Below, one piece after another: positions 1-56,852 of a stretch of 56,852 nucleotides of DNA (positions within the stretch are counted from its first letter, which is position 1; each line of letters opens with the position of its first letter). The stretch is taken from positions 1-56,852 of the forward strand of contig JAYUSF010000086.1 of NCBI GenBank assembly GCA_043755815.1, read 5' to 3'. The notes below the pieces were generated by a model, which was not told the DNA's origin, did not search any database, and saw nothing but the letters and a program-made list of their open reading frames with translations. This stretch comes from Verrucomicrobiota bacterium (GTDB lineage: Bacteria > Verrucomicrobiota > Verrucomicrobiia > Limisphaerales > UBA9464). The position numbers and the translations under genes are program-made.

Positions 1-96
1 CACAGGCCAGGGCATAGGAAACCACGCTGCCGCCGCTCGGCGGCACCTGTCCACCATGTCCCCGCACACCCGTCCACCATGTCCCAAGTCCATACA
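1..96 (+). mobile_element. Probable right end (IRR) of an IS481-family insertion sequence; the rest lies left of the window
   Basis: Tandem 14-bp direct repeat GTCCACCATGTCCC at 49-62 and 72-85, ending in ...GTCCATACA at 96. Repeated ..CCATGTC.. boxes with a terminal ACA are typical of IS481 ends. No transposase is visible in the window. Confidence 0.6.
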
Positions 97-124
97 GCGA
101 GGCGGAGAGGGCAGGGGTGGGGGG
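97..124 (-). repeat. Half of a CCCCTCACCCC/CCCTCTCCC-type REP-like element upstream of DUF559
   Basis: GCGAGGCGGAGAGGGCAGGGGTGGGGGG reads CCCCCCACCCCTGCCCTCTCCGCCTCGC on the reverse strand, matching the 625-670 element in inverted orientation. Confidence 0.75.
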
Positions 125-174
125 TTCGTCCTCCGACTTGCCACACGCCCTCGTGTTCCCAAACGCCCGCCGCC

Positions 175-621
175 ATGCCGCTCCGCAACCACAACGAATT
201 CTCCCGCCGCCTTCGCCGCGAACAGACGGCGGAGGAAAGGGGCCTGTGGAAGGATCTTCGCAGCCGCCGTTTTGCCGGCTTCAAGTTCCGTCGCCAGCAC
301 GAGGTCGCGCCCTACTTTTTGGATTTCTTCTGCCCGCTGGCCAAGCTGGCCGTGGAATTGGACGGCTTCGGTCACGGCCTGCCCGGACAACGGGGACACG
401 ACACAGAGCGCGACGCCTGCCTCGCGGCCAAGGGCATAGAATTGCTGCGCATCTGGAACCTGGATTGGAGCCGGAACCGCGAAGGCTGCCTGCTGGAAAT
501 CTGGGCGGCCCTGACGCGCCGGGTGCCGGCGGAGGAACTCGCGCAGCTCGACACGGCCGACGCGCATTTCGTTCCCCCGAAGGAAGGTGACATCCTGCGG
601 TCAAGCCGGGGGCCACGGTGA
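175..621 (+). CDS. DUF559 / Vsr-like (PD-(D/E)XK) endonuclease domain protein
   Basis: Motifs SRRLRREQT.EE..LW..LR.RRF.GFKFRRQH...PYFLDFFC...KLAVELDG.GH......D.ERD..L...GI.LLRIWN. ATG at 175 was chosen over the ORF start at 79, which lies in the IS end. Confidence 0.9.
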   Translation: MPLRNHNEFSRRLRREQTAEERGLWKDLRSRRFAGFKFRRQHEVAPYFLDFFCPLAKLAVELDGFGHGLPGQRGHDTERDACLAAKGIELLRIWNLDWSRNREGCLLEIWAALTRRVPAEELAQLDTADAHFVPPKEGDILRSSRGPR

Positions 622-624
622 AGA

Positions 625-670
625 CCCCTCACCCCAGCCCTCTCCCCTCTTCCGCGGAAGGGAGAGGGAG
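625..670 (+). repeat. REP-like element (CCCCTCACCCC tail + CCCTCTCCC..GGGAGAGGG hairpin)
   Basis: CCCCTCACCCCAGCCCTCTCCCCTCTTCCGCGGAAGGGAGAGGGAG is 43/46 identical to the copy at 31972-32017. Confidence 0.85.
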
Positions 671-712
671 TCAACTCGACCACGACCACCTAGCCGGACG
701 CCGACCCGACGA

Positions 713-1438
713 TCAGTCCGATTCCCCCAGGTTCCGGCGCACCAAGGCCCGGAGGGCGACCGGGCTGAGCACGGTGATCACGCGGCCCTTCACGGTGATC
801 AGACGCCGTTCGCGGAACTTCGCGAGCGTGCGCGAGAGGGTTTCGCTCACGGTGCCGAGTTCGGCCGCGATCTCCCGCTTGGTGATCCGCAGGTCGATGG
901 GACACGGCTCGGTGGCGGCCGGATTCGGGCACCGTTTCACCAGCCAGTGGGCGAGGCGCGTCTCGACGTCGCGCAGGGTCATGTCCTCGATCTGCCCGAT
1001 GAGCACCCGCAGGTGCGAACTCATGGAGCCCAGCATCCGCAGGGCGAGTTCCGGGCTGCGCCGGAGCAGCGCCAGAAACCCCGCCTTTTGCACGAGCAGA
1101 ACCTGCGAAGGCTCGATCGCGCGGGCGTCCGCCGGGTAGCCGCGGTCCGTTGCCAGCGTGGCTTCGGCGAAGGATTCGCCCGGCCGGAAGACGTGGATCG
1201 ACTGTTCCTTTCCGGCCGCCGTCACGCGGTGGACGTTGACCGCGCCGCTCTGGACGACATAGCAGCCGTGCGCCGGTTCGCCTTCGTGGAAGAGATAGTC
1301 CCCCTTCGCCAGCGGCTTGACGGCGATCAGTTCAGCAATCGCCTCCAGGTCCGCGGGCGGCAGGCCGCTGAACAGCTGGCATGACCGCAGCGTGTTGAGG
1401 ATGACGGCCTGCTTGAATTCGGAGTGCGATGGAGGCAC
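713..1438 (-). CDS. Crp/Fnr family transcriptional regulator
   Basis: cNMP-binding fold (LFHEGE..., G.SFAE, YPADARA) and C-terminal HTH (ITKREIAAELGTVSETLSRTL). Confidence 0.93.
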   Translation of the reverse strand: MPPSHSEFKQAVILNTLRSCQLFSGLPPADLEAIAELIAVKPLAKGDYLFHEGEPAHGCYVVQSGAVNVHRVTAAGKEQSIHVFRPGESFAEATLATDRGYPADARAIEPSQVLLVQKAGFLALLRRSPELALRMLGSMSSHLRVLIGQIEDMTLRDVETRLAHWLVKRCPNPAATEPCPIDLRITKREIAAELGTVSETLSRTLAKFRERRLITVKGRVITVLSPVALRALVRRNLGESD

Positions 1439-1580
1439 GTCCGGAATCTAGCGATCCGGACCGCGCTGGGAACCGTTATTGGGCCTGGCGCCCGACAAAG
1501 GTCCATCGCCCACACACCGTGGAAAGCAAAGGGCGCGAACGAAGGTTTATCCGTCGTTCGCGCCCCTCACGGAGATGAAA

Positions 1581-3044
1581 CTACACCTTTGCCGGAACCA
1601 CGAACGGCTTCCGGTATTCGCGGGTCAGCATTTCGTTCGCCTTCCGGCTGTTGGTGAACCGTTCCTTCTTGGGGTTCATTTCGAGGAACTCGCCGAGCGC
1701 CAGCGGCGTGGCGGCGATGTCCACCTCGTTGGCCGCGAGATGCGCGGCCATGCGTTCGAAGGTCGCGTTCGCGGCCGGATTGCTCTTCAGCCGGTCCTTG
1801 ATCGCTTCGGGGGCGAGCTTCTGGCCGAGCCGCACGCTGACGTTGCCGGTGTGGCAGAGGGCGCTCGACAGATGGCCTTCGAGGATGTCGGCGTTGAGGT
1901 CGGTGTGCTTCCGGGAGCGCATCGCGGCGTAGAAGTTTTCGTAGTGATCCTTCGCACCGGACCACTTCTTGATCTCGTTGCCGGACTTGTCCGTGGCGAT
2001 GGCGGCCGAATAGTTCGGCACCAGCACGTCGCCGTTTTCGCACTCGATGATGACCGCGACACTGCCGCCGCGATACTTGTCCATCTGCTTGGCGCCCACC
2101 TTTTCGGGCAAACCCCGAACCTCGAAGATCAGCGGGGCCTTGGCGTAGTCGTGGAAGACGAACTGGGTGTTGGGCGTTTCGCCGTCGTCCACATAACCGA
2201 GCCGGCCGCCCACGCTGAAGACACGCGGGCTGAGCTCCATCTCGCCGAGGAACCAACGCGCGATGTCCATCTGGTGGATGCCCTGGTTGCCGAGGTCGCC
2301 GCAGCCGGTGTCCCAGACCCAGTGCCAGTCGTAGTGCAGCTTGGAGCGCATCAGGGGCTTCATCGGCGCCGGGCCGCACCAGAGATCGTAGTCGATCTGG
2401 GCCGGAATCGGAGTCGCGGCGGTCACCTTGCCGATGCTGTTGCGCGGCTTGTAGCAGAGGCCACGGGCGACCTTGATCTTGCCGAGGTTGCCAGCGCGGA
2501 CCCATTCCACGGCCTCCTTGATGGCCTGGCTGGACCGGCTCTGCGTGCCGGTCTGGACGATCTTTCCATATTTGCGGGCGGCCTCGACGATCTTGCGGCC
2601 TTCCCAGACGTTGTGGGAAACGGGCTTCTCGAGATAGACATCCTTGCCGGCCTGCACCGACCAGATGGCGCCAAGCGCGTGCCAGTGGTTGGGCGAAGCG
2701 ATGGAAATGGCGTCGATGTCCGGGTCTTCGAGCAGTTTCCGGAGGTCGCGGTAACCGGTGACCTGGTCGCCCTGCTTCTCGAAGTCCGCGACGCCCTTGG
2801 CGAGGACTTCGGAATCCACGTCGCACAGTGCGACGATGCGGACCTTGTCGCCCTTCTTGCGCAGGCTGCGAACTCCGCCGATGTGGTCGGCGCCGCGGCC
2901 GTTGAAGCCGACGACGGCGACGCGGATCTCATCGTTGGCGCCGATCACGCGCGACGCGGACGCGGCGGTGAGGAAACTGGGAGTGGCAAGGGCCGCCGCG
3001 GTGAGCGCGGACGTTTTGAGGAAGTCACGACGAGTGGTGTTCAT
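1581..3044 (-). CDS. Tat-exported Gfo/Idh/MocA family oxidoreductase
   Basis: TRRDFLK Tat signal; VAVVGFNGRG, PNHWH, YLEKP, GTQSRS and DYDLWCGPAP motifs. Confidence 0.92.
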   Translation of the reverse strand: MNTTRRDFLKTSALTAAALATPSFLTAASASRVIGANDEIRVAVVGFNGRGADHIGGVRSLRKKGDKVRIVALCDVDSEVLAKGVADFEKQGDQVTGYRDLRKLLEDPDIDAISIASPNHWHALGAIWSVQAGKDVYLEKPVSHNVWEGRKIVEAARKYGKIVQTGTQSRSSQAIKEAVEWVRAGNLGKIKVARGLCYKPRNSIGKVTAATPIPAQIDYDLWCGPAPMKPLMRSKLHYDWHWVWDTGCGDLGNQGIHQMDIARWFLGEMELSPRVFSVGGRLGYVDDGETPNTQFVFHDYAKAPLIFEVRGLPEKVGAKQMDKYRGGSVAVIIECENGDVLVPNYSAAIATDKSGNEIKKWSGAKDHYENFYAAMRSRKHTDLNADILEGHLSSALCHTGNVSVRLGQKLAPEAIKDRLKSNPAANATFERMAAHLAANEVDIAATPLALGEFLEMNPKKERFTNSRKANEMLTREYRKPFVVPAKV

Positions 3045-3095
3045 GGCGTGGAGGTGATGGAATTTGGAACGCAGGAAGGCAGGAAGCCGTTTTTC

Positions 3096-3401
3096 TTAAT
3101 GCAGCTTACGGGGATCGTAATCGGGATTGGGTTGCGGTTCGGAAATCAGACGCGGCTTCTCCGTCAGCCAGAAGGCCACCGCAAGCCCGCACCACAGCGG
3201 CTGAAGCAACAGCAAGACGGCACATAACCACTCCAAGAAGCCGAATGATTGAGGCCAGCCATTGCATAACGGGAGCGACGCAGTTAGGGCGACAAACAGC
3301 CAGATCACCGAGAGAAAACCGAAGAACCGTGCCCGAGGCCGGAGCACAACCCGACTTGTGACCCAGCCTCCGTTGGCAGCGATGCTCACGGATGATTTCA
3401 T
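3096..3401 (-). CDS. Small hypothetical membrane protein
   Basis: Two hydrophobic segments. Its ATG (3401) overlaps the TGA of the duplicated PmoA 3' end (ATGA overlap). Confidence 0.55.
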   Translation of the reverse strand: MKSSVSIAANGGWVTSRVVLRPRARFFGFLSVIWLFVALTASLPLCNGWPQSFGFLEWLCAVLLLLQPLWCGLAVAFWLTEKPRLISEPQPNPDYDPRKLH

Positions 3402-3449
3402 TTCGCGGCTTTCACCCATAATTCAAACGCCGCGGCGACGTTCGCCTGC
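3398..3449 (-). repeat. Diverged copy of the last 52 bp of the PmoA-family gene (3748-3799)
   Basis: 45/52 nt identity; encodes QANVAAAFELWVKAAK* versus QANVAAAFEEWVKGAK*. Confidence 0.85.
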
Positions 3450-3483
3450 TTCAAATGGACTGAGCGGCGGTTTGAATCCAAGT

Positions 3484-3676
3484 GCGCTTTCCCCTCACCC
3501 CGTTGCTCTCCCCGAAGGAGAGGGAGAATGTCGTTGCGGTGTGGGAATCCACAGGCCGTGGGTTTCGATTCAGCGAGGGTTTTCGCTGTCTTCGTCAGTC
3601 TGACCGATAAACAGGCCAAGTGTTTGCGGGCTGCCCCCTCTCCCCCAGGGCGAGGGCCGGGGTGAGGAGGAAACGC
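3484..3676. repeat. Inverted REP doublet (CCCCTCACCCC family), no cargo gene
   Basis: CCCCTCACCCCGTTGCTCTCCCCGAAGGAGAGGGAGA (3491-3527) and the inverted CCCCCTCTCCCCCAGGGCGAGGGCCGGGGTGAGGAGG (3634-3670). Confidence 0.8.
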
Positions 3677-3747
3677 GGGTAGCGGAACACCGCCGCACAG
3701 TTCGCCCGTGCATTCGTTGGAACCATCACCCCGTTCTCCGTCCCATC

Positions 3748-4770
3748 TCATTTTGCGCCCTTCACCCATTCTTCAAAGGCCGCGGCAACGTTCGCCTGCG
3801 TGGTGTCGCCCTGGTGGAAGATCATCCGGTAGCGGAACGTGGCGCTCTGGCCGTTGGGAATCTTGAGGTCGCCGGTGCCCTTCTCCTTTTTCTCAAAGTC
3901 GTGGAGGCCGAACGGATTCGCGGCGAACAGACCGTAGTCGCGCACATGCCACCAGGTCGGGTAGCGCGGGTTGGACGGATGATCGAACATGGCGACGCCG
4001 ACCGTTTTCGCGCCGACCGGGCCGTGGTAGTCCACCCACTTGGCGCGTTTGCCCCACGTTTCGCCGTCCTTCACGCCCTCGGAATTCACGATGTGCCCGA
4101 GGCCGGGTTTGTTCTTGGGCTGGGTAAGCCGCATGGATTCGGCGAGGCGGATGGCCATGGTGCCCTCCTTCGTGTCGCCGAGCACGAGGTCGCCGTTCGA
4201 AGCGAAGATGGTGACTTCGAAATCCACCGTGCGTTCCGTGCCGCGCGGGCGATGGAAGCGCAGCGTGCGTTCGTCGGAGGCGATGACCTTGCCGTCTTTC
4301 GCGATCCACCGGTTCCGGGTGGTGAGCGAGCCGGTGTTCGCGCCTGACTTCAGGTCGGCAAACGACTGGTGAACCGTGCGGCCGGCTTTGTCGGTCTCGC
4401 TCCAGAAATCCTGCCCGTTGGCCTCACCGTGTGACCACCAGACGGAGTGATGGTGCGGATGATCCCGCTCCTCGCCGCCGGGATCGGCCTGGGGCCACTG
4501 CCGCGTGAAGTGCTCGCCGTCGGGGCCAAGCACGGGAAACAGGAACGGCCGCGAAACGTCGCGGAAGTGGTATTCGGTGAAGAGCTGGCCGTTCAGTTCC
4601 ACGCGGACGACATCGTTCGTCTCGAACAGACGGACGCCCGCCACGGGAGCGCTTCGTGCCGGTGCAATCTTGGTTCGACCGGAATGTTCCGGAGCCGAAC
4701 AGCCGACACCCCAAAGCAACAGCAGCGAGCCGCCCAATGCGGCAGCGAAACGAAACGACACGGGGAACAT
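3748..4770 (-). CDS. PmoA family / DUF6807 protein, probable lipoprotein
   Basis: DHPHHHSVW, DFW, WVDYHG, FDHPSN, WHVRDYGLFAANPFG motifs; lipobox-like GVGC. Confidence 0.85.
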   Translation of the reverse strand: MFPVSFRFAAALGGSLLLLWGVGCSAPEHSGRTKIAPARSAPVAGVRLFETNDVVRVELNGQLFTEYHFRDVSRPFLFPVLGPDGEHFTRQWPQADPGGEERDHPHHHSVWWSHGEANGQDFWSETDKAGRTVHQSFADLKSGANTGSLTTRNRWIAKDGKVIASDERTLRFHRPRGTERTVDFEVTIFASNGDLVLGDTKEGTMAIRLAESMRLTQPKNKPGLGHIVNSEGVKDGETWGKRAKWVDYHGPVGAKTVGVAMFDHPSNPRYPTWWHVRDYGLFAANPFGLHDFEKKEKGTGDLKIPNGQSATFRYRMIFHQGDTTQANVAAAFEEWVKGAK

Positions 4771-4843
4771 GCTGTGGCCAAAATGCCGCCCGGCGTCGCG
4801 CAGGGTCAACGGTTTTGTCCGGGCGCTCTGCCAAGGACACGAG

Positions 4844-5572
4844 TCACGTCAGTGCGAGCCGGACGACGCGGGCGAGTCGAACCGAACCCGGGGTGTCGCC
4901 ATGCAAGCAGAGCGTGCGCGGCTTCAGCTTCAGCAGGGTGCCGGTGACGCTGGTCCAACCGCCGTGTTCCCGCAGCGAACGGACCCGTGCCGCCGCTGCG
5001 GCCGGATCGGACAGCACCGCGCCCGGTTGACCCCTCGGCACCAGCGAGCCGTCCTCCCGATACGCCCGGTCCGCGAACGCTTCTTCCCAGACCGGCACGC
5101 CCAGTTTGCGCCCCAGCGCCGCCACGCGGCCGCCGGCCAGCGCGTAGAGCGGCAGTCCGCAAAAAAGACGCCCGATCGTCTCGACATAGCACCGCCCGAG
5201 CGCGGGGTCGTGTTCCACCGCGTGGTAAAGTGAACCATGCAGTTTCACATGATGCAGCCGAACCCGGTGAACTTCGGTCAACCGATGGAATGCGCCCACC
5301 TGATGCAGCAGCAACGTTCGCAGTTCACTCGGAGTGAGCCGGACTTCGCCGCGACCCAATGCGCCGGCCAGACCCGGGTGCGCGCCGAGCCGCACGCCAA
5401 GTCCCTTAGCCAACAGGACACAGCGTTCCATCGTGGTGGCGTCACCCGCATGAACGCCGCAGGCCACGTTGACGCTGGTGACGTGCCGCATCAGGGCGCG
5501 GGTCCGCGCCCACGGTTCGCCTTCGCCGAGGTCGCAGTTGAGGTCCAGCGTCACGGCGGAAGGAAACCGCAA
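4844..5572 (-). CDS. pxpA: 5-oxoprolinase subunit A (LamB/YcsF family)
   Basis: DLNCDLGEG, NVACGVHAGD, GAHPG, HVKLHGSLY, EAFADRAY, TLCLHGDTP. Confidence 0.92.
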   Translation of the reverse strand: MRFPSAVTLDLNCDLGEGEPWARTRALMRHVTSVNVACGVHAGDATTMERCVLLAKGLGVRLGAHPGLAGALGRGEVRLTPSELRTLLLHQVGAFHRLTEVHRVRLHHVKLHGSLYHAVEHDPALGRCYVETIGRLFCGLPLYALAGGRVAALGRKLGVPVWEEAFADRAYREDGSLVPRGQPGAVLSDPAAAAARVRSLREHGGWTSVTGTLLKLKPRTLCLHGDTPGSVRLARVVRLALT

Positions 5573-5605
5573 AGTCGCGCCGACGCGAAGTGGGGAAATC
5601 GCGCC

Positions 5606-7153
5606 TCAGGCCAGCGCCACGAACCGGACCGGCTGACCCGGACGGCACTGGGCGAGGCGGGGCAAGTCCGCGGAATCAACCAGCCCGAGCTTCGGATAAC
5701 CCCCGATCGTCGGGCCGTCGGGCATCGTCACGACGGGCTGCCCGCCCGCTGGAACCTGAATCGAACCGGGGAGGACCGGTTCCGAAATGAGCTCCGCGGG
5801 TTCGGGTTTCAGGGTTGGGCCGGTGAGGCGGTAACCCACGCGGTCGCACTGGCTGGAAACGGTCCACTCGCCGGCGAAGAACCGCTCGCGGTCCGCCGCC
5901 GAGAACGAATCCCACTGCGGGCCGGGCCAGACCCGGAGGGGCGACGGATCCCTCAGGTCGGGCGTTTCATTGCGGGGAACGCTGCGGCCCGCCACGGCGC
6001 TCGGCAGCCGGAACGAGGACTGGAACTGGACGCCCAGTTGATCGCCGGCGAACAGAGTTCGCCCAATGCCGGCGCGGGGATTGGCGCTGAGCGAACCGAG
6101 GACCGCTTCGCCTCCGAAGCCGCCGGGAATTGCCAGATACGTCCAGACGCCAGCCGGTCCGGGCGGAAATTCGAGCACTTCACCAGCCCGCACCCGGAAC
6201 GCGGAATTCCGTTCGCGCCCGCGCGGTGCGCTGGCACCGGTGACGGCGCACCAGTTGTCCGCCAGCACTTCCACCCGCTGGCCTTGCAGGCACAGTTCGA
6301 GCACGGCGGCGGACTCGGGATTGTCGAGCAGCCGGTTGGCCCAGATGCCCGCCACCGGATCCATTGCTCCGCCAGTGGGGACCCCAAAACGGCCGAAGCC
6401 AGGACGACCGTGGTCCTGCACGCTGAGGCCGGTTCCGGGTGAAATGATTTGCAGGCGAGGCAAGACGATTGGAGCGGCGGCGGCCGGATCATCCGCCGTG
6501 GCAGGAGCCAATCCAGCTTCGGGACGGAAGCGGATCCGATCGCCCGCCCGCAGCCGGAACATGGTTTCCCACGAGGCCGCCCGCGGAACAAAGAGCGGCT
6601 CGCGGGTCGTGCCAATCAGGTTCCAACCGCCAGGGCTCGCGATGCTGTAGATGCCGGTGTGCTCGCCACCGATGGCGACGCTGCCCGCGGGCACCCGCGG
6701 GCGCGGCGACGCGAGCCGGGGCGTGCGCAGCCGCGGGTCGAGTCCGCCCAGATAGGGAAAGCCCGGCGCAAAACCGAGGCAATGGACACGATAGATCGCC
6801 GCGGAGTGACGCTCGATCACGTCGGCGGCGGACAGTCGCGCTTGATCGACCACCCGTCCGAGGTCGGGTCCGTCGTAGGACACCGGAAGTTCGACCAACC
6901 CGTCTTGCCCGGCCGGATCAGCACCGGACTGCCAAGTTTCGCACGCGGCGCGCAACGCGGCTTCGCCGGGCATCGCTCCGGCCCGGAAACGCAGCAGCAG
7001 CGTCGTGAAAGCGGGGACGAATTCGGCAAGGCCGGGCAGGGGGTTCCGTTCCAACCCGGCCACCAGTCGCCGAGCCGACACAAAGGCCGCTTCGTCCACC
7101 CGGTCGGCGAAACGAAGCAGCCAAGCGTCCGGACCATAGCGCGTCAGCGTCAT
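5606..7153 (-). CDS. Fused 5-oxoprolinase subunits B+C (PxpB-PxpC, KipI/KipA-like)
   Basis: N-half: V.YDGPDL, GFAPGFPYL, PR.RVPAGSVAI, SPGGWNLIG. C-half: VQD.GR.G, G.MD, GSIQVP..GQP, D.PTIGGYPK. Adjacent to pxpA. Confidence 0.9.
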   Translation of the reverse strand: MTLTRYGPDAWLLRFADRVDEAAFVSARRLVAGLERNPLPGLAEFVPAFTTLLLRFRAGAMPGEAALRAACETWQSGADPAGQDGLVELPVSYDGPDLGRVVDQARLSAADVIERHSAAIYRVHCLGFAPGFPYLGGLDPRLRTPRLASPRPRVPAGSVAIGGEHTGIYSIASPGGWNLIGTTREPLFVPRAASWETMFRLRAGDRIRFRPEAGLAPATADDPAAAAPIVLPRLQIISPGTGLSVQDHGRPGFGRFGVPTGGAMDPVAGIWANRLLDNPESAAVLELCLQGQRVEVLADNWCAVTGASAPRGRERNSAFRVRAGEVLEFPPGPAGVWTYLAIPGGFGGEAVLGSLSANPRAGIGRTLFAGDQLGVQFQSSFRLPSAVAGRSVPRNETPDLRDPSPLRVWPGPQWDSFSAADRERFFAGEWTVSSQCDRVGYRLTGPTLKPEPAELISEPVLPGSIQVPAGGQPVVTMPDGPTIGGYPKLGLVDSADLPRLAQCRPGQPVRFVALA

Positions 7154-7244
7154 CGCAACCAAAGTGACGGGACGCACGTGGGATGGCCAGCCGGAGTCCC
7201 GGCCGTCGGGGCGGGTTGGTGGCCGACCCCGACGATGGCTTCCG

Positions 7245-10200
7245 TCATTGTTGCACGACGAAGCGGAAGAACTGGTTCTGTTGGCCGGCTTGTGGCGAGT
7301 TGGACCGGATCACGACCCGTTCGAAACCGTCTGGCAGCGGCGTGGTGGAGACCACCGTCGACCCGAGGTCATCGGTGAACAGCACCGAACTGGCGACCCG
7401 CGTCGTCAGTTGGGCGGTCCCGGCGCTCTGCCGGCGGATGATCGTCACCGCCGGATAATCCACGCCGCCGACCTTGACGTTGGCGACCGGGAACGACGGC
7501 CGTTCCGCGCCCGCGGTCGGGGAAGTTCCGTAGTAGAACTCGGCGAGGTTGTTTGCGCCGTCGCCGTCGGCATCCGCGCCCGGTTGGGCGTTGTCGCCGG
7601 TGAGGCCGGCGCCGGTGGCCCACGTCACGAAAGGATCGGCCACTGCGTTCACTACGAGGGTTGCGGTTGCGCTGTTCGTGCTGCCGCCGCGGTTGGAGAT
7701 GATTACGTGGTAGTCACCCGCGTCGGCCACACTCACGTTGTTCAAGGCCAGCGCCGCTCCGTCCGCGTCGGGCAGCAGCGTGGCGCCCCGATACCATTCG
7801 TAAAAGAGGCCGTCGCCGGTGGCAGACACGTTGAAGGCGAAGCTCCCGCCCGGGGAGGCGGTGCCGCCCGCCGGCTGGGTGACGAGCACGGGCGGCAAGT
7901 CGCTCGAAACGGGATTGGCGAGGCGGCTGGCATCGTTCGCCGACAGCACCTGGTTGTAGAGCCGGACCTCGTCGAGGAGGAAGGCGCCCGAAGCCCCGTT
8001 GGCCCCGCCGCCGTAGCGGCCGAATTCACTGCCGCCCCGGGCCGAGCCGCCGATCAGGTTCGAGGAACTGGCCAGAGCCAGCGGTTCGCCGTTCACATAC
8101 ATGGCGTAATTGCCGGCCTCCGCGTAACCCTGGCCGTTGTAGGCGACCATGAAGTGCGTCCACTTGCCGACGAGGTTGGGCACGTAGGCCCGGTCATCGC
8201 TGGAATGGACCGACTTGAAGCCGCGGGTCGCCAAGAAGATACGGTTGCCGAGCGTGGTAGTGTCGTTGCCGCCGAGGAAGAGGTAGTGCTCCCGGTTGCC
8301 AACGACGAAGGCGTAGACGTTCAGCGACGTCTCGACTTCGGGCCGGATCCAGAAGGAGACGGTGTAGCCGGTGCCGAACATGGTGGGCGGTCCTTGCCCC
8401 AGTTGCACCGAATCGGCGCCGGTGGTGATTCGCACTGCCTCACCGTCGTAGCCGGCGCCGAACCCACCTGAGCCTTTTCGGCTGGAGGCGTAGCGGTTGG
8501 CCTCTTCCACGAGGGTGCCGTCGAAGTGATGCACGCCCACCAGGCCGTTGGTCGGCAGCACGGCGGCGGTCTTGACCGGGCGGACGCGCATTTGGGCCGG
8601 TCCCGCGGTGATTTCGCCGGCGGGATTGAAGACCCGCACGGAATAGCGGCCAGCGTCCGTGGCCTTGACCGTCGGCAGGTTCAACGTGGCGTTGGTCGCG
8701 TTGGCGACGGGATCGTCGCCCAGCCGCCATTGGTAGCCCAGGCGGAGGCCGGTCGCCGTGACGCTGAACGTGGCCGTCTGGCCCACGTTGGCGACCACGG
8801 ACACCGGCGGCTGGGTGACCGCGGGCGGCGTGATCACCCCGACCTTGGCCACACGACTGGACAGTTCGCCGGAAGCGTTGCGGATGACGACGCGATAGTC
8901 GCCCGCCGTGGCGGCGGTGGCACGGGTGAGCGCGAGCGTCGGCGCGGTCTGGCCGGTCAGCGCCTCGCCGCCCTTGAACCACTGGTAGGTCACCGCGCTC
9001 GTGCCCATGCCGGCGGCGACCAGTTCCACGGAACCGTCCAGGGCCAGTTCTGCGTCGGCCGGCTCGCGGGTGAAGTAGAGGTCGAGCGTGTCGCCGGTCA
9101 GCAGGGCAAGGCCGTTCCGCAGCAGGCCGTCCGCCCGGTCGAAGGTGCCGGCGACGAGGATCTCGCCGGTGGGCAGGAGGGCGACATCGTAGGCGATGTT
9201 CTGCCCAGCGGTTCGCGTGAAGCCGGTGCCGGGATTGAAGCTCGGGTCGTGCGATCCGTCCGCGTTCAGGCGGGCGATCAGGCTGCGGGACTGGCCGTCC
9301 ACCTGGGTGAACGCGCCCACGATCACCAGCTTGCCGTTTACCTGTTCGGCGAGCTCCATCACTTCCCCGTTGATCGCCGCCGGCACGAACGCCGGGTCCA
9401 GCGCGCCGTCGGACAGGAAGCGGGCGATGCGCGTCCGGGGCAGTCCGTTGTAGTTTTCAAACCCGCCGAGGACGAAGAAGCGCCCCTGCCGGTCCACCGC
9501 CAATCGCCCGGCCCGGCGGCCGAGCGGGAAGACGTTGGTGGACGGCTTGAACGCAGGGTCTAACGAACCGTCGGCGTTCAGCCGCACCACCGTGGTGTCG
9601 AAGACGAAGTTGCCCTGGAAGATCCGCTGGGCCTCCGAGAGCACCAGGATCTTCCCGTCAGGCAGCGGTTGGACCCCGATCCCGCCCGCGGCGGGAATGA
9701 AGCCCGCGGCTGCCGTGCCATCAGGGACGAGGCGGACCGGCTTGGCGTTCGCCCAGAGCAGCACCGCACCGTCCGCCTCCACGCGGATCGTCCCGGTGAA
9801 GCTGGGGAGGTAGCCGGGGATGAGCGTGCCGTTCAGGTCGAAGGCCCGGATCGCGTAGGTGGGCGACATGTAGATGCGGCCGTTCGCGGCATCCACGGCG
9901 ACGCGGTCCCGCAGGAGGCTGGTGCCGGGCGCGCCGTTGTAAGGGTAAGGCAGCGAGAACTGAAGCTCGCCGAAGCGGTTGTAGGCGCTGCCACCCGACA
10001 AGTAGAGGCCGTTGGGCAGGACGTTGAGTTCAGTCAGCCCCAAAGTGCTGCCGGCATTGGTCGGGAAGCTGGTGATGACGGCGCCCGGGCGCACGGTGAC
10101 CGTAACCACCACCGGAGCGCTGGTGACCGAGCCCAGCGAATTGCCGACCACCACGTCGTAGTTGCCCGCGGCGCCGAGGGCGACGGCGCGGTTGGTGTAA

Positions 10201-13200
10201 CTGGCCGCGGTGGCCTGGGCCAGCGGCGTGCCGTTGCGGCGCCACAGGTAGCTGAGCGGGGCGACACCGCGGGCGTTCACGCCGAGCAGCAGCGTGTTCC
10301 CGAGGCCGAGTTCGCCGCCGCCGGAGAGCGAGAGAATTTCGGGTGCGGCGAGCACGACCAGCGTGGCGACGCGGCTGGTCTGCGAACCGGAGCGGTTGCT
10401 GACCACGACGGCGTAATCGCCGTTGTTCTCTGGCTGGGCGCTGTTGAAGACGAGCGTGGCGTTGGTCTCGCCGGTGAGGTTTTCGCCGTTGCGCTGCCAT
10501 TGGTAACGCACCTTCGAAGTGCCGGTGGCCGCGGCGGTAAACGTCACCTTCGAGCCGGCGTTCACGGTCTGCGACTGCGGCGACGTGAGCAACGCCAGCG
10601 GCGTCACGGTGCCGTTGAGTTTGACGATGGTTCCGCCGAAGGCAGCCCAGAACGCGCCGTCGGGGCCGACGCGAATGAAGGTGTAGGGTCCGGAAGCGGA
10701 ACGGGGGACGTTGAACCGGCTGAACGGCTGCGCGCCGGTGCCATCCGCCGTGAGGATGACGGCCTGCGGCGGGTCGGTGAGCTGCGATACTCCGACCAAG
10801 CCTCCCGACGCGGTGAGGTCATAGGCGGTCAGGAGCTGCGACCACGCGTAGCCGGGGTCCACCCGGCCGGTTTCGTTGAGCCGGTAGAAGCCGCGGAAAT
10901 CGGAGACGATCGCCCCGTCCGCCAGCGCAGTGACGGTCCAACTGCTGGTGAAGACGTTCGTGGGGGCAAAGGTCAGATCCAACGCCCCGTCCGGCAACAG
11001 ACGCGCAATCTGCGACCTGGGTGCGCCGCCGACCGTGGTGAAGTTACCGGTCAGATAGATGCGGCCAGCCGGATCAACGGACGCGGATTGCAGCGCGGAA
11101 TTGACCTGCGCCCGGGTGCGGAAGCCGGTGTCCTCGACTCCGGCCGGCGACAGTCGGGTGATGGTGTTGCCGATCACAAACACGCTGCCGTCGGGGCCCA
11201 GATCCAGGCCGTAGCCCGGATTGACAGTGAAGGTGGCGAAACTGGCGTCGGGCGAACCGTCGGCATTCAGCCGCCGGACGAGATAGGGCCCACCGCCTTC
11301 GTTGCTGCGGACCAGCACGACGATCCGGCCATCGGGCTGGACCTTAAACGCAACAAACTCCGTGAGGCCGGTGGGGTCGAAGTGGAACGAGTCGTCCGTG
11401 GAACCGTCGGCGTTCAACCGGGCCAGCATGACGTCCACCGTGGAATTGGACACCGTGCTAAAGGTCCTTCCCGAGATCAGGATCCGCCCCTCGGCGGCGA
11501 AACCGATGCCATTGAGCGAAAAGGTGAAGTTGCCCTTCGTGGGGAATAGTTTCGGCGCGAAGGACGGATCGGTCGCTCCGGGGAGCGGGATGACCGTGAG
11601 GAACGCCGGTTCGCTGGTCGCGGAGGTGCCGTCGCCGCCGGTCACCTTCACCGCGTAGTCGCCGGCGGCGGTGAGCTGGAGGTTGGTCAGCGTCAGCGTG
11701 CGGTTGGTGGCGTTGGCGACCGGATTGCCGTCCTTCAGCCATTGGTAGCCGAGCGGCAGCTGGCCAAAGGCGCTCACCGCGAAGCTCACGGAATTGGAAA
11801 TGACGCCGACGGCCGGCAACGGTTCCTGGTCGAGCACCACCGGGCCGCGCACCCGGACATTCACCGGCGCGCTGGTGTAGCTGCCACCGGCGGAGGTCAC
11901 CACGAGATCATAGGCGCCCGAAGTGGCGAGCGTGACGTTGTTCAGCGGCAGTTCGAGGCCCGTCGCCCCGCTGATTGGCGAGCCCTTGAAGCGCCATAGC
12001 AGTCCGGTGAACGGACCCGTGACGGTGCCGCGAAGGGTGATCGAAGCGCCGACGTTTGGTGTTTGATCCAAGCCGGCATAACCCAAGGTCGGGCCATTCA
12101 GGTCGGTGAAGATGCGGAATAGGTCGCCGACGAACTGGCCGCGAACGCTGGCCGCAAAGACGCTGATCCAAAGACGCCCGTCCTCGGTCAGCTTGAGCAG
12201 GTTGACCGCCGCGTTGCCGCCCGCGGCCTCAAGACCGACCGTCGGCATGCCGGCATCCAACGTCCCATCGGGTTTCAGGCGGACGAGATAGTTGTGTCCG
12301 CCAAAGGCGAAGAAGTTGCCGCCCACCCAGATCTTGCCGTCGGGTTGCAGCGCGAGGGCGTTCACCGTCGGGGAAGGCGAGATGTTCGGCATGATGTCGC
12401 CGAGTGACGGGTCGAGGGAACCGTCGGCGTTCAAACGGGCCAGGCCGCGGCGGGTCTGGCCACCCACGCTGGCGAAGCTGCCGCCGAGGAGGATCCTCCC
12501 ATCGGCCTGCACCGCCAGCGCGTTGACCGTGGTGCTGTTGAGGGGGAACTGCGCGGGAACCCAGGAACGATCCAGCGCCCCGTTCGGCAGCAGCCGGGCG
12601 ATGCCGACCCGCGTCGTGGCGTCCACCTCGTTGAACTTTCCGACAATCAGGACCCGGCCATCGGGCTGGAGCGCGAAATCGGCCACATAGTTGGCCTGGA
12701 ACCGACCGATGCTGACTGGGCTTTGGAACGTCGCGTCGAACGATCCGTCGGCGTTGAGCCGGTGGATGCCGCCCACACTGCCCCCGGCGATCAGGAACTT
12801 GCCGTCGGCCACCCGCACGATCTTCCGCGGCCCGCCAGCCACCTCATTCGGCCAGGGCCAGGGGGCATCCAACGCCCCGTTGGCCAGCAAACGGCGGTAA
12901 TAGCGCTGGTTGTCGCCGGTGTCGGTTGCACCGACGAGCACCGAACCGTCGCCCAGCGGCAGCAACGTCCGCGGACTGCCCGCGGAAAAGCCCGGACCGC
13001 TGCCGGAGCCAATGACGGCGCCGGTGACGAACGCCGGATCAATCTGGCCGTCCGGGAAGGTCCGGCGGACCCCGGTGTAGGCTTCAAGCTGCGAACTGAA
13101 GGGGCCGCCGTAGAACACGCCGCCGTCGGGCGCGATGGCGAAGGCGGTCACCGTTCCGGAGGTTTGCGGACGGAAGGAGTAATCGACGAACCCGGGGCCG

Positions 13201-14603
13201 GTCGGGACGACGGTGAGCTGACCCACCTGATTCGTCACCGTGCCGGCGGCGTTGCGGACGACGAGGGTCAAGGCTCCGGTCTGGTTGGTGTCCGTGGCGG
13301 TGAGGTTGAGGGCGGCCGCCGTCTGGCCCGCGAGCGGTGAGCCGTTCAGCCGCCATTCGTAGGTGAATGGCGCCGTGCCGCGGGCGGTGGCGGCGAGCCG
13401 GAGGGTGCTGCCGACATTGACGCCAAAGGGCCCGGCGGGTGTCGTGGTGACCATGGGCGCGATGTTCGTGCGGATGACCGTCGCCAGGTCGAGCCGGTGG
13501 ATGCCCTTGTCGCCGGCGAAGTAGAGGGCGCCGTTATGGGAGTAGAAGGATTGCGCGAGGATGCTGCCGTTGGCGGCATTGCCCTCGATGCGGGGCAGTT
13601 CGGTCCACGAATCGCCTGTCACAGTGCCCTCGAAAAATCGCGGGTTGCCGTCGCTGGTGCTCACGAACACGCGGTCGCCGAGGAGTTCCACCTTCCGGGC
13701 GTTTGGTTGGATCACCGACGGCACAAACGGATTCGGTCCCTGGAGAACTCCCATTCCGACCTCGGTCCACGTGGCCCCGCCGTCGCGGCTGCGATAAAGC
13801 CGGCTGTCGGAAATGGCAAAGGCCGTGCCGTCGGGCGCGCCCAAGACATCGGTGGCGTTCCAACTCCGGCCTCCCACGAGCGGGCTATCCACCACGCCGG
13901 GGATGCCGTTCACCGCCTGGGCCCAAGTGGCCCCGCTGTCGGCGGAACGGAACACCCCGCGGACCGCCGTGGCGGTGAGCAGCGCGTCGCCCGCGCTGGC
14001 CACGGCGTAGTAGGTCTTCGCGAAGTTCACGAACGGCGCCGTGGGCAGACCTTCGCCGGCGGCGGTCCAGGTCAGGCCGTTGTCGGTGCTCTTCCACACG
14101 CCTTCCGACAACACGTCGCTGAAATAGATGGCCCCTTTGTGGAGCACCAGGTCGCTGATGCCGATGCCCGCCGGATTGCGCGCGGACGAGGCGAAGGGCA
14201 GCGGCACCTCGGTCCACTGGGCGCCCTGATTGTCGGAGTAAAAGATGGGTGAACCGACCTTGTTGTTCCACGACGCGTTGTCGCCGCCCCGAATCACGCG
14301 GCCGGTGGGCGTCACGAGGAAGGCCTTGGGCAACAGCATCCGGCCGGCGCCGTCCACGAGGCCGTTCGTCGCGCCGGTCCAGGTCAGTCCGTTGTCGGCG
14401 GAGCGGAACACCTGGCCCGGGGCGAGACCCGCGTAAAGCGTGTTGCCGGAGCCGCCGCCGATGGCGGATCCGGCCGCTTCGTTGAGATTGATGACGTGCT
14501 GCCAAGTTTGGGCGGCGGCCGAGAACGACAGCACGGCGGCACAGGCGGTCGCGGTCAAGGAAACGCCGAGGCCAGCACCCGGATAGAATGGACGATTGCG
14601 CAT
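7245..14603 (-). CDS. 2452-aa secreted multidomain protein: BNR/Asp-box propeller, Ig-like domains, delta-60 (DUF5122) propellers, LamG-like domain, Verrucomicrobia-type C-terminal tail
   Basis: Signal peptide; S.D.G.TW repeats; ALQPDG(K/R)I..GG.F and RLNADGSLD.SF repeats; YQW.KNG...GDY.V.V.N Ig motifs; LDEVRLYNQVLS; DADGDG.NNL.EF...FFR tail. Confidence 0.9.
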   Translation of the reverse strand: MRNRPFYPGAGLGVSLTATACAAVLSFSAAAQTWQHVINLNEAAGSAIGGGSGNTLYAGLAPGQVFRSADNGLTWTGATNGLVDGAGRMLLPKAFLVTPTGRVIRGGDNASWNNKVGSPIFYSDNQGAQWTEVPLPFASSARNPAGIGISDLVLHKGAIYFSDVLSEGVWKSTDNGLTWTAAGEGLPTAPFVNFAKTYYAVASAGDALLTATAVRGVFRSADSGATWAQAVNGIPGVVDSPLVGGRSWNATDVLGAPDGTAFAISDSRLYRSRDGGATWTEVGMGVLQGPNPFVPSVIQPNARKVELLGDRVFVSTSDGNPRFFEGTVTGDSWTELPRIEGNAANGSILAQSFYSHNGALYFAGDKGIHRLDLATVIRTNIAPMVTTTPAGPFGVNVGSTLRLAATARGTAPFTYEWRLNGSPLAGQTAAALNLTATDTNQTGALTLVVRNAAGTVTNQVGQLTVVPTGPGFVDYSFRPQTSGTVTAFAIAPDGGVFYGGPFSSQLEAYTGVRRTFPDGQIDPAFVTGAVIGSGSGPGFSAGSPRTLLPLGDGSVLVGATDTGDNQRYYRRLLANGALDAPWPWPNEVAGGPRKIVRVADGKFLIAGGSVGGIHRLNADGSFDATFQSPVSIGRFQANYVADFALQPDGRVLIVGKFNEVDATTRVGIARLLPNGALDRSWVPAQFPLNSTTVNALAVQADGRILLGGSFASVGGQTRRGLARLNADGSLDPSLGDIMPNISPSPTVNALALQPDGKIWVGGNFFAFGGHNYLVRLKPDGTLDAGMPTVGLEAAGGNAAVNLLKLTEDGRLWISVFAASVRGQFVGDLFRIFTDLNGPTLGYAGLDQTPNVGASITLRGTVTGPFTGLLWRFKGSPISGATGLELPLNNVTLATSGAYDLVVTSAGGSYTSAPVNVRVRGPVVLDQEPLPAVGVISNSVSFAVSAFGQLPLGYQWLKDGNPVANATNRTLTLTNLQLTAAGDYAVKVTGGDGTSATSEPAFLTVIPLPGATDPSFAPKLFPTKGNFTFSLNGIGFAAEGRILISGRTFSTVSNSTVDVMLARLNADGSTDDSFHFDPTGLTEFVAFKVQPDGRIVVLVRSNEGGGPYLVRRLNADGSPDASFATFTVNPGYGLDLGPDGSVFVIGNTITRLSPAGVEDTGFRTRAQVNSALQSASVDPAGRIYLTGNFTTVGGAPRSQIARLLPDGALDLTFAPTNVFTSSWTVTALADGAIVSDFRGFYRLNETGRVDPGYAWSQLLTAYDLTASGGLVGVSQLTDPPQAVILTADGTGAQPFSRFNVPRSASGPYTFIRVGPDGAFWAAFGGTIVKLNGTVTPLALLTSPQSQTVNAGSKVTFTAAATGTSKVRYQWQRNGENLTGETNATLVFNSAQPENNGDYAVVVSNRSGSQTSRVATLVVLAAPEILSLSGGGELGLGNTLLLGVNARGVAPLSYLWRRNGTPLAQATAASYTNRAVALGAAGNYDVVVGNSLGSVTSAPVVVTVTVRPGAVITSFPTNAGSTLGLTELNVLPNGLYLSGGSAYNRFGELQFSLPYPYNGAPGTSLLRDRVAVDAANGRIYMSPTYAIRAFDLNGTLIPGYLPSFTGTIRVEADGAVLLWANAKPVRLVPDGTAAAGFIPAAGGIGVQPLPDGKILVLSEAQRIFQGNFVFDTTVVRLNADGSLDPAFKPSTNVFPLGRRAGRLAVDRQGRFFVLGGFENYNGLPRTRIARFLSDGALDPAFVPAAINGEVMELAEQVNGKLVIVGAFTQVDGQSRSLIARLNADGSHDPSFNPGTGFTRTAGQNIAYDVALLPTGEILVAGTFDRADGLLRNGLALLTGDTLDLYFTREPADAELALDGSVELVAAGMGTSAVTYQWFKGGEALTGQTAPTLALTRATAATAGDYRVVIRNASGELSSRVAKVGVITPPAVTQPPVSVVANVGQTATFSVTATGLRLGYQWRLGDDPVANATNATLNLPTVKATDAGRYSVRVFNPAGEITAGPAQMRVRPVKTAAVLPTNGLVGVHHFDGTLVEEANRYASSRKGSGGFGAGYDGEAVRITTGADSVQLGQGPPTMFGTGYTVSFWIRPEVETSLNVYAFVVGNREHYLFLGGNDTTTLGNRIFLATRGFKSVHSSDDRAYVPNLVGKWTHFMVAYNGQGYAEAGNYAMYVNGEPLALASSSNLIGGSARGGSEFGRYGGGANGASGAFLLDEVRLYNQVLSANDASRLANPVSSDLPPVLVTQPAGGTASPGGSFAFNVSATGDGLFYEWYRGATLLPDADGAALALNNVSVADAGDYHVIISNRGGSTNSATATLVVNAVADPFVTWATGAGLTGDNAQPGADADGDGANNLAEFYYGTSPTAGAERPSFPVANVKVGGVDYPAVTIIRRQSAGTAQLTTRVASSVLFTDDLGSTVVSTTPLPDGFERVVIRSNSPQAGQQNQFFRFVVQQ

Positions 14604-14854
14604 GGAAATTTAACTCTCCGGCCCGGCGGGGCCCGCCATCAACCTCGGCGAACCCCGGCCAACCGGTCAGACTTGGGACGGTTCAGTAGCCAAGTAGCCG
14701 GCAATGTCAAAGGCTGGAATACGTAGAACTACGTAAGCAGGGCAGCTTTTCATCATGGCAGGGCGGCCGCGCCGCGGCGAAAGGGTCAACCCATCGGCAG
14801 CAGTTTTCGTCTGGCCGCCGGATCGGGCCGGCGAGGGCACAGCGCAGTGAGGTT

Positions 14855-14926
14855 GAATCAGGAAGGCAGGAAGACAGGAACGGATTCAAAGGGATCGCTT
14901 TTTCCGGCTTTCCTGATTTCCAGATC
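14855..14926. repeat. Inverted doublet of 9-mer-period CAGGAAGRC repeats
   Basis: GAATCAGGAAGGCAGGAAGACAGGAA ... TTCCGGCTTTCCTGATTTCCAGATC; a half copy is at 3072-3086. Confidence 0.65.
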
Positions 14927-15052
14927 CTTCGTCCGGCCGCCGCCTTCCTCCGAGTAGACCGAGCGCGGGCGCACCGTCGCCAACGCCTGACGGACGATCT
15001 TGCCCACGGCAGGGTTGGCACATCTGCGGGACGCGCATTACGGTGCCCGCGC

Positions 15053-15571
15053 ATGTTGTCGTTCCTTCGCTTCCTCGGCGCGCTGAACATCGCGGTCTGG
15101 CTGGGCTCGGCGATCTTCCTCACGTTCGCCGCCGGACCGGCGTTCTTCTCGCCGGAAATGCTCTCGGTGATGCCGCGGTATCACGCCGGCCGCGCCGCGC
15201 AGATCATTCTGTCGCGTTACTTCACCCTGCAACTCGTGTGCGCCGGGATGGCCATGCTGCAACTGGCCGCCGCGTGGTTTTACGCCGGCCGTGCGCCGAG
15301 CCGCTGGCAAAGCGGACTGCTCGCCGCGATGCTGGGGCTCACGCTGCTCGGGGGTTTCTGGATGCAGCCGAAGCTGAAGGGCCTGCACACCGTCATGTAT
15401 GCGCCCAACACAACCGAGGCGGAAAAGGCCGACGCCAAACGCAGCTTCGGAATGTGGCACGGCGTCTCGCAGTCGGCGAACCTACTGCTGACGCTCGGGG
15501 TGATCCTCTACTTCTGGCAGCTCCAACGCACCGGCGACCGCCCCCACAAGCTCGGGCTGTCGAGCCTTTGA
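15053..15571 (+). CDS. DUF4149 family membrane protein
   Basis: VWLGSAIFLTF..P..F and F..WHGVSQ.ANL pattern; four predicted TM helices. Confidence 0.8.
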   Translation: MLSFLRFLGALNIAVWLGSAIFLTFAAGPAFFSPEMLSVMPRYHAGRAAQIILSRYFTLQLVCAGMAMLQLAAAWFYAGRAPSRWQSGLLAAMLGLTLLGGFWMQPKLKGLHTVMYAPNTTEAEKADAKRSFGMWHGVSQSANLLLTLGVILYFWQLQRTGDRPHKLGLSSL

Positions 15572-15574
15572 GGC

Positions 15575-15660
15575 GGAGCGCGGACGGTCTTCGTCCGCGT
15601 GAACTGGTTATCGGAACCGGCCATCGCCAGCCAACGGACGAATAACGCTCGGCATCCTAC
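15575..15660. repeat. REP-like hairpin(s) between convergent genes
   Basis: GGAGCGCGGACGGTCTTCGTCCGCG hairpin (15575-15599) and a degenerate partner ending near CTAC at 15660. Confidence 0.45.
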
Positions 15661-16487
15661 AGCCCAGCCAGACGTTCAAGGTCGTCGCCGATGGGACCGC
15701 GGAAAAAGAAGGCGTGGCCAACATCATCCTCGCGATAGAACAGAAAGTCGCCCCAGTCGGAACGCAGAGTGTGTTCCTTCACCCGTTCGGCAATTCGGCC
15801 ATCGGTGCGGCGGAGGACACGGAATGGCGATTGCAGGGGAAGGTCCGTGCCACACCGCCGGATTTCCTTCCGCAGGAAGGTTTCCAATTCGGCCCGCAAT
15901 TCTTCCTCCTGTTTTCTCAACTCAGGCTCAGTCTCAGGTTCCCGAAGGGGCACCACAGGCACCTCAACGTAGCCGTTGGTGACCTTGGTCCATTCGGCCG
16001 GGGATACGCTGAACTCGATGCCCCACTGCTTGGGATCAGGCAGGTCGAACATCTGCCCGGAAATATCCGCGATCCGCAGCGAAGACGGCGCCGGCTTTTG
16101 GACGAATTCTTCAAAGATCCGTTGGGGCTGCCAGCGGACATAGCGGCCACCAAGCATCCAGACGACGCCGACGAGCACGGGCAGGTTGACGAGCCAAGCG
16201 CGTGTTCGCGGAGAAAGGCGGGCGAACCGCTTCAGCGCGAACAAAGCACCCCACTGCAACAGGGCTTGGGGCACGCCAAGGAACAGGGCGCACAGGGTGC
16301 CAAACATCAGGCCGCCCTCCCAGCCAACGTTCCAGCGGGACGCGAAGGTGAACTTACCCTCCACCACCGCGCCCAAAAACAACGCCACTGCGCCCAAGCA
16401 AAGCGGCCTCCCGTAGTCGGACCAACGTTCAGTCCGCATTGCGGCCGATGCCGGCGGCCCGGATTCGCTAATGGCCGGTAGGCTCAT
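15657..16487 (-). CDS. Hypothetical membrane protein
   Basis: Three N-terminal hydrophobic segments and a soluble C-terminus; starts immediately after the udg stop. Confidence 0.65.
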   Translation of the reverse strand: MSLPAISESGPPASAAMRTERWSDYGRPLCLGAVALFLGAVVEGKFTFASRWNVGWEGGLMFGTLCALFLGVPQALLQWGALFALKRFARLSPRTRAWLVNLPVLVGVVWMLGGRYVRWQPQRIFEEFVQKPAPSSLRIADISGQMFDLPDPKQWGIEFSVSPAEWTKVTNGYVEVPVVPLREPETEPELRKQEEELRAELETFLRKEIRRCGTDLPLQSPFRVLRRTDGRIAERVKEHTLRSDWGDFLFYREDDVGHAFFFRGPIGDDLERLAGL

Positions 16488-16488
16488 G

Positions 16489-17511
16489 TCACCCCTTCGT
16501 CAGGAAAAACCCGCGCTGCTTCTCGCTGATCGGCAGCTGGAGTTTTTCCATCACGGCGAGCATGTCTTCCCAGACCTTGCGCTTCTCGCTCAGCGCCTGG
16601 TTCCGCAGCAGGTAGGCCGGATGGTAGGTCGGCATCAGCGGAATGCCCCGATAGGTGCGCCAGTTGCCGCGCAGGCGGGTGATGCCTTCGGTCTTGCCCA
16701 GCAGGCCCTCCAAGGCGGTAGCCCCGAGCGCGACCATCGCCTCGGGCTGGATCAGGTTGATCTGTTCATGCAGCCACGGGATGCAGGTGGCCATCTCGTC
16801 GGTCGTCGGCTTGCGGTTGCCGGCGCTCTGGCCCGGCGTGTCGGGCCGGCACTTGAGGATGTTGGCGATGAAGACCTGCGAGCGGCTCAGGCCCGTCGCC
16901 ACGATGATCTTGGTGAGCAGTTCGCCCGCCTTGCCCACGAAGGGTTCGCCCCGTTCGTCTTCGTCGGCGCCGGGCGCTTCGCCCACGAACATCAGCCGCG
17001 CATGGATGTCGCCCACGCCGAACACGACGGACTTCCGCGCGGTGACGAGGTTGGGGCATTTGACGCAGCCAAGCACCTTGGCGCGCAACGCCTCGATGGC
17101 GGCCGCCTTCGCGGAGGGGTCGAGTTTGGGCGGCAGCGGGACTTCGGGGACGGTGGGGACCGGAACGGCGGGTTTGCGAGGCACGGGAGCAGCGGGTTTG
17201 GGCAGGGCGGCCGCCTGGCTCCAACGGGACGCGGCGGCGGCCGAGACGGAACGCGGTGGGGGTGGCGCGCTGGATGGGATGGCCGTGGAATCGTGGAATT
17301 CGATACCTCGGGAAACGGGTGCGGGCGACGCCGACGAATCGGGTCGTTGCGGCGTCGCAGCCCGCGCCGGACTGGCCGCGGGTCGGGAGAGCGGTGCGAC
17401 CAGGGCGCGCAGCGTGTCGCCCTTCACCGGCACGAACTGCACGCCGTCGTCCCGGAGCTTTTCCAGGTGCGCGATGGTGGCGTCGAGCAGTTGCGTGTAG
17501 GCGGCGGACAT
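16489..17511 (-). CDS. Family 4 uracil-DNA glycosylase with Pro/Ala-rich N-terminal extension
   Basis: C..C.L...R..VVFG.G, VGEAPGADED..GEPFVG.AG.LL, NILKCRP, TYHPAYLLR. Confidence 0.92.
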   Translation of the reverse strand: MSAAYTQLLDATIAHLEKLRDDGVQFVPVKGDTLRALVAPLSRPAASPARAATPQRPDSSASPAPVSRGIEFHDSTAIPSSAPPPPRSVSAAAASRWSQAAALPKPAAPVPRKPAVPVPTVPEVPLPPKLDPSAKAAAIEALRAKVLGCVKCPNLVTARKSVVFGVGDIHARLMFVGEAPGADEDERGEPFVGKAGELLTKIIVATGLSRSQVFIANILKCRPDTPGQSAGNRKPTTDEMATCIPWLHEQINLIQPEAMVALGATALEGLLGKTEGITRLRGNWRTYRGIPLMPTYHPAYLLRNQALSEKRKVWEDMLAVMEKLQLPISEKQRGFFLTKG

Positions 17512-17570
17512 TCGGCGGACGAGCTTTGGCGGCGGGACGCACGGAGGCAAGATTGGGTTGCTCGCACCGG

Positions 17571-17663
17571 GCAAGCGGGACGCTTGCGGCACGGCCGGCC
17601 AGAGGCCGGCGCTACGCGGTGGCGCAAGCCTTCGGCTTGCCGTGACGTCGGCGTCCCGCCGGC
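17571..17663. repeat. Cluster of four short GTAG/CTAC-type REP hairpins
   Basis: GCAAGCGGGACGCTTGC, GCCGGCCAGAGGCCGGCGCTAC, GTGGCGCAAGCCTTCGGCTTGC and GTCGGCGTCCCGCCGGC lie between the divergent udg and lspA. Confidence 0.65.
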
Positions 17664-17736
17664 CCTGCGTTTTCCCAGGCGCCGAAATCCGTTCGACTCA
17701 TTTCCCGCCTCGGCTAGCCTGCCCAGACTGCAACGC

Positions 17737-18264
17737 ATGCCCGCTTCAACACTCAACGGTTCCCAGCGCATTGGCCTGATCGCCGCGGGCGTTTTTTTTG
17801 CCGACCAACTGACGAAATTCATCGTGCTGCGGTTCCTCGACCTGCATGACGAACGCGTGGTGCTCGACGGCTTCTTCAAGTTCGTGCACTGGGGCAACAC
17901 GGGCGCGGCGTGGAGCATGTTCCGCCACAACAACGGTCTCCTCGCCGTCGTGTCCGCCGTGGCCATGGTCGCGCTGTGGATCTTCCGCCGGCACTTCGAA
18001 GCCCATCGGATCCTCGGCCAGGTCGCGCTCGGCTTCCTCTTCGGCGGCATCACCGGCAACCTGCTGGACCGCGTGTTGCCGAGCCGGCAGCACGTCATCG
18101 ACTTCCTTTACTTCTACGTGAGCCCACGGGGCGGCGGCGAAGTCGGGTTTCCCGCCTTCAACCTAGCGGATTCGGCCATCTGCACCGGCGTCGGACTGCT
18201 CATCCTGCTTTCATGGCGGGCCGAACCGCGTCCCGAAAACCGGTCGCCGGCGGAAGCGAAGTGA
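17737..18264 (+). CDS. lspA: Signal peptidase II
   Basis: DQLTK, NTGAAWS, GGITGNLLDR, VIDF, PAFNLADSAI. Confidence 0.95.
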   Translation: MPASTLNGSQRIGLIAAGVFFADQLTKFIVLRFLDLHDERVVLDGFFKFVHWGNTGAAWSMFRHNNGLLAVVSAVAMVALWIFRRHFEAHRILGQVALGFLFGGITGNLLDRVLPSRQHVIDFLYFYVSPRGGGEVGFPAFNLADSAICTGVGLLILLSWRAEPRPENRSPAEAK

Positions 18265-19205
18265 ATCCGGGCCCATCGCCAGCACCCGTGCTCCTTGCCG
18301 GGCCGACGGCTTCCGGAAAATCGGCCGTGGCGCTCGCCCTGGGGGAACGGTTGGGCGGCGAAATCATCTCGGTCGATTCGATGCAGGTGTATCGCGGCCT
18401 CGACCTGGGCACGGCGAAGCCAACGGCCGATGAGCGCGCCCGGGTGCCGCATCATCTGGTCGACTTCATGGAACTGACCGATGCCTTCGACGCCGCGAAG
18501 TTTGTTCAGCTCGCCACCGCGGCCGTCACCGAGATCCAGGCTCGCGGCCGGGTCCCGATCCTGGTGGGCGGCACGGGCCTGTATTTCAATGCCTGGCTCA
18601 ATGGCCTGGGTGAGGCGCCGCCGCCTGATCCCGCGCTTCGCGCCGAACTGGAAGCCCTGCCCCTCGCCGCCCTGCTGGACGAACTCGCCCGGTGCGACCT
18701 GCCCACCTTTGACGAGATCGACCTCGAGAACCGGCGCCGGGTCGTGCGCGCCGTGGAGGTCATCCGGCTCACGGGCCGCCCCTTTTCGCAGCAACGAGCC
18801 GCCTGGCCGGAGCGGGCGCCTACGCTGGCCGGGCGCAGCTTCGGGCTGCAGCGGCCGCGCGAGGACCTCGTTCGGCGGATTGATCAGCGGGTGGAGCAAA
18901 TGTTTCGGGCCGGTCTCATTGAAGAAACGCGCCGCCTGTTGGGCCAGGGATTGGAGCTCAACCGCACCGCCATGCAGGCCATCGGCTACCGGCAGGTCGT
19001 GGAACACCTGCGGGGCGAACGCGGACGCCTGGAAACCATCGAGCTGGTAAAGGTCCGCACCCGGCAGTTCGCCAAACGGCAACTGACGTGGTTCCGCGGT
19101 CAGTTAGACTTGGAGTGGGTCGAGGTTTCTTGGGAGGAAAGTGCGATGGAAACCGCCGGCCGACTGCTCGTCCAGTTGGCGGCGCCCCGGCTGGCCGCCC
19201 AATAA
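18261..19205 (+). CDS. miaA: tRNA dimethylallyltransferase
   Basis: GPTASGKS, DSMQVY.GLD.GTAKP, PHHL.D, GGTGLY, AIGYRQ, TRQFAKRQLTWFR. The GTG start overlaps the lspA stop. Confidence 0.96.
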   Translation: MNPGPSPAPVLLAGPTASGKSAVALALGERLGGEIISVDSMQVYRGLDLGTAKPTADERARVPHHLVDFMELTDAFDAAKFVQLATAAVTEIQARGRVPILVGGTGLYFNAWLNGLGEAPPPDPALRAELEALPLAALLDELARCDLPTFDEIDLENRRRVVRAVEVIRLTGRPFSQQRAAWPERAPTLAGRSFGLQRPREDLVRRIDQRVEQMFRAGLIEETRRLLGQGLELNRTAMQAIGYRQVVEHLRGERGRLETIELVKVRTRQFAKRQLTWFRGQLDLEWVEVSWEESAMETAGRLLVQLAAPRLAAQ

Positions 19206-19237
19206 AAACCCGGCAAACGCGTTGAGCGGCTGCCGGG
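19204..19237 (-). terminator. Intrinsic terminator-like hairpin with a U-tract on the minus strand
   Basis: AAAAA-CCCGGCA...TGCCGGG; the stem could also stop miaA transcription. Confidence 0.5.
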
Positions 19238-19390
19238 CACAGGAGGAACCGAGGCTAAAACCCCAGAGAACGGGGTAACCCTACTGACGTCCAAACTCCA
19301 GTCAAACGGTGACTTCAGGCGCATGGGTGGGTGGAGCCTGTAATCATGGGTAATTGGCGAGGGGCGCGAGCCTGGGCCAGCACGTCTTTC

Positions 19391-19492
19391 GATGCAGGTT
19401 TGCCAACAAGCACGCCTTGGGGATTCCGGTTTGTGGGCACGCTGAGCTCCCGTTGCGGCCGGCCACACGGCTGCAAACTCGACGCCCGTGTT
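19391..19492 (+). promoter_or_regulatory. Leader region copy 1 (paralogous to 21301-21403)
   Basis: Manual alignment gives 77/103 identity with one gap, including the exact 19-mer CGGCCGGCCACACGGCTGC at 19456-19474 and 21367-21385. Confidence 0.7.
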
Positions 19493-19630
19493 TCTGGAGA
19501 GACCTTCTTCCAGCCTGCGCAACCGCTCAACACTGAGCCTCACTGATTCGGTGGCGCGGACTAGTTGTAAACATCTTTGACATCCAACTCGTCGCGCCTA
19601 CAGGTCTTTCAACCAGCAATCATTTCAATA

Positions 19631-21193
19631 ATGTATAACCAAACACGCATGTCCCTCTACAAAAGTTCGTTCGCACTTGTTTTGACACTTTTCGCCAGCT
19701 CAGTCGTTGCGATAACGGCTTGTGGTGCAAGTTCTCAGCCTTTGCTCATCTCCGTTACTGCAGAACCTACATTCCCGGTCAGCTCGCCAGTGTTATTATC
19801 GGATGATGCGTCTTTGACATACACCTATTTGTTTGCTGTGAACAGTGGGGCGGTTATTGAGAATTGCGGCTTCGCCGATTCATCGATCTGTGCGGTAACT
19901 GAGGAATATCTAGTCCGATACAAAAAAACCAACCCCTCGGTGGGGGTTGTTTCAGTGGATCGCGGTGCTACGATGAAGGTGTATGACGTGATCAGGGACA
20001 CTTGCACCGTCTACCAAAACCAGATCACCCAGCACGCGGATACAAGGGTTGGAACCAGCGCCGGAGCAAACTACAACGCTGACAAAAGCTGTGCGCTAGC
20101 TGTGACATCCATCTATGGCTTTCCAAGCGGAACGACAACGTCTCTGAACGGAAGCAATCGCACTGGAAGTGTCACAGTCGCAAACCAGGATTGGTGGATT
20201 CACGACTCTTGTTGCACGCTGCAGCTTGGTGCGGCTGGTCGTCGCCTATACTACTCGCTGACGATTACCCTGACGGCTCCCAGTTCCGGGTCGAACCCCA
20301 CAATACCCACAGTTCCCGCAGTTTCTGTCGGATCCATGGGGGTCGGAGGAGGCTCGCCAGTCAGTTCAACGCTGCCGCCGCAAATCATCGGGAGCTATTT
20401 TGACGAATCTGGGATTTTCAAGTTCCCAGTGACAATCCCTGCAAGCAGCTCGGTTGTAGTAGAGAAATCTTCTGATTTATCTGTTTGGCAGACACTCACC
20501 TCCGTCTCAGGCGGCACAACTACGGCCATCCAGTTCATCACAGACAGTCAATCCACCTCAACACAGGTTCAGTTTTACAGGGCACGTATAGGGACGGTTT
20601 ACTCTAAGACGATTGGCTTCAGTAAGCTTTCAAAGCCAGCCGGGAAGGAATCCGCTCTGTGGGCAAATCCGTTCTTCAGTGGTATCGATAACCAAGTGTC
20701 ACGTGTCATTCCGAATGTCCCGGTAGGAACCAAGATATATCTCGGAACCGAAGCGCCGAGTTCTCCTGGTTGGCTGAGTGCAGTGACTTATGACGGTTTA
20801 GGTTGGAGCGCACCCAGCACGCTGTTGAATCCTGGCAGGGGGTTCTTTCTTCAGAATACAAACGCAGTCACTCTTAATCTTCATGGATATGTTGGTGAAG
20901 GAACTCTTTCAGTCGACGTCCCATCCACGGCGCGAGTTCGAAGCTCCATCTTGCCTCGGAGCGGCGCAATGTCGCAGTCTGGGCTTTGCTTCAGCCAGGG
21001 TGAGAATGATACGATCTCTCTTTGGGATGTTACTAGCCAGTCCTACAAGACTTGGAACTATGTTGATAACGCTTGGGAGGGAGAGTCTATCTCCGCTCCT
21101 CAAGTCGGAGTTGGGGCAGCCTTTTTCCTGAACGGAGCTGCCCGAAACTGGCTTCAATCGTATGTAACTGGCTCCGGAACTACGTGCCCCTAG
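19631..21193 (+). CDS. Low-GC secreted Ser/Thr-rich protein with Verrucomicrobia-type C-terminal modules
   Basis: Signal peptide; E.SSDL..W..L...FYRA module followed by a YS..IG...ANP...W......L.PG.GFF module; markedly more AT-rich than its neighbours. Start is 19631 or 19649. Confidence 0.8.
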
Positions 21194-21227
21194 CCATTCA
21201 CGTCTCAAGGCAATCCGGATTCATCTT

Positions 21228-21266
21228 CCGCATGGCGGCTCCGTTTGGTGCCGCCATGCGGTTTTT
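21228..21266 (+). terminator. Intrinsic terminator
   Basis: CCGCATGGCGGC-loop-GCCGCCATGCGG followed by TTTTT. Confidence 0.85.
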
Positions 21267-21300
21267 GCTGCTGCCCCGCCTGCTCTCAGTCGCGAGTTGC

Positions 21301-21398
21301 GTTGCAGGATTGTCATCAAGGGCGCCTTGCCTGATTGCGGTTCGTGGGTAGTGTGGGATCGCGTTTCGGCCGGCCACACGGCTGCCAATTTTACATCC

Positions 21399-21403
<5 letters not shown>
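21301..21403 (+). promoter_or_regulatory. Leader region copy 2, ending at the pilin-like ATG
   Basis: Paralog of 19391-19492. Confidence 0.7.
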
Positions 21404-22289
<886 letters not shown>

Positions 22290-22348
22290 CCTCCCAATCC
22301 AGCCTCTTCGTCTCCCCTCCCCCAGTCCCTCTCAACAACTCCCAAAGG

Positions 22349-25300
22349 ATGAAACGCATACTGTCCCTGTTTTTGACCACCGTGTGGGTCGGACTGTCGG
22401 CGCACGCCGACATACTCGCCCAATGGAACTTCAACAACGCCGCCGCCCAGGCCACGCCGAGTGCTGGGGCCGGCACCTTGGGGCCGATCGGCGGAATCAC
22501 CGTCTCTGCCGCCGCCAGTGGCGTCGGCTCGTCGGACCCGGAAAATGCGACCAACGCCGACAATGCCTTCCAAACGACCAAGTATCCGGCCGCCAATGCC
22601 GCCGACCGCACGGCGGGCATTGAGGTCGCCGTCAGCACGGCCGGATTCAAAGACATCCAGTTCACTTTTGACTTCCGCGGCTCGGGCACCGCGAGCCGGA
22701 AATGGGCCGTCCTCTACTCGCTGGATGGCGTGACCTTCGTCGAGGGGGCATTGCAGGAAATCCTGGTCGGCAGCGCGTTCACCAACGGGATCACCCTGAA
22801 TCTCGCGGGCGTTGCCGGCGCCAACGACAACCCGCAGTTCAAGATCCGGGTGGTTTCCACCTTCAATGACGGGGCCGCTTATGCCGGCATCTCCAGCGGC
22901 TACGGCACCGCCGGCACCGCCCGCTTCGACATGCTGACCGTCGCGGGCGAAACGCTGGGTGGCTTGCCGATCGCCGCCGCAATAGTCACCCCGCCCCAGA
23001 GCCGCACCAATTTTGTGGGCACCACCGCCAGCCTGACCGTCAACGCCAGTGGCACGCAGCCGCTGACCTTCGCTTGGGAAAAGGAAGTGAACCCCGGCGA
23101 ATGGCAGGCCGTGAACGGGGGCGTCAACTCCACGCTCACCTTGGCCAACGTCCAGTTGACCGACGCGGGCAAGTATCGGGTGCGTGTCGCCAACGACCAA
23201 GGCTCGGCGGTGAGCGATCCGGCCGAACTGACCGTGCAGGAAGATCCGTCCAGCGTCGTCAGCACCATCGCGCAGCTCCGCGCCAAGGTGGACCCGGTGA
23301 CCTTGACGCCCGCGGATACCACCGCGCTCTACAAGGCGGAAGGCATCGTCACCACCCGCATCAACCTCACCGGCACCGCCGACGCGTTCTTCTATTTTCA
23401 GGACGCCACCGGCGGCATCGGCGTGTTTGTGCGCGGCGGTGCCGGAGCGGTGCCGCCCGCCGGTGCCCAGGTCCGCGTGACCGGACCCTTGGGTCACTTT
23501 AACGGCCTGTTGGAACTGAACCTGGTGGCCACCACGGCGACCCACAAGGTGGAGACGCTTTCGACCGGAAACCCGCTCCCCGAACCGGTGCCGCTGAACT
23601 ACGGGTGGCCGACGACCGCATCGGCCGTCGACGATCCCGGGGTCATCGATGCCGAACTCAACGAGGCGCGGTTGGTCATCGCCACCAACGTGTTGATCGA
23701 TGCCACCTCGCCCACGTTCACGAGCGGATCGAACGTCACCCTGACCGATGCGGCTGATCCGGCCAGGACGTTCACTCTGCGCGTGGATTCGCGGGTGCTC
23801 GACATCATCGGACAGCAAAAGCCCGGCGGGCCGGCGACCATCGTGGGCGTGCTCAGCCAGTTCGACAGCTCCGATCCCCGCGCCGGCGGTTACCAGTTGC
23901 TGCCCACCCGCTACGCCGACATCCGGAGCGCCACCAAGGCCCCCTCCATCCGTTTTACCAACACCCTGTCCAACCTGGTCCGTCCGGGTGACGCCCTCAC
24001 CAACACCTTTGCCGAACAGGTCCTCCGTCCGGGCGAATCCCTCCGCATCGGGTTTTCCGTCACCGACCCCGACGGGCGCCCGGTGGACGTGACGCTCGGC
24101 ACCGCGATCCCGGAGGGCGGAGCATGGAACTTCGCCAGCACCAGCGGGACGACGGTCCAAGGTCAGTTCACCTATACCGCCGCCGCCGCCGCGGCCGGCC
24201 AGGCCTATGACGTCGGCGTTACCGCGAACAACGGATCGGCCAGCTTCACGCAGACCGTCCGCATCTACGTGCCCACCGCCGCGGAACAGCAGGTGGTCAT
24301 CACTGAATTCTACGCCAACCCCGCGTCGACCAACGCCGCGGCCTGGTTCAATCCCCTGAATCGCGCCGAACTCCTGCCCGGCGGGACCGATACCAGCCCG
24401 TCGAACCGCGATGAATTCGTCGAACTCGTGAACCTCTCGGACCAGACCGTCGACCTGTCCGGTTGGATGCTTTCCGACGCGCTCGCCCGGCGGGCCTACC
24501 TCTATCCCGGCACGCCGGGAATCTCGTTGGCACCCTCCAATTCCGTGGTCGTCTACGGCGGCCCGGCCGTGGGCTACTCGCCCCAGCTCGCCGTGCCGGC
24601 GATCGCGGCGGAAGCCGGTCCCGGCGACGCCTTCAGCAACTCGGGCCTCGCGCTCAACAACGACGGCGACACGATTATCCTGCGCAATGCCGATTCGAAC
24701 CTGGTGGCGCGCGTCGTTTATGCGGCGTCCATGACCAGCACGAACGGGTCGATGACCCGATTCCCGACCGACCGCGACGGTTTTGCGGCCCACCGCAGCA
24801 CCGGCCTTCTCCATTGGTCGCCCGGCACCCAGGCCGATGGCCAGGCGTGGACCGCAGGCCAGCCGAGCGCCGATATCGGTCCGGCGTTTACGACGATGCC
24901 GGTTTCGGTGACCGTCGCGGCAGGGACCCCGGCCAACTTCACGGTCGTCGCCACCGGTCTGCCGGCGCCGACCTACCAGTGGCTGCGCGGAGGGGTGAGC
25001 CTGCTGGGCGAAACCGCTTCAGGCTACACGCTCGGCAGCCCGCAGCTGACCGATGACGGAGCCAGCTTTCAGGTGATCGTCGCCAACCGGGCGGGCTCCA
25101 TCACCAGCCCCCCCGTCACCCTCACCGTCACTGCGCCGGTGCCCGAAATCATCCGGACCAACCTCGCCTACCTGCGCTCCCAAGTGGACCCGGTAAACCT
25201 GCGACCGGTCAGCACGACGCAACTTTACGAAGTCGAAGGCATCGTGACCACACACGTGAACCTGACCGGTTCGGCGAACAGCTTCTTCTACCTGCAAGAC

Positions 25301-26059
25301 GACACCGCGGGCATCTCCGCGTTCGTGACCGGCAGGCCGGGAAGCGAAACCCCGCCCGCGGGTGCCCGCGTCCGCATTGTGGGACCCTTGGGCCACTTCA
25401 ACGGGTTGCTGGAACTCAACCTCGTCGCCTCCAATGCGAAGCACGTCGTCGAGGTCCTTTCGACCGGCAACGCGTTGCCGGCGCCGGTGGCCCTCGACTA
25501 CGCCTGGCCCACGTCCGTGACCGATCTGACAGCGGCTTCGCCCGGCGTGGCCGGTGCCGAGGCCAACGAAGGCCGGCTCGTGCGGGTGGACAATGTGCTC
25601 GTGGATTCCTCCACGGGCGGCATCTTCACCGGTGGCTCCAACGTGACCCTTACCGACGGCACCGATTTCGGAAAAACGTTCGTGCTGCGGATTGATTCCC
25701 GGGTGACCGAAATCATTGGCCAGCCAAAGCCGAATGCGACTGAAACCGTGTCGCTCGTGGGCGTGCTTGGCCAGTTCGACAGCACCGACCCCCGTGCGGG
25801 CGGCTACCAGCTGATCGTCACGCGCCGGGCCGACATCATCACCGGCGTTGTCCCCGGCCCGATCACCGCCACCGCGGTGGTTAGTTCAGACAGTGTTACG
25901 CTCAGCTGGAACGCAACCCCGGGCGCCACCTACTCGGTGCTCCGCGGCGCCAACGCGGCGGGGCCATTTCTGCCGGTAGCCAACGGGTTGAACGCCGCCA
26001 GCTACACCGAGGCCACCGCCGGTCGAAACGAGGCGTTTTACCGGATCACCTCACCCTGA
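22349..26059 (+). CDS. 1236-aa secreted protein: Ig-like domains, duplicated OB-fold (DUF5689-like) module, lamin-tail-like domain
   Basis: Signal peptide; internal repeat (about 23261-23923 vs 25156-25837) with FY.QD.T.GI and G.L..FNGLLEL; LTD-like VVITEFYANP...DEFVELVN...DLSGW...LNN.GDTI.L; C-terminal FYRI. Confidence 0.85.
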   Translation: MKRILSLFLTTVWVGLSAHADILAQWNFNNAAAQATPSAGAGTLGPIGGITVSAAASGVGSSDPENATNADNAFQTTKYPAANAADRTAGIEVAVSTAGFKDIQFTFDFRGSGTASRKWAVLYSLDGVTFVEGALQEILVGSAFTNGITLNLAGVAGANDNPQFKIRVVSTFNDGAAYAGISSGYGTAGTARFDMLTVAGETLGGLPIAAAIVTPPQSRTNFVGTTASLTVNASGTQPLTFAWEKEVNPGEWQAVNGGVNSTLTLANVQLTDAGKYRVRVANDQGSAVSDPAELTVQEDPSSVVSTIAQLRAKVDPVTLTPADTTALYKAEGIVTTRINLTGTADAFFYFQDATGGIGVFVRGGAGAVPPAGAQVRVTGPLGHFNGLLELNLVATTATHKVETLSTGNPLPEPVPLNYGWPTTASAVDDPGVIDAELNEARLVIATNVLIDATSPTFTSGSNVTLTDAADPARTFTLRVDSRVLDIIGQQKPGGPATIVGVLSQFDSSDPRAGGYQLLPTRYADIRSATKAPSIRFTNTLSNLVRPGDALTNTFAEQVLRPGESLRIGFSVTDPDGRPVDVTLGTAIPEGGAWNFASTSGTTVQGQFTYTAAAAAAGQAYDVGVTANNGSASFTQTVRIYVPTAAEQQVVITEFYANPASTNAAAWFNPLNRAELLPGGTDTSPSNRDEFVELVNLSDQTVDLSGWMLSDALARRAYLYPGTPGISLAPSNSVVVYGGPAVGYSPQLAVPAIAAEAGPGDAFSNSGLALNNDGDTIILRNADSNLVARVVYAASMTSTNGSMTRFPTDRDGFAAHRSTGLLHWSPGTQADGQAWTAGQPSADIGPAFTTMPVSVTVAAGTPANFTVVATGLPAPTYQWLRGGVSLLGETASGYTLGSPQLTDDGASFQVIVANRAGSITSPPVTLTVTAPVPEIIRTNLAYLRSQVDPVNLRPVSTTQLYEVEGIVTTHVNLTGSANSFFYLQDDTAGISAFVTGRPGSETPPAGARVRIVGPLGHFNGLLELNLVASNAKHVVEVLSTGNALPAPVALDYAWPTSVTDLTAASPGVAGAEANEGRLVRVDNVLVDSSTGGIFTGGSNVTLTDGTDFGKTFVLRIDSRVTEIIGQPKPNATETVSLVGVLGQFDSTDPRAGGYQLIVTRRADIITGVVPGPITATAVVSSDSVTLSWNATPGATYSVLRGANAAGPFLPVANGLNAASYTEATAGRNEAFYRITSP

Positions 26060-26218
26060 CCGGGTGACAGCGCCCCAGCGCCCGGCTGGCAGCCCCGTTC
26101 GGGGGCCGTTTGTGCTACGGGCAAAGCGCCGCAAAAAGGCCAAAAACGGTCGCGCACTGCACAAGCACCGGAGAGCGCGGTGGCATCGTGAGGACGACGG
26201 TGGCGCCAAGGTCCGCTC

Positions 26219-26764
26219 ATGAAAACGCGCGCTCGATGGTTGGTGGTGCTCTGGATGGCCGGAGCTTTGGGTTGGGGCGGGGTGACGGGCCGCTCCGCGC
26301 ACGCAGAGGCTTCGCTGCGCGACACCATGCGCTTCAAGCTGCACTTTGCGCAGGGCGTCTTGGAAGGCATCACGACGGAGAACTTTCCGCTGATCGCCAC
26401 CAACGCCCTGAAGCTGGCCCAACTGGCCCGCGGCCCCGAGTGGTCGGTCCGCGCAACGCCCGACTATGAACGGTTCACGGCGGACTACCTGCGTCAGGCC
26501 GACGCGCTCGCCCGAGCGGCCAAGAGGCAAAACGTCGATTCGGCAACCGTGGCTTACTTCCAACTGACGGTCAGTTGCGTGAACTGCCATCGGCACCTGC
26601 GCGGCGTGGAACCCGTTAAATCTGATCGACCGATCAGCCCCCGAACGCAGTTGATCGCCACCGCCGACCCATCCGCCGGCCGTATGGGGACACCCGGAAG
26701 GTCCGGGCAATTTCCGGGCGGGCTTCCGCAACCCAGGGACGGCCAGCCCGGACCTGTCCGCTAA
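26219..26764 (+). CDS. Secreted class II (c'-like) cytochrome c
   Basis: Signal peptide, helical body and a CVNCH haem motif near the end of the helical domain. Confidence 0.75.
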   Translation: MKTRARWLVVLWMAGALGWGGVTGRSAHAEASLRDTMRFKLHFAQGVLEGITTENFPLIATNALKLAQLARGPEWSVRATPDYERFTADYLRQADALARAAKRQNVDSATVAYFQLTVSCVNCHRHLRGVEPVKSDRPISPRTQLIATADPSAGRMGTPGRSGQFPGGLPQPRDGQPGPVR

Positions 26765-26788
26765 CCTTGGCCGCAGCCGGAGGAATCG

Positions 26789-27100
26789 ATGTCCCGCCGA
26801 TGTTCATTCCGTCAGATTCTCGACGAAGTCCCCACCGCCCAAGGCCGCTGCGAAGTGGTCGCCGCCGCGGAAGGCTCCTACGAGACCGCCGCCGGCCAAC
26901 TGCAGGTGCAACTCGACGCCTTTTTGCGCCCGGTGGACCTGACCCACGCGGAGCGTCACCTGCCGGCCGACTGGCTTCCGCACCCTCAGGTTGTGGACGA
27001 AACGGTGTCCGAAGAAGAAGCCACCGCCGCGACCCGGGCCGTGTTTGAATCGTGGAGCCACCGGGTTCGGCTCGCGCTGGCAAAGCGCCCGGAACGTTGA
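26789..27100 (+). CDS. Hypothetical protein
   Basis: GGAGG ribosome-binding site before the ATG; GC3-rich codons. Confidence 0.7.
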   Translation: MSRRCSFRQILDEVPTAQGRCEVVAAAEGSYETAAGQLQVQLDAFLRPVDLTHAERHLPADWLPHPQVVDETVSEEEATAATRAVFESWSHRVRLALAKRPER

Positions 27101-27356
27101 CCGGGCTGGCCGCCGGGGACGGAAGGCGCCTTTCGATCAGACGCTTCCGGGGTGCATCGTTTCATCGTGACCCCGAGCGTGCATCGCGGGCTGGGCCTCG
27201 TTGGCGCGAGGCTCCGGCCGAGCGGGTAGATCCCACCGGCTCAGCCGGAGCTGCGCGCCACCAAAAAGGTTCCGTCGGAGGGAACTTTCAACAACGTTGA
27301 AACCGTGCCTATCCGGTTTGATGACAAACCGCGAACCGCAGCGCCGGAGGTGCGAC

Positions 27357-27719
27357 AGACAGTAGCCCACAGCGAGAGCTGTGGGTGGTGTGAGGAAAGG
27401 GATGCTCAGCCCCGGCAGGGGCGGCAGAGGGCAGGCGTAGCGGTGCGTTCGCGCGCTGTGTCGGTCGCCCCTACCGGGGCTACCGGGTCCGAACCAAGCA
27501 TCCCACGGCTGACGCCATTGGTATCTACACAAGTCCCCGCTCTCCCCGCGAGGAACGAGTGGGGAGAGAGCCGGAGAGAGGGGAAACCCAATGAAAGCAC
27601 CTCCTCTCCCCCGGCCCTCTCCTCCTTCCTTCGTCAGGAGGAGAGGGAAGAAACCTCAATGGAATCAGCTATCTTTGACTTGTGTAGATACCAATGGCTG
27701 ACGCCGTGGGCTACTGTCT
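27357..27719. repeat. GTAG-type REP inverted doublet
   Basis: AGACAGTAGCCCACAGCGAGAGCTGTGGG and inverted CCCACGGCTGACGCC[insert]GTGGGCTACTGTCT, with internal GCCCC..GGGGC hairpins. Confidence 0.75.
27517..27695. mobile_element. Inner 179-bp MITE inserted in the REP hairpin
   Basis: Perfect TIR ATTGGTATCTACACAAGTC (27517-27535 / 27677-27695); flanking direct repeat GGCTGACGCC (27507-27516 / 27696-27705); contains a CCCTCTCC REP doublet. Confidence 0.85.
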
Positions 27720-27913
27720 TCCGGCCCTCCGGGCCTTTGGCAACAAACCGGATAGGCAAGGTTGAACCGATGCGCCCGACGCGACCCGCCGGCGAGGGCC
27801 GAGAAACTGCGGTCGTTCCCTCGGGGAGGGACTCCAAGTTGGAGCTTTGAGCGGGGCCGCGAAACCGCGCTCCTTCCTTTGCGCCCGTCCCGTTTTCTTC
27901 CAACCTCCCCGCC

Positions 27914-29374
27914 ATGAAATCCGCGCACCGGACGCCGCCGGCGTATCGCTGGCTCGATGACGCCTCGGGCTGGCTGACGATGTTCCTCGTCGTCTGGGCC
28001 CCGTGGGCGTTTGGGTGCACCGATGGCTGGTCGATCCGGCCGCTGATCGCCGGCTGCAACGTCCTCGGAGCCCTGTGGCTCGCCAAGGCGTTCCTCCGCT
28101 GGCGGCTCGGCTACATCCCCGAACGCTGGGTCCACCCCACGCCGGCCGGACGCTGGGCGCTCCGTGCGCTCGCGGTTTTGAGCCTCCTGTTCCTGGCCTG
28201 GGCGTTCATCGGCGCGGCCAATGGCCGGGGTTACCTCGAGATCACCCCCCTTGGACCGATTCTGCACGAATATCCGCGGGAACCCATCGCCTGGCTGCCT
28301 TCGAGCCACGACGCACTCATGTCCTGGCGGGCGGCGTGGCGCTGGACCGCCTACTGCCTCGCGTTCTGGTCAGTCCGTGACTGGCTCATCGGGAAATCAC
28401 GCCGGGAACGGCATGAGGCCGGCGACCACCCCTTCCCCACCGACCGGATCCGGAAGCTGCTCTGGACGCTGGCCATCAGCAGCTCCCTGCTGGCCCTGAC
28501 CGGCATCCTGCAACGGCTCGATGGCACCACCAAACTGCTCTGGCTCCTCCAGCCGGCGCTGAACGACAGGACGGAAACCCAGTTTGGCTCCTACGCCTAC
28601 CGGGGCAATGCGGCGCAGTATTTCAACCTGGTCTGGCCGGCGGTCCTGGGTTTCTGGTGGGCCCTGCACGCTCAGGCAAAGGCGCTCAACCCGCGGTCGA
28701 AAGTGGGCAATGAACCTTCGGTCTTGCTGCTGCCGGCCGTGGTGCTGCTGATGGCGGTCCCCATCGTCGCCACGACCCGGGGCGGCGCCCTCGTCCTGGT
28801 GGGACTGGCCGGTGCCTTGGTGGTCGTCGCCGGCATTCAACGCGGCGTGTCGCGGCGTCTGCGGCTGGCCTTGGGAACGACGCTGGTGGTGGCCTTGGCC
28901 CTGGGTTGGCTGCTCGGGGGCGAGGCTCAGAAGAAGCGCTTCACCACGATCTTTGACGACCAGATGAGCGGGCGGACGGAAATCTACAGGACCGCGCACC
29001 ACATGGCGCGCGAATTTGGCCTGCTCGGCAGCGGCGCGGAATCATTCACCGGCCTCAATTACCTGTATCGGGAGAAGCTGGAGGAACGTTGGCAGGGATA
29101 CGCGCACGACGACTGGCTCGAGACGTATGTCACGTTGGGGGGGGTGGGACTGGCGCTGGCCATCCTGCTGCTGCTCGCCCTGACGGTTGGCAGCCTGACT
29201 TCGGCCGGGGTCCGGGTTCCGCCCTTCTTCCCGCTCACCGTCGGCCTCGGCATGGCCGGAATACTCATCCACGCGAAACTTGATTTTCCGTTTCAGGTGG
29301 AATCGTTGCGCTTCACCTTCCTCGTCATGGCCGCCCTGCTGCTGGCCAGCCCATGCCGCCGTTCCCATGGCTAG
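27914..29374 (+). CDS. O-antigen ligase-like (Wzy_C) membrane protein
   Basis: Many TM helices; FGSY.Y.N, T.TRGG, GR..IY, G.GA.SF, AHDDWLE motifs. Confidence 0.85.
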   Translation: MKSAHRTPPAYRWLDDASGWLTMFLVVWAPWAFGCTDGWSIRPLIAGCNVLGALWLAKAFLRWRLGYIPERWVHPTPAGRWALRALAVLSLLFLAWAFIGAANGRGYLEITPLGPILHEYPREPIAWLPSSHDALMSWRAAWRWTAYCLAFWSVRDWLIGKSRRERHEAGDHPFPTDRIRKLLWTLAISSSLLALTGILQRLDGTTKLLWLLQPALNDRTETQFGSYAYRGNAAQYFNLVWPAVLGFWWALHAQAKALNPRSKVGNEPSVLLLPAVVLLMAVPIVATTRGGALVLVGLAGALVVVAGIQRGVSRRLRLALGTTLVVALALGWLLGGEAQKKRFTTIFDDQMSGRTEIYRTAHHMAREFGLLGSGAESFTGLNYLYREKLEERWQGYAHDDWLETYVTLGGVGLALAILLLLALTVGSLTSAGVRVPPFFPLTVGLGMAGILIHAKLDFPFQVESLRFTFLVMAALLLASPCRRSHG

Positions 29375-31685
29375 CAGCCCGTTCAAAAAGGGTTTCGTTG
29401 GCGGGAGCCGACGACAGGAGGCTCTGCCTTGCGGCGGAAAATGGGGACTCGTTACCTCGTCTCTGCCGGAAGCAGGGCTTTTTGAACGGGCGGCCAGGTG
29501 CCGGGTCCGCCGTTCCCGGTTGTGGAGGTCGCGGTGGCAGCGCCCTTGGTCAGGCGCCGAGTTCATCCGGTTCACCCTGTTGTCGCTGTTCCTGGCCTGC
29601 GGGCCGGCCTGGTCCTCGGCCTCCGAATTTGGGGTCTATTGGGGCACGCGCGATCCGGTCCCGGGGACCGATCCGCTCCGCACGGCCTTGGCGGACGCCG
29701 GCGCCGAATGGACGCGGGGTGATCGCGGGACCGCCCGGCTGACCCCCAAGGCTTCGCTGGTCTGGTGGCCGGGAGCCGCCTACGTCCGGAATTCCACGGG
29801 CGGGGGCCCGGGCCAGTTCCACCTCCTCCCCGACCTCTGGTCCGTTTTCTGGGCGGCTCGAACCAACAGTCCCGGCGGGCTCCAAACGGTCGCGGCGATC
29901 GAGGTCGGCAATGAGCCGGACCTGTCTTTCACTCCGGATCTTCCCGACCGCATGGCCGCCACGCTGAAGGCGGCCTGGTGGGGACTGAAAGGCGCGCATC
30001 CGGATCTCGCCGTCCTGATGCCCAGTCTCGCCGCCGCACCTGGCCCCTATGCCCGCCAGTTGGTGGACAACCGGATCATCCCGTTCACCGAAGGCTGGAA
30101 CTTCCACTTCTACGGCTGGGCACAGGATTTCGGCGCCAGCGTGGCGAGTCACCGGGATTTTGCCCGCCGCCACGGGGGCGGGCACCTGCCGCTCTGGATC
30201 ACCGAATACGGCTACGCGGATTTTCCCGGCAATCCGGGTCCGGCGGAGGACTTTTATCTGGCCCAACAACGGGCCTTTTTCGAAAGCACCACGATGGAGG
30301 CGACGGCGCTGGGGGCCGCCCGGCTGATGGCGTTTACCCTTTCGCCGCACCTGGAGGGCGGAAGTTTGGACATGGGCCTGACCGCTGCGGACGGATCGCC
30401 GCGCCCGGCCTTCACCGCGTGGCTCGAGTTGGCGCGTCGCCTGCGCGTCGCCCAACCGTTGTATCGTCTGCGGCAGGTCGGGTTCGACCAGACGGTGGGC
30501 TGGGTCTGGCAGATGCCGGCGACACCCGGGCGGGCGGAGAGCTGGTGGACGATGCTGCAATCTCCGCATCGGCAAGGGGGGTTTGAACTGCCGAGGTTGC
30601 CGGGGCGGGCAGAAACCGCCCAGCCCGACCCGTTGCTGCCCGCCACGTTCTTCGAATTTCAACTCCAGTTTGCCGAAGGAGGCGCTCCCAGAGCCGTGGG
30701 GTTGATCGGGGAATACGGTTCCTGGCCTGAGTCCATCCTGCACTTCAGCGCCAGCACCACCACCAACCTGCACCTGCTGACCCCGCCCGGCCGGTTTGAC
30801 GTGGCCGGCTGTCGTTGGGAACCCCTGGCCGCGCCCAGGCCCGGCCGCCTCCGACCCGCGGCGGTTCCCAGCCCGGTGGTGGCGACATTGACGCCGCTCG
30901 GGCCCGAATTCTCGGTCGACAAGCGGGCGGTGGCCTATCGCCATGAGCCGGGCAGTGCGTTGACCTTCGAAGTCCGCCTCCACAATTTCAGCGCGGCTCC
31001 GGCGGCCGGACGATGGCGCCTCTCGCTGCCGCCCGGGTGGCGTCCGGCCCGCTCGGATCAGACGGATGGACGCGTGCGGATCGCGGCCTTCCACGATTAC
31101 TGGACGGCGGTGACCCTTCGTCCCCCAGCCGGTAATCCGCCTGGACCGGAGCGCATCCGGCTGCACTGGCAGGGGGGCGCGGGAGTGACCGACCAGGCGG
31201 AAATCCAGCTTCGGCCGCGGGCGGCCGATTCCCGGGCGGGCGTCCCGCTGGACGCCCGCTGGCAGCCCGCGGCGGCGGAGACAGGATGGATCGAAGAGCC
31301 AACGGAGGGAAACCAAAGGTTCAGTTCGGGACGAACCCGGGGCACCGGCAGCGAAAGCCTCGTCGTGTGCCTGCCTGAAGGCGCCCTCCGTTCCCCGGAT
31401 GTCATCCTGCGGTTTGGCCTGCGCCTTTCGCCGGGCCCGGCATCGCTTCGGCGCCGGGTGGAGCTCGTCACGGCGCAGCGGGAAGTGTTCCGCTGGGGTG
31501 AAGACGACCTGCTGGACGACCGCTGGCAGTTCATCGAAGCGCGGGTCGGCGATTTCACGCCGGGAATCTGGAGCCATGTCGGGCCGGGTGACGCGACTGC
31601 TGCCCGCTATTTGCGGGTGTCGCCGATGCGGCTGCCGGCCGGTGCCGCCGTGGAATTGACGCCCGTCACGTTGATCCGGCCCTGA
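29367..31685 (+). CDS. Secreted clan GH-A glycoside hydrolase-like protein with C-terminal beta-sandwich domains (start uncertain)
   Basis: IEVGNEPD (acid/base), NFHFY and LWITEYG (nucleophile) motifs. Confidence 0.7.
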   Translation: MASSPFKKGFVGGSRRQEALPCGGKWGLVTSSLPEAGLFERAARCRVRRSRLWRSRWQRPWSGAEFIRFTLLSLFLACGPAWSSASEFGVYWGTRDPVPGTDPLRTALADAGAEWTRGDRGTARLTPKASLVWWPGAAYVRNSTGGGPGQFHLLPDLWSVFWAARTNSPGGLQTVAAIEVGNEPDLSFTPDLPDRMAATLKAAWWGLKGAHPDLAVLMPSLAAAPGPYARQLVDNRIIPFTEGWNFHFYGWAQDFGASVASHRDFARRHGGGHLPLWITEYGYADFPGNPGPAEDFYLAQQRAFFESTTMEATALGAARLMAFTLSPHLEGGSLDMGLTAADGSPRPAFTAWLELARRLRVAQPLYRLRQVGFDQTVGWVWQMPATPGRAESWWTMLQSPHRQGGFELPRLPGRAETAQPDPLLPATFFEFQLQFAEGGAPRAVGLIGEYGSWPESILHFSASTTTNLHLLTPPGRFDVAGCRWEPLAAPRPGRLRPAAVPSPVVATLTPLGPEFSVDKRAVAYRHEPGSALTFEVRLHNFSAAPAAGRWRLSLPPGWRPARSDQTDGRVRIAAFHDYWTAVTLRPPAGNPPGPERIRLHWQGGAGVTDQAEIQLRPRAADSRAGVPLDARWQPAAAETGWIEEPTEGNQRFSSGRTRGTGSESLVVCLPEGALRSPDVILRFGLRLSPGPASLRRRVELVTAQREVFRWGEDDLLDDRWQFIEARVGDFTPGIWSHVGPGDATAARYLRVSPMRLPAGAAVELTPVTLIRP

Positions 31686-31690
31686 GGGTT

Positions 31691-32141
31691 GGAGCGGGGA
31701 GCGGGGAGCGGGGAGCGGGGAGCAGGGGGCCGGGGGCCGGGGGCGGGGAGCAGCTGGCAGAACTCCCAGAGGCAGTTTCAGCAGTGTTTTTCCCGGGGAA
31801 CCGCCTTCCGCCCGTCCGGAAGATCCTGCCCAAGCCTTTGTGTCCTTCGTTCCCTTGTGGTTCAGGTTTCCGGGCCGATCGCTCCCTGCTCCCTTCGCCC
31901 TTCATCCGATGAGGGGAGAAGGTGGCCGCAGGCCGGATGAGGGGTGAGGCACATTGTGCCGCCATCAGGAACCCCTCACCCCTGCCCTCTCCCCTCCTCC
32001 GAGGAAGGGAGAGGGAGCAGCGGGCGGAGACCCGGGCAAGCCTTTGTGCCCTTCGTCCCTTCGTCCCTTCGTTGTTCGTTGTTCGTTGTTCGCCTCCCGC
32101 TTCGCTCCCCGCTCCCTGCTCCCTGCTCCCTGCTGCTCCGC
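31691..32141. repeat. Mosaic repeat block 1
   Basis: (GGAGCRG)n tract, GGCAGAACTCCCAGAGGCAGTTTCAGCAG, CAAGCCTTTGTGYCCTTCGT module, REP doublet, inverted (CYGCTCC)n tract. Confidence 0.85.
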
Positions 32142-33662
32142 TCAGTAGGCGTTTTTCCGGCTCACAAAGGTCTGGAACATGATCTGGAAGTCCAGCATCA
32201 GGCTCCAGTTCTCGAGGTAGTAGAGGTCATAGCGCACGCGCTCGGTCAGGTCGGTGTCGCCCCGCAGGCCGTTGATCTGGGCCCAGCCGGTGATGCCGGG
32301 CTTGCTCATCAGGCGCGCGTTGTAGTGGGGGATCTCGTGGCTGAGCTTCTCCGAATGAAACGTCCGTTCCGGCCGCGGGCCCACCAGGCTCATGTCCCCG
32401 ACCAGCACGTTCCAAAACTGGGCCACCTCGTCGATGTTCCAGCGGCGGATGAACGCGCCGACGCGCAGCAGCCGGGGATCATCCCGCAGGGTGGACTGGC
32501 TGAGGTGATCCGTCTGGTCGGAACCCAGCCGCATGCTCCGCAGCTTCAGCATTTTGAACCGGCGTCCGCCGCGGCCCACCCGTTCCTGGCTGAAGAGGAT
32601 GGTTCCGGGCGATTCCAGCAGGATCAGCGTCCCCACCACGGCAATGATGGGTGCGGAGAGCGTCAGCCCTACCAGGGCGCCCAGCAGATCCACCAGGCGC
32701 TTGAGCAGCCGGTTGCTGAACCGCTCGAGGGGCAGCTCCGCCACGCCGAGGATCGGCACCGCGCTGATCGTCTCCAATTGCAATCCCGAGACCAGGATCT
32801 GGAAGTAGGACGGAATGACCTTGAACTGCACCAGCGCCCGGTCGCACAGGTTGGTCAGCGCCACGATTGCGTCCGAACTGCCCTCCAGGTCGGCCAGGAT
32901 CACCATGTCGATCTCGTGTTCCCGCAGCGTTTCCGCCAGCTCATCCCGGCGGCCGAGACACTGGATTTCGGTGCCGAGGGGACGGGCAAACTCACCGGTC
33001 AAGGAAGGCACGCAGCCCACGATGTCGTAGGGGTGCGACGTGTCCGCGTGAATGGCGGCGGCCAGCCGCGCCGACTCCTCGTTCCAGCCCACGAACAGCA
33101 CCCGCTGACGGAGGCTCGGGGCGATGAAATCCAACTGCAGGATCCGGTGAAAGACCGCGCGCCAGGCCAGCACCGCGGCCACCGTCGCCACGGACGAGGC
33201 CAGCACGTAGATGCGCGAAATCGGCGGGTTGAACTTCAGCACGAGACTGAGGCTTAGGTAGGCCAGCAGCCAGAAAATGGACCCGCGGACGACGATCGCG
33301 ACGACCCGCCGAAACCGCAGCAGGTTGCGCGTGCGGTAGAGCCGCAACTGGCCAAACGTGACGAGCAGCAGGAGGGCACCCACCCCGATCAGGCCGGCAT
33401 ATTCCGGCAGGCCCCGTTCGCCGAAACTGCCGCCGGTCGTCCACCAACTCTCTTTGAAGGGGATCAGGCCCGACTTGAACCGCAGCCAGAACCCAAACAG
33501 CAGTCCGGCGAGGATCATCACGAAATCGCCGACAAAGGCGGTCGCCGTCAACGTGTCCAACTGGATGCTGCGATGGCGAACGACCGCGGGCGGGCTGGGG
33601 ACTCCCGTAGGTCCCGGCCGGGGCGGCTCCAAATGCGGGTGGCTCTCCAAAGACGAAGACAT
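32142..33662 (-). CDS. Priming polyprenyl-phosphate sugar phosphotransferase (WcaJ-like)
   Basis: N-terminal TMs; KRLVD, SPG..LFSQERVG, KLRSM, DDPR, DE.AQFWNVL.GDMSLVGPRPE, KPGITGWAQING, DLYYLENWS. Confidence 0.93.
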   Translation of the reverse strand: MSSSLESHPHLEPPRPGPTGVPSPPAVVRHRSIQLDTLTATAFVGDFVMILAGLLFGFWLRFKSGLIPFKESWWTTGGSFGERGLPEYAGLIGVGALLLLVTFGQLRLYRTRNLLRFRRVVAIVVRGSIFWLLAYLSLSLVLKFNPPISRIYVLASSVATVAAVLAWRAVFHRILQLDFIAPSLRQRVLFVGWNEESARLAAAIHADTSHPYDIVGCVPSLTGEFARPLGTEIQCLGRRDELAETLREHEIDMVILADLEGSSDAIVALTNLCDRALVQFKVIPSYFQILVSGLQLETISAVPILGVAELPLERFSNRLLKRLVDLLGALVGLTLSAPIIAVVGTLILLESPGTILFSQERVGRGGRRFKMLKLRSMRLGSDQTDHLSQSTLRDDPRLLRVGAFIRRWNIDEVAQFWNVLVGDMSLVGPRPERTFHSEKLSHEIPHYNARLMSKPGITGWAQINGLRGDTDLTERVRYDLYYLENWSLMLDFQIMFQTFVSRKNAY

Positions 33663-33749
33663 CTTCCTTTGATAACGGCGAGGGCACCCTAGCCGGAAGG
33701 CGCCCACTGGCCAAGCGGCAACAAAGCGGAACTCAGAACCGGAAGCGAC

Positions 33750-34380
33750 GAGCGGGGAGCGGGGAGCGGGGAGCGGGGAGCGGGGAGCAGGGGAGCAGGG
33801 GAGCAGGGAGCTACGAGCCGGGAGCAGGGGGCAGAACTCCCAGAGGCAGTTTCAGCAGCTTTTTCCTGGGGAACCACCCTCCGCGGGTCCGGAAGACCCG
33901 GGCAAGCCTTTGTGTCCTTCGTGCCTTCGTGGTTCGTCTCTCTCCGGGCCGGTCGCTACCGCTTCCCGCCTCGCTCCCTTCGCCCTTCATCCGATGAGGG
34001 GAGAAGGTGGCCGCAGGCCGGATGAGGGGTGGGGCACATTGTGCCGCCCCTTCAGGGCTTGCCCGGTCTGGTCCAATGCCCCCCAGGGCGATGCCCTGGG
34101 CTGGGTTGTCCCGCTCCTTCGGGGCTTTGATTTCGGAGTTGAAACCGAAGACAGGGTTACGGCCCACCACCCAGCCCCCCAGCCATTGCGCCACGGTGCT
34201 CAGGTGCGACCCGGGCAAGCCTTTGTGTCCTTCGTCCCTTTGTGGTTCGTCTCTCTCCGTCCCGCTCCCTTGCTCCCAGCTCTTGCCTCTTGCCTCTTGG
34301 CTCTTGGCTCCCGGCTCCCGCTTCCCGCTTCGCTCCCTGCTCCTTGCTCCCAGCTCTTGGCTCCTTGCTCCTTGCTCCCT
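33750..34380. repeat. Mosaic repeat block 2
   Basis: First about 300 bp repeat block 1 in direct orientation; adds CCCAGGGCGATGCCCTGGG-type hairpins and a pyrimidine-rich heptamer tract. Confidence 0.85.
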
Positions 34381-34521
34381 GAACCTTCCTCCCAACTCAG
34401 CCTTCCCGGTGGCATCTGACGCGGCTACGGTTCCGGGCATGACGGTTGCCGAATGCCTGAAACGATGTCGCGTCCTGCCACGGGCGACGCTGCACGGTTC
34501 TTCCGTCCATCCGCTAGAGCC

Positions 34522-34773
34522 ATGAAGACGATCCAGCTCGCCCTGCCTGAAGTTCTTCTGTTGGACCCGCTCCAAACCCTCGCCGGGGTCGAGCGGCGCA
34601 GCCAGTTCCTCCTCGCGTTGAAGTATTTCGAGCTGGGCGAACTGAGCTCCGGTCAGGCGGCCCGGATGTGTGGCCTTGGCCGCCCGGCCTTCCTCCTCGA
34701 AGCCGGGCGCCTCGGCGTGGCTGTCGCCGAACTTTCTCCCGAAGAATTCGACGCCGAGTTCGCCCATGTCTGA
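34522..34773 (+). CDS. UPF0175 family putative antitoxin
   Basis: LALKYFELGELSSGQAARMCGLGR..FL motif; overlaps the downstream PIN gene. Confidence 0.85.
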   Translation: MKTIQLALPEVLLLDPLQTLAGVERRSQFLLALKYFELGELSSGQAARMCGLGRPAFLLEAGRLGVAVAELSPEEFDAEFAHV

Positions 34774-35263
34774 CTTCTTCAGCCAGCCCATCGTCTCGAA
34801 CACCGGGCCGCTATTGGGGCTGTCGCGTATTGGTCAGATGGGCTTGGTGGCCCGCCTGTTCCCACAGGTGATCCTTCCGCGGGAAGTGGTGAATGAGCTG
34901 TTCCTGATACCCCAGGGCGACGCGGAGGAGCTCCGGCAGCAGCTCACTCACTTCACCCTGACCACGGCCTCCGTCCCGGCTGATCCCCTGTTGCAGGCCC
35001 AGCTTGACCCGGGAGAAGCGGCTGTCATCGCGCTGGCGTTGGAACGTGGACTTCTCCCGGTTCTGATGGATGAGCGCAAGGGCCGTCGGGTTGCGTCCCT
35101 GATCTACCGGCTGCCTCTGATCGGCACGGGTGGCCTGCTCGTGGCCGCGAAGCAGCGTGGCTTGATCGGCGCCGTCCGGCCCATGCTCGAAGGCATGCAG
35201 GCCGGTGGTTATCACCTTGGTCCCGCGTTGGTCGCCGAATGCCTGCGCCGGGCTGGCGAATGA
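34766..35263 (+). CDS. DUF3368 PIN-domain putative toxin
   Basis: VSNTGPL, P.EV.NEL, LD.GEAA.IALA, LMDERKGRR.A, GT.GLL..AK. Confidence 0.88.
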   Translation: MSDFFSQPIVSNTGPLLGLSRIGQMGLVARLFPQVILPREVVNELFLIPQGDAEELRQQLTHFTLTTASVPADPLLQAQLDPGEAAVIALALERGLLPVLMDERKGRRVASLIYRLPLIGTGGLLVAAKQRGLIGAVRPMLEGMQAGGYHLGPALVAECLRRAGE

Positions 35264-35340
35264 CTTTCCCGTTCGTCCGCGTCGAAGGCGCGATCTTCAC
35301 CGGGGATCGGTTCGCCACGGTCGAGCGCGACGACCTCGCC
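35260..35340 (+). pseudogene. Possible 5' remnant of a larger gene, truncated by repeats
   Basis: ATGA-coupled to the toxin stop; MTFPFVRVEGAIFTGDRFATVERDDL with coding-like codons, then runs into repeat DNA. Confidence 0.35.
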
Positions 35341-36250
35341 CAGCCCCCCAGCCACTGGGTCACGGTGTTCAGCTGCAAACCGGGCAAGCCTTTGTGCCCT
35401 TCGTCCCTTCGTTGTTCGTCTCTCTCCGGGCCGGTCGTTACCGCTTCCCGCCTCGCTCCCTTCTCCCTTCGTCCGAGGAGGGGAGAAGGTGGCCGCAGGC
35501 CGGATGAGGGGTGGGCTCAACGCCGCCGCCATCAGGAACCCCTCACCCCTGCCCTCTCCCCTCCTCCGAGGAAGGGAGAGGGAGCAGCGAGCAGCGGGCG
35601 GAGACCCGGGCAAGCCTTTGTGCCCTTCGTCCCTTCGTGGTTCAGCTCTCTCCGGGCCGGTCTCAATCGCGACCCCAGCAAAGAAAAACCCTGCGGAATC
35701 TTGAGTGGATTCGCGCAGGGCTGCTGACTCGTCGCCGGAGGCGGAGGGATGTAGAACGACAATTACCCTTCCCCCCCCGACGCCAACTGACTCCACCCGG
35801 CGAAGGAAAAGCGCCGTCATGCCGGCGCACTCCCAAAAAGCCACGGCACCCGACCTCGCCCAGCCCCCCAGCCATTGCGCCACGGTGTTCAACTGCGGCC
35901 CGGGCAAGCCTTTTTCCCTTCGTCCCTTCGTGGTTCAGCTCTCTCCGGGCCGTTCCCTACCGCCTCCCGCTTCCCGCTTCGCTCCCTTCTTCCTTCATTC
36001 GATGAGGGGAGAAGGTGGCTACGGGCCGGATGAGGGGTGGGCTCAACGCCGCCGCCCAGCCCCCCGCCAAAATCACTCCAAAAGCCGCTTAACCCCCTTG
36101 CCAACCAACACCGTTGCTCTCCCCTCCTCCGAGGAAGGGAGAGGGAGCAGCGAGCGGAGACCCGGGCAAGCCTTTTTCCCTTCGTCCCTTCGTTGTTCGC
36201 CTCTCCCCGCTCCCTGCTCCCGGCTCCCGGCTCCCGGGGCTCCCCGCTTC
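35332..36250. repeat. Mosaic repeat block 3
   Basis: Four CCGGGCAAGCCTTT modules, two REP doublets, two CAGCCCCCCAGCCA modules, a GCGCCG..CGGCGCACTCC hairpin and a terminal GGCTCCC tract. Confidence 0.85.
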
Positions 36251-36255
36251 TCGGC

Positions 36256-37260
36256 TTAATGGAAGCTCTGGCGCCGCTCGCCCTTCTGCCGCGCGACCAT
36301 CTCGTCATAGATCCACCGGTAGGTCTTCTCCATGCCCACGCGCAGCTTTGTGTCCGGCTCCCAGCCAAACGCCTTTTGGATCAGCGTGTTGTCGGAGTTG
36401 CGGCCGTTCACTCCCTTGGGGGCGTCCAGCTTGTAGCGCCGCTCCAGCTTGATGCCGGCGATGTCCTCGACGATGTCCACGAGCTGGTTGATCGTCACCA
36501 GTTCACTCGACCCGATGTTGATCGGCTCCACGAAATCGCCGTGGGTGAGCATCTGGGTGCCCTTCAGGCAGTCGTCGATATACATGAACGACCGCGTCTG
36601 CTTCCCGTCGCCCCAGATCTCGAGCTCATGCTTCCCGCTGAGTTTGGCCTGGATGACCTTGCGGCAGGTCGCCGCCGGCGCCTTCTCCCGGCCCCCGTCG
36701 TAGGTGCCCAACGGCCCGTAGACGTTGTGATAACGCGCCACGCGGGTCTCGACCCCGAAATCCTCGCGAAAATGCCGGCACATGCGCTCGCTGAAGAGCT
36801 TCTCCCAGCCGTAGCCGTCCTCCGGCAGGGCGGGATAGGCGTCCTCTTCCTTGAGTGCGGTGACGTTCGCGTCCCTCTGCTTGTCGCCGTTGTAGACGCA
36901 GGCGCTGGAGGCGTAGAAGAACCGCTGGATGCCGAGGTCTTTGGCCGCCATGAGCAGATGAGTGTTGATGAGCACGCTGAGCATGCACAGCCCCTTGTTG
37001 AGCTCGATGAAACCCATGCCGCCCATGTCGGCGGCGTGATTGTAAACGGTATGGGCGCCCTGCAGCGCGGTGTAACAGGCGGGCTTGTCCTCGAGATCGA
37101 GCACCAGGTTCTCCACGTCGGGAAACCGCTGATACCAGTGCGACTGCGGTTTGCAGTCCACCGACCGGATGCGGCTGAAACCCTGCCGCCGCAGGTCGGC
37201 AATCAGGTGGCCGCCAATGAAGCCACCACCACCACACACCACTACGAGGTCATTTTTCAC
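36256..37260 (-). CDS. GDP-mannose 3,5-epimerase-like NAD-dependent epimerase
   Basis: GGGGFIG, ADMGGMGFI, SSACVY, YGWEK, REKAPAA.CRK, GV.GRNSDN. Confidence 0.85.
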   Translation of the reverse strand: MKNDLVVVCGGGGFIGGHLIADLRRQGFSRIRSVDCKPQSHWYQRFPDVENLVLDLEDKPACYTALQGAHTVYNHAADMGGMGFIELNKGLCMLSVLINTHLLMAAKDLGIQRFFYASSACVYNGDKQRDANVTALKEEDAYPALPEDGYGWEKLFSERMCRHFREDFGVETRVARYHNVYGPLGTYDGGREKAPAATCRKVIQAKLSGKHELEIWGDGKQTRSFMYIDDCLKGTQMLTHGDFVEPINIGSSELVTINQLVDIVEDIAGIKLERRYKLDAPKGVNGRNSDNTLIQKAFGWEPDTKLRVGMEKTYRWIYDEMVARQKGERRQSFH

Positions 37261-37306
37261 GGATTCAAAGCCTTTAAAAAGTTTCCGGGCAGCCGGCCCG
37301 GGAAGG

Positions 37307-38035
37307 TCATTTTTTCGCCCACACGCATACGCCGTGAGTGACGTAGAGGTGAAGGAAATAGAAGCGAAACTCCGCCCAGGAAGTGTCCGGCCAGTGTCCC
37401 CGCAACCGTTCCGCCCGATACCAGAGCCAGAGCGGGACCGTAAGGACAAGGTTGACCAGCCAAGAGGCGGCCAGCCAGAGCCGCGGGAATCGCTGCATTT
37501 GAAACAACGTGAACATCAGCGTGAGCACGCCGCCATAGCCGCCCCCGTCGGAGGCGAACAGCCGGCGCTCGGAATACCCCTCCACCAGCCGGGCCACCTC
37601 GGTGAAGGTGAACCGGTGAAAATCCATGCGGTCATGGAAACACCAGCAGAAGGGCACGTAGATGAAGATCTCCCCACCCGGTTTTAGGATACGCCGCAGG
37701 TGCTGCGTGGCGGTCCAGTAATCCTTCACATGTTCCAGAATCGCATCGCAGTAGATCGCGTCGAAGCTGGCGTCGGGAATCTTGGAGTCGGTGATGTCGT
37801 CCACGAGGTCCGGCTGATATTCGTCAATGATGTCCGTGCAGGTAATCTTCGTTGCCGGGTTGGTGGAAAGGCTGCGCAGGCGGCGTGCGCTGCGCGAGGA
37901 CTGGTTCCGCCCGCCGATGTCGAGGACGGTGTCGCGGGACGCGATCCGGCGCTCGTAATCCTCACGGACGTTGAGCCGCAGGTCCATGATGGGGCGAAGC
38001 CCGTGGAAAAGGTCGGTGTCAGGGTGCCAGCGCAT
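37307..38035 (-). CDS. Class I SAM-dependent methyltransferase
   Basis: VLDIGG, DASFD, ILEHV, RILKPGG, DFHRFT. Confidence 0.85.
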   Translation of the reverse strand: MRWHPDTDLFHGLRPIMDLRLNVREDYERRIASRDTVLDIGGRNQSSRSARRLRSLSTNPATKITCTDIIDEYQPDLVDDITDSKIPDASFDAIYCDAILEHVKDYWTATQHLRRILKPGGEIFIYVPFCWCFHDRMDFHRFTFTEVARLVEGYSERRLFASDGGGYGGVLTLMFTLFQMQRFPRLWLAASWLVNLVLTVPLWLWYRAERLRGHWPDTSWAEFRFYFLHLYVTHGVCVWAKK

Positions 38036-38055
38036 GGAGTTGGATAGGTAGAGGG

Positions 38056-38898
38056 CTAGCCGGCGACATTGCGGCGCAAATTGCTCCGGTAAGCCCGGCG
38101 CACCAGTGGCGCGGGCAGCAGCCGGAAACCAAAGCGGACCAGGGGCCAGACCAGTTGGGGTGAGAGCCCGCACAGGCGCCAGGTGCCCGCCGAAATCGTG
38201 CGGAATTCCTGCCAACCGCGGCGCAGGCCCGAACGCCGCAGGAAAAAATCCCCGCTCGTGCGCCAGTGCAGGAGCGTCTGCTGCAGGTTGTGCAGCCGCC
38301 AGCCGTGACTCACGGCTTGGAACAGGAAGGCCCAATCCTCGGTGAGGAAGGCGTCCGGATAACGCACCCGGTCGCGGCGCATGGAAGCGCCCCGGATGCA
38401 GTAGGTGGGATGCAAAACCGGGTTCAACTTGGGCAGCACCCGGACAATCCGTTCGTGCCGCTCCGGATAGTGGCGCGGCCGGACAATCTCTCCCCGCTCG
38501 TCGATGTCATCGGCGTTGGCCCCCAGGAGGTCGATTTCCGGATGCCGCTCCATGAACTCCACCTGCGTTCGGAACCGCGCCGGCAGGGCCAGGTCGTCCC
38601 CGTCCATCCGGAAGAGGTAGGCCTCGTCCCCCACGAGCTCGAGCAGTTCATTGAGCGCGATCGCCAATCCGCTGTTGGCAGGACGACGCCACAGCCGAAA
38701 AAATCGGTGGGCGTGTCGCGCCAGGGCGGCTTCGTGGGATTCCGGCACCGGCCCGTCCACCGCCAGGTAGAGGTGAATCCGGTCCTGCGGATAATCTTGG
38801 GCTGCCAGCGAGGCCAAGGCCTCTTCAAAGAAGTCGAGCCGATCCCGCTGGTAGAGCGTCATCAGCACGGCCACGGCAGGCTGGGAAGGTCCGTTCAT
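38056..38898 (-). CDS. Glycosyltransferase family 2
   Basis: VDGPV, NSGLAIALN, RMDGDD, RF..Q, HPT, ED motifs. Confidence 0.9.
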   Translation of the reverse strand: MNGPSQPAVAVLMTLYQRDRLDFFEEALASLAAQDYPQDRIHLYLAVDGPVPESHEAALARHAHRFFRLWRRPANSGLAIALNELLELVGDEAYLFRMDGDDLALPARFRTQVEFMERHPEIDLLGANADDIDERGEIVRPRHYPERHERIVRVLPKLNPVLHPTYCIRGASMRRDRVRYPDAFLTEDWAFLFQAVSHGWRLHNLQQTLLHWRTSGDFFLRRSGLRRGWQEFRTISAGTWRLCGLSPQLVWPLVRFGFRLLPAPLVRRAYRSNLRRNVAG

Positions 38899-39978
38899 CT
38901 AGGCCGCTTCCAGCACCCGCAGACAGTTTGCCGCCAGTTCACCGGCCGAGTCGGCAACGGTCAGCAGCGGTGAAGGCCGGATGCCTTCCGCGCCGGCGGC
39001 CGTAGCCACCGTGGGAATGCCCGCCGCGAGGTATTCGATGACCTTGATCTTGATGCCCGACCCCAGCCGCAGCGGCGCGACGGCCAAGGCCACGCTGGAG
39101 AAGAGCGGCAGGGGATCCTCAACAAAGCCGAGCACCTCTACCTTCGGCCCCGCCAAGGCTTGGACCGCCGGGCCGGGATTGGCCCCAGCAATGAGAAATC
39201 GTGCTGCCGGCCGGCTCCGGTGAATCAAGGGCAGGACTTCGCGGACAAACCACGTCACGGCATCCTCGTTTTCGGAGCGGGACATCAGACCCCAGAAAAG
39301 CATCGTGTCGGGCCGGACTGTGGCCGGACTGCGGACCACCTCCCGGTAGCGGATATCCGCGACCGGATACCGGACTTCCACGTCGGTGCGGCCGCAGCAG
39401 TCGCGGATCAAGTCTCGGTCTTTTTCGTTCAGCGTCAGCAACCGTTCCGGGCGGCGCAGCACCGTGGCTTCCCACCGGCGGGTCCGCCGCGATTCCCACG
39501 CCCAGAACCATCGGCGCCAGCCCCGGCTGCCAGCGGACCGACGTTGCAGCGCCTGATAGAAGAGATCGTGGGCCACCAGGGTCGCCGGGATGGTCGGAGG
39601 CAGCAGGTCCAGCAGCGAAGCCCCCTGGATGGTTTCGAACCAGACGGACGCAAAAGTGCGGCCGGCGAGCCACTTACGCGCGGTAGCGAAGCGGGCGGAG
39701 GTGGTCAGCGGCAGCCCGGGATAGCGCAGGGCGGCCCACGCCCGGTTGCCGCGGGAAAGGGCGAATATCTTGGCCTCGGCACACATCCGGAAATCATCCG
39801 GCACGAGATATTGCCGTTCGTGCTCGTTGCAGAAGGCCAGCAGGGTCACGGGACCGGCCGCGCATTGCTCGCGCAGGATTTCGTAAACCAGCCGCTGGCC
39901 GCCAGAGGGAACCCGCTTGGAAGGCAGGAACCCGGAAATGAACAGTGTTCCTTTCACGGATTGGCCCGCCGGTTCCAA
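38899..39978 (-). CDS. Glycosyltransferase family 4-like
   Basis: N.DA..WF..EV.P, GFVED, PLR.GSGIKIKVIEY.A.G.P..AT..GAEG. Confidence 0.88.
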   Translation of the reverse strand: MEPAGQSVKGTLFISGFLPSKRVPSGGQRLVYEILREQCAAGPVTLLAFCNEHERQYLVPDDFRMCAEAKIFALSRGNRAWAALRYPGLPLTTSARFATARKWLAGRTFASVWFETIQGASLLDLLPPTIPATLVAHDLFYQALQRRSAGSRGWRRWFWAWESRRTRRWEATVLRRPERLLTLNEKDRDLIRDCCGRTDVEVRYPVADIRYREVVRSPATVRPDTMLFWGLMSRSENEDAVTWFVREVLPLIHRSRPAARFLIAGANPGPAVQALAGPKVEVLGFVEDPLPLFSSVALAVAPLRLGSGIKIKVIEYLAAGIPTVATAAGAEGIRPSPLLTVADSAGELAANCLRVLEAA

Positions 39979-41057
39979 TGGTGTTGGCCCTGCCGGCCCT
40001 GCTCTTCGGCAGAGAGCCAGGGTTGGCCGAGTGGCTGCGCAGTTCGGTAGGCGTCATGGATCAGCGTCAACGTCCGTAAGGCGTCCTCCGGGGGGACCGG
40101 GACGGGTTCGCCGTGCAACACCGCCCGAACCATGTGGATGATCTGCATCTCGATGCCGGCATAGGCGGTCTTGGGATTGGTCCTCCGAGGTTCTTTCATT
40201 CGCGCACCAGTTGGCCAGGAAACCACGGCCTCAATTCGTCGCCACGGCTCGCCGGGTTTCCGGATCAAAAAGAAACCCACCGGACCGATGGGCATGAAAA
40301 GTTCCCCGGTGGTGCCCCGCACCCAGAACCCATTGTTCAGTTCCTGATCCCAGGAAAGCTGGAGAAACCCGGCCACGTCGTCGTGACGCAACCGCAGGCA
40401 GGAATTCGCCTCGACACCGCCCGACCACGCGTCGTCTTCGGCACCGGCCAGCTCCGCCGGGCCAAAAATCCAGCCGAGCAGGTCCAGCACATGGACGCCC
40501 TTGTCTTGGAGCACGCCGCCGCCGGCCACCTCCCGGCGGAAGGCGGCCTCACTGACCACGGGCCAACTGTAGATGGAGCCTTCCCGATATTCATAGTCGA
40601 GCACGCGCCCCAGTTTCCCGGACTGGATCCAGTCGCGGACGGCCGCCGAATTAGGATGGAACCGGCGGGCCATCTCGACACCCACCAATCGCCCGCTGGC
40701 CTGTGCAGCCCGCACAATCTCCGCACCGGCGGCCGGCGTATCCGCGAGCGGCTTTTCGCAAAGCACATGGCTCCCGGCGGCCATCGCGGCGCAGGCCTGC
40801 GCCGCGTGGAACCGAGGCGGTGAAATGACCAAGGTCAGGGCGGGACGCACGGCGGCCAACGCAACCCCAAGGTCATCAGAAACCGTCGCCCCGCGGAAGC
40901 GACCCGCCGCCCAGGCGCGCCGCTCCGGTGAGGCTTCCACCATGCCGGCCACTCTGATGGCTCCGTCCTTTTCCAACCGGCCAAGTGGCTTCAGGTAAAG
41001 ATTCTCAAAGGCGGCGCCGCAGCCGACCACCAGGACAGGTATGGGGCTATTGCTCAT
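39954..41057 (-). CDS. Gfo/Idh/MocA family oxidoreductase
   Basis: VVGCG, LCEKP, GGGVLQD.GVH.LD; GGAGG RBS. Confidence 0.88.
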   Translation of the reverse strand: MSNSPIPVLVVGCGAAFENLYLKPLGRLEKDGAIRVAGMVEASPERRAWAAGRFRGATVSDDLGVALAAVRPALTLVISPPRFHAAQACAAMAAGSHVLCEKPLADTPAAGAEIVRAAQASGRLVGVEMARRFHPNSAAVRDWIQSGKLGRVLDYEYREGSIYSWPVVSEAAFRREVAGGGVLQDKGVHVLDLLGWIFGPAELAGAEDDAWSGGVEANSCLRLRHDDVAGFLQLSWDQELNNGFWVRGTTGELFMPIGPVGFFLIRKPGEPWRRIEAVVSWPTGARMKEPRRTNPKTAYAGIEMQIIHMVRAVLHGEPVPVPPEDALRTLTLIHDAYRTAQPLGQPWLSAEEQGRQGQHHWNRRANP

Positions 41058-42183
41058 GGTTCCTCCTTCCATAGCCGGCGAACTGCAGCCAGCGGCCTGT
41101 TCGGGCCAACCCCTCTTCAAAGCTCATCAGCTGGGGGTCGCCGAAGATTTGAACAAACTTCTCCATGCCGAGTTTGCGCTCGGTGGATTGGAGGCTCCAC
41201 TGCTCCCGGGAAAACCGGGGCGGCGACATCGCCACCGAGACGTCCGTGGGCACGGGCGCCTGGAATGCGCCACCCGCCAGCCATGGTAGCAGTGACTTGA
41301 GACGCGACTTGGCCTCGCCACTCATCCGTTTCAGGGCCCACTTGGAGCTCTGGTAGAACCACGGCTGTTGCTTTAGCCATTCCACGGCCAACCCGCGATG
41401 CAAGGCCAAGGGACTACGGGGAATAGTCCGGATCCGTTCCGGCGGATATCCCAAGGCGGCGGCGATGCCGCCGACGTAACGCAGCCAGGTGATATCCCCG
41501 GGGTCGGCGACGTTGAAGACCCCACCGACTGCAGCCGGTGTAAGGGTGGCGGCCCGGATGCACTTTACCAGATTGTCCACATGAATCAGGTTGCAGACGC
41601 CCTTACCATCTTGTGCCAGCCACATGCCTCCTCGGTCGAGCTGGCGGGCGGGCAGGTGAGACCAAGGGGAACCGGGGCCCCAAATCAGGCCCGGACGCAA
41701 GATCACGACCTCTGGGCCGCCGGTCTGCCGAAGCAGGAACCGTTCACAGGCTGCCTTGGCGCGCGCATAATACATCCAGTGGCCGGAGACAGGTGGGGAG
41801 TCGTCGTGGGTGCCCAAATCCTGGACTCGGTCGAACACCACGGCTGAGCTCAGGTGGATCAACCGGTGGGCTTTGGCGGCCACGGAGGCCTTCCAGATCG
41901 TTTCCGTCTCTTCCAGCATCGTGTGCGTGTCCCCCAACGTCACATTGACCACGGTCTGGCAGCCAGCAAACGCCTGGGCCAGGGAGGAAGCTTCGGCGGT
42001 GTTGGCCTTTCTCCACGAAGTAATGCCAATCCGGCTCAGGCGGGCGAGGTTTCGGGGTGAGCGGATTACTGGAAGCCAGTGGTCTTCGCCAGCCAGCCGG
42101 GAACATTCTAGCAGCCTCGTTCCGAGAAATCCGCCGCCGCCAACAACGGCTATGGCGGCGATAGACAGGGGATCTTTGGTCAT
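41047..42183 (-). CDS. NAD-dependent epimerase/dehydratase
   Basis: GGGGFLG, HLSS, YxxxK (YARAK), LRPG.IWGP. Confidence 0.85.
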   Translation of the reverse strand: MTKDPLSIAAIAVVGGGGFLGTRLLECSRLAGEDHWLPVIRSPRNLARLSRIGITSWRKANTAEASSLAQAFAGCQTVVNVTLGDTHTMLEETETIWKASVAAKAHRLIHLSSAVVFDRVQDLGTHDDSPPVSGHWMYYARAKAACERFLLRQTGGPEVVILRPGLIWGPGSPWSHLPARQLDRGGMWLAQDGKGVCNLIHVDNLVKCIRAATLTPAAVGGVFNVADPGDITWLRYVGGIAAALGYPPERIRTIPRSPLALHRGLAVEWLKQQPWFYQSSKWALKRMSGEAKSRLKSLLPWLAGGAFQAPVPTDVSVAMSPPRFSREQWSLQSTERKLGMEKFVQIFGDPQLMSFEEGLARTGRWLQFAGYGRRNHEQ

Positions 42184-42222
42184 TTTTCGTAGGAGGAAAC
42201 CGTCGCGGAGGACAATCCTTTC

Positions 42223-43023
42223 TCAGAGACCCTTTGCGTGAACTTCGACTCTGAGGATGCGGTTTTCAAACAGGCCGCTGACCGCAAAGCTGATCAGGCT
42301 GCAGAGCAAGGGCGGCTCATAGCGCACCTTTGTAGCGCCGCATTCCCGGAAGTATTCGGCTTCCTTTCTGGCCGAAAACTGGCCTTCGCGGACGGTGAAG
42401 CAGGCCAGAGTGCTGGCCACGGTGTGGAGCGGCACGTGTTCGGCGAAAGTTCTCCAGAGATGGAAGTCGCCGGCATACCGATACTTGAGCATCACGGCCT
42501 CGGCGCCGGATCGATTCCAGAGGCCCCGCCGCCAGAACATGGACTCCTGCTGCAGGAAGCCGAACAGTCCGCCCCGATGCCAGCCCCGGCGGATGAACTC
42601 ACGCACATAATATTTGGCCATCCGCCCGGTGGCGCACAGGCCGCTCTGCTCGTAATAGACCGAGGGGATGCCGTAGAGCCATTCCACCCCCGGATGCGTC
42701 CGGAAGATGTGTTCCACCACCCGTAAGGCCCAGGGGTTGTAGAAATCATCTCCGGCGATCCACCCCATGATTTCCCCCGTGGTCTGGCGATGCCCCTTGA
42801 CGACATTGCCATAGACCCCCGCATTTTCCTCCACGACCAGCCGCACCGGGTAGCGGGCGGAGTAGCCACGAACGATTTCGTGGGTGCGGTCCGTGCTGCC
42901 ACCATCCAGCACCACATGTTCGAAACTGGCGCGCTGAACCTCCAGGGAATGCAGAGTTCGGTCGATGGTGCGCTCCATGTTGAGCGCCGGGGTGACGATG
43001 CTGATGTAAGGCTTGGTTTCCAT
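42223..43023 (-). CDS. Glycosyltransferase family 2 (WcaE-like)
   Basis: ISIVTP..N, DGGSTD.T, GEIMGWI.GDD, QES.FWR. Confidence 0.9.
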   Translation of the reverse strand: METKPYISIVTPALNMERTIDRTLHSLEVQRASFEHVVLDGGSTDRTHEIVRGYSARYPVRLVVEENAGVYGNVVKGHRQTTGEIMGWIAGDDFYNPWALRVVEHIFRTHPGVEWLYGIPSVYYEQSGLCATGRMAKYYVREFIRRGWHRGGLFGFLQQESMFWRRGLWNRSGAEAVMLKYRYAGDFHLWRTFAEHVPLHTVASTLACFTVREGQFSARKEAEYFRECGATKVRYEPPLLCSLISFAVSGLFENRILRVEVHAKGL

Positions 43024-43034
43024 GCTCAGGGAGT

Positions 43035-44093
43035 TCAGGCGGTGCGCTGGAGCCACGACCGGTGGATTTCCTCGAACGTCGTCCGGAGGTCCTTGGTGAT
43101 GTCCCAGCCGGGGAAATGCGCCTTCAGCTTGTCGAGGTTCGAGATGTAGCAGATGTGGTCGCCCTGGCGGTTTTGGTCCACGTATTCGTATTGCATTGGC
43201 TTGCCGGAGATGGACGCGATCAAGTCGAAGGCCTCCAGGATGGACACGGAATTGGCCCGGCCGCCGCCCAGATTGTAAACCTCGCCCCGACGAGGCGCCT
43301 CAATGAAACGGCGCATGAACTGCACCACGTCAAAGCTGTGGATGTTGTCGCGCACCTGCTTCCCTTTGTAGCCGAAGATCCGGTAAGTGCGGCCCTCCAA
43401 GTTGCATTTGATCAGGTAGCTGAGGAAGCCGTGCAGCTCCACGCCGCTGTGGTTGGGGCCGGTGAGGCAGCCGCCGCGCAGGCAGCAGGTGGGCATGCCG
43501 AAGTAGCGGCCGTATTCCTGCACCATCACGTCGGCCGCGACCTTGGAGGCGCCGAAGAGGGAGTGCTTGGACTGGTCGATGCGGAAGGTTTCCCGGATGC
43601 CGTCGGCGTAGGCCGGATCGGCGTAGTCCCAACGCTGTTCGAGCTCCTTCAGCGCGATCTCGTTGGGGGCGTCGCCATACACCTTGTTGGTGCTCATGTG
43701 GACGAACGGCGAGTCCGGGCAGGCCAGGCGCGCAGCTTCCAGCAGGTTCAGCGTGCCCACGGCATTGACGTCGAAGTCATCGAACGGGCGGCTGGCCGCC
43801 AAGTCGTGGCTGGGTTGGGCGGCGGTATGGACCGTAGCCGTGGGCTTCACGTTCCGGAGCAGTTCCAGGACGGCGGGCCGGTTACGGATGTCCGCTTCGT
43901 GGTGCCGGAAGCCGGGATAAGTCTCCCTGAGTCGTCCCAGATTCCAGCGGGTATCTCCCTGCGGGCCGAAAAAATCGGCGCGCATGTTGTTGTCCACGCC
44001 ATGCACCTCCCATCCCAAGGTGGCAAAGTAGGCGACGACTTCGGAACCGATCAGCCCCGACGAGCCGGTGACCAGCAGTCTTTTGGATGTCAT
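43035..44093 (-). CDS. NAD-dependent epimerase, CDP-paratose 2-epimerase-like
   Basis: [41 protein letters not shown]. Confidence 0.85.
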
Positions 44094-44106
44094 TGTGGTT
44101 TTGAAA

Positions 44107-45240
44107 TCAGCCGGAGTGACCAGCAATGGCGGTGGGGCGAATCGGGCGGGAGCGTTGGGTCAGGGCCGCCCGGTAAGCCCGAACCGTTCCTTCCGCACAA
44201 CGCTGCCAGGAAAAATGCCGGCCGCGGAGGTGTCCACGGTTTATCAGTTCCTGACGGCCAGACGAGTCGGTGAGGAGTCGGCGCAATTCCTCTTCCAGCG
44301 AGTCAGCCGCGGCCACTTCAAAGTAGGCGGCAGCTTCGCCGGCCACTTCACGGATCGAACCGCAGCCAGAGGTCAACACCGGACAGCCATAGTGAAAGGC
44401 TTCCAGCACGGGCAGGCCGAAACCCTCATACAGGGACGGATAGATCAGGGCGCTGGCCTGTCGATACGCTGCCGCGAGGGCCTGGTCGTCACCCCGCCGA
44501 AATTCGACCGTCCCCGGCAGCGCCACTTCATCGGCTGAAGGCTCTAGTCCCCCAAAGCAGACAAGCTTGAACTCACGGCGCAGCCATTCGCTTTGCCGCC
44601 AGGCGGCGGCCAGCACGGCAAAGTTTTTGTAGCCGCCGCGTTCACCCACATACAGTAGGCTGGGTTGTTCGGGCGAATTCAAGAGGGGTAGTTGGTCCAG
44701 CGGCGGCAGGGAACACCCGAGCGGGGTGACAAATACCCGGTCGGGCGGCACCCGGTAGCGTTCGCACAGGTCGCGCTTCGTGGTTTCCGAGATAGCCAGG
44801 ATCACATCGGCCCTCCGGACCGCCTCAGGTCGCCACCGGAAGATGTAATCCTGCGGAATGAACAGGTGTGGAAACAACTCATGCACCAGATCATATACTG
44901 TGAGCACGAGCGCTTTAGAACCAATGTCTTGGGGTAGCCAGAAATAGGTGGGGTGATAGATGTCGGCGCTTGATGCCCGGAGTGCCCGACGACACAGCGT
45001 CCCGTTCAGCGCCCAAGCCAGCCAGCGGGTCTTTGGCAGCAACGGATCCTTTGCCTGCAATCCCCGCACCCGCACCGTAGCGGGGATTTCGCTGGCCAGC
45101 GCGGTCTGGTTCAGTCCCAGGAACAGTTCGGGATCTATCTCTCCTGATTTCTGAAATTCCTGCCAGAGCGAGACAAAATAGCGGGAAACCCCCCCGCGCT
45201 GCTGTAGTGCGAAAATCTGGAAATCGTAGAGAACTTTCAC
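44107..45240 (-). CDS. Glycosyltransferase family 4 (MtfB-like)
   Basis: [33 protein letters not shown]. Confidence 0.9.
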
Positions 45241-45259
45241 CAGCGTGGTTTCGGTTAAA

Positions 45260-46075
45260 TCAGGCGCTGGCAACTGGATCCGAAAACCGCAACGCCTCCT
45301 CGAATGAGACTCGTTCCAACACCTCTAGGGCGCCCCCTCGGGTCGCGTTCTTAATCCAGCCACCCTCTTTCCGCAACTCCTGGTCGCATACGTGAAAACC
45401 TTCTTCAATCAGTTCCATCTGAGGCGGAACCCACGGCTTGCCTGAACGATAGTTGGCAATGAAGTGATTACCATCGCCTTGGGCCGTTTTGAGTCCGGCT
45501 AGTGAGTCTTCAACTTTTTGAAACTTAAACGAGTGGTCCACCCCATACAGGAAGAAATGGCGGATGCCGAGATGGTAGCCAATTTGGGTTGCGGCCACCA
45601 GCGTGGCGCCGCCGACACCCGCCCCGAACCTCACGTCACGGAAGAACCGGAACGGCCGGCTCCAGTCGGATCGCACCCAATAAAAGTTACCAGGAATCTG
45701 CGGTTTCCGTTCATCTACAAACCACACGTCGCAGCCGCCGCGGGTCAGTATTTCCAGTCCGAAATCATCAATCATCTGCCGGTCCGAGCTGACCAAGCAG
45801 TTCGGGCGGAAACGAGTCTTGTCATAGGCCAAGAAAAAGCGGTTGCAGCAGAACGCGATCCGGCCGCTCAAGGCATCCAGATCTTCCGTCCGGACGCTGG
45901 GACCGCTGCCGATGAGAAAGCCGATCCTCCCCACGTAAGAATTCTTCGCCTGGCGCAGCAAACGTTGGTCACGGGTCAGCGGCAGCCCCAAGGCGGACAG
46001 GGTTGCGCCGCCTTGGAAGCCGAGCGACCGGACTCGTCGCAGCGCAGATCGAAACAGTTTCAATGGAAATTCCAC
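45260..46075 (-). CDS. DUF115 / Maf-like (MptE-like) protein, putative ulosonate transferase
   Basis: FLIGSGPS, CN...L, A.Q..Y.LG....L.GVDH, NHF..NY, NATRGG.LEV. Confidence 0.75.
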   Translation of the reverse strand: MEFPLKLFRSALRRVRSLGFQGGATLSALGLPLTRDQRLLRQAKNSYVGRIGFLIGSGPSVRTEDLDALSGRIAFCCNRFFLAYDKTRFRPNCLVSSDRQMIDDFGLEILTRGGCDVWFVDERKPQIPGNFYWVRSDWSRPFRFFRDVRFGAGVGGATLVAATQIGYHLGIRHFFLYGVDHSFKFQKVEDSLAGLKTAQGDGNHFIANYRSGKPWVPPQMELIEEGFHVCDQELRKEGGWIKNATRGGALEVLERVSFEEALRFSDPVASA

Positions 46076-46130
46076 AAAGTGTCACAACCTAACCCCGTGG
46101 CCGTTGGTTTGGAGGCATGGCGGCCGGTCG

Positions 46131-47543
46131 TCATCGTTGCAACAGCGGGGACGGCGCCACGCCGCCTTTCTCCGCGCGTCCCCTTGCGGGGGAGCCGGAG
46201 GGTTCGATTTTGGAAAACATCCGCAGGGTCACGAAGCAAACAACGGCGATGACATAGAAGAACTGGTGCACGTTGAAGAATCCGTCGTGCATGTTTGAAA
46301 GACCCAGCATGCCAAGACCAAACAGAGCCCACTCGATGCGCTGTTTCTGTTCGTCATTCAGGTCCTTGCGGCTGAGCAGGCCGACACCCCGCCAAGTGAG
46401 CACCAAGATGACGCTGGAGAGGAGCAGGGCCGGTATGAGCCCGTAGATGAAAATGAGGTCCAGAAACCCCTGGTGGAAGGCGATTCGCCCGCCGACCTGA
46501 CCTGCCAAGGGGTCGGCGAACGAGGTCTGCGAATAGGCGTCCAAAAAGACGTGGCCCTTTCCATAAAACAGGTAATTGCCTTCCCGCAGGCTATCGATCC
46601 CGGCGTCCCAGATTTCGGTGCGGTCGGTGAGCGAAACCAGGCCCGTTACGTCCTGCTTGCCCGCCATTCGGAGCACAAAATCGGGCACCGCCTGTTCGAG
46701 GAGGTTCCGGAAGGTGCTGTTGGTAAAGATCAGCGGGGCCACGAACATGTAGCTGACAAACAGCCCGTTGAGAATCCCCCTGAACCGATACGTGGGAATC
46801 AATCGCCACAGCATAAAGCCCAGCATGGGAAAGGCGGCGGCCCGGAACTCAATGATGCGGAGCAGGTAGATGAGCACGAGGGCTATGCCACCGGCAAACA
46901 ACCGCTGCGCCCACCCCATTTGCCGGCCGGAAATCCAGAACGCCAGGACGGGCAGTGCCCAGCGCAACAGGCTGGAAAGCTGGGCCGACGAATAGAAGGG
47001 GGCAATCCAGCGGGACTCCCCCTCCTCGAAGCGTGATTGATAAATGCCGCGCCGTTCATCAAAGATTCCCGGGTCCAGGCCCAGTTGGTCGGCCAAAAAG
47101 TTGCCGACCCCGAACCAGACGAACGCGATGGACAGGGTTATCAGGAACGGCGCCGGTGATCCCAGTCCGTGTCGGCTTCCCAAAATACCCAGCAGCAGCA
47201 GAAGCTGGCCTTCCAGGATCGCTTCCTTTACCGCAAACCCCATCCCGACTTCACGGGAGTGCTCCGCAGCGATCACCAGCAGGTTGAAAAGGATCAGAGC
47301 AGTGCCGATCCAGGTCTTCTTGCTAAGCCAGTCCGCGGACAAGGTCGCGAACCCGCGCCGGCCTAGGTTTAGGGCGGCAAACCCGATGAAAAGCAGGGTC
47401 GCAAGAACGATTACCTTGCCGGACTTGAAAGCCGTGCAGGTGATGAAGGTGCCGAGGAGGAATCCGTTGAGGGCGAAGAGCCAGAACGGAACCTTGGCCT
47501 GGGTGTCTGAAAATGAACGCATGGGACTAATTGCTGGCTTCAC
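46131..47543 (-). CDS. Polysaccharide polymerase / O-antigen ligase-like membrane protein
   Basis: About 10-12 TM helices; LTDRTEIW, G.GH and FHQGFLD..F.YG Wzy_C-like motifs. Confidence 0.7.
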   Translation of the reverse strand: MKPAISPMRSFSDTQAKVPFWLFALNGFLLGTFITCTAFKSGKVIVLATLLFIGFAALNLGRRGFATLSADWLSKKTWIGTALILFNLLVIAAEHSREVGMGFAVKEAILEGQLLLLLGILGSRHGLGSPAPFLITLSIAFVWFGVGNFLADQLGLDPGIFDERRGIYQSRFEEGESRWIAPFYSSAQLSSLLRWALPVLAFWISGRQMGWAQRLFAGGIALVLIYLLRIIEFRAAAFPMLGFMLWRLIPTYRFRGILNGLFVSYMFVAPLIFTNSTFRNLLEQAVPDFVLRMAGKQDVTGLVSLTDRTEIWDAGIDSLREGNYLFYGKGHVFLDAYSQTSFADPLAGQVGGRIAFHQGFLDLIFIYGLIPALLLSSVILVLTWRGVGLLSRKDLNDEQKQRIEWALFGLGMLGLSNMHDGFFNVHQFFYVIAVVCFVTLRMFSKIEPSGSPARGRAEKGGVAPSPLLQR

Positions 47544-47559
47544 GAGCGAACATCAAGGG

Positions 47560-48669
47560 TTACCGTTTCAAGCGGAGGAAAGGTCTTTCAACCAGCCGAT
47601 ACGAAAGAAAGGCACAGATCAGGGCGCAGGCCAGCTTTATCGGGAGGGAGGAGATCCAGTGGTCCGTCAGGTGGGTCAGGAGAGGTTGTTGCCAGAGATA
47701 GAGGCTGTAAGAGAACGCCCCCAATCCTCGCAGCGGAGCCGAATCCAGCCACGAGGTGAACCGGATGGCCGGAAGCTGGCAGAGGCACAGCATGAAAAGG
47801 GTCAGGGCGATGCAGCGGACCGAGTTGGCGCCGGGCCACTGGAAGAGGTCCCCCAGCTTCCACCAGTAGAGCGCGGGCAGGAGCACGAAGGCCGTGATGA
47901 AACCGGCCACGCCCCCGCCGATCAGGAGCCGGCGGTGCCGGTCCACCTCGCCGGTTGCGCGGAAGGAGGCCGCCAAGGCCCCGCACAGCAGGCCGTCAAA
48001 ACAGCCGTGGGTCATCAGGCCGGTCCAGGATTGGATTGCTGTCGGAAGGGAGGCGGCGCTGATCGCCCGGATTGCCGGCGCCAAGGCCAGTCCAGTTAGA
48101 CAGACCAGGCGCAACCGTCGAATTGACAGTGGACGGATCAGCAGCGGCCACAGGAGGTAAAAATGCTGCTCAACACAGAGACTCCACGAATGGCTGGCAA
48201 ACCAGGTGTTGGCGGCGGGCTCGGGATTCCACGCATAACTGTAGTTCCAGATGAATAGCGCGGCCCAGGCGATGGCGGACCACGAACAGTCGATGAGCCC
48301 CCCGGCCGTCAGCAGCGCCAGGCAGAGCAGATACGCGTAGAAGGCGGGCCAGATCCGCAGCGCCCGGCGGCGGTAGAATCCCCTGAGATCGATCCCGCCG
48401 GTGCGGGACTGCTCGTTCAGCAGCAGGCTGGTGATGAGAAAGCCGCTGATGCAGAAGAAGAGATGCACCCCGGTGTTCGCATACAGGCCGGCCAGCGGAT
48501 AGATGTTGTGCCAAAGGGGGGCGCCTCCTCCGGTTTCCAGCAGCTTGATCGAGTGACCGACCAAGACGAGCCCGATCGCGACGGCCCGCAAACCATCCAG
48601 CATGGGAATGCGCGAAGATCCTGACCTGACCTGAGGCGGCGCGATTGCTGACACTAGATTCGAACCCAC
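47560..48669 (-). CDS. Acyltransferase family 3 (O-acetyltransferase)
   Basis: LDGLRAVAI.LVL.GH, FF.ISGFLIT, FY.RR.LRIWP, HSWSL.VEQHFY, SYSLYLWQ. Confidence 0.92.
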   Translation of the reverse strand: MGSNLVSAIAPPQVRSGSSRIPMLDGLRAVAIGLVLVGHSIKLLETGGGAPLWHNIYPLAGLYANTGVHLFFCISGFLITSLLLNEQSRTGGIDLRGFYRRRALRIWPAFYAYLLCLALLTAGGLIDCSWSAIAWAALFIWNYSYAWNPEPAANTWFASHSWSLCVEQHFYLLWPLLIRPLSIRRLRLVCLTGLALAPAIRAISAASLPTAIQSWTGLMTHGCFDGLLCGALAASFRATGEVDRHRRLLIGGGVAGFITAFVLLPALYWWKLGDLFQWPGANSVRCIALTLFMLCLCQLPAIRFTSWLDSAPLRGLGAFSYSLYLWQQPLLTHLTDHWISSLPIKLACALICAFLSYRLVERPFLRLKR

Positions 48670-48681
48670 GGGATGGTTGGT

Positions 48682-49800
48682 TCAGCCAGTGACCCGACAT
48701 TCGGCGACGATGTTCCGTGGGCGCATGCCCGGCACGGTGACGCCGACATTGCACATCGGCTTGGCCTCTCCAGCGAGTGCCGCGGTCGAATAGTCCATGA
48801 CCTGCGCGGGGGTGATCTGCGCAAAGCATTCGCGCCGGACGTGACGGCAATGCCAGTTGCAACCGAAACAGTCCATGCCGTGGTAGATGACAAAGTGGTT
48901 GGGGGCTTCCGGCCACGGGAAGAAATGATCGTGTGTGCCTCCCCCCAAGATGACCAACAACCGGCTGACCACGATGCCGGCGAAGTGTGCAAACCCGGTG
49001 TCATTGCTGATCAACAGTTCGAGTCGTGCCAGTTCCGGGACGCTCGCGGCGAAGGCCAGCCGGTCCACGTGGTTCACGATTCCGGGGTCCAGAGCCGCGA
49101 TCTCGGCCGCCCGCTGCCCGGCATCCCCTCCGCCGAACAGGACCAATGTTTTGCCCTGCTTGAGGAAGGCCGTGGCCAGGCTTTTCCAAGCGGAGTGAGG
49201 CCAGTTCTTGACGTCGCCGCTCAGGCACAGTCCCACGCGGCCGCTTTCCGGCCGGGCCACGACGCCGTCGGTGCATTTGAGCTGGGGCGGACTGGCTGAA
49301 GTGATTCCCAGACGCTCCCGGGCGAAACGGCGGAAGTGTTCGAGTTCACTATGGTCCGCATCCGTGCCCTCGAAGCGATCCCAGCCGGCCGACAGCTCTT
49401 CCGCCAGTTCTGGCGGGGCATTGGTGACCCAGCGCCAGCAGCAGTCTTTCCGTTGGGCGCGCACCTTGGTCATCAGCACCAGACTGTTTTGGCGAATGTA
49501 ACGGCGCAGGCAGATTGCCCGGTCATAGGTCTCGGCCTGCAGCCGGCAGAACACCTCCCGGTCCCCGGCATCCGTCCGCAGCCAGTGCAGGCCGAACCGG
49601 AGCAGGCGGGGATGAAATTGGATGATGTCGCGGGAAACGAAGAGGCAGTTGCGCACCCCGTGGAGATTCCGCGCAATTTCTTCGTTGGCGCCGCAGGTGA
49701 CCAAATCCAACGGGCCGAGCCGCTGTGCCAGGTCGGCAATCAGTCCGGACGACAGGATGAGGTCGCCAATCCCGTCGTTTTTAATCAGCAGGGAAGCCAT
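48682..49800 (-). CDS. Glycosyltransferase family 9 (heptosyltransferase-like)
   Basis: DGIGD.IL, KNWP, ISNDTGFAHFA, GG. Confidence 0.85.
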   Translation of the reverse strand: MASLLIKNDGIGDLILSSGLIADLAQRLGPLDLVTCGANEEIARNLHGVRNCLFVSRDIIQFHPRLLRFGLHWLRTDAGDREVFCRLQAETYDRAICLRRYIRQNSLVLMTKVRAQRKDCCWRWVTNAPPELAEELSAGWDRFEGTDADHSELEHFRRFARERLGITSASPPQLKCTDGVVARPESGRVGLCLSGDVKNWPHSAWKSLATAFLKQGKTLVLFGGGDAGQRAAEIAALDPGIVNHVDRLAFAASVPELARLELLISNDTGFAHFAGIVVSRLLVILGGGTHDHFFPWPEAPNHFVIYHGMDCFGCNWHCRHVRRECFAQITPAQVMDYSTAALAGEAKPMCNVGVTVPGMRPRNIVAECRVTG

Positions 49801-50654
49801 CACCGTCGCCAGTGCAGAATGACGAGTCCGGAAGCTCCGGGCACCACGTCTCCGAAGGATGAAAACTCGGCGCCCTCGGGGACTCGCTCCCACCCGTTGA
49901 GCCCTACCCGGAGAACAATGCACTCCAATCCCTGCAACAAAGGCCGGGTGCGCAATGCGGCCAAGTGTTCCTGATGGAGAACCTGCCAGGCTCGGACACC
50001 GGTCACGGGCGGCAGCCGGACGAACTCCTTCCGTCCGTAGGGACAGGTCACGACCAATTCACCGCCTTCCGCCACCAGCGTGGCCAGCCTTTCGACACTC
50101 TGGCAGATGCATTCGATGGCTTGCGGCCAGTCCCACCCGAGGTCTTTCAGCGTGGTGCCATAGCGGGTGTTGTCGAAGCCTATGTGCTCCAAGGTGGACA
50201 GGCAGGTGACGAGCGGAAATGGGCGGCCCTGAAATTCCTCCAACGGTGACTTGTAATAGGTGGCGCGCACGCGGGCGATGGGTTCGCTGGCGGGATTGAG
50301 GAAGGAAACTGCACAGGCTGCCGGAATGAAGCGGTCAAACGCGGCGTTGTTCAGCACGCAACCCACGTCGAGCAACGAAGCCGGATTTCGCTGCCGGATG
50401 AGGTCGCAGACATAGGAGTATTCCGGCAGACGCTCCCCGTGTTCCAGCGTCCTTGGATCCCGGATTACCTCGCTCCAAGGTTTGCCGGCCAACAGTTGCT
50501 GGCACAGGTCGGTTATCACTGGGTCGCGAGTTTTCTGAGGGTCAAAGTAATGGCGACGAGTGCCCCATTCCTGGACTCGCCGGCCACTGCCCTGAAGAAA
50601 CCAACCGATGAACTGAAGGAGTTTTCGCATGATGTGTGACAAGGATTCGTTCAA
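49800..50654 (-). CDS. SAM-dependent methyltransferase-like (DUF268-like) protein
   Basis: ER.PEY, LLDVGC, CLSTLEHIG.DN..YG; the start may be 50630. Confidence 0.65.
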   Translation of the reverse strand: MNESLSHIMRKLLQFIGWFLQGSGRRVQEWGTRRHYFDPQKTRDPVITDLCQQLLAGKPWSEVIRDPRTLEHGERLPEYSYVCDLIRQRNPASLLDVGCVLNNAAFDRFIPAACAVSFLNPASEPIARVRATYYKSPLEEFQGRPFPLVTCLSTLEHIGFDNTRYGTTLKDLGWDWPQAIECICQSVERLATLVAEGGELVVTCPYGRKEFVRLPPVTGVRAWQVLHQEHLAALRTRPLLQGLECIVLRVGLNGWERVPEGAEFSSFGDVVPGASGLVILHWRR

Positions 50655-52135
50655 CGCCGGCTTTGCAGGACGAACCAGGCGTTGACCAGCACGAGGAGCC
50701 CGAACGGCGGCAGCGCCAGCGCCCGTTCAAACACGAATGGCCGGACGCCGAGAACGCGATACGCAACACGGGCCGCATACCAGACGGCAAACAGGAGCTG
50801 CGCCGCCAGCATGGCGGCGGGGAAGGCATACATGCCCCAGGCTCGGTGCGTCAGCAGCAGGGTTCCGACATTGACCGTAAAATAGCCCAGCATTCCCCAA
50901 TGTTCGGCCGGCTGATTGGTCAGGTTGCGGACTTGGTGAAGCATGGCGCTGTAGCGTTCGAAAAAAGTGTTCGCGGCGAAGATGGCCCACAGGAGCGGGT
51001 CAAAGGCCACCGACCGGCTACGCACCATCGCCAAAGCCCACGGAGCCACCAGGGGAAAGCTCACCAACCCGAGAACCAAAACCCAATGTGACAGCCGCAT
51101 GCCGCGGCGGAGGAGGCGGGTCTGCTCGTCCAGTTTCCCGCCCGCCCGCAGCCGGGCCAGTTCGGGGATCTTGCTGAGGAAGGGCGCCTGGGCCACCTGG
51201 CTCAACATGCCGATCAGGCGCAGGGTGAACAGATACGTGGCGGTCTGCGCGGGATTGTCCACCTGGGCCTGCAGCAGGCCCGTGACCTGCACTAAACCGG
51301 CGGTCATGACGCTCGTGATGCCATTCTTCCAGGCACTGTCCCAGACAAGACGGAAGACGGTCGGCTCCCACGGAGCCGGTTCAAGTCTGGCAAACCGACC
51401 CGCTTCCACCCGCCGGCACAGCCACGCGTTTAGCACGATGCCGGCCACCACCCAGAACTGGTTGGCGATGACCAGCGCAAGGACATTGCCTCCCAACAGG
51501 AGCACCAGAAAACTGCTTAGAATTCCCGCCAGACCGGTTACTGCCTCCGCCCGGCGCAACAGGGTGACGTGGTTCATGCCCAGCAGAAACACGCCGTAGA
51601 GGCTGCCTCCCAGCGACAGGCTGGAAACCAGCACGACGACTCCCCAGGCCGCCCAGCCGGGGACACTGTTACCGGCCGCAGCAAGCGGCTTCAGCATCGC
51701 CCCAGTGCCCACCGTCGCCATCAGGGCCGCGCTGGCCAGTCCCAGCCAGACAAAGACCCGGTGCATGGTGGCCAGCAGCCGGGCCACCGAACGCCAGTTG
51801 ACGCCTGCGGTGGTGGAGATGGAGTTGCCGTGCTGCAGGTCGGCCATGTCCTCGACTTCACCGCCCGCTCGGGCATACGCGAGGAGGCGGGCGAAGCTGG
51901 GCGCGAAACCGAAGTTGAGCAGGCCCTGCACCGCCAGCGCCGAGCTGAAGACAAACCACAGGGCGGCCTGCGGGGCGTCGAATTGACGCAGCACGAGCGG
52001 AATGACCAACACCAGCGACAGCGACCGGGTGAGAAAGCTCAGCCAGGTGTTCGCCGTGGGCGAGTGCCAGAGCCAGCGGAACAGTTGTCTCGGCCAGGCA
52101 CCGGCCGATGGTAAAATGTTGTTTGAGGTCACCAC
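50651..52135 (-). CDS. Wzx-type polysaccharide flippase
   Basis: About 12 TM helices; N-terminal P.VLR.F......W....A....L.FGF.P.F.R MOP-family pattern; located in a polysaccharide operon. Confidence 0.75.
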   Translation of the reverse strand: MVTSNNILPSAGAWPRQLFRWLWHSPTANTWLSFLTRSLSLVLVIPLVLRQFDAPQAALWFVFSSALAVQGLLNFGFAPSFARLLAYARAGGEVEDMADLQHGNSISTTAGVNWRSVARLLATMHRVFVWLGLASAALMATVGTGAMLKPLAAAGNSVPGWAAWGVVVLVSSLSLGGSLYGVFLLGMNHVTLLRRAEAVTGLAGILSSFLVLLLGGNVLALVIANQFWVVAGIVLNAWLCRRVEAGRFARLEPAPWEPTVFRLVWDSAWKNGITSVMTAGLVQVTGLLQAQVDNPAQTATYLFTLRLIGMLSQVAQAPFLSKIPELARLRAGGKLDEQTRLLRRGMRLSHWVLVLGLVSFPLVAPWALAMVRSRSVAFDPLLWAIFAANTFFERYSAMLHQVRNLTNQPAEHWGMLGYFTVNVGTLLLTHRAWGMYAFPAAMLAAQLLFAVWYAARVAYRVLGVRPFVFERALALPPFGLLVLVNAWFVLQSRR

Positions 52136-52234
52136 AGAGGTGCTGGCGTCCTCGCCGCGTTGGGAGTCATGCGCAGCCGGGAAGCGGACGGATGTTGCCG
52201 GAGGCTGAGATCATTGGCTGAACGGCGGGCCACG

Positions 52235-53284
52235 TCACTGGAGCCGGTCATGCAAATCTTCCCGGTGATGGCGCTCTTCCCGATAGACGGTGTCGATCAA
52301 CCGCATGACCTTGAGCGCATCCGCCGAGTTGCCGCTCGCCACCGGGCGGTCGTCCTGCACGCAGTCCAAGAAATACTTGGTTTCATCGGCCCACGAGCTG
52401 TCGAGGTGGAAGGTGGTCTTCTCCTCGTCCTCCCAGGTGGCGGCCGGCGCCACCGAACGGTTCTTGGCGATCGTCAGCACCTCGTCCCCGTAACTGCCCG
52501 AGGAGGTTTTGAGGCCGTTGAGCACCAGGTAACCCCGCTCCAAAAAGACCTCGATCGAAAACATGTGCCGCCACTGGGTCATGGTGCTGTGCAGTGAGGC
52601 CACCACGCCGGTCTGCCGGTTGCGCAGGTTCACGAACACGTTGTCCTCAATGCCTTCCAGCCTCCAAAACAGGCTCGAAACCATGCCCTGAACCTCGTCG
52701 AAATCGCCGGCCAGCAGCAGGAAGAGGTCGAGCATGTGAATGCCCTGGTCGATCAATATTCCTCCCCCGGCCAGCTCCTTCTTCGCGCGCCAGGTGCTGA
52801 AATAATTGTGATCCACGCTCTTCCCGTAACGGCCGCGCAACCACAGCAGGCGGCCGTAGGTTCCGGAATCCACCAGCCGTTTGATGGTTCGGATGGACTC
52901 GTGGTGCCGGTGGTTGAAGCCATACATCAGCTTGCGGCCTGTCGCCTGCTCAACCGCCCGGATCTCCTCGACCTCGGCCGCGGTGAAGGCCGGCGGTTTT
53001 TCGCAGAACACATGCTTGCCGGCCAGCATGGCGGCGATGGCGAGCGGCTTGTTCTGGTGGTTGGGCGTGCAGATGAAGACCGCGTCCACGTCGGGATGGC
53101 GATAGACCGCCTCGGGAGTTCGGGCCGCCGCGAGGCCCTGGAATTCGGTGACGTGGGGATCGTGGGCCAGCACCACGTGGCCCTTGCCGGTGGCGTTGAT
53201 GGCGGCAAGACGGGTCTGGCCCATCTTGCCGAAACCGATCAGCCCGATGCGGATCGGGGGGGGGGAGGCGTCGGATTCGAACAT
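52235..53284 (-). CDS. Gfo/Idh/MocA family oxidoreductase
   Basis: IGLIGFGKMG, CTPN, FCEKPP, GFNHR, GGGILIDQGIH. Confidence 0.9.
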   Translation of the reverse strand: MFESDASPPPIRIGLIGFGKMGQTRLAAINATGKGHVVLAHDPHVTEFQGLAAARTPEAVYRHPDVDAVFICTPNHQNKPLAIAAMLAGKHVFCEKPPAFTAAEVEEIRAVEQATGRKLMYGFNHRHHESIRTIKRLVDSGTYGRLLWLRGRYGKSVDHNYFSTWRAKKELAGGGILIDQGIHMLDLFLLLAGDFDEVQGMVSSLFWRLEGIEDNVFVNLRNRQTGVVASLHSTMTQWRHMFSIEVFLERGYLVLNGLKTSSGSYGDEVLTIAKNRSVAPAATWEDEEKTTFHLDSSWADETKYFLDCVQDDRPVASGNSADALKVMRLIDTVYREERHHREDLHDRLQ

Positions 53285-53294
53285 CGGAGGAAAA

Positions 53295-53768
53295 TTATTG
53301 AACGAGCGCGGCGGGGATCTTGACCACGACCTTGCGGACGGTCGTGAGCGAGCGGACCTGCAGTTGGGGCATATGGGGTTCGCCGGGGAACAGGACCGTG
53401 AACCGGCCGGCGAGGTTTTCCACCAAGGCCACGCCGCGCGGCGGGGTCGCAAAGTGCTCCACTTCCTTTTCCGCCGAGTAATCGTTGAGCGGGGCCAATT
53501 CCTCAGAGGTGGCCAATTCGATTCCTTCCCCGCCTTCCACAGTGAACTGCACGTCGATAGTCTGCCGGTGAGCCTCATAGCGGGCGGTGTCGCGGGTCTT
53601 GAGTGGATAACTCATGACCCGGGCGTAGAAGCCTTCCTCTCCCAGAGGATGAAATCCCTCGGTGGCGGTGGCGGCGTGGGTTTCGAGCCAGGCAAAGGCG
53701 GTCGCCCAGACGCGGTGTTGGGCCAGTCCGGGGTAGAACCGCCAGCGGTTCAGGGAATCGTGGATCAT
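53295..53768 (-). CDS. YhcH/YjgK/YiaL (NanQ-like) family protein
   Basis: YEAHRQTIDVQ...GGE.I, Y..EK.V, F.VLFP.EPH.P, RKVVVKI. Confidence 0.88.
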   Translation of the reverse strand: MIHDSLNRWRFYPGLAQHRVWATAFAWLETHAATATEGFHPLGEEGFYARVMSYPLKTRDTARYEAHRQTIDVQFTVEGGEGIELATSEELAPLNDYSAEKEVEHFATPPRGVALVENLAGRFTVLFPGEPHMPQLQVRSLTTVRKVVVKIPAALVQ

Positions 53769-53770
53769 GT

Positions 53771-54505
53771 TTAGTTCGCTTGAGGGCCGGCGGGGCTCCA
53801 ATAGGTGGGTGTGCCCGTTTCCTGCCCGGCTGCCCGACGGGCCAGCAGCAATGCCTCCGCGAGCCGGAAATCCTTCTCTTCGCTGATCTTCACCGCCTTC
53901 AACGGTTCCATCGGCCAGAGCAGGCGGTTTTCACCGCAGTAGCCGCCTCTGAACCGTTGATAGAGCTCCCGGAACTTGGCCGTGTTCCACACCGTGATTG
54001 CCCAATTGCAGATCTGGACACGGGGATTTTGCTGCGACGGTGCCAGCGGACCGCGTGGGTCGAGGTTGATGGCCTGGCCGCTGGAAAAGGTCTGCATCTG
54101 GGTTTCGCTGCACGAAATCAGGGTGTCCGCGGCGGATTCGGCGTAGGCCGCGAGGGCGGCGGCTACGTCGTCCGGCGTGAGCAGTGGGCAAACCGGGCTG
54201 ATCATGACCAAGGTGTCCATAGGCTTGGCCTCGATCAGGTCGATCGTGAAGTCGTCGCCAGTGGCGGTATCGGAGCCGAGGTGTTCTGGACGCCGGTAAA
54301 CCCGGCAGCCGAGCGATTCCGCGTAGGCTGCAATCCGGTCCGAATCCGTGTTGACGTAAACCTCATCCAGGCCGGCGGACGCGAGGGCAGTCTCGATGGC
54401 GTAACCGATCATCGGTTTGCCCGCGAGGTAACGCAGGTTCTTGGCGGGGACGCGCTTGCTACCGCCCCGGGCGGGGATGTGGGCAATGACTTTTCCGAGT
54501 TTCAT
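53771..54505 (-). CDS. Acylneuraminate/ulosonate cytidylyltransferase family protein (NeuA-like)
   Basis: IPARGGSKRVPAKN.R.L.GKP.I, V.TD, R...L.SD. Confidence 0.88.
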   Translation of the reverse strand: MKLGKVIAHIPARGGSKRVPAKNLRYLAGKPMIGYAIETALASAGLDEVYVNTDSDRIAAYAESLGCRVYRRPEHLGSDTATGDDFTIDLIEAKPMDTLVMISPVCPLLTPDDVAAALAAYAESAADTLISCSETQMQTFSSGQAINLDPRGPLAPSQQNPRVQICNWAITVWNTAKFRELYQRFRGGYCGENRLLWPMEPLKAVKISEEKDFRLAEALLLARRAAGQETGTPTYWSPAGPQAN

Positions 54506-55590
54506 AGGGTGTGAGGAGCCGTCCCCTGCCGGTAGTGGTCGAAGCAGCCGGCAATGACCGCGCGGATGCGGTCATCCAGCGCGATCTTGGTGAGGAACAT
54601 GTCGCCGAGGCCACGGGTGAGGATGACCCGGACCTCGTGGCCGACGTTTTTCTTGTCCTTGCGCAGCAGATCCAGATAGCGGTCGAGCTCAATCGTCCCG
54701 GGAACCGTCGGGTGCCAGTTGCGGGCGAGCAGGCCGCGCATCTCCGCCGCTTCCGCGGGGGTGATCAGGCCCAGCGCCGCCGAGACTTGGTTGGCAATGT
54801 CCATGCCGAAGCAGATGGCGATGCCGTGGGGGATGGCGTAGTCCGTGTAGCTTTCGAGTGCGTGGCCGAACGAATGGCCGTAGTTGAAGACGTTCCGCGG
54901 ACCTTCGTCGAACTCATCCCGTTCGATCATGGCCTGCTTGATCTCCAGACTGCGCCGGATCAGGGACCGCAGCACCCCGCGGTCGGTGAAGGCGGCGTCA
55001 TATTCCCGGCTCACCCGTTTGAAATCCGCCCGGCTGGTGAGCAGGAAGTAGTGGAACATCTCCCCCAGCCCGGAACGGAACTCGTCGCGTGGCAGGGTGT
55101 CCAGCCACGAAAGGTCGTTCAGGATCAGCACCGGCGGATGGAACCCGCCGAGCTGGTTCTTGAAGGGGCCGAAATTGATCGAGGTCTTGCTGCCGATGCA
55201 ACTGTCGCACTGGGACAGGAGGTTGGTGGGCACGAAGATCCAGCCCACACCCCGGTAGAGGATCGAGGCGATGAAGGCGGTCACGTCCTGTGTGATGCCG
55301 CCGCCGATCGCGACCAGTCGGTGATTCTTGCGGAACCCGCCGCGGATCAGCCGCTCGATGATGGGCTCGACCGCCTGGTAGCTCTTCTGCGGTTCCGTCG
55401 GGGCCAGCAGCAGGTGTGGATGGTCGCGCCGGAAGGCGTCGACCCGCGGCGCGTGCAGCTGGGCCAAGTTCTCGTCGATGATGAGGAAATCGCCTTCCTT
55501 CAGTTCGGCCTTCAGGGGCGCGGTGAAATCGTCCACGAAGCGGACCTCGTAGGGGCCGCGGAACGAGCGGACGGTCAGGGTTTCAGACAA
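54502..55590 (-). CDS. 3-dehydroquinate-synthase-like (AroB-related) sugar-phosphate phospholyase/cyclase
   Basis: GGGITQD, PTNLLSQCDSCIGSKTSIN, KNQLG.F, SGLGE, NYGHSFGHALE, HG.A, DKK. Confidence 0.88.
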   Translation of the reverse strand: MSETLTVRSFRGPYEVRFVDDFTAPLKAELKEGDFLIIDENLAQLHAPRVDAFRRDHPHLLLAPTEPQKSYQAVEPIIERLIRGGFRKNHRLVAIGGGITQDVTAFIASILYRGVGWIFVPTNLLSQCDSCIGSKTSINFGPFKNQLGGFHPPVLILNDLSWLDTLPRDEFRSGLGEMFHYFLLTSRADFKRVSREYDAAFTDRGVLRSLIRRSLEIKQAMIERDEFDEGPRNVFNYGHSFGHALESYTDYAIPHGIAICFGMDIANQVSAALGLITPAEAAEMRGLLARNWHPTVPGTIELDRYLDLLRKDKKNVGHEVRVILTRGLGDMFLTKIALDDRIRAVIAGCFDHYRQGTAPHTL

Positions 55591-56299
55591 GGGTGAAGCC
55601 TCCGTCCACGACGAGGTTTTGGCCCGTCAGGTAGGTGTTGCGACGGCTGCCCAAGAACAGGGCCACCTCGGCGATTTCTGCCGGTTGAGCCATCCGTTGC
55701 AATGGAATCTGCGCGGTCAGGGCCGTCATTTCTTCCGGCTTCAGACTCCGGGCTGTCAGTTCCGTGAGCGTGAAACCGGGCGAAAGGGCATTCACCAGGA
55801 TTCCCGCCGGGGCCAGTTCCACGGCCAGCGCCCGGGTCAGTCCGACCAGCCCGGTCTTGGCCGCGCTGTAGGCGCTGCGTTTGGCCTTGGTCGCCACGCT
55901 CCAGATGGACGCCAGGTTGATGATCCGTCCACCGCCCTGCCGTCGCATCACCGGGGCAACCGCCCGGCTCAGGTGGAACGGGCCATGATACGAAACCCGG
56001 GCCACCCGGTCGAATTCCTCCGGGGTCAGCTCCTCCAGGGATTTGATGATGTTGATGCCCGCGTTGTTGATGAGGACATCCACCCGAGGCCGGCCGGCGA
56101 GGTATTGGCAGAACCGTTCGGTGGAACCGGAGTCGGTCAGGTCCAGTTGCTGGTATTCGCCGATCAGGTCGGCGGGCGGCACCGGACCGGTTCCGGTCAC
56201 CAGCACCTGGGCGCCGGCCGCGTGAAAGGCCTGGGCAAAGGCCCGGCCGATCCCGCGGGTGCCCCCGGTGATGACGACCGTCTGATTGGAGAATTCCAT
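55583..56299 (-). CDS. SDR family oxidoreductase
   Basis: TGGTRGIG, NNAG, S, YSAAK, PG, TGQ.LVVDGG. Confidence 0.92.
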   Translation of the reverse strand: MEFSNQTVVITGGTRGIGRAFAQAFHAAGAQVLVTGTGPVPPADLIGEYQQLDLTDSGSTERFCQYLAGRPRVDVLINNAGINIIKSLEELTPEEFDRVARVSYHGPFHLSRAVAPVMRRQGGGRIINLASIWSVATKAKRSAYSAAKTGLVGLTRALAVELAPAGILVNALSPGFTLTELTARSLKPEEMTALTAQIPLQRMAQPAEIAEVALFLGSRRNTYLTGQNLVVDGGFTLV

Positions 56300-56339
56300 G
56301 AGGTGTAGGTTGCCGGCGGTCGACAGCGGTTTCCCGGCG

Positions 56340-56772
56340 TCAGAATACTTCCGCCCGCAGCAGGGCGAGCCGGGGCGAGGACGCTGACGCTGGCACGGCG
56401 GCGGGATTGACCGCGGCGTTGAGCCGGATCACGACCTCATGTTCCTCGCTCGGGCGATCCGCGAAGGGCAGCGTGGAATTGCTGCCCCCGGACCAGATTT
56501 GGAGTGGAACGTATTCCCAGGAGGTTGCCGCGTGCCACAGGTCCCGACCCATATCGTAGGGTTGACCATCCAGCAGCACGTCCACAATGCCTGCGGAATC
56601 GCTGCCCAGCAGTTGGAGGAACGCTCCCCGCCCGTGGAACGTGAGCTTCACCTCATCCCCGGCGGTCGCGGTATGCCGCAGGATGGGGAACAGGCCATTG
56701 GCCCAGCCGCTCCCGGTGTAGGTCAGTTCCGTGGGCGCAAGTTCACGGCCCCGTAACGGGGATTGCTCAATA
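56340..56772 (-). pseudogene. 3' fragment of an interrupted gene (galactose-binding-like beta-sandwich domain)
   Basis: Frame is open from 56771 to 56340 (YTGSGW...TAGDEVKLTFHGRG...GIVDVLLDG...EHEVVI), has no start codon before the domain and abuts the IS end. Confidence 0.55.
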
Positions 56773-56852
56773 GGTATTGATTACGTTTTTTTGAGCAGGT
56801 AGAGGAGGATGCTGGCGGCGAGGTTGGCCAGCTTTTTGGTGTAGCAATGGGT
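56773..56852 (-). mobile_element. Probable IS1-family right end with transposase C-terminus
   Basis: Terminus GGTATTG fits the IS1 GGnnnTG consensus; peptide THCYTKKLANLAASILLYLLKKT* (stop 56781-56783) resembles the IS1 transposase T.C(Y/F)SK tail; local AT-rich shift. Confidence 0.6.

Follow-up and report, generated by a model that had tools for sequence, protein, structure and literature searches.

Association of DUF559 nuclease genes with BoxC-type repeats in Verrucomicrobiota and other phyla, a candidate RAYT/REPIN-like system

The DUF559 gene of the window and the repeats around it

The window analysed here, a whole stretch of 56,852 nucleotides, is contig C86 of a Verrucomicrobiota genome (G000; 5.74 Mb, 83% complete). 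Close to its left end, a DUF559 gene (PF04480, E=1.3e-29) runs on the plus strand from the ATG at 175 to the stop codon ending at 621 and encodes a protein of 148 aa. A complete BoxC-type unit, consisting of a C-rich tail and a hairpin, begins 3 nt past this stop codon (625-670, plus strand); its purine strand shows the TM triplex pattern's third G-tract, with a longer loop. The left unit (97-124, minus strand) is degenerate and comprises the tail, which points toward the gene, and the first hairpin arm only. Its closing arm is missing, and the end of a multicopy IS-like element (1-96, terminating in ...ACA and containing internal repeated 14-mers) sits at the hairpin tip. The left copy is therefore cut by an insertion-sequence-like element end, and the same repeat is whole in the orthologous cassettes of G001 and G005. 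An earlier note, made from the sequence alone, had described the gene as bracketed by inverted hairpin repeats; this is correct for the intact right copy, but the left copy is half a hairpin. The neighbours of the gene are a Crp gene and the IS end.

The element end at 1-96, possibly IS481-like, abuts a hairpin of the repeat family in all four of its G000 copies (the others are on C254, C348 and C47). It also stands against a BoxC-type hairpin in a congener (L097), and in a contig assembled from sequencing run X3 it is joined to another repeat copy. No transposase was found behind its copy in G004. A second IS-like end (36060-36116) cuts a repeat arm at 36116, and its seven copies (the window and G000 contigs C84, C165, C215, C251, C274 and C277) all sit at one position in the purine arm of the repeat. 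It is a second repeat-targeting element. That IS-like ends cut into the repeats fits a use of the repeats as insertion target.

Further members of the repeat family are present at every coordinate given in the earlier note, which had regarded several of them as doublets with tails pointing inward. This layout was found at 27540-27650, 31891-32017 and 35458-35584, but the hairpins of the doublet at 3491-3667 (arms at 3491 and 3634) face each other, and 33976-34030 (minus strand) is a lone left arm. The doublet at 3491-3667 belongs to the major non-autonomous class of G000, and none of five congeners has the unit at the orthologous site. It is bracketed by 3'-terminal sequence of a DUF6807 gene, with a diverged copy of 55 bp on one side (3395-3449) and the other copy on the opposite side (3745-3799). 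Such duplicated gene ends of 45-79 bp surround some other repeat-bearing inserts as well (G000 contigs C175 and C283) and may be recombination scars. The two loops of the doublet at 31891-32017 match the left and right flanks of the window gene's clade, and its right arm (31972-32017) is identical to 625-670 at 43 of 46 positions, as had been claimed before. It is the best candidate for an emptied cassette. The doublet at 35458-35584 is a near copy of it, the lone arm at 33976 is of the same subtype, and in a further tails-in pair (35984-36150) the right arm is the one cut by the second IS-like end.

The doublet at 27540-27650 is of another subtype and is nested in an inverted pair of matches to the Rfam family Acido-Lenti-1 (27340-27385 and 27691-27736), which together with other inverted arms around 27540/27601 form a nested palindrome (27290-27775). 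Given this inverted, dispersed layout, the Acido-Lenti-1 'sRNA' may be a DNA repeat. The region 31678-36250 is a mosaic of 7-nt tandem arrays, six copies of a 74-nt unit and BoxC-type doublets, and surrounds the gene of a sugar transferase and, at 34453-35263, a UPF0175/DUF3368 gene pair. The window also encodes two very large Ig-domain surface proteins, at 7245-14603 (2452 aa, with DUF5122 propellers) and 22349-26059 (1236 aa, with lamin-tail and DUF5689 domains).

The DUF559 protein, the repeat family and their association

A structure model of the DUF559 protein, built from an alignment (pLDDT 86.8), matched 3HRL (Foldseek E=6.8e-7), I-Bth0305I (E=2.9e-4) and, weakly, Vsr (E=0.16); the sequence matched 3HRL with E=1.5e-13. 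The predicted catalytic residues E21, D50, D63, H67 and D76 are all present in the window protein. Among 55 sequences, E21, D50, E61, D63 and D76 are invariant and H67 is found in at least 90%. The model thus points to a Vsr/EDxHD nuclease fold and a predicted nuclease. The earlier note knew of no biochemical characterisation; one protein that contains DUF559, VsrA of Caulobacter, was studied in vivo (PMC12907096). As described there, VsrA damages DNA in the cell, and cells without the ScmA methylase require it for their SOS response. DUF559 proteins can thus damage DNA in vivo. Its authors proposed VsrA as a very-short-patch (VSP)/mismatch-repair enzyme, with the VSP role presented as a hypothesis, and vsrA itself is not linked to a cytosine methyltransferase gene (PMC12907096). 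E21, D50, D63 and H67 have the same spacing as the proposed VsrA residues E73, D102, D115 and H119. No cytosine methyltransferase was found among the scanned neighbours of the window gene, where the left side is the contig end.

By its sequence pattern, the repeat of the window is the BoxC/PIT/TM triplex motif and hence already known, so that the family itself cannot be regarded as novel. Knowledge of the BoxC/PIT/TM repeats goes back to the 1990s; they were found in more than 260 genomes and were tied to local genome instability, with neither their origin nor an enzyme known in that account (PMC4666352). Oligonucleotides of the E. coli motif form an intrastrand triplex in vitro, none having been detected in vivo, and TM loci show more variation between strains around the motif (PMC4666352). 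The published TM pattern has 57 strict matches in G000 and 74 with a relaxed loop; the long-stemmed copies at 625-670, 31972-32017 and 35539-35584 match the relaxed-loop form only. A slightly relaxed repeat pattern found 22 copies in E. coli K-12 (control 0), compared to 23 published (Holder et al., 2015, PMC4666352). Chance does not account for the family in G000: the pattern matched 130 times in the 5.74-Mb genome but never in 2 Mb simulated with an order-4 Markov model, and the reversed pattern gave 0 matches. Rfam held no family for the repeat unit at gathering score.

In G000, about 165 units form 96 clusters, 48 of which are simple hairpins-facing doublets. Neighbouring pairs within 700 nt comprise 54 hairpins-facing, 7 direct and 12 tails-in arrangements, the last count being too low because the profile misses RIME-like left arms. 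The major doublets measure about 175-200 bp and hold a conserved asymmetric core between their hairpins (51 doublets; 3530-3632 in the window, for example). The earlier note had read several gene-less doublets as cassettes in which a short filler replaces the gene. This does not hold for the majority, which is oppositely oriented (54 vs 12) and has its own conserved core; most doublets are therefore not emptied cassettes, and the idea fits the tails-in minority only. Sixteen of the 51 doublets lie inside ORFs that are open for at least 100 codons on each side. Information per codon phase in the core is 0.69/0.77/0.72 and the host ORFs use at least four frames, which speaks against constraint at the protein level and places the conservation at the DNA level. 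A hammerhead ribozyme, suggested by a resemblance of the core, was also rejected: no hammerhead match to Rfam was obtained at E up to 5 (five loci), and no covarying stems were seen among the 51 doublets. The core is possibly a protein-binding site.

All three DUF559 genes of G000 are flanked by repeats with tails pointing inward. In a collection of 71 distinct DUF559 domains, 59 loci had a repeat unit within 330 nt and 48 had units on both sides, while random stretches yielded 70/3000 and 1/3000, respectively. The enrichment of the repeat next to DUF559 genes, which the first reading of the window had proposed to check, is thus seen at this distance. Weak or fused DUF559-like domains had no unit nearby (0/13), and in the relatives the repeat profile matched at 22/22 strong DUF559 loci as against 0/10 weak or fused ones. 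Several of the 12 loci without the pattern show other tail-hairpin repeats. Tail-plus-hairpin repeats were present at eight of eight loci from Alpha-, Beta- and Gammaproteobacteria, Deinococcus and cyanobacteria (six by pattern, two by eye). Those clades that have support in the protein tree (110 columns, with many weak forks) each have their own repeat subtype and layout, although shared locus ancestry can account for part of this match. The association between gene and repeat is real, specific and found across phyla. Among 72,556 plasmid records, 42 carry the DUF559 partner, and many of these are chromosome- or chromid-sized. DUF559 genes in three records titled Klebsiella or Bifidobacteriaceae (L151, L152, L158) fall among those of Verrucomicrobiota, and in two cases the upstream flanks are similar as well; these titles are probably wrong.

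Two alternative explanations have to be considered here. DUF559 might be an ordinary VSP repair nuclease, acting on T:G mismatches that arise from methylcytosine and carried as cargo within repeats that are moved by another enzyme. The Vsr fold of the model agrees with such a role, and so does VsrA, as a DUF559-containing VSP candidate required for the SOS response without ScmA (PMC12907096). Other small accessory genes in repeat regions, such as the UPF0175/DUF3368 pair, would likewise be compatible with cargo, as would repeat-rich genomes without DUF559. For cargo, however, it is unexpected that almost always this one gene is found across phyla, with clade-specific flanks; the neighbours seen are a Crp gene, an IS end and type I (adenine) restriction-modification genes, and for VsrA the VSP role is put forward as a hypothesis by its authors (PMC12907096). 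We consider this explanation unlikely, if by no means far-fetched.

Alternatively, the repeats might be REP- or MITE-like sequences on which a transposase, of RAYT/IS200 type or another kind, acts in trans, with DUF559 being incidental. Y1_Tnp matches are indeed found in 57 of 61 related genomes, with 15 in G000, and two IS-like ends are tied to repeats in G000. Nevertheless, none of 30 IS200/RAYT-type Y1 transposase loci from relatives had a unit nearby, nor had any of the six G000 loci found by profile (the profile search recovered 6 of the 15 Pfam matches). Moreover, the units carry no GTAG/CGTC tag, the IS-like ends cut into the repeats, which is consistent with target use, and Holder et al. 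saw no remnants of transposases or integrases in the surroundings of TM sites (PMC4666352). A transposase acting in trans therefore appears very doubtful.

Mobility, loci and copy number

Sites were compared with those of five congeners, and 7 of 60 site-by-genome rows, confounded by duplicated flanks or other repeats, were dropped. In 36 of the 53 usable comparisons the orthologous site lacks the repeat unit. Filled and empty sites, as anticipated in the earlier note, thus exist between congeners for the repeats and for some cassettes. Relative to the congeners, one DUF1549/DUF1553 protein contains two doublets and a 1539-aa ORF contains one as in-frame insertions of 57-107 aa, and a doublet in a DUF3418 helicase is common to the congeners or partly deleted. 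On G000 contig C108 (L069:3137-7471), an open minus-strand frame of 1444 codons extends through two doublets and a DUF559 gene in antisense into a DUF1549/DUF1553 protein; at this site, G002 and G003 are shorter by 1044 bp.

Several DUF559 genes have changed place. Sister genes occupy different loci in G000 and G004, each being absent at the other's site. In one clade the gene is inserted in frame together with translated repeats, at several positions within Hsd proteins; all 17 long host ORFs that were checked are HsdR (12), HsdM (4) or HsdS (1), and one HsdR contains two separate in-frame DUF559 cassettes (L107:1287-5459). Here the entire cassette moves, in frame, into type I restriction genes. 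The window gene, which had been envisaged as the autonomous member of the system, does not look like a frequently jumping element: six of seven close orthologues keep one locus, after a common upstream gene, presumably ileS as judged from a C-terminal motif, while other DUF559 clades do relocate. The upstream gene was not found in the G000 assembly (83% complete), and the right neighbour of this DUF559 gene differs between genomes. The window gene is likely RAYT-like, staying at one locus while the repeats move.

The congeners are 70-95% identical, and comparison with them, which included no within-species empty allele, revealed neither a constant target duplication nor a sharp end of the element. 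Likewise, no clean empty joint spanning a doublet or cassette site came from within-species sequencing runs. In the relatives, other sequence takes the place of a clean empty site at C175. Flanking direct repeats were enriched, at 8 of 94 clusters compared to 11 of 1000 controls, and two of the four strongest are gene-end copies; ordinary recombination scars are as likely a source as long target duplications. Site differences of an equal 899 bp turned out to be an artefact of a duplicated flank.

Repeat number and gene presence go together among the relatives: 15 of 20 related genomes with full-length DUF559 have at least 10 strict repeats, compared to 3 of 41 without (p=1.3e-7, a value that is overstated because related genomes are not independent). 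Four of the five genomes that have few repeats despite full-length DUF559 carry the in-frame type or a partial match only. Among 300 genomes of the phylum, three of the seven with a pattern excess of at least 15 (draft genomes) have full-length DUF559, and most of the 25 gene carriers show few matches to the repeat pattern. Subtype abundance tracks the cognate gene loosely, as the main subtype of G027 differs from that of its gene, and G001-G003, in which no A-clade gene was found, carry 8-18 copies of subtype A. Ten E. coli chromosomes were counted, with 22, 20, 24 and 13 copies where ycjD is present and 1, 2, 12, 14, 15 and 1 where it is absent, so that the ranges overlap. Repeat-rich genomes without full-length DUF559, which the earlier note had named as evidence against its proposal, thus exist and count in part against it: in G031 (95% complete), 50 repeats but no DUF559 were found, and G158, G182, G223 and the ycjD-less E. 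coli strains with 12-15 copies are further cases. Decay of the repeats after gene loss and incomplete assemblies could be reasons for these exceptions.

In E. coli, ycjD is present at a single locus in 3,378 of 5,426 genomes. The K-12 gene has repeats on its 3' side only, namely a BoxC downstream and a damaged unit across the gene's 3' end; this unit is whole in another allele, which matches the 12-nt-longer ycjD of PMC12817139. The fabI-sapF site holds either ycjD or the eef efflux cluster (L033, L038; also PMC12817139). A filled/empty junction was therefore rejected for ycjD: strains without the gene hold the eef cluster there, which indicates replacement, so no insertion junction can be read. 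In one E. coli strain, IS421 lies directly beside the BoxC downstream of ycjD (L037:908-2246).

Stationary genes and uneven copy numbers also bear on the possibility that the nuclease is a guardian or resolver, which cuts a replication-blocking hairpin or triplex, so that repeats would last where the gene is found, while the repeats spread by host slippage and recombination. The stable TM triplex in vitro and the greater variability of TM loci between strains (PMC4666352) accord with this, as do the stationary clade of the window gene, the three of six ycjD-absent E. coli chromosomes with 1-2 copies only, and ragged junctions and tandem copies, which fit repair. However, a guardian leaves unexplained why the gene is bracketed by its own substrate, how doublets with a fixed spacing come to lie at scattered new sites within genes and why a whole cassette was repeatedly inserted in frame, and the ycjD-absent strains with 12-15 copies also argue against it. 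In our view a guardian role is quite unlikely.

Proposed mechanism and relation to known systems

We propose that DUF559 genes and BoxC-type repeats constitute a two-part selfish, RAYT/REPIN-like system, in which a Vsr-fold nuclease acts together with host repair; binding, cutting and causation are inferred, and we regard this proposal as evenly poised between right and wrong. The single-stranded repeat, once folded, would be nicked by the predicted Vsr-fold nuclease, after which copies of the repeat-bounded DNA would reach new places through host repair. Doublets would be copied most often and the gene rarely, with the exception of the in-frame clade. A Vsr-type site hydrolyses DNA and is without HUH or DDE chemistry. 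Because it only hydrolyses, the joining step would be left to the host, homing-like rather than by transposition. It is tempting to speculate further that DUF559/YcjD proteins are dedicated structure-specific nucleases of BoxC triplex repeats, which would then represent a widespread, transposase-free mobile DNA, often in frame in proteins; we put this forward tentatively and find it somewhat easier to doubt than to accept.

The repeat and the protein family are each known. A search of the open-access literature returned no paper linking DUF559/YcjD to BoxC-type repeats, and the words 'ycjD' and 'endonuclease' do not occur in the main text of PMC4666352, whose supplements may list flanking genes. 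The repeats described here share with BoxC/PIT/TM the common sequence pattern, the frequent inverted pairs and the uneven distribution between strains. In K-12, the published copies are described as always intergenic and without a partner gene (PMC4666352), whereas many copies here are in frame in genes. Further differences from the published family are the conserved doublet core, the longer stems of the window units and the tight DUF559 linkage.

REPIN-RAYT systems are similar in many respects (Bertels and Rainey, 10.1101/2021.07.10.451892; Di Nocera, 2013, PMC3733652). Both have inverted doublets in tens to hundreds of copies, present or absent between relatives; a low-copy, repeat-flanked chromosomal partner gene that is mostly stationary and rare on plasmids; a repeat subtype for each partner clade; and repeats that serve as IS targets. 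Inheritance of the partner at one locus holds for the window clade (6/7) and ycjD, but not for the sister genes of G000 and G004 or the in-frame clade. In contrast to REPIN-RAYT, the partner is a predicted Vsr-fold hydrolase and not an HUH/Y1 enzyme, and the repeat has a C-rich tail, no GTAG/CGTC tag and a third strand. Frequent in-frame insertions and a clade that moves its own gene also set the two apart. The DUF559-linked system would thus work like REPIN-RAYT but does not belong to it, having neither HUH enzyme nor GTAG/CGTC tag.

The EDxHD homing endonuclease I-Bth0305I resembles the modelled DUF559 protein in its catalytic fold and a similar acidic/His motif, and EDxHD homing endonucleases, as presented in PMC3239194, provide a precedent for a Vsr-like domain that drives a selfish element via host repair. 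Unlike these enzymes, DUF559 is a stand-alone domain of 148 aa without a long N-terminal DNA-binding domain; it has no intron or intein host (no Rfam intron in the window), its sites are dispersed and not confined to a single cognate allele, and it is flanked by structured repeats. With Vsr and VsrA it shares the fold and the spacing of catalytic residues, VsrA itself containing DUF559 (PMC12907096). It differs from Vsr in that no methylase was seen adjoining the window gene, and classical Vsr is not described as repeat-flanked in that source. RPE and CIR, as described by Delihas (2008, PMC2229807), are likewise palindromic repeats of 100-200 bp; RPE is found in frame in proteins and CIR has two hairpin arms and a linker. 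Unlike for the DUF559-linked repeats, no partner nuclease is known for either in that account.

RIME elements are palindromic repeats of 100-200 bp as well. For the orphan BoxC family, a partner nuclease would mean that the likely missing partner has been found, and a direct experiment is possible in K-12, which has ycjD and 22-23 copies. If the enzyme drives the spread, the DUF559 genes and their repeats would be a REPIN-like system with a different chemistry and a source of in-frame protein insertions, as well as a second Vsr-fold route to selfish DNA beside the EDxHD homing endonucleases. The DNA damage caused by Caulobacter VsrA could then be read in an alternative way, and DUF559 would possibly be a triplex-recognising nuclease.

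Follow-up and report, generated by a model that had tools for sequence, protein, structure and literature searches.

The gene cluster at the end of the window

The window analysed here, a whole stretch of 56,852 nucleotides from a Verrucomicrobiota bacterium, ends in a run of genes on the minus strand. Five of them lie where the original prediction had placed them and are as tightly coupled as it had claimed: those for a classical SDR (238 aa, PF13561; 55583..56299), an AroB-like enzyme (362 aa, PF01761 and PF24621; 54502..55590), a CTP_transf_3 cytidylyltransferase of the NeuA/KdsB family (244 aa, PF02348; 53771..54505), a YhcH/YjgK/YiaL protein (157 aa from ATG, PF04074; 53295..53768) and a Gfo/Idh/MocA oxidoreductase (349 aa, PF01408/PF22725; 52235..53284). 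Their successive junctions measure -8, -4, +2 and +10 nt, and 99 nt then lead to the gene of a Wzx-like flippase (50651..52135; NF041503 137 bits, below the 300 cut-off). The same strand continues with a 284-aa ORF that matches nothing in Pfam or NCBIfam (49800..50654), a GT9 (heptosyltransferase family) glycosyltransferase whose start codon is uncertain (48682..49923), an Acyl_transf_3 membrane acyltransferase (47560..48669), a 470-aa hydrophobic protein with no family match that is polymerase-like by position only (46131..47543) and a DUF115/MptE-like (Maf-like) protein of 271 aa, a candidate CMP-sugar transferase (45260..46075). As had been claimed, neither a shikimate-pathway match nor an ulosonate synthase is present among the ORFs examined, which begin at 36.2 kb and reach the end of the window.

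The operon is split by an insertion sequence. Upstream of the SDR gene is the 3' remnant of a GDSL/SGNH-domain gene (56340..56755, minus strand; frame continuity read by eye), interrupted by the end of a multi-copy IS at which the contig breaks (56756..56852). The other end of the IS closes contig C342, and this contig bears the upstream half: gmd-like and gmhA-like genes, an HldE kinase domain, hldD and a D-2-hydroxyacid dehydrogenase gene. The closest related loci lack the GDSL/SGNH remnant, which here lies between the genes for the hydroxyacid dehydrogenase and the SDR. The continuation on C342 was not visible to the original prediction, which missed two core members of the set, the hydroxyacid dehydrogenase and a GmhA-like isomerase. 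Counting against the main reading set out below, the nearby SIS gene is of the GmhA type and goes with the ADP-heptose genes; a divergent SIS gene lies on contig C131.

The expectation that a NeuB, KdsA or aldolase gene would be found upstream did not hold, since the upstream half consists of the hydroxyacid dehydrogenase and heptose genes. An upstream or unlinked synthase was sought more widely and not found: neither HpcH nor a true NeuB occurs in this genome (83% complete) or in five of five related carriers of the same module. HpcH was also discarded as a core step, being tied to one cytidylyltransferase clade (39/43) and found in 1/39 in the clades scored nearer to that of the window. The genome does hold three PF00793 DAHP-synthase/KdsA genes.

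The AroB-like enzyme among the sugar phosphate cyclases

The predicted structure of the AroB-like protein (pLDDT 91.9) has the dehydroquinate synthase (DHQS) fold by Foldseek, with a TM-score of about 0.85 to the AroB proteins of Vibrio cholerae and Francisella and an identity to AroB of some 30-33%. This fold, the NAD site and the Glu/His/His metal site, as read from predicted structure and sequence, place it in the sugar phosphate cyclase superfamily. Positions are numbered as in Aspergillus DHQS, and residue roles are taken as those of DHQS. In this numbering the metal ligands E177, H239 and H255 are invariant in the protein and its homologues and the nucleotide loop is kept, in line with what had been claimed; the DHQS residues at 152, 162, 250, 264, 268, 275 and 356 are all retained, and 13 of the 16 compared sites are identical to DHQS. 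Differences from AroB include Lys197His, Leu267Phe and Glu260Asp. His197 is carried by 120/120 homologues, while Lys197 is common to all other sugar phosphate cyclases compared. The motif SGLGEMFHY, which had been set against the E..KY of canonical AroB, does stand in place of the AEIVKY of the same genome's own aroB.

That housekeeping aroB lies on another contig, C109. Its presence, and the placement of the window protein in a clade with TIGR04425, apart from AroB, rule out the window gene as the housekeeping one; the scores agree, with TIGR01357 (AroB) at 256.6 bits, under its cut-off of 305, and TIGR04425 at 400.5 against 400, a marginal membership. It is very improbable that the gene encodes a redundant dehydroquinate synthase, or is just carried along, beside a cytidylyltransferase that serves a known sugar. 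The DHQS fold and the 13 identical sites would suit such a role, but a separate aroB is present here and in 10/10 related carriers tested, the protein forms its own His197 clade in a polysaccharide context, its SDR partner is fixed and its spread is patchy (2/60 relatives).

Other members of the superfamily (EEVS/ValA, DDGS, EVS, DOIS and EboD) are likewise specialised-pathway paralogues beside a housekeeping aroB, according to the accessible parts of PMC12904256 and PMC5133447. Sedoheptulose 7-phosphate (S7P) cyclases have Met at position 250, and EEVS and DDGS combine it with Pro (or Thr) at 275; the window protein has Lys250 and His275 and shares Lys152, Lys250 and Arg264 with DHQS. The two DOIS-annotated references carry Gly/Ala264 and Glu268, where the window protein has Arg264 and Asn268. 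It also branches apart from the S7P cyclases, in a tree built without a characterised EboD sequence, and has no ebo neighbours. All of these enzymes keep Lys197, and the products of S7P cyclases, DOIS and EboD are small-molecule cyclitols rather than CMP-activated glycan sugars, in a comparison drawn without an EVS sequence.

TIGR04425 itself, named AroB-related putative sugar phosphate phospholyase (cyclizing), is a hypothetical equivalog for which the literature searched yielded no assay. We found that it divides in two: members with Lys197 have ThDP enzymes as neighbours, and members with His197, the window gene among them, have CMP-transfer genes. Next to the Lys197 branch stand a ThDP enzyme gene and one for either an aldolase/NeuB-like protein or a kinase, in many cases together with CDP-3,6-dideoxyhexose genes, a context seen in 6 bacterial loci and 10/22 viral loci. 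The branch thus occurs in clusters like those of the acyl-branched sugars (YerE, ErwE, MMAR_2332; PMC9306805), although the accessible text of that caryophyllose paper names no DHQS homologue in them; the window module, in contrast, lacks both the ThDP enzyme and the CDP-dideoxyhexose genes.

Conservation, activation and transfer

The gene set had been put forward as a module, and it is conserved as one in several phyla. Among 45 well-flanked related loci, which are not independent samples, the SDR and the cytidylyltransferase occur in 45 and the Gfo, hydroxyacid dehydrogenase and GmhA-like isomerase genes in 42 each; 32 have a 6-phosphogluconolactonase or a PF04199 hydrolase. No dedicated NeuB/KdsA synthase is a module member across these loci (the NeuB family appears in 3/45, and the one scanned is PseI beside its own transferase), and the recurrent neighbour families include no kinase. 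The module is found in Bacteroidota (about 3 in 100 sampled genomes, with a Gfo orthologue in 11/11 of those that have the AroB-like gene), in Verrucomicrobiota and on viral contigs. Foetidibacter luteolus YG09, a named isolate, is among the carriers, which puts isolation of the sugar within reach. A search for a carrier of known polysaccharide structure found none; no match at the DNA level turned up in E. coli genomes, and the only matches among plasmids and named phages were distant ones of AroB type.

The SDR gene is directly upstream of the AroB-like gene in 87/90 loci. The SDRs found as partners group in a single clade, which divides in step with the two AroB-like subclades (support 81), and the window SDR is predicted, by a motif rule that we assume to hold, to be an NADPH-type reductase. 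The cytidylyltransferase, which had been called NeuA-like, scores 82.8 bits with PF02348, has the CTP-binding loop and finds its closest solved structures in NeuA enzymes. To that extent the label stands, but the enzyme belongs to a K-x-S clade and has K-I-S in place of the D-I-D of NeuA/PseF-type neighbours, so that the C-terminal D-I-D / V-D-T acidic motif of NeuA/KdsB enzymes, whose role there we presume, is absent, and the equivalog scores stay below their cut-offs, with 96 bits against 205.7 for PseF and no more than 63 against 255 for KdsB. The YhcH protein passes TIGR00022 (77.4 against 45.5) and falls short of NF040884, NanQ (75.8 against 160). PDB searches with the Gfo, SIS and hydroxyacid dehydrogenase proteins gave family-level matches only.

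The DUF115/Maf gene of the original prediction is less clear-cut: the window protein reaches 14.5 bits with PF01973, under the cut-off of 34.6, and has no PDB match; the label is kept because its module homologues score 40-64 bits, above the cut-off, and its ESM Atlas score is 0.96. A DUF115/Maf-like gene is present in 30/45 loci, or 33/45 when the polysialyltransferase-like PF07388 is added, and 25/30 viral copies have a PF00777 GT29-like gene. Three unrelated sialyltransferase-type families thus accompany the module. Together with the cytidylyltransferase at every locus, they suggest that its product is likely a CMP-ulosonate-type donor, which upholds the earlier claim of a CMP-activated and probably undescribed sugar. 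Known CMP-ulosonate pathways (NeuB/NeuA, PseI/PseF and KdsA/KdsB with Maf, GT38 or GT29) share the CTP_transf_3 enzyme, a YhcH/NanQ-type protein and transferases of this kind; unlike them, the window module has no PEP-condensing synthase, and its cytidylyltransferase lacks D-I-D. The terminal deoxy group of Pse and Leg comes from a nucleotide-sugar dehydratase, whereas that of the window module is predicted to come from a DHQS-fold enzyme.

A carbocyclic product is a possible but doubtful alternative. The AroB-like enzyme would act as a true cyclase, and its dehydroquinate- or valiolone-like ring would be converted by the SDR (with Gfo, or a viral aminotransferase) to a cyclitol or aminocyclitol that is cytidylylated and built into glycan by a chemistry unlike that of sialic acids. 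The K-x-S of the cytidylyltransferase, which we take to resemble the phosphate-binding Lys motif of IspD, could point this way, though TIGR00453 (IspD) scores only 19.6 bits and sister cytidylyltransferases of the same module type keep D-I-D. Carbocyclic O-antigen sugars exist, bradyrhizose being described in the accessible parts of PMC4743980 and PMC9912281. Against this, sialyltransferase-type transfer passes through an oxocarbenium-like state, according to the accessible text of PMC8470674, so the donor needs a ring oxygen; a carbocycle could not form that state, yet three such transferase families are present, and the same text cites CMP-quinic acid as the basis of inhibitors. The lack of a recurrent kinase also counts against a cyclitol.

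Routes to the sugar

The original prediction left the choice between a deoxy and a carbocyclic sugar open; the evidence leans towards a non-cyclised, terminal-deoxy sugar without settling the matter. We put at roughly 45% the probability that the AroB-like/SDR pair strips the terminal phosphate without cyclisation, yielding a terminal-deoxy ulosonate whose head is made by oxidation, probably from sedoheptulose 7-phosphate. The AroB-like enzyme would go through the initial half of the DHQS cycle, from NAD-dependent oxidation through loss of phosphate to re-reduction, and release a methyl ketone for the adjacent SDR to reduce. The 2-keto-acid head may, with less assurance, be built without NeuB or KdsA: the GmhA-like isomerase would turn ketose into aldose, Gfo would oxidise C1, lactone hydrolysis would follow, and the D-2-hydroxyacid dehydrogenase would oxidise C2. 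In the simplest case sedoheptulose 7-phosphate would become 7-deoxy-hept-2-ulosonic acid, and the steps could run in more than one order; were the AroB-like enzyme to act on the heptonate 7-phosphate before C2 oxidation, no carbonyl would be available for ring closure. YhcH would supply the correct ring form, the cytidylyltransferase would convert the terminal-deoxy ulosonic acid to its CMP glycoside, and the Maf-like protein would add the sugar to the polysaccharide.

Several observations favour a non-cyclising enzyme. One is the fixed SDR partner, whose clades track the AroB-like subclades; another is that Lys152, Lys250 and Arg264 are kept as in DHQS, position 250 being Met in S7P cyclases. 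A third is the locus of genome G401, which holds orthologues of Gfo (59% to that of the window), of the SIS, cytidylyltransferase, YhcH and Maf-like genes, and of the hydroxyacid dehydrogenase and PF04199 hydrolase, and in which an inositol-monophosphatase-family gene occupies the place of the AroB-like and SDR genes; that a phosphatase can replace the pair also speaks against a cyclase. The only AroB match of G401 is weak and far from the locus. This swap rests on one genome: no second case appeared among 216 genomes of its family (7/216 with the Gfo), and phosphatase and AroB-like enzyme occur together in 2/103 loci and in two fusion proteins. The Lys197 branch contributes too, since ThDP enzymes of the acyl-branched sugar type use hydroxylated 2-oxo acids as their donors (PMC9306805, accessible text), and a product with a closed ring lacks the 2-oxo acid.

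Other points favour ring closure. The NCBIfam name includes '(cyclizing)', the late-step residues are kept, and a class-III aminotransferase accompanies 22/30 viral copies. The enolpyranose intermediate of DHQS cyclises on its own in solution, and a C7 ulosonate substrate would accordingly be prone to ring closure. Every characterised member of the superfamily cyclises, as far as the accessible parts of PMC12904256 and PMC5133447 go; in the latter, EVS resembles DHQS and yet uses sedoheptulose 7-phosphate, so a DHQS-like sequence is no proof of a carboxylate substrate.

The oxidative, synthase-free head is favoured by the lack of HpcH and true NeuB, by the lactonase-type genes at 32/45 loci and by AroB-less related loci, 4/6 of which have the cytidylyltransferase, hydroxyacid dehydrogenase, SDR and Maf-like genes with no synthase in the fetched stretch. 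This entry is not universal: within 8 kb of 29/30 viral His197 copies there is neither a Gfo nor a hydroxyacid dehydrogenase gene, and 0/5 viral records searched whole (31-71% complete) have the dehydrogenase over its cut-off. In 7/30, with neither aminotransferase nor Gfo/dehydrogenase, the module shrinks to SIS, SDR, AroB-like, cytidylyltransferase and transferase genes. Such small modules, the retained carboxylate-site residues and the three PF00793 genes would fit a rather unlikely scheme in which the AroB-like/SDR pair deoxygenates a housekeeping ulosonate phosphate, either DAHP (to a 3,7-dideoxy-heptulosonate) or Kdo 8-phosphate (to a 3,8-dideoxy-octulosonate), and SIS, Gfo and hydroxyacid dehydrogenase (or aminotransferase) only epimerise or aminate. 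That scheme has no clear job for the GmhA-like isomerase (42/45 bacterial and 29/30 viral loci) or the lactonase-type genes, and the AroB-less relatives, also without a synthase, nevertheless retain the dehydrogenase.

Returning to the terminal-deoxy route, we more tentatively propose that enzymes of the His197 branch have the DHQS fold but do not cyclise and, with their SDR, provide a new way to a terminal-deoxy sugar. They would serve an oxidative path without a synthase that leads from pentose phosphate metabolism to an undescribed CMP-activated 7-deoxy-heptulosonic acid. Viruses have a short form of the module, with GT29-type sialyltransferases. We found no description of the module in the literature searched, most subscription journals lying outside that search, and the predicted sialic-acid-like surface sugar is absent from those listed in the accessible part of PMC9912281. 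A non-cyclising DHQS-fold enzyme, if true, would be the first in the literature searched and a new deoxy-sugar route, and a CMP-activated carbocycle, if true, would contradict the way in which sialyltransferase-type transfer is accepted to work; the chemistry would be new in both of these main cases. The module offers a testable function for TIGR04425 and suggests how ulosonates may arise without NeuB or KdsA.

Organisation of the locus

The window spans all of contig C86 from a genome that is 83% complete, and its polysaccharide gene cluster runs on the minus strand from 36 kb to the window end. The six genes (SDR, AroB-like, cytidylyltransferase, YhcH, Gfo and Maf-like) lie where the original prediction had placed them, the first five being spaced by -8 to +10 nt (overlaps or gaps). 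The contig is closed by an IS end that is found at many contig ends. The other IS end closes contig C342, which matches homologues of the genes preceding the SDR gene in close relatives: it carries a gmd-like gene, genes for a GmhA-type isomerase and an HldE kinase domain, hldD, a PGDH-like D-2-hydroxyacid dehydrogenase (2HADH) gene and the first part of a GDSL-domain gene that finishes in the window. Both IS junctions carry a short repeat that is compatible with target-site duplication, and we infer that C342 and the window are two halves of one operon, a join not present in the assembly. The GDSL-domain gene with its IS insertion (window 56340-56852; L038:1-2040 among the fetched loci) is signal-peptide-like and itself breaks the 2HADH-SDR adjacency found in the closest relatives. 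Between the flippase and a GT9 gene lies a 284-aa ORF with no family match (49800-50654), and further down the cluster are a second Gfo oxidoreductase gene and an NAD-dependent epimerase-like gene (39954-42183).

The AroB-like protein and the cytidylyltransferase

The AroB-like protein passes the TIGR04425 model (400.5 bits, cut-off 400), fails TIGR01357 (256.6 bits, cut-off 305) and is predicted to adopt the DHQS fold; the nearest named relatives of its gene come from Verrucomicrobiota MAGs. A separate housekeeping aroB, proposed as a check, was found in canonical form on contig C109 of the same genome, and an aroB over cut-off and distinct from the TIGR04425-type gene was present in all carriers tested from the two TIGR04425 subclades, His197 (5/5) and Lys197 (5/5). 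That the AroB-like protein is merely a spare DHQS is very improbable. In what we take to be Aspergillus DHQS numbering, with residue roles likewise assumed, this His197-type protein retains R130, D146, K152, K161, N162, E194, K250, R264, N268, H271, H275, H287 and K356. Among 120 homologues K197 is replaced by His in every case, L267 by Phe in 118 and E260 by Asp in 119; the AroB references and those annotated as EEVS, DDGS or DOIS have Lys at position 197, and a single Streptomyces paralogue has Arg there. Placement in the cyclase tree, also proposed originally, gave TIGR04425-type proteins a clade of their own (SH-aLRT 99), apart from AroB/DOIS and the S7P cyclases and with the His197 group nested inside it (support 87), in a quick tree of 43 proteins from which EVS, aminoDHQS and characterised EboD were absent. 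A third AroB paralogue of the source genome, on contig C224 (L005:7292-8491), branches with the S7P cyclases and is possibly EboD-like; no ebo neighbours were seen in its ORF list. Two proteins, P0219 and P0229, have an inositol monophosphatase domain fused to the AroB-like enzyme.

The cytidylyltransferase (53771-54505) belongs to a clade of 24 rows plus L130 in which K-x-S, a motif that resembles one of IspD, stands in place of D-I-D; in the window's enzyme it could point to a phosphate acceptor. The clade also has a conserved Cys in S/N-P-V-C-P.

Conservation and natural variants of the module

We examined 103 loci (13 of 17 from one set, all 80 from a second and 10 from a third), taking same-strand ORFs only. 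The expected conservation was evident in the 45 loci flanked by 5 kb or more upstream and 4 kb or more downstream, several of them near-duplicates, which makes the counts non-independent: cytidylyltransferase and SDR genes were present in 45 each, Gfo, 2HADH and a GmhA-like isomerase (SIS) in 42 each, YhcH in 33, HpcH and a PF04199 hydrolase in 27 each, 6-phosphogluconolactonase in 6, a Maf-like gene in 30, a Maf- or GT38-like gene in 33 and a NeuB family gene in three. The SDR gene was immediately upstream of the AroB-like gene in 87 of 90 loci, the remaining gene order being variable. HpcH accompanies one cytidylyltransferase clade (39/43) as against 1/39 for enzymes scoring nearer the window's; neither HpcH nor a true NeuB was found in the 83% complete source genome or five related carriers. 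Most module SIS proteins are GmhA-like and under the GmhA cut-off, with Asp and Glu replacing GmhA's Glu and Gln. Two of 60 relatives have the His197 type, as do 11 of 401 Bacteroidota genomes, and named homologues include entries from Pelagicoccus, Chlorobium, Desulfarculus and Smithella; Foetidibacter luteolus YG09 is a cultured carrier. Where YhcH is missing (L066, L070, L085, L093, L094), DUF4862 and extra SDR genes adjoin the module. A divergent GmhA-like SIS gene (L140:455-1075 on contig C131 of the source genome; L142-L145) is shared with related genomes, where it lies away from polysaccharide loci and in one instance adjoins a ROK kinase gene.

The TIGR04425-type gene and its SDR are also found in 52 contigs catalogued as viral in IMG/VR (L205-L256), inside large glycosylation clusters, and a related contig encodes a T4-type clamp loader. 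The 30 viral loci with the His197 form have SDR (30), SIS (29), cytidylyltransferase (27), GT29-like (25), Maf-like (18) and class-III aminotransferase (22) genes, with Gfo and 2HADH once each and neither aminotransferase nor Gfo in seven. Here the cytidylyltransferase is often cupin-fused, the aminotransferase is lysine-6-transaminase-like and the transferase is a GT29-like sialyltransferase.

In a single case, genome G401, the AroB-like and SDR genes are absent from the locus, which has an inositol-monophosphatase-family gene beside orthologues of Gfo, SIS, cytidylyltransferase, PF04199, 2HADH, YhcH and Maf. Another four loci that have Gfo and lack AroB are more distant; HAD phosphatase, HpcH and transaldolase genes occur in two of them. 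Among loci with more distant cytidylyltransferases, 4/6 (L179, L181, L182, L183) combine that gene with 2HADH, SDR and Maf-like genes and have no ulosonate synthase in view; the PF04199 hydrolase is in two. At L200:4308-14178 two CMP-sugar modules stand in tandem: one contains GAPDH-like, cytidylyltransferase, HpcH, 2HADH and HAD genes, the other Gfo, SIS, cytidylyltransferase, PF04199, IMPase, 2HADH and YhcH. Neighbours of the Lys197 branch are a ThDP enzyme, an SDR of the same clade and a gene for an aldolase, a NeuB-like protein or a kinase. In L019, L020, L031-L035 and L243-L254 this set, any kinase being of the FGGY type, comes with CDP-3,6-dideoxyhexose genes and may be a pathway to carbocyclic sugars or to sugars with long acyl branches.

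Proposed chemistry

Because three unrelated sialyltransferase-type families accompany the module, its product is likely to be a CMP-glycoside. We infer, at a probability of about 0.45, that the AroB-like protein and the SDR act without ring closure to give a terminal-deoxy ulosonate. The pair would convert CH2-O-phosphate to CH3. Such a step fits the SDR's fixed place beside the AroB-like gene, the phosphatase gene that stands in the pair's stead in G401 and the ThDP enzymes next to the sister branch, a type of enzyme that uses 2-oxo acids as donors (PMC9306805). SIS, Gfo, a lactonase and 2HADH would build the 2-keto acid oxidatively in place of the absent synthase, and the simplest starting compound would be sedoheptulose 7-phosphate, leading to 7-deoxy-hept-2-ulosonate. 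Epd and PdxB form a comparable oxidative route from erythrose 4-phosphate. Deoxygenated DAHP or Kdo8P as the product is decidedly doubtful.

Against the non-cyclising reading, the DHQS intermediate closes its ring unaided, the oxidative pair of Gfo and 2HADH is missing from the viral modules and the window's cytidylyltransferase carries K-x-S. The late-step residues of the AroB-like protein are intact and its characterised relatives all cyclise (PMC12904256, PMC5133447), and both points also favour a carbocyclic product. Sialyltransferase-type transfer requires an oxocarbenium-like state (PMC8470674) and therefore a ring oxygen, which a carbocycle does not have; such a product is unlikely, if less so than deoxygenated DAHP or Kdo8P. 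The rest of the probability falls to other routes.

TIGR04425 has an NCBIfam name, and we found no assay or module description in full-text searches of the literature, related work being represented by PMC4426668, PMC9654166, PMC4743980 and PMC9912281; published cyclase trees or supplements may list the clade. The module is a real, conserved and unassayed variant on the theme of sugar-phosphate cyclases and CMP-ulosonates.
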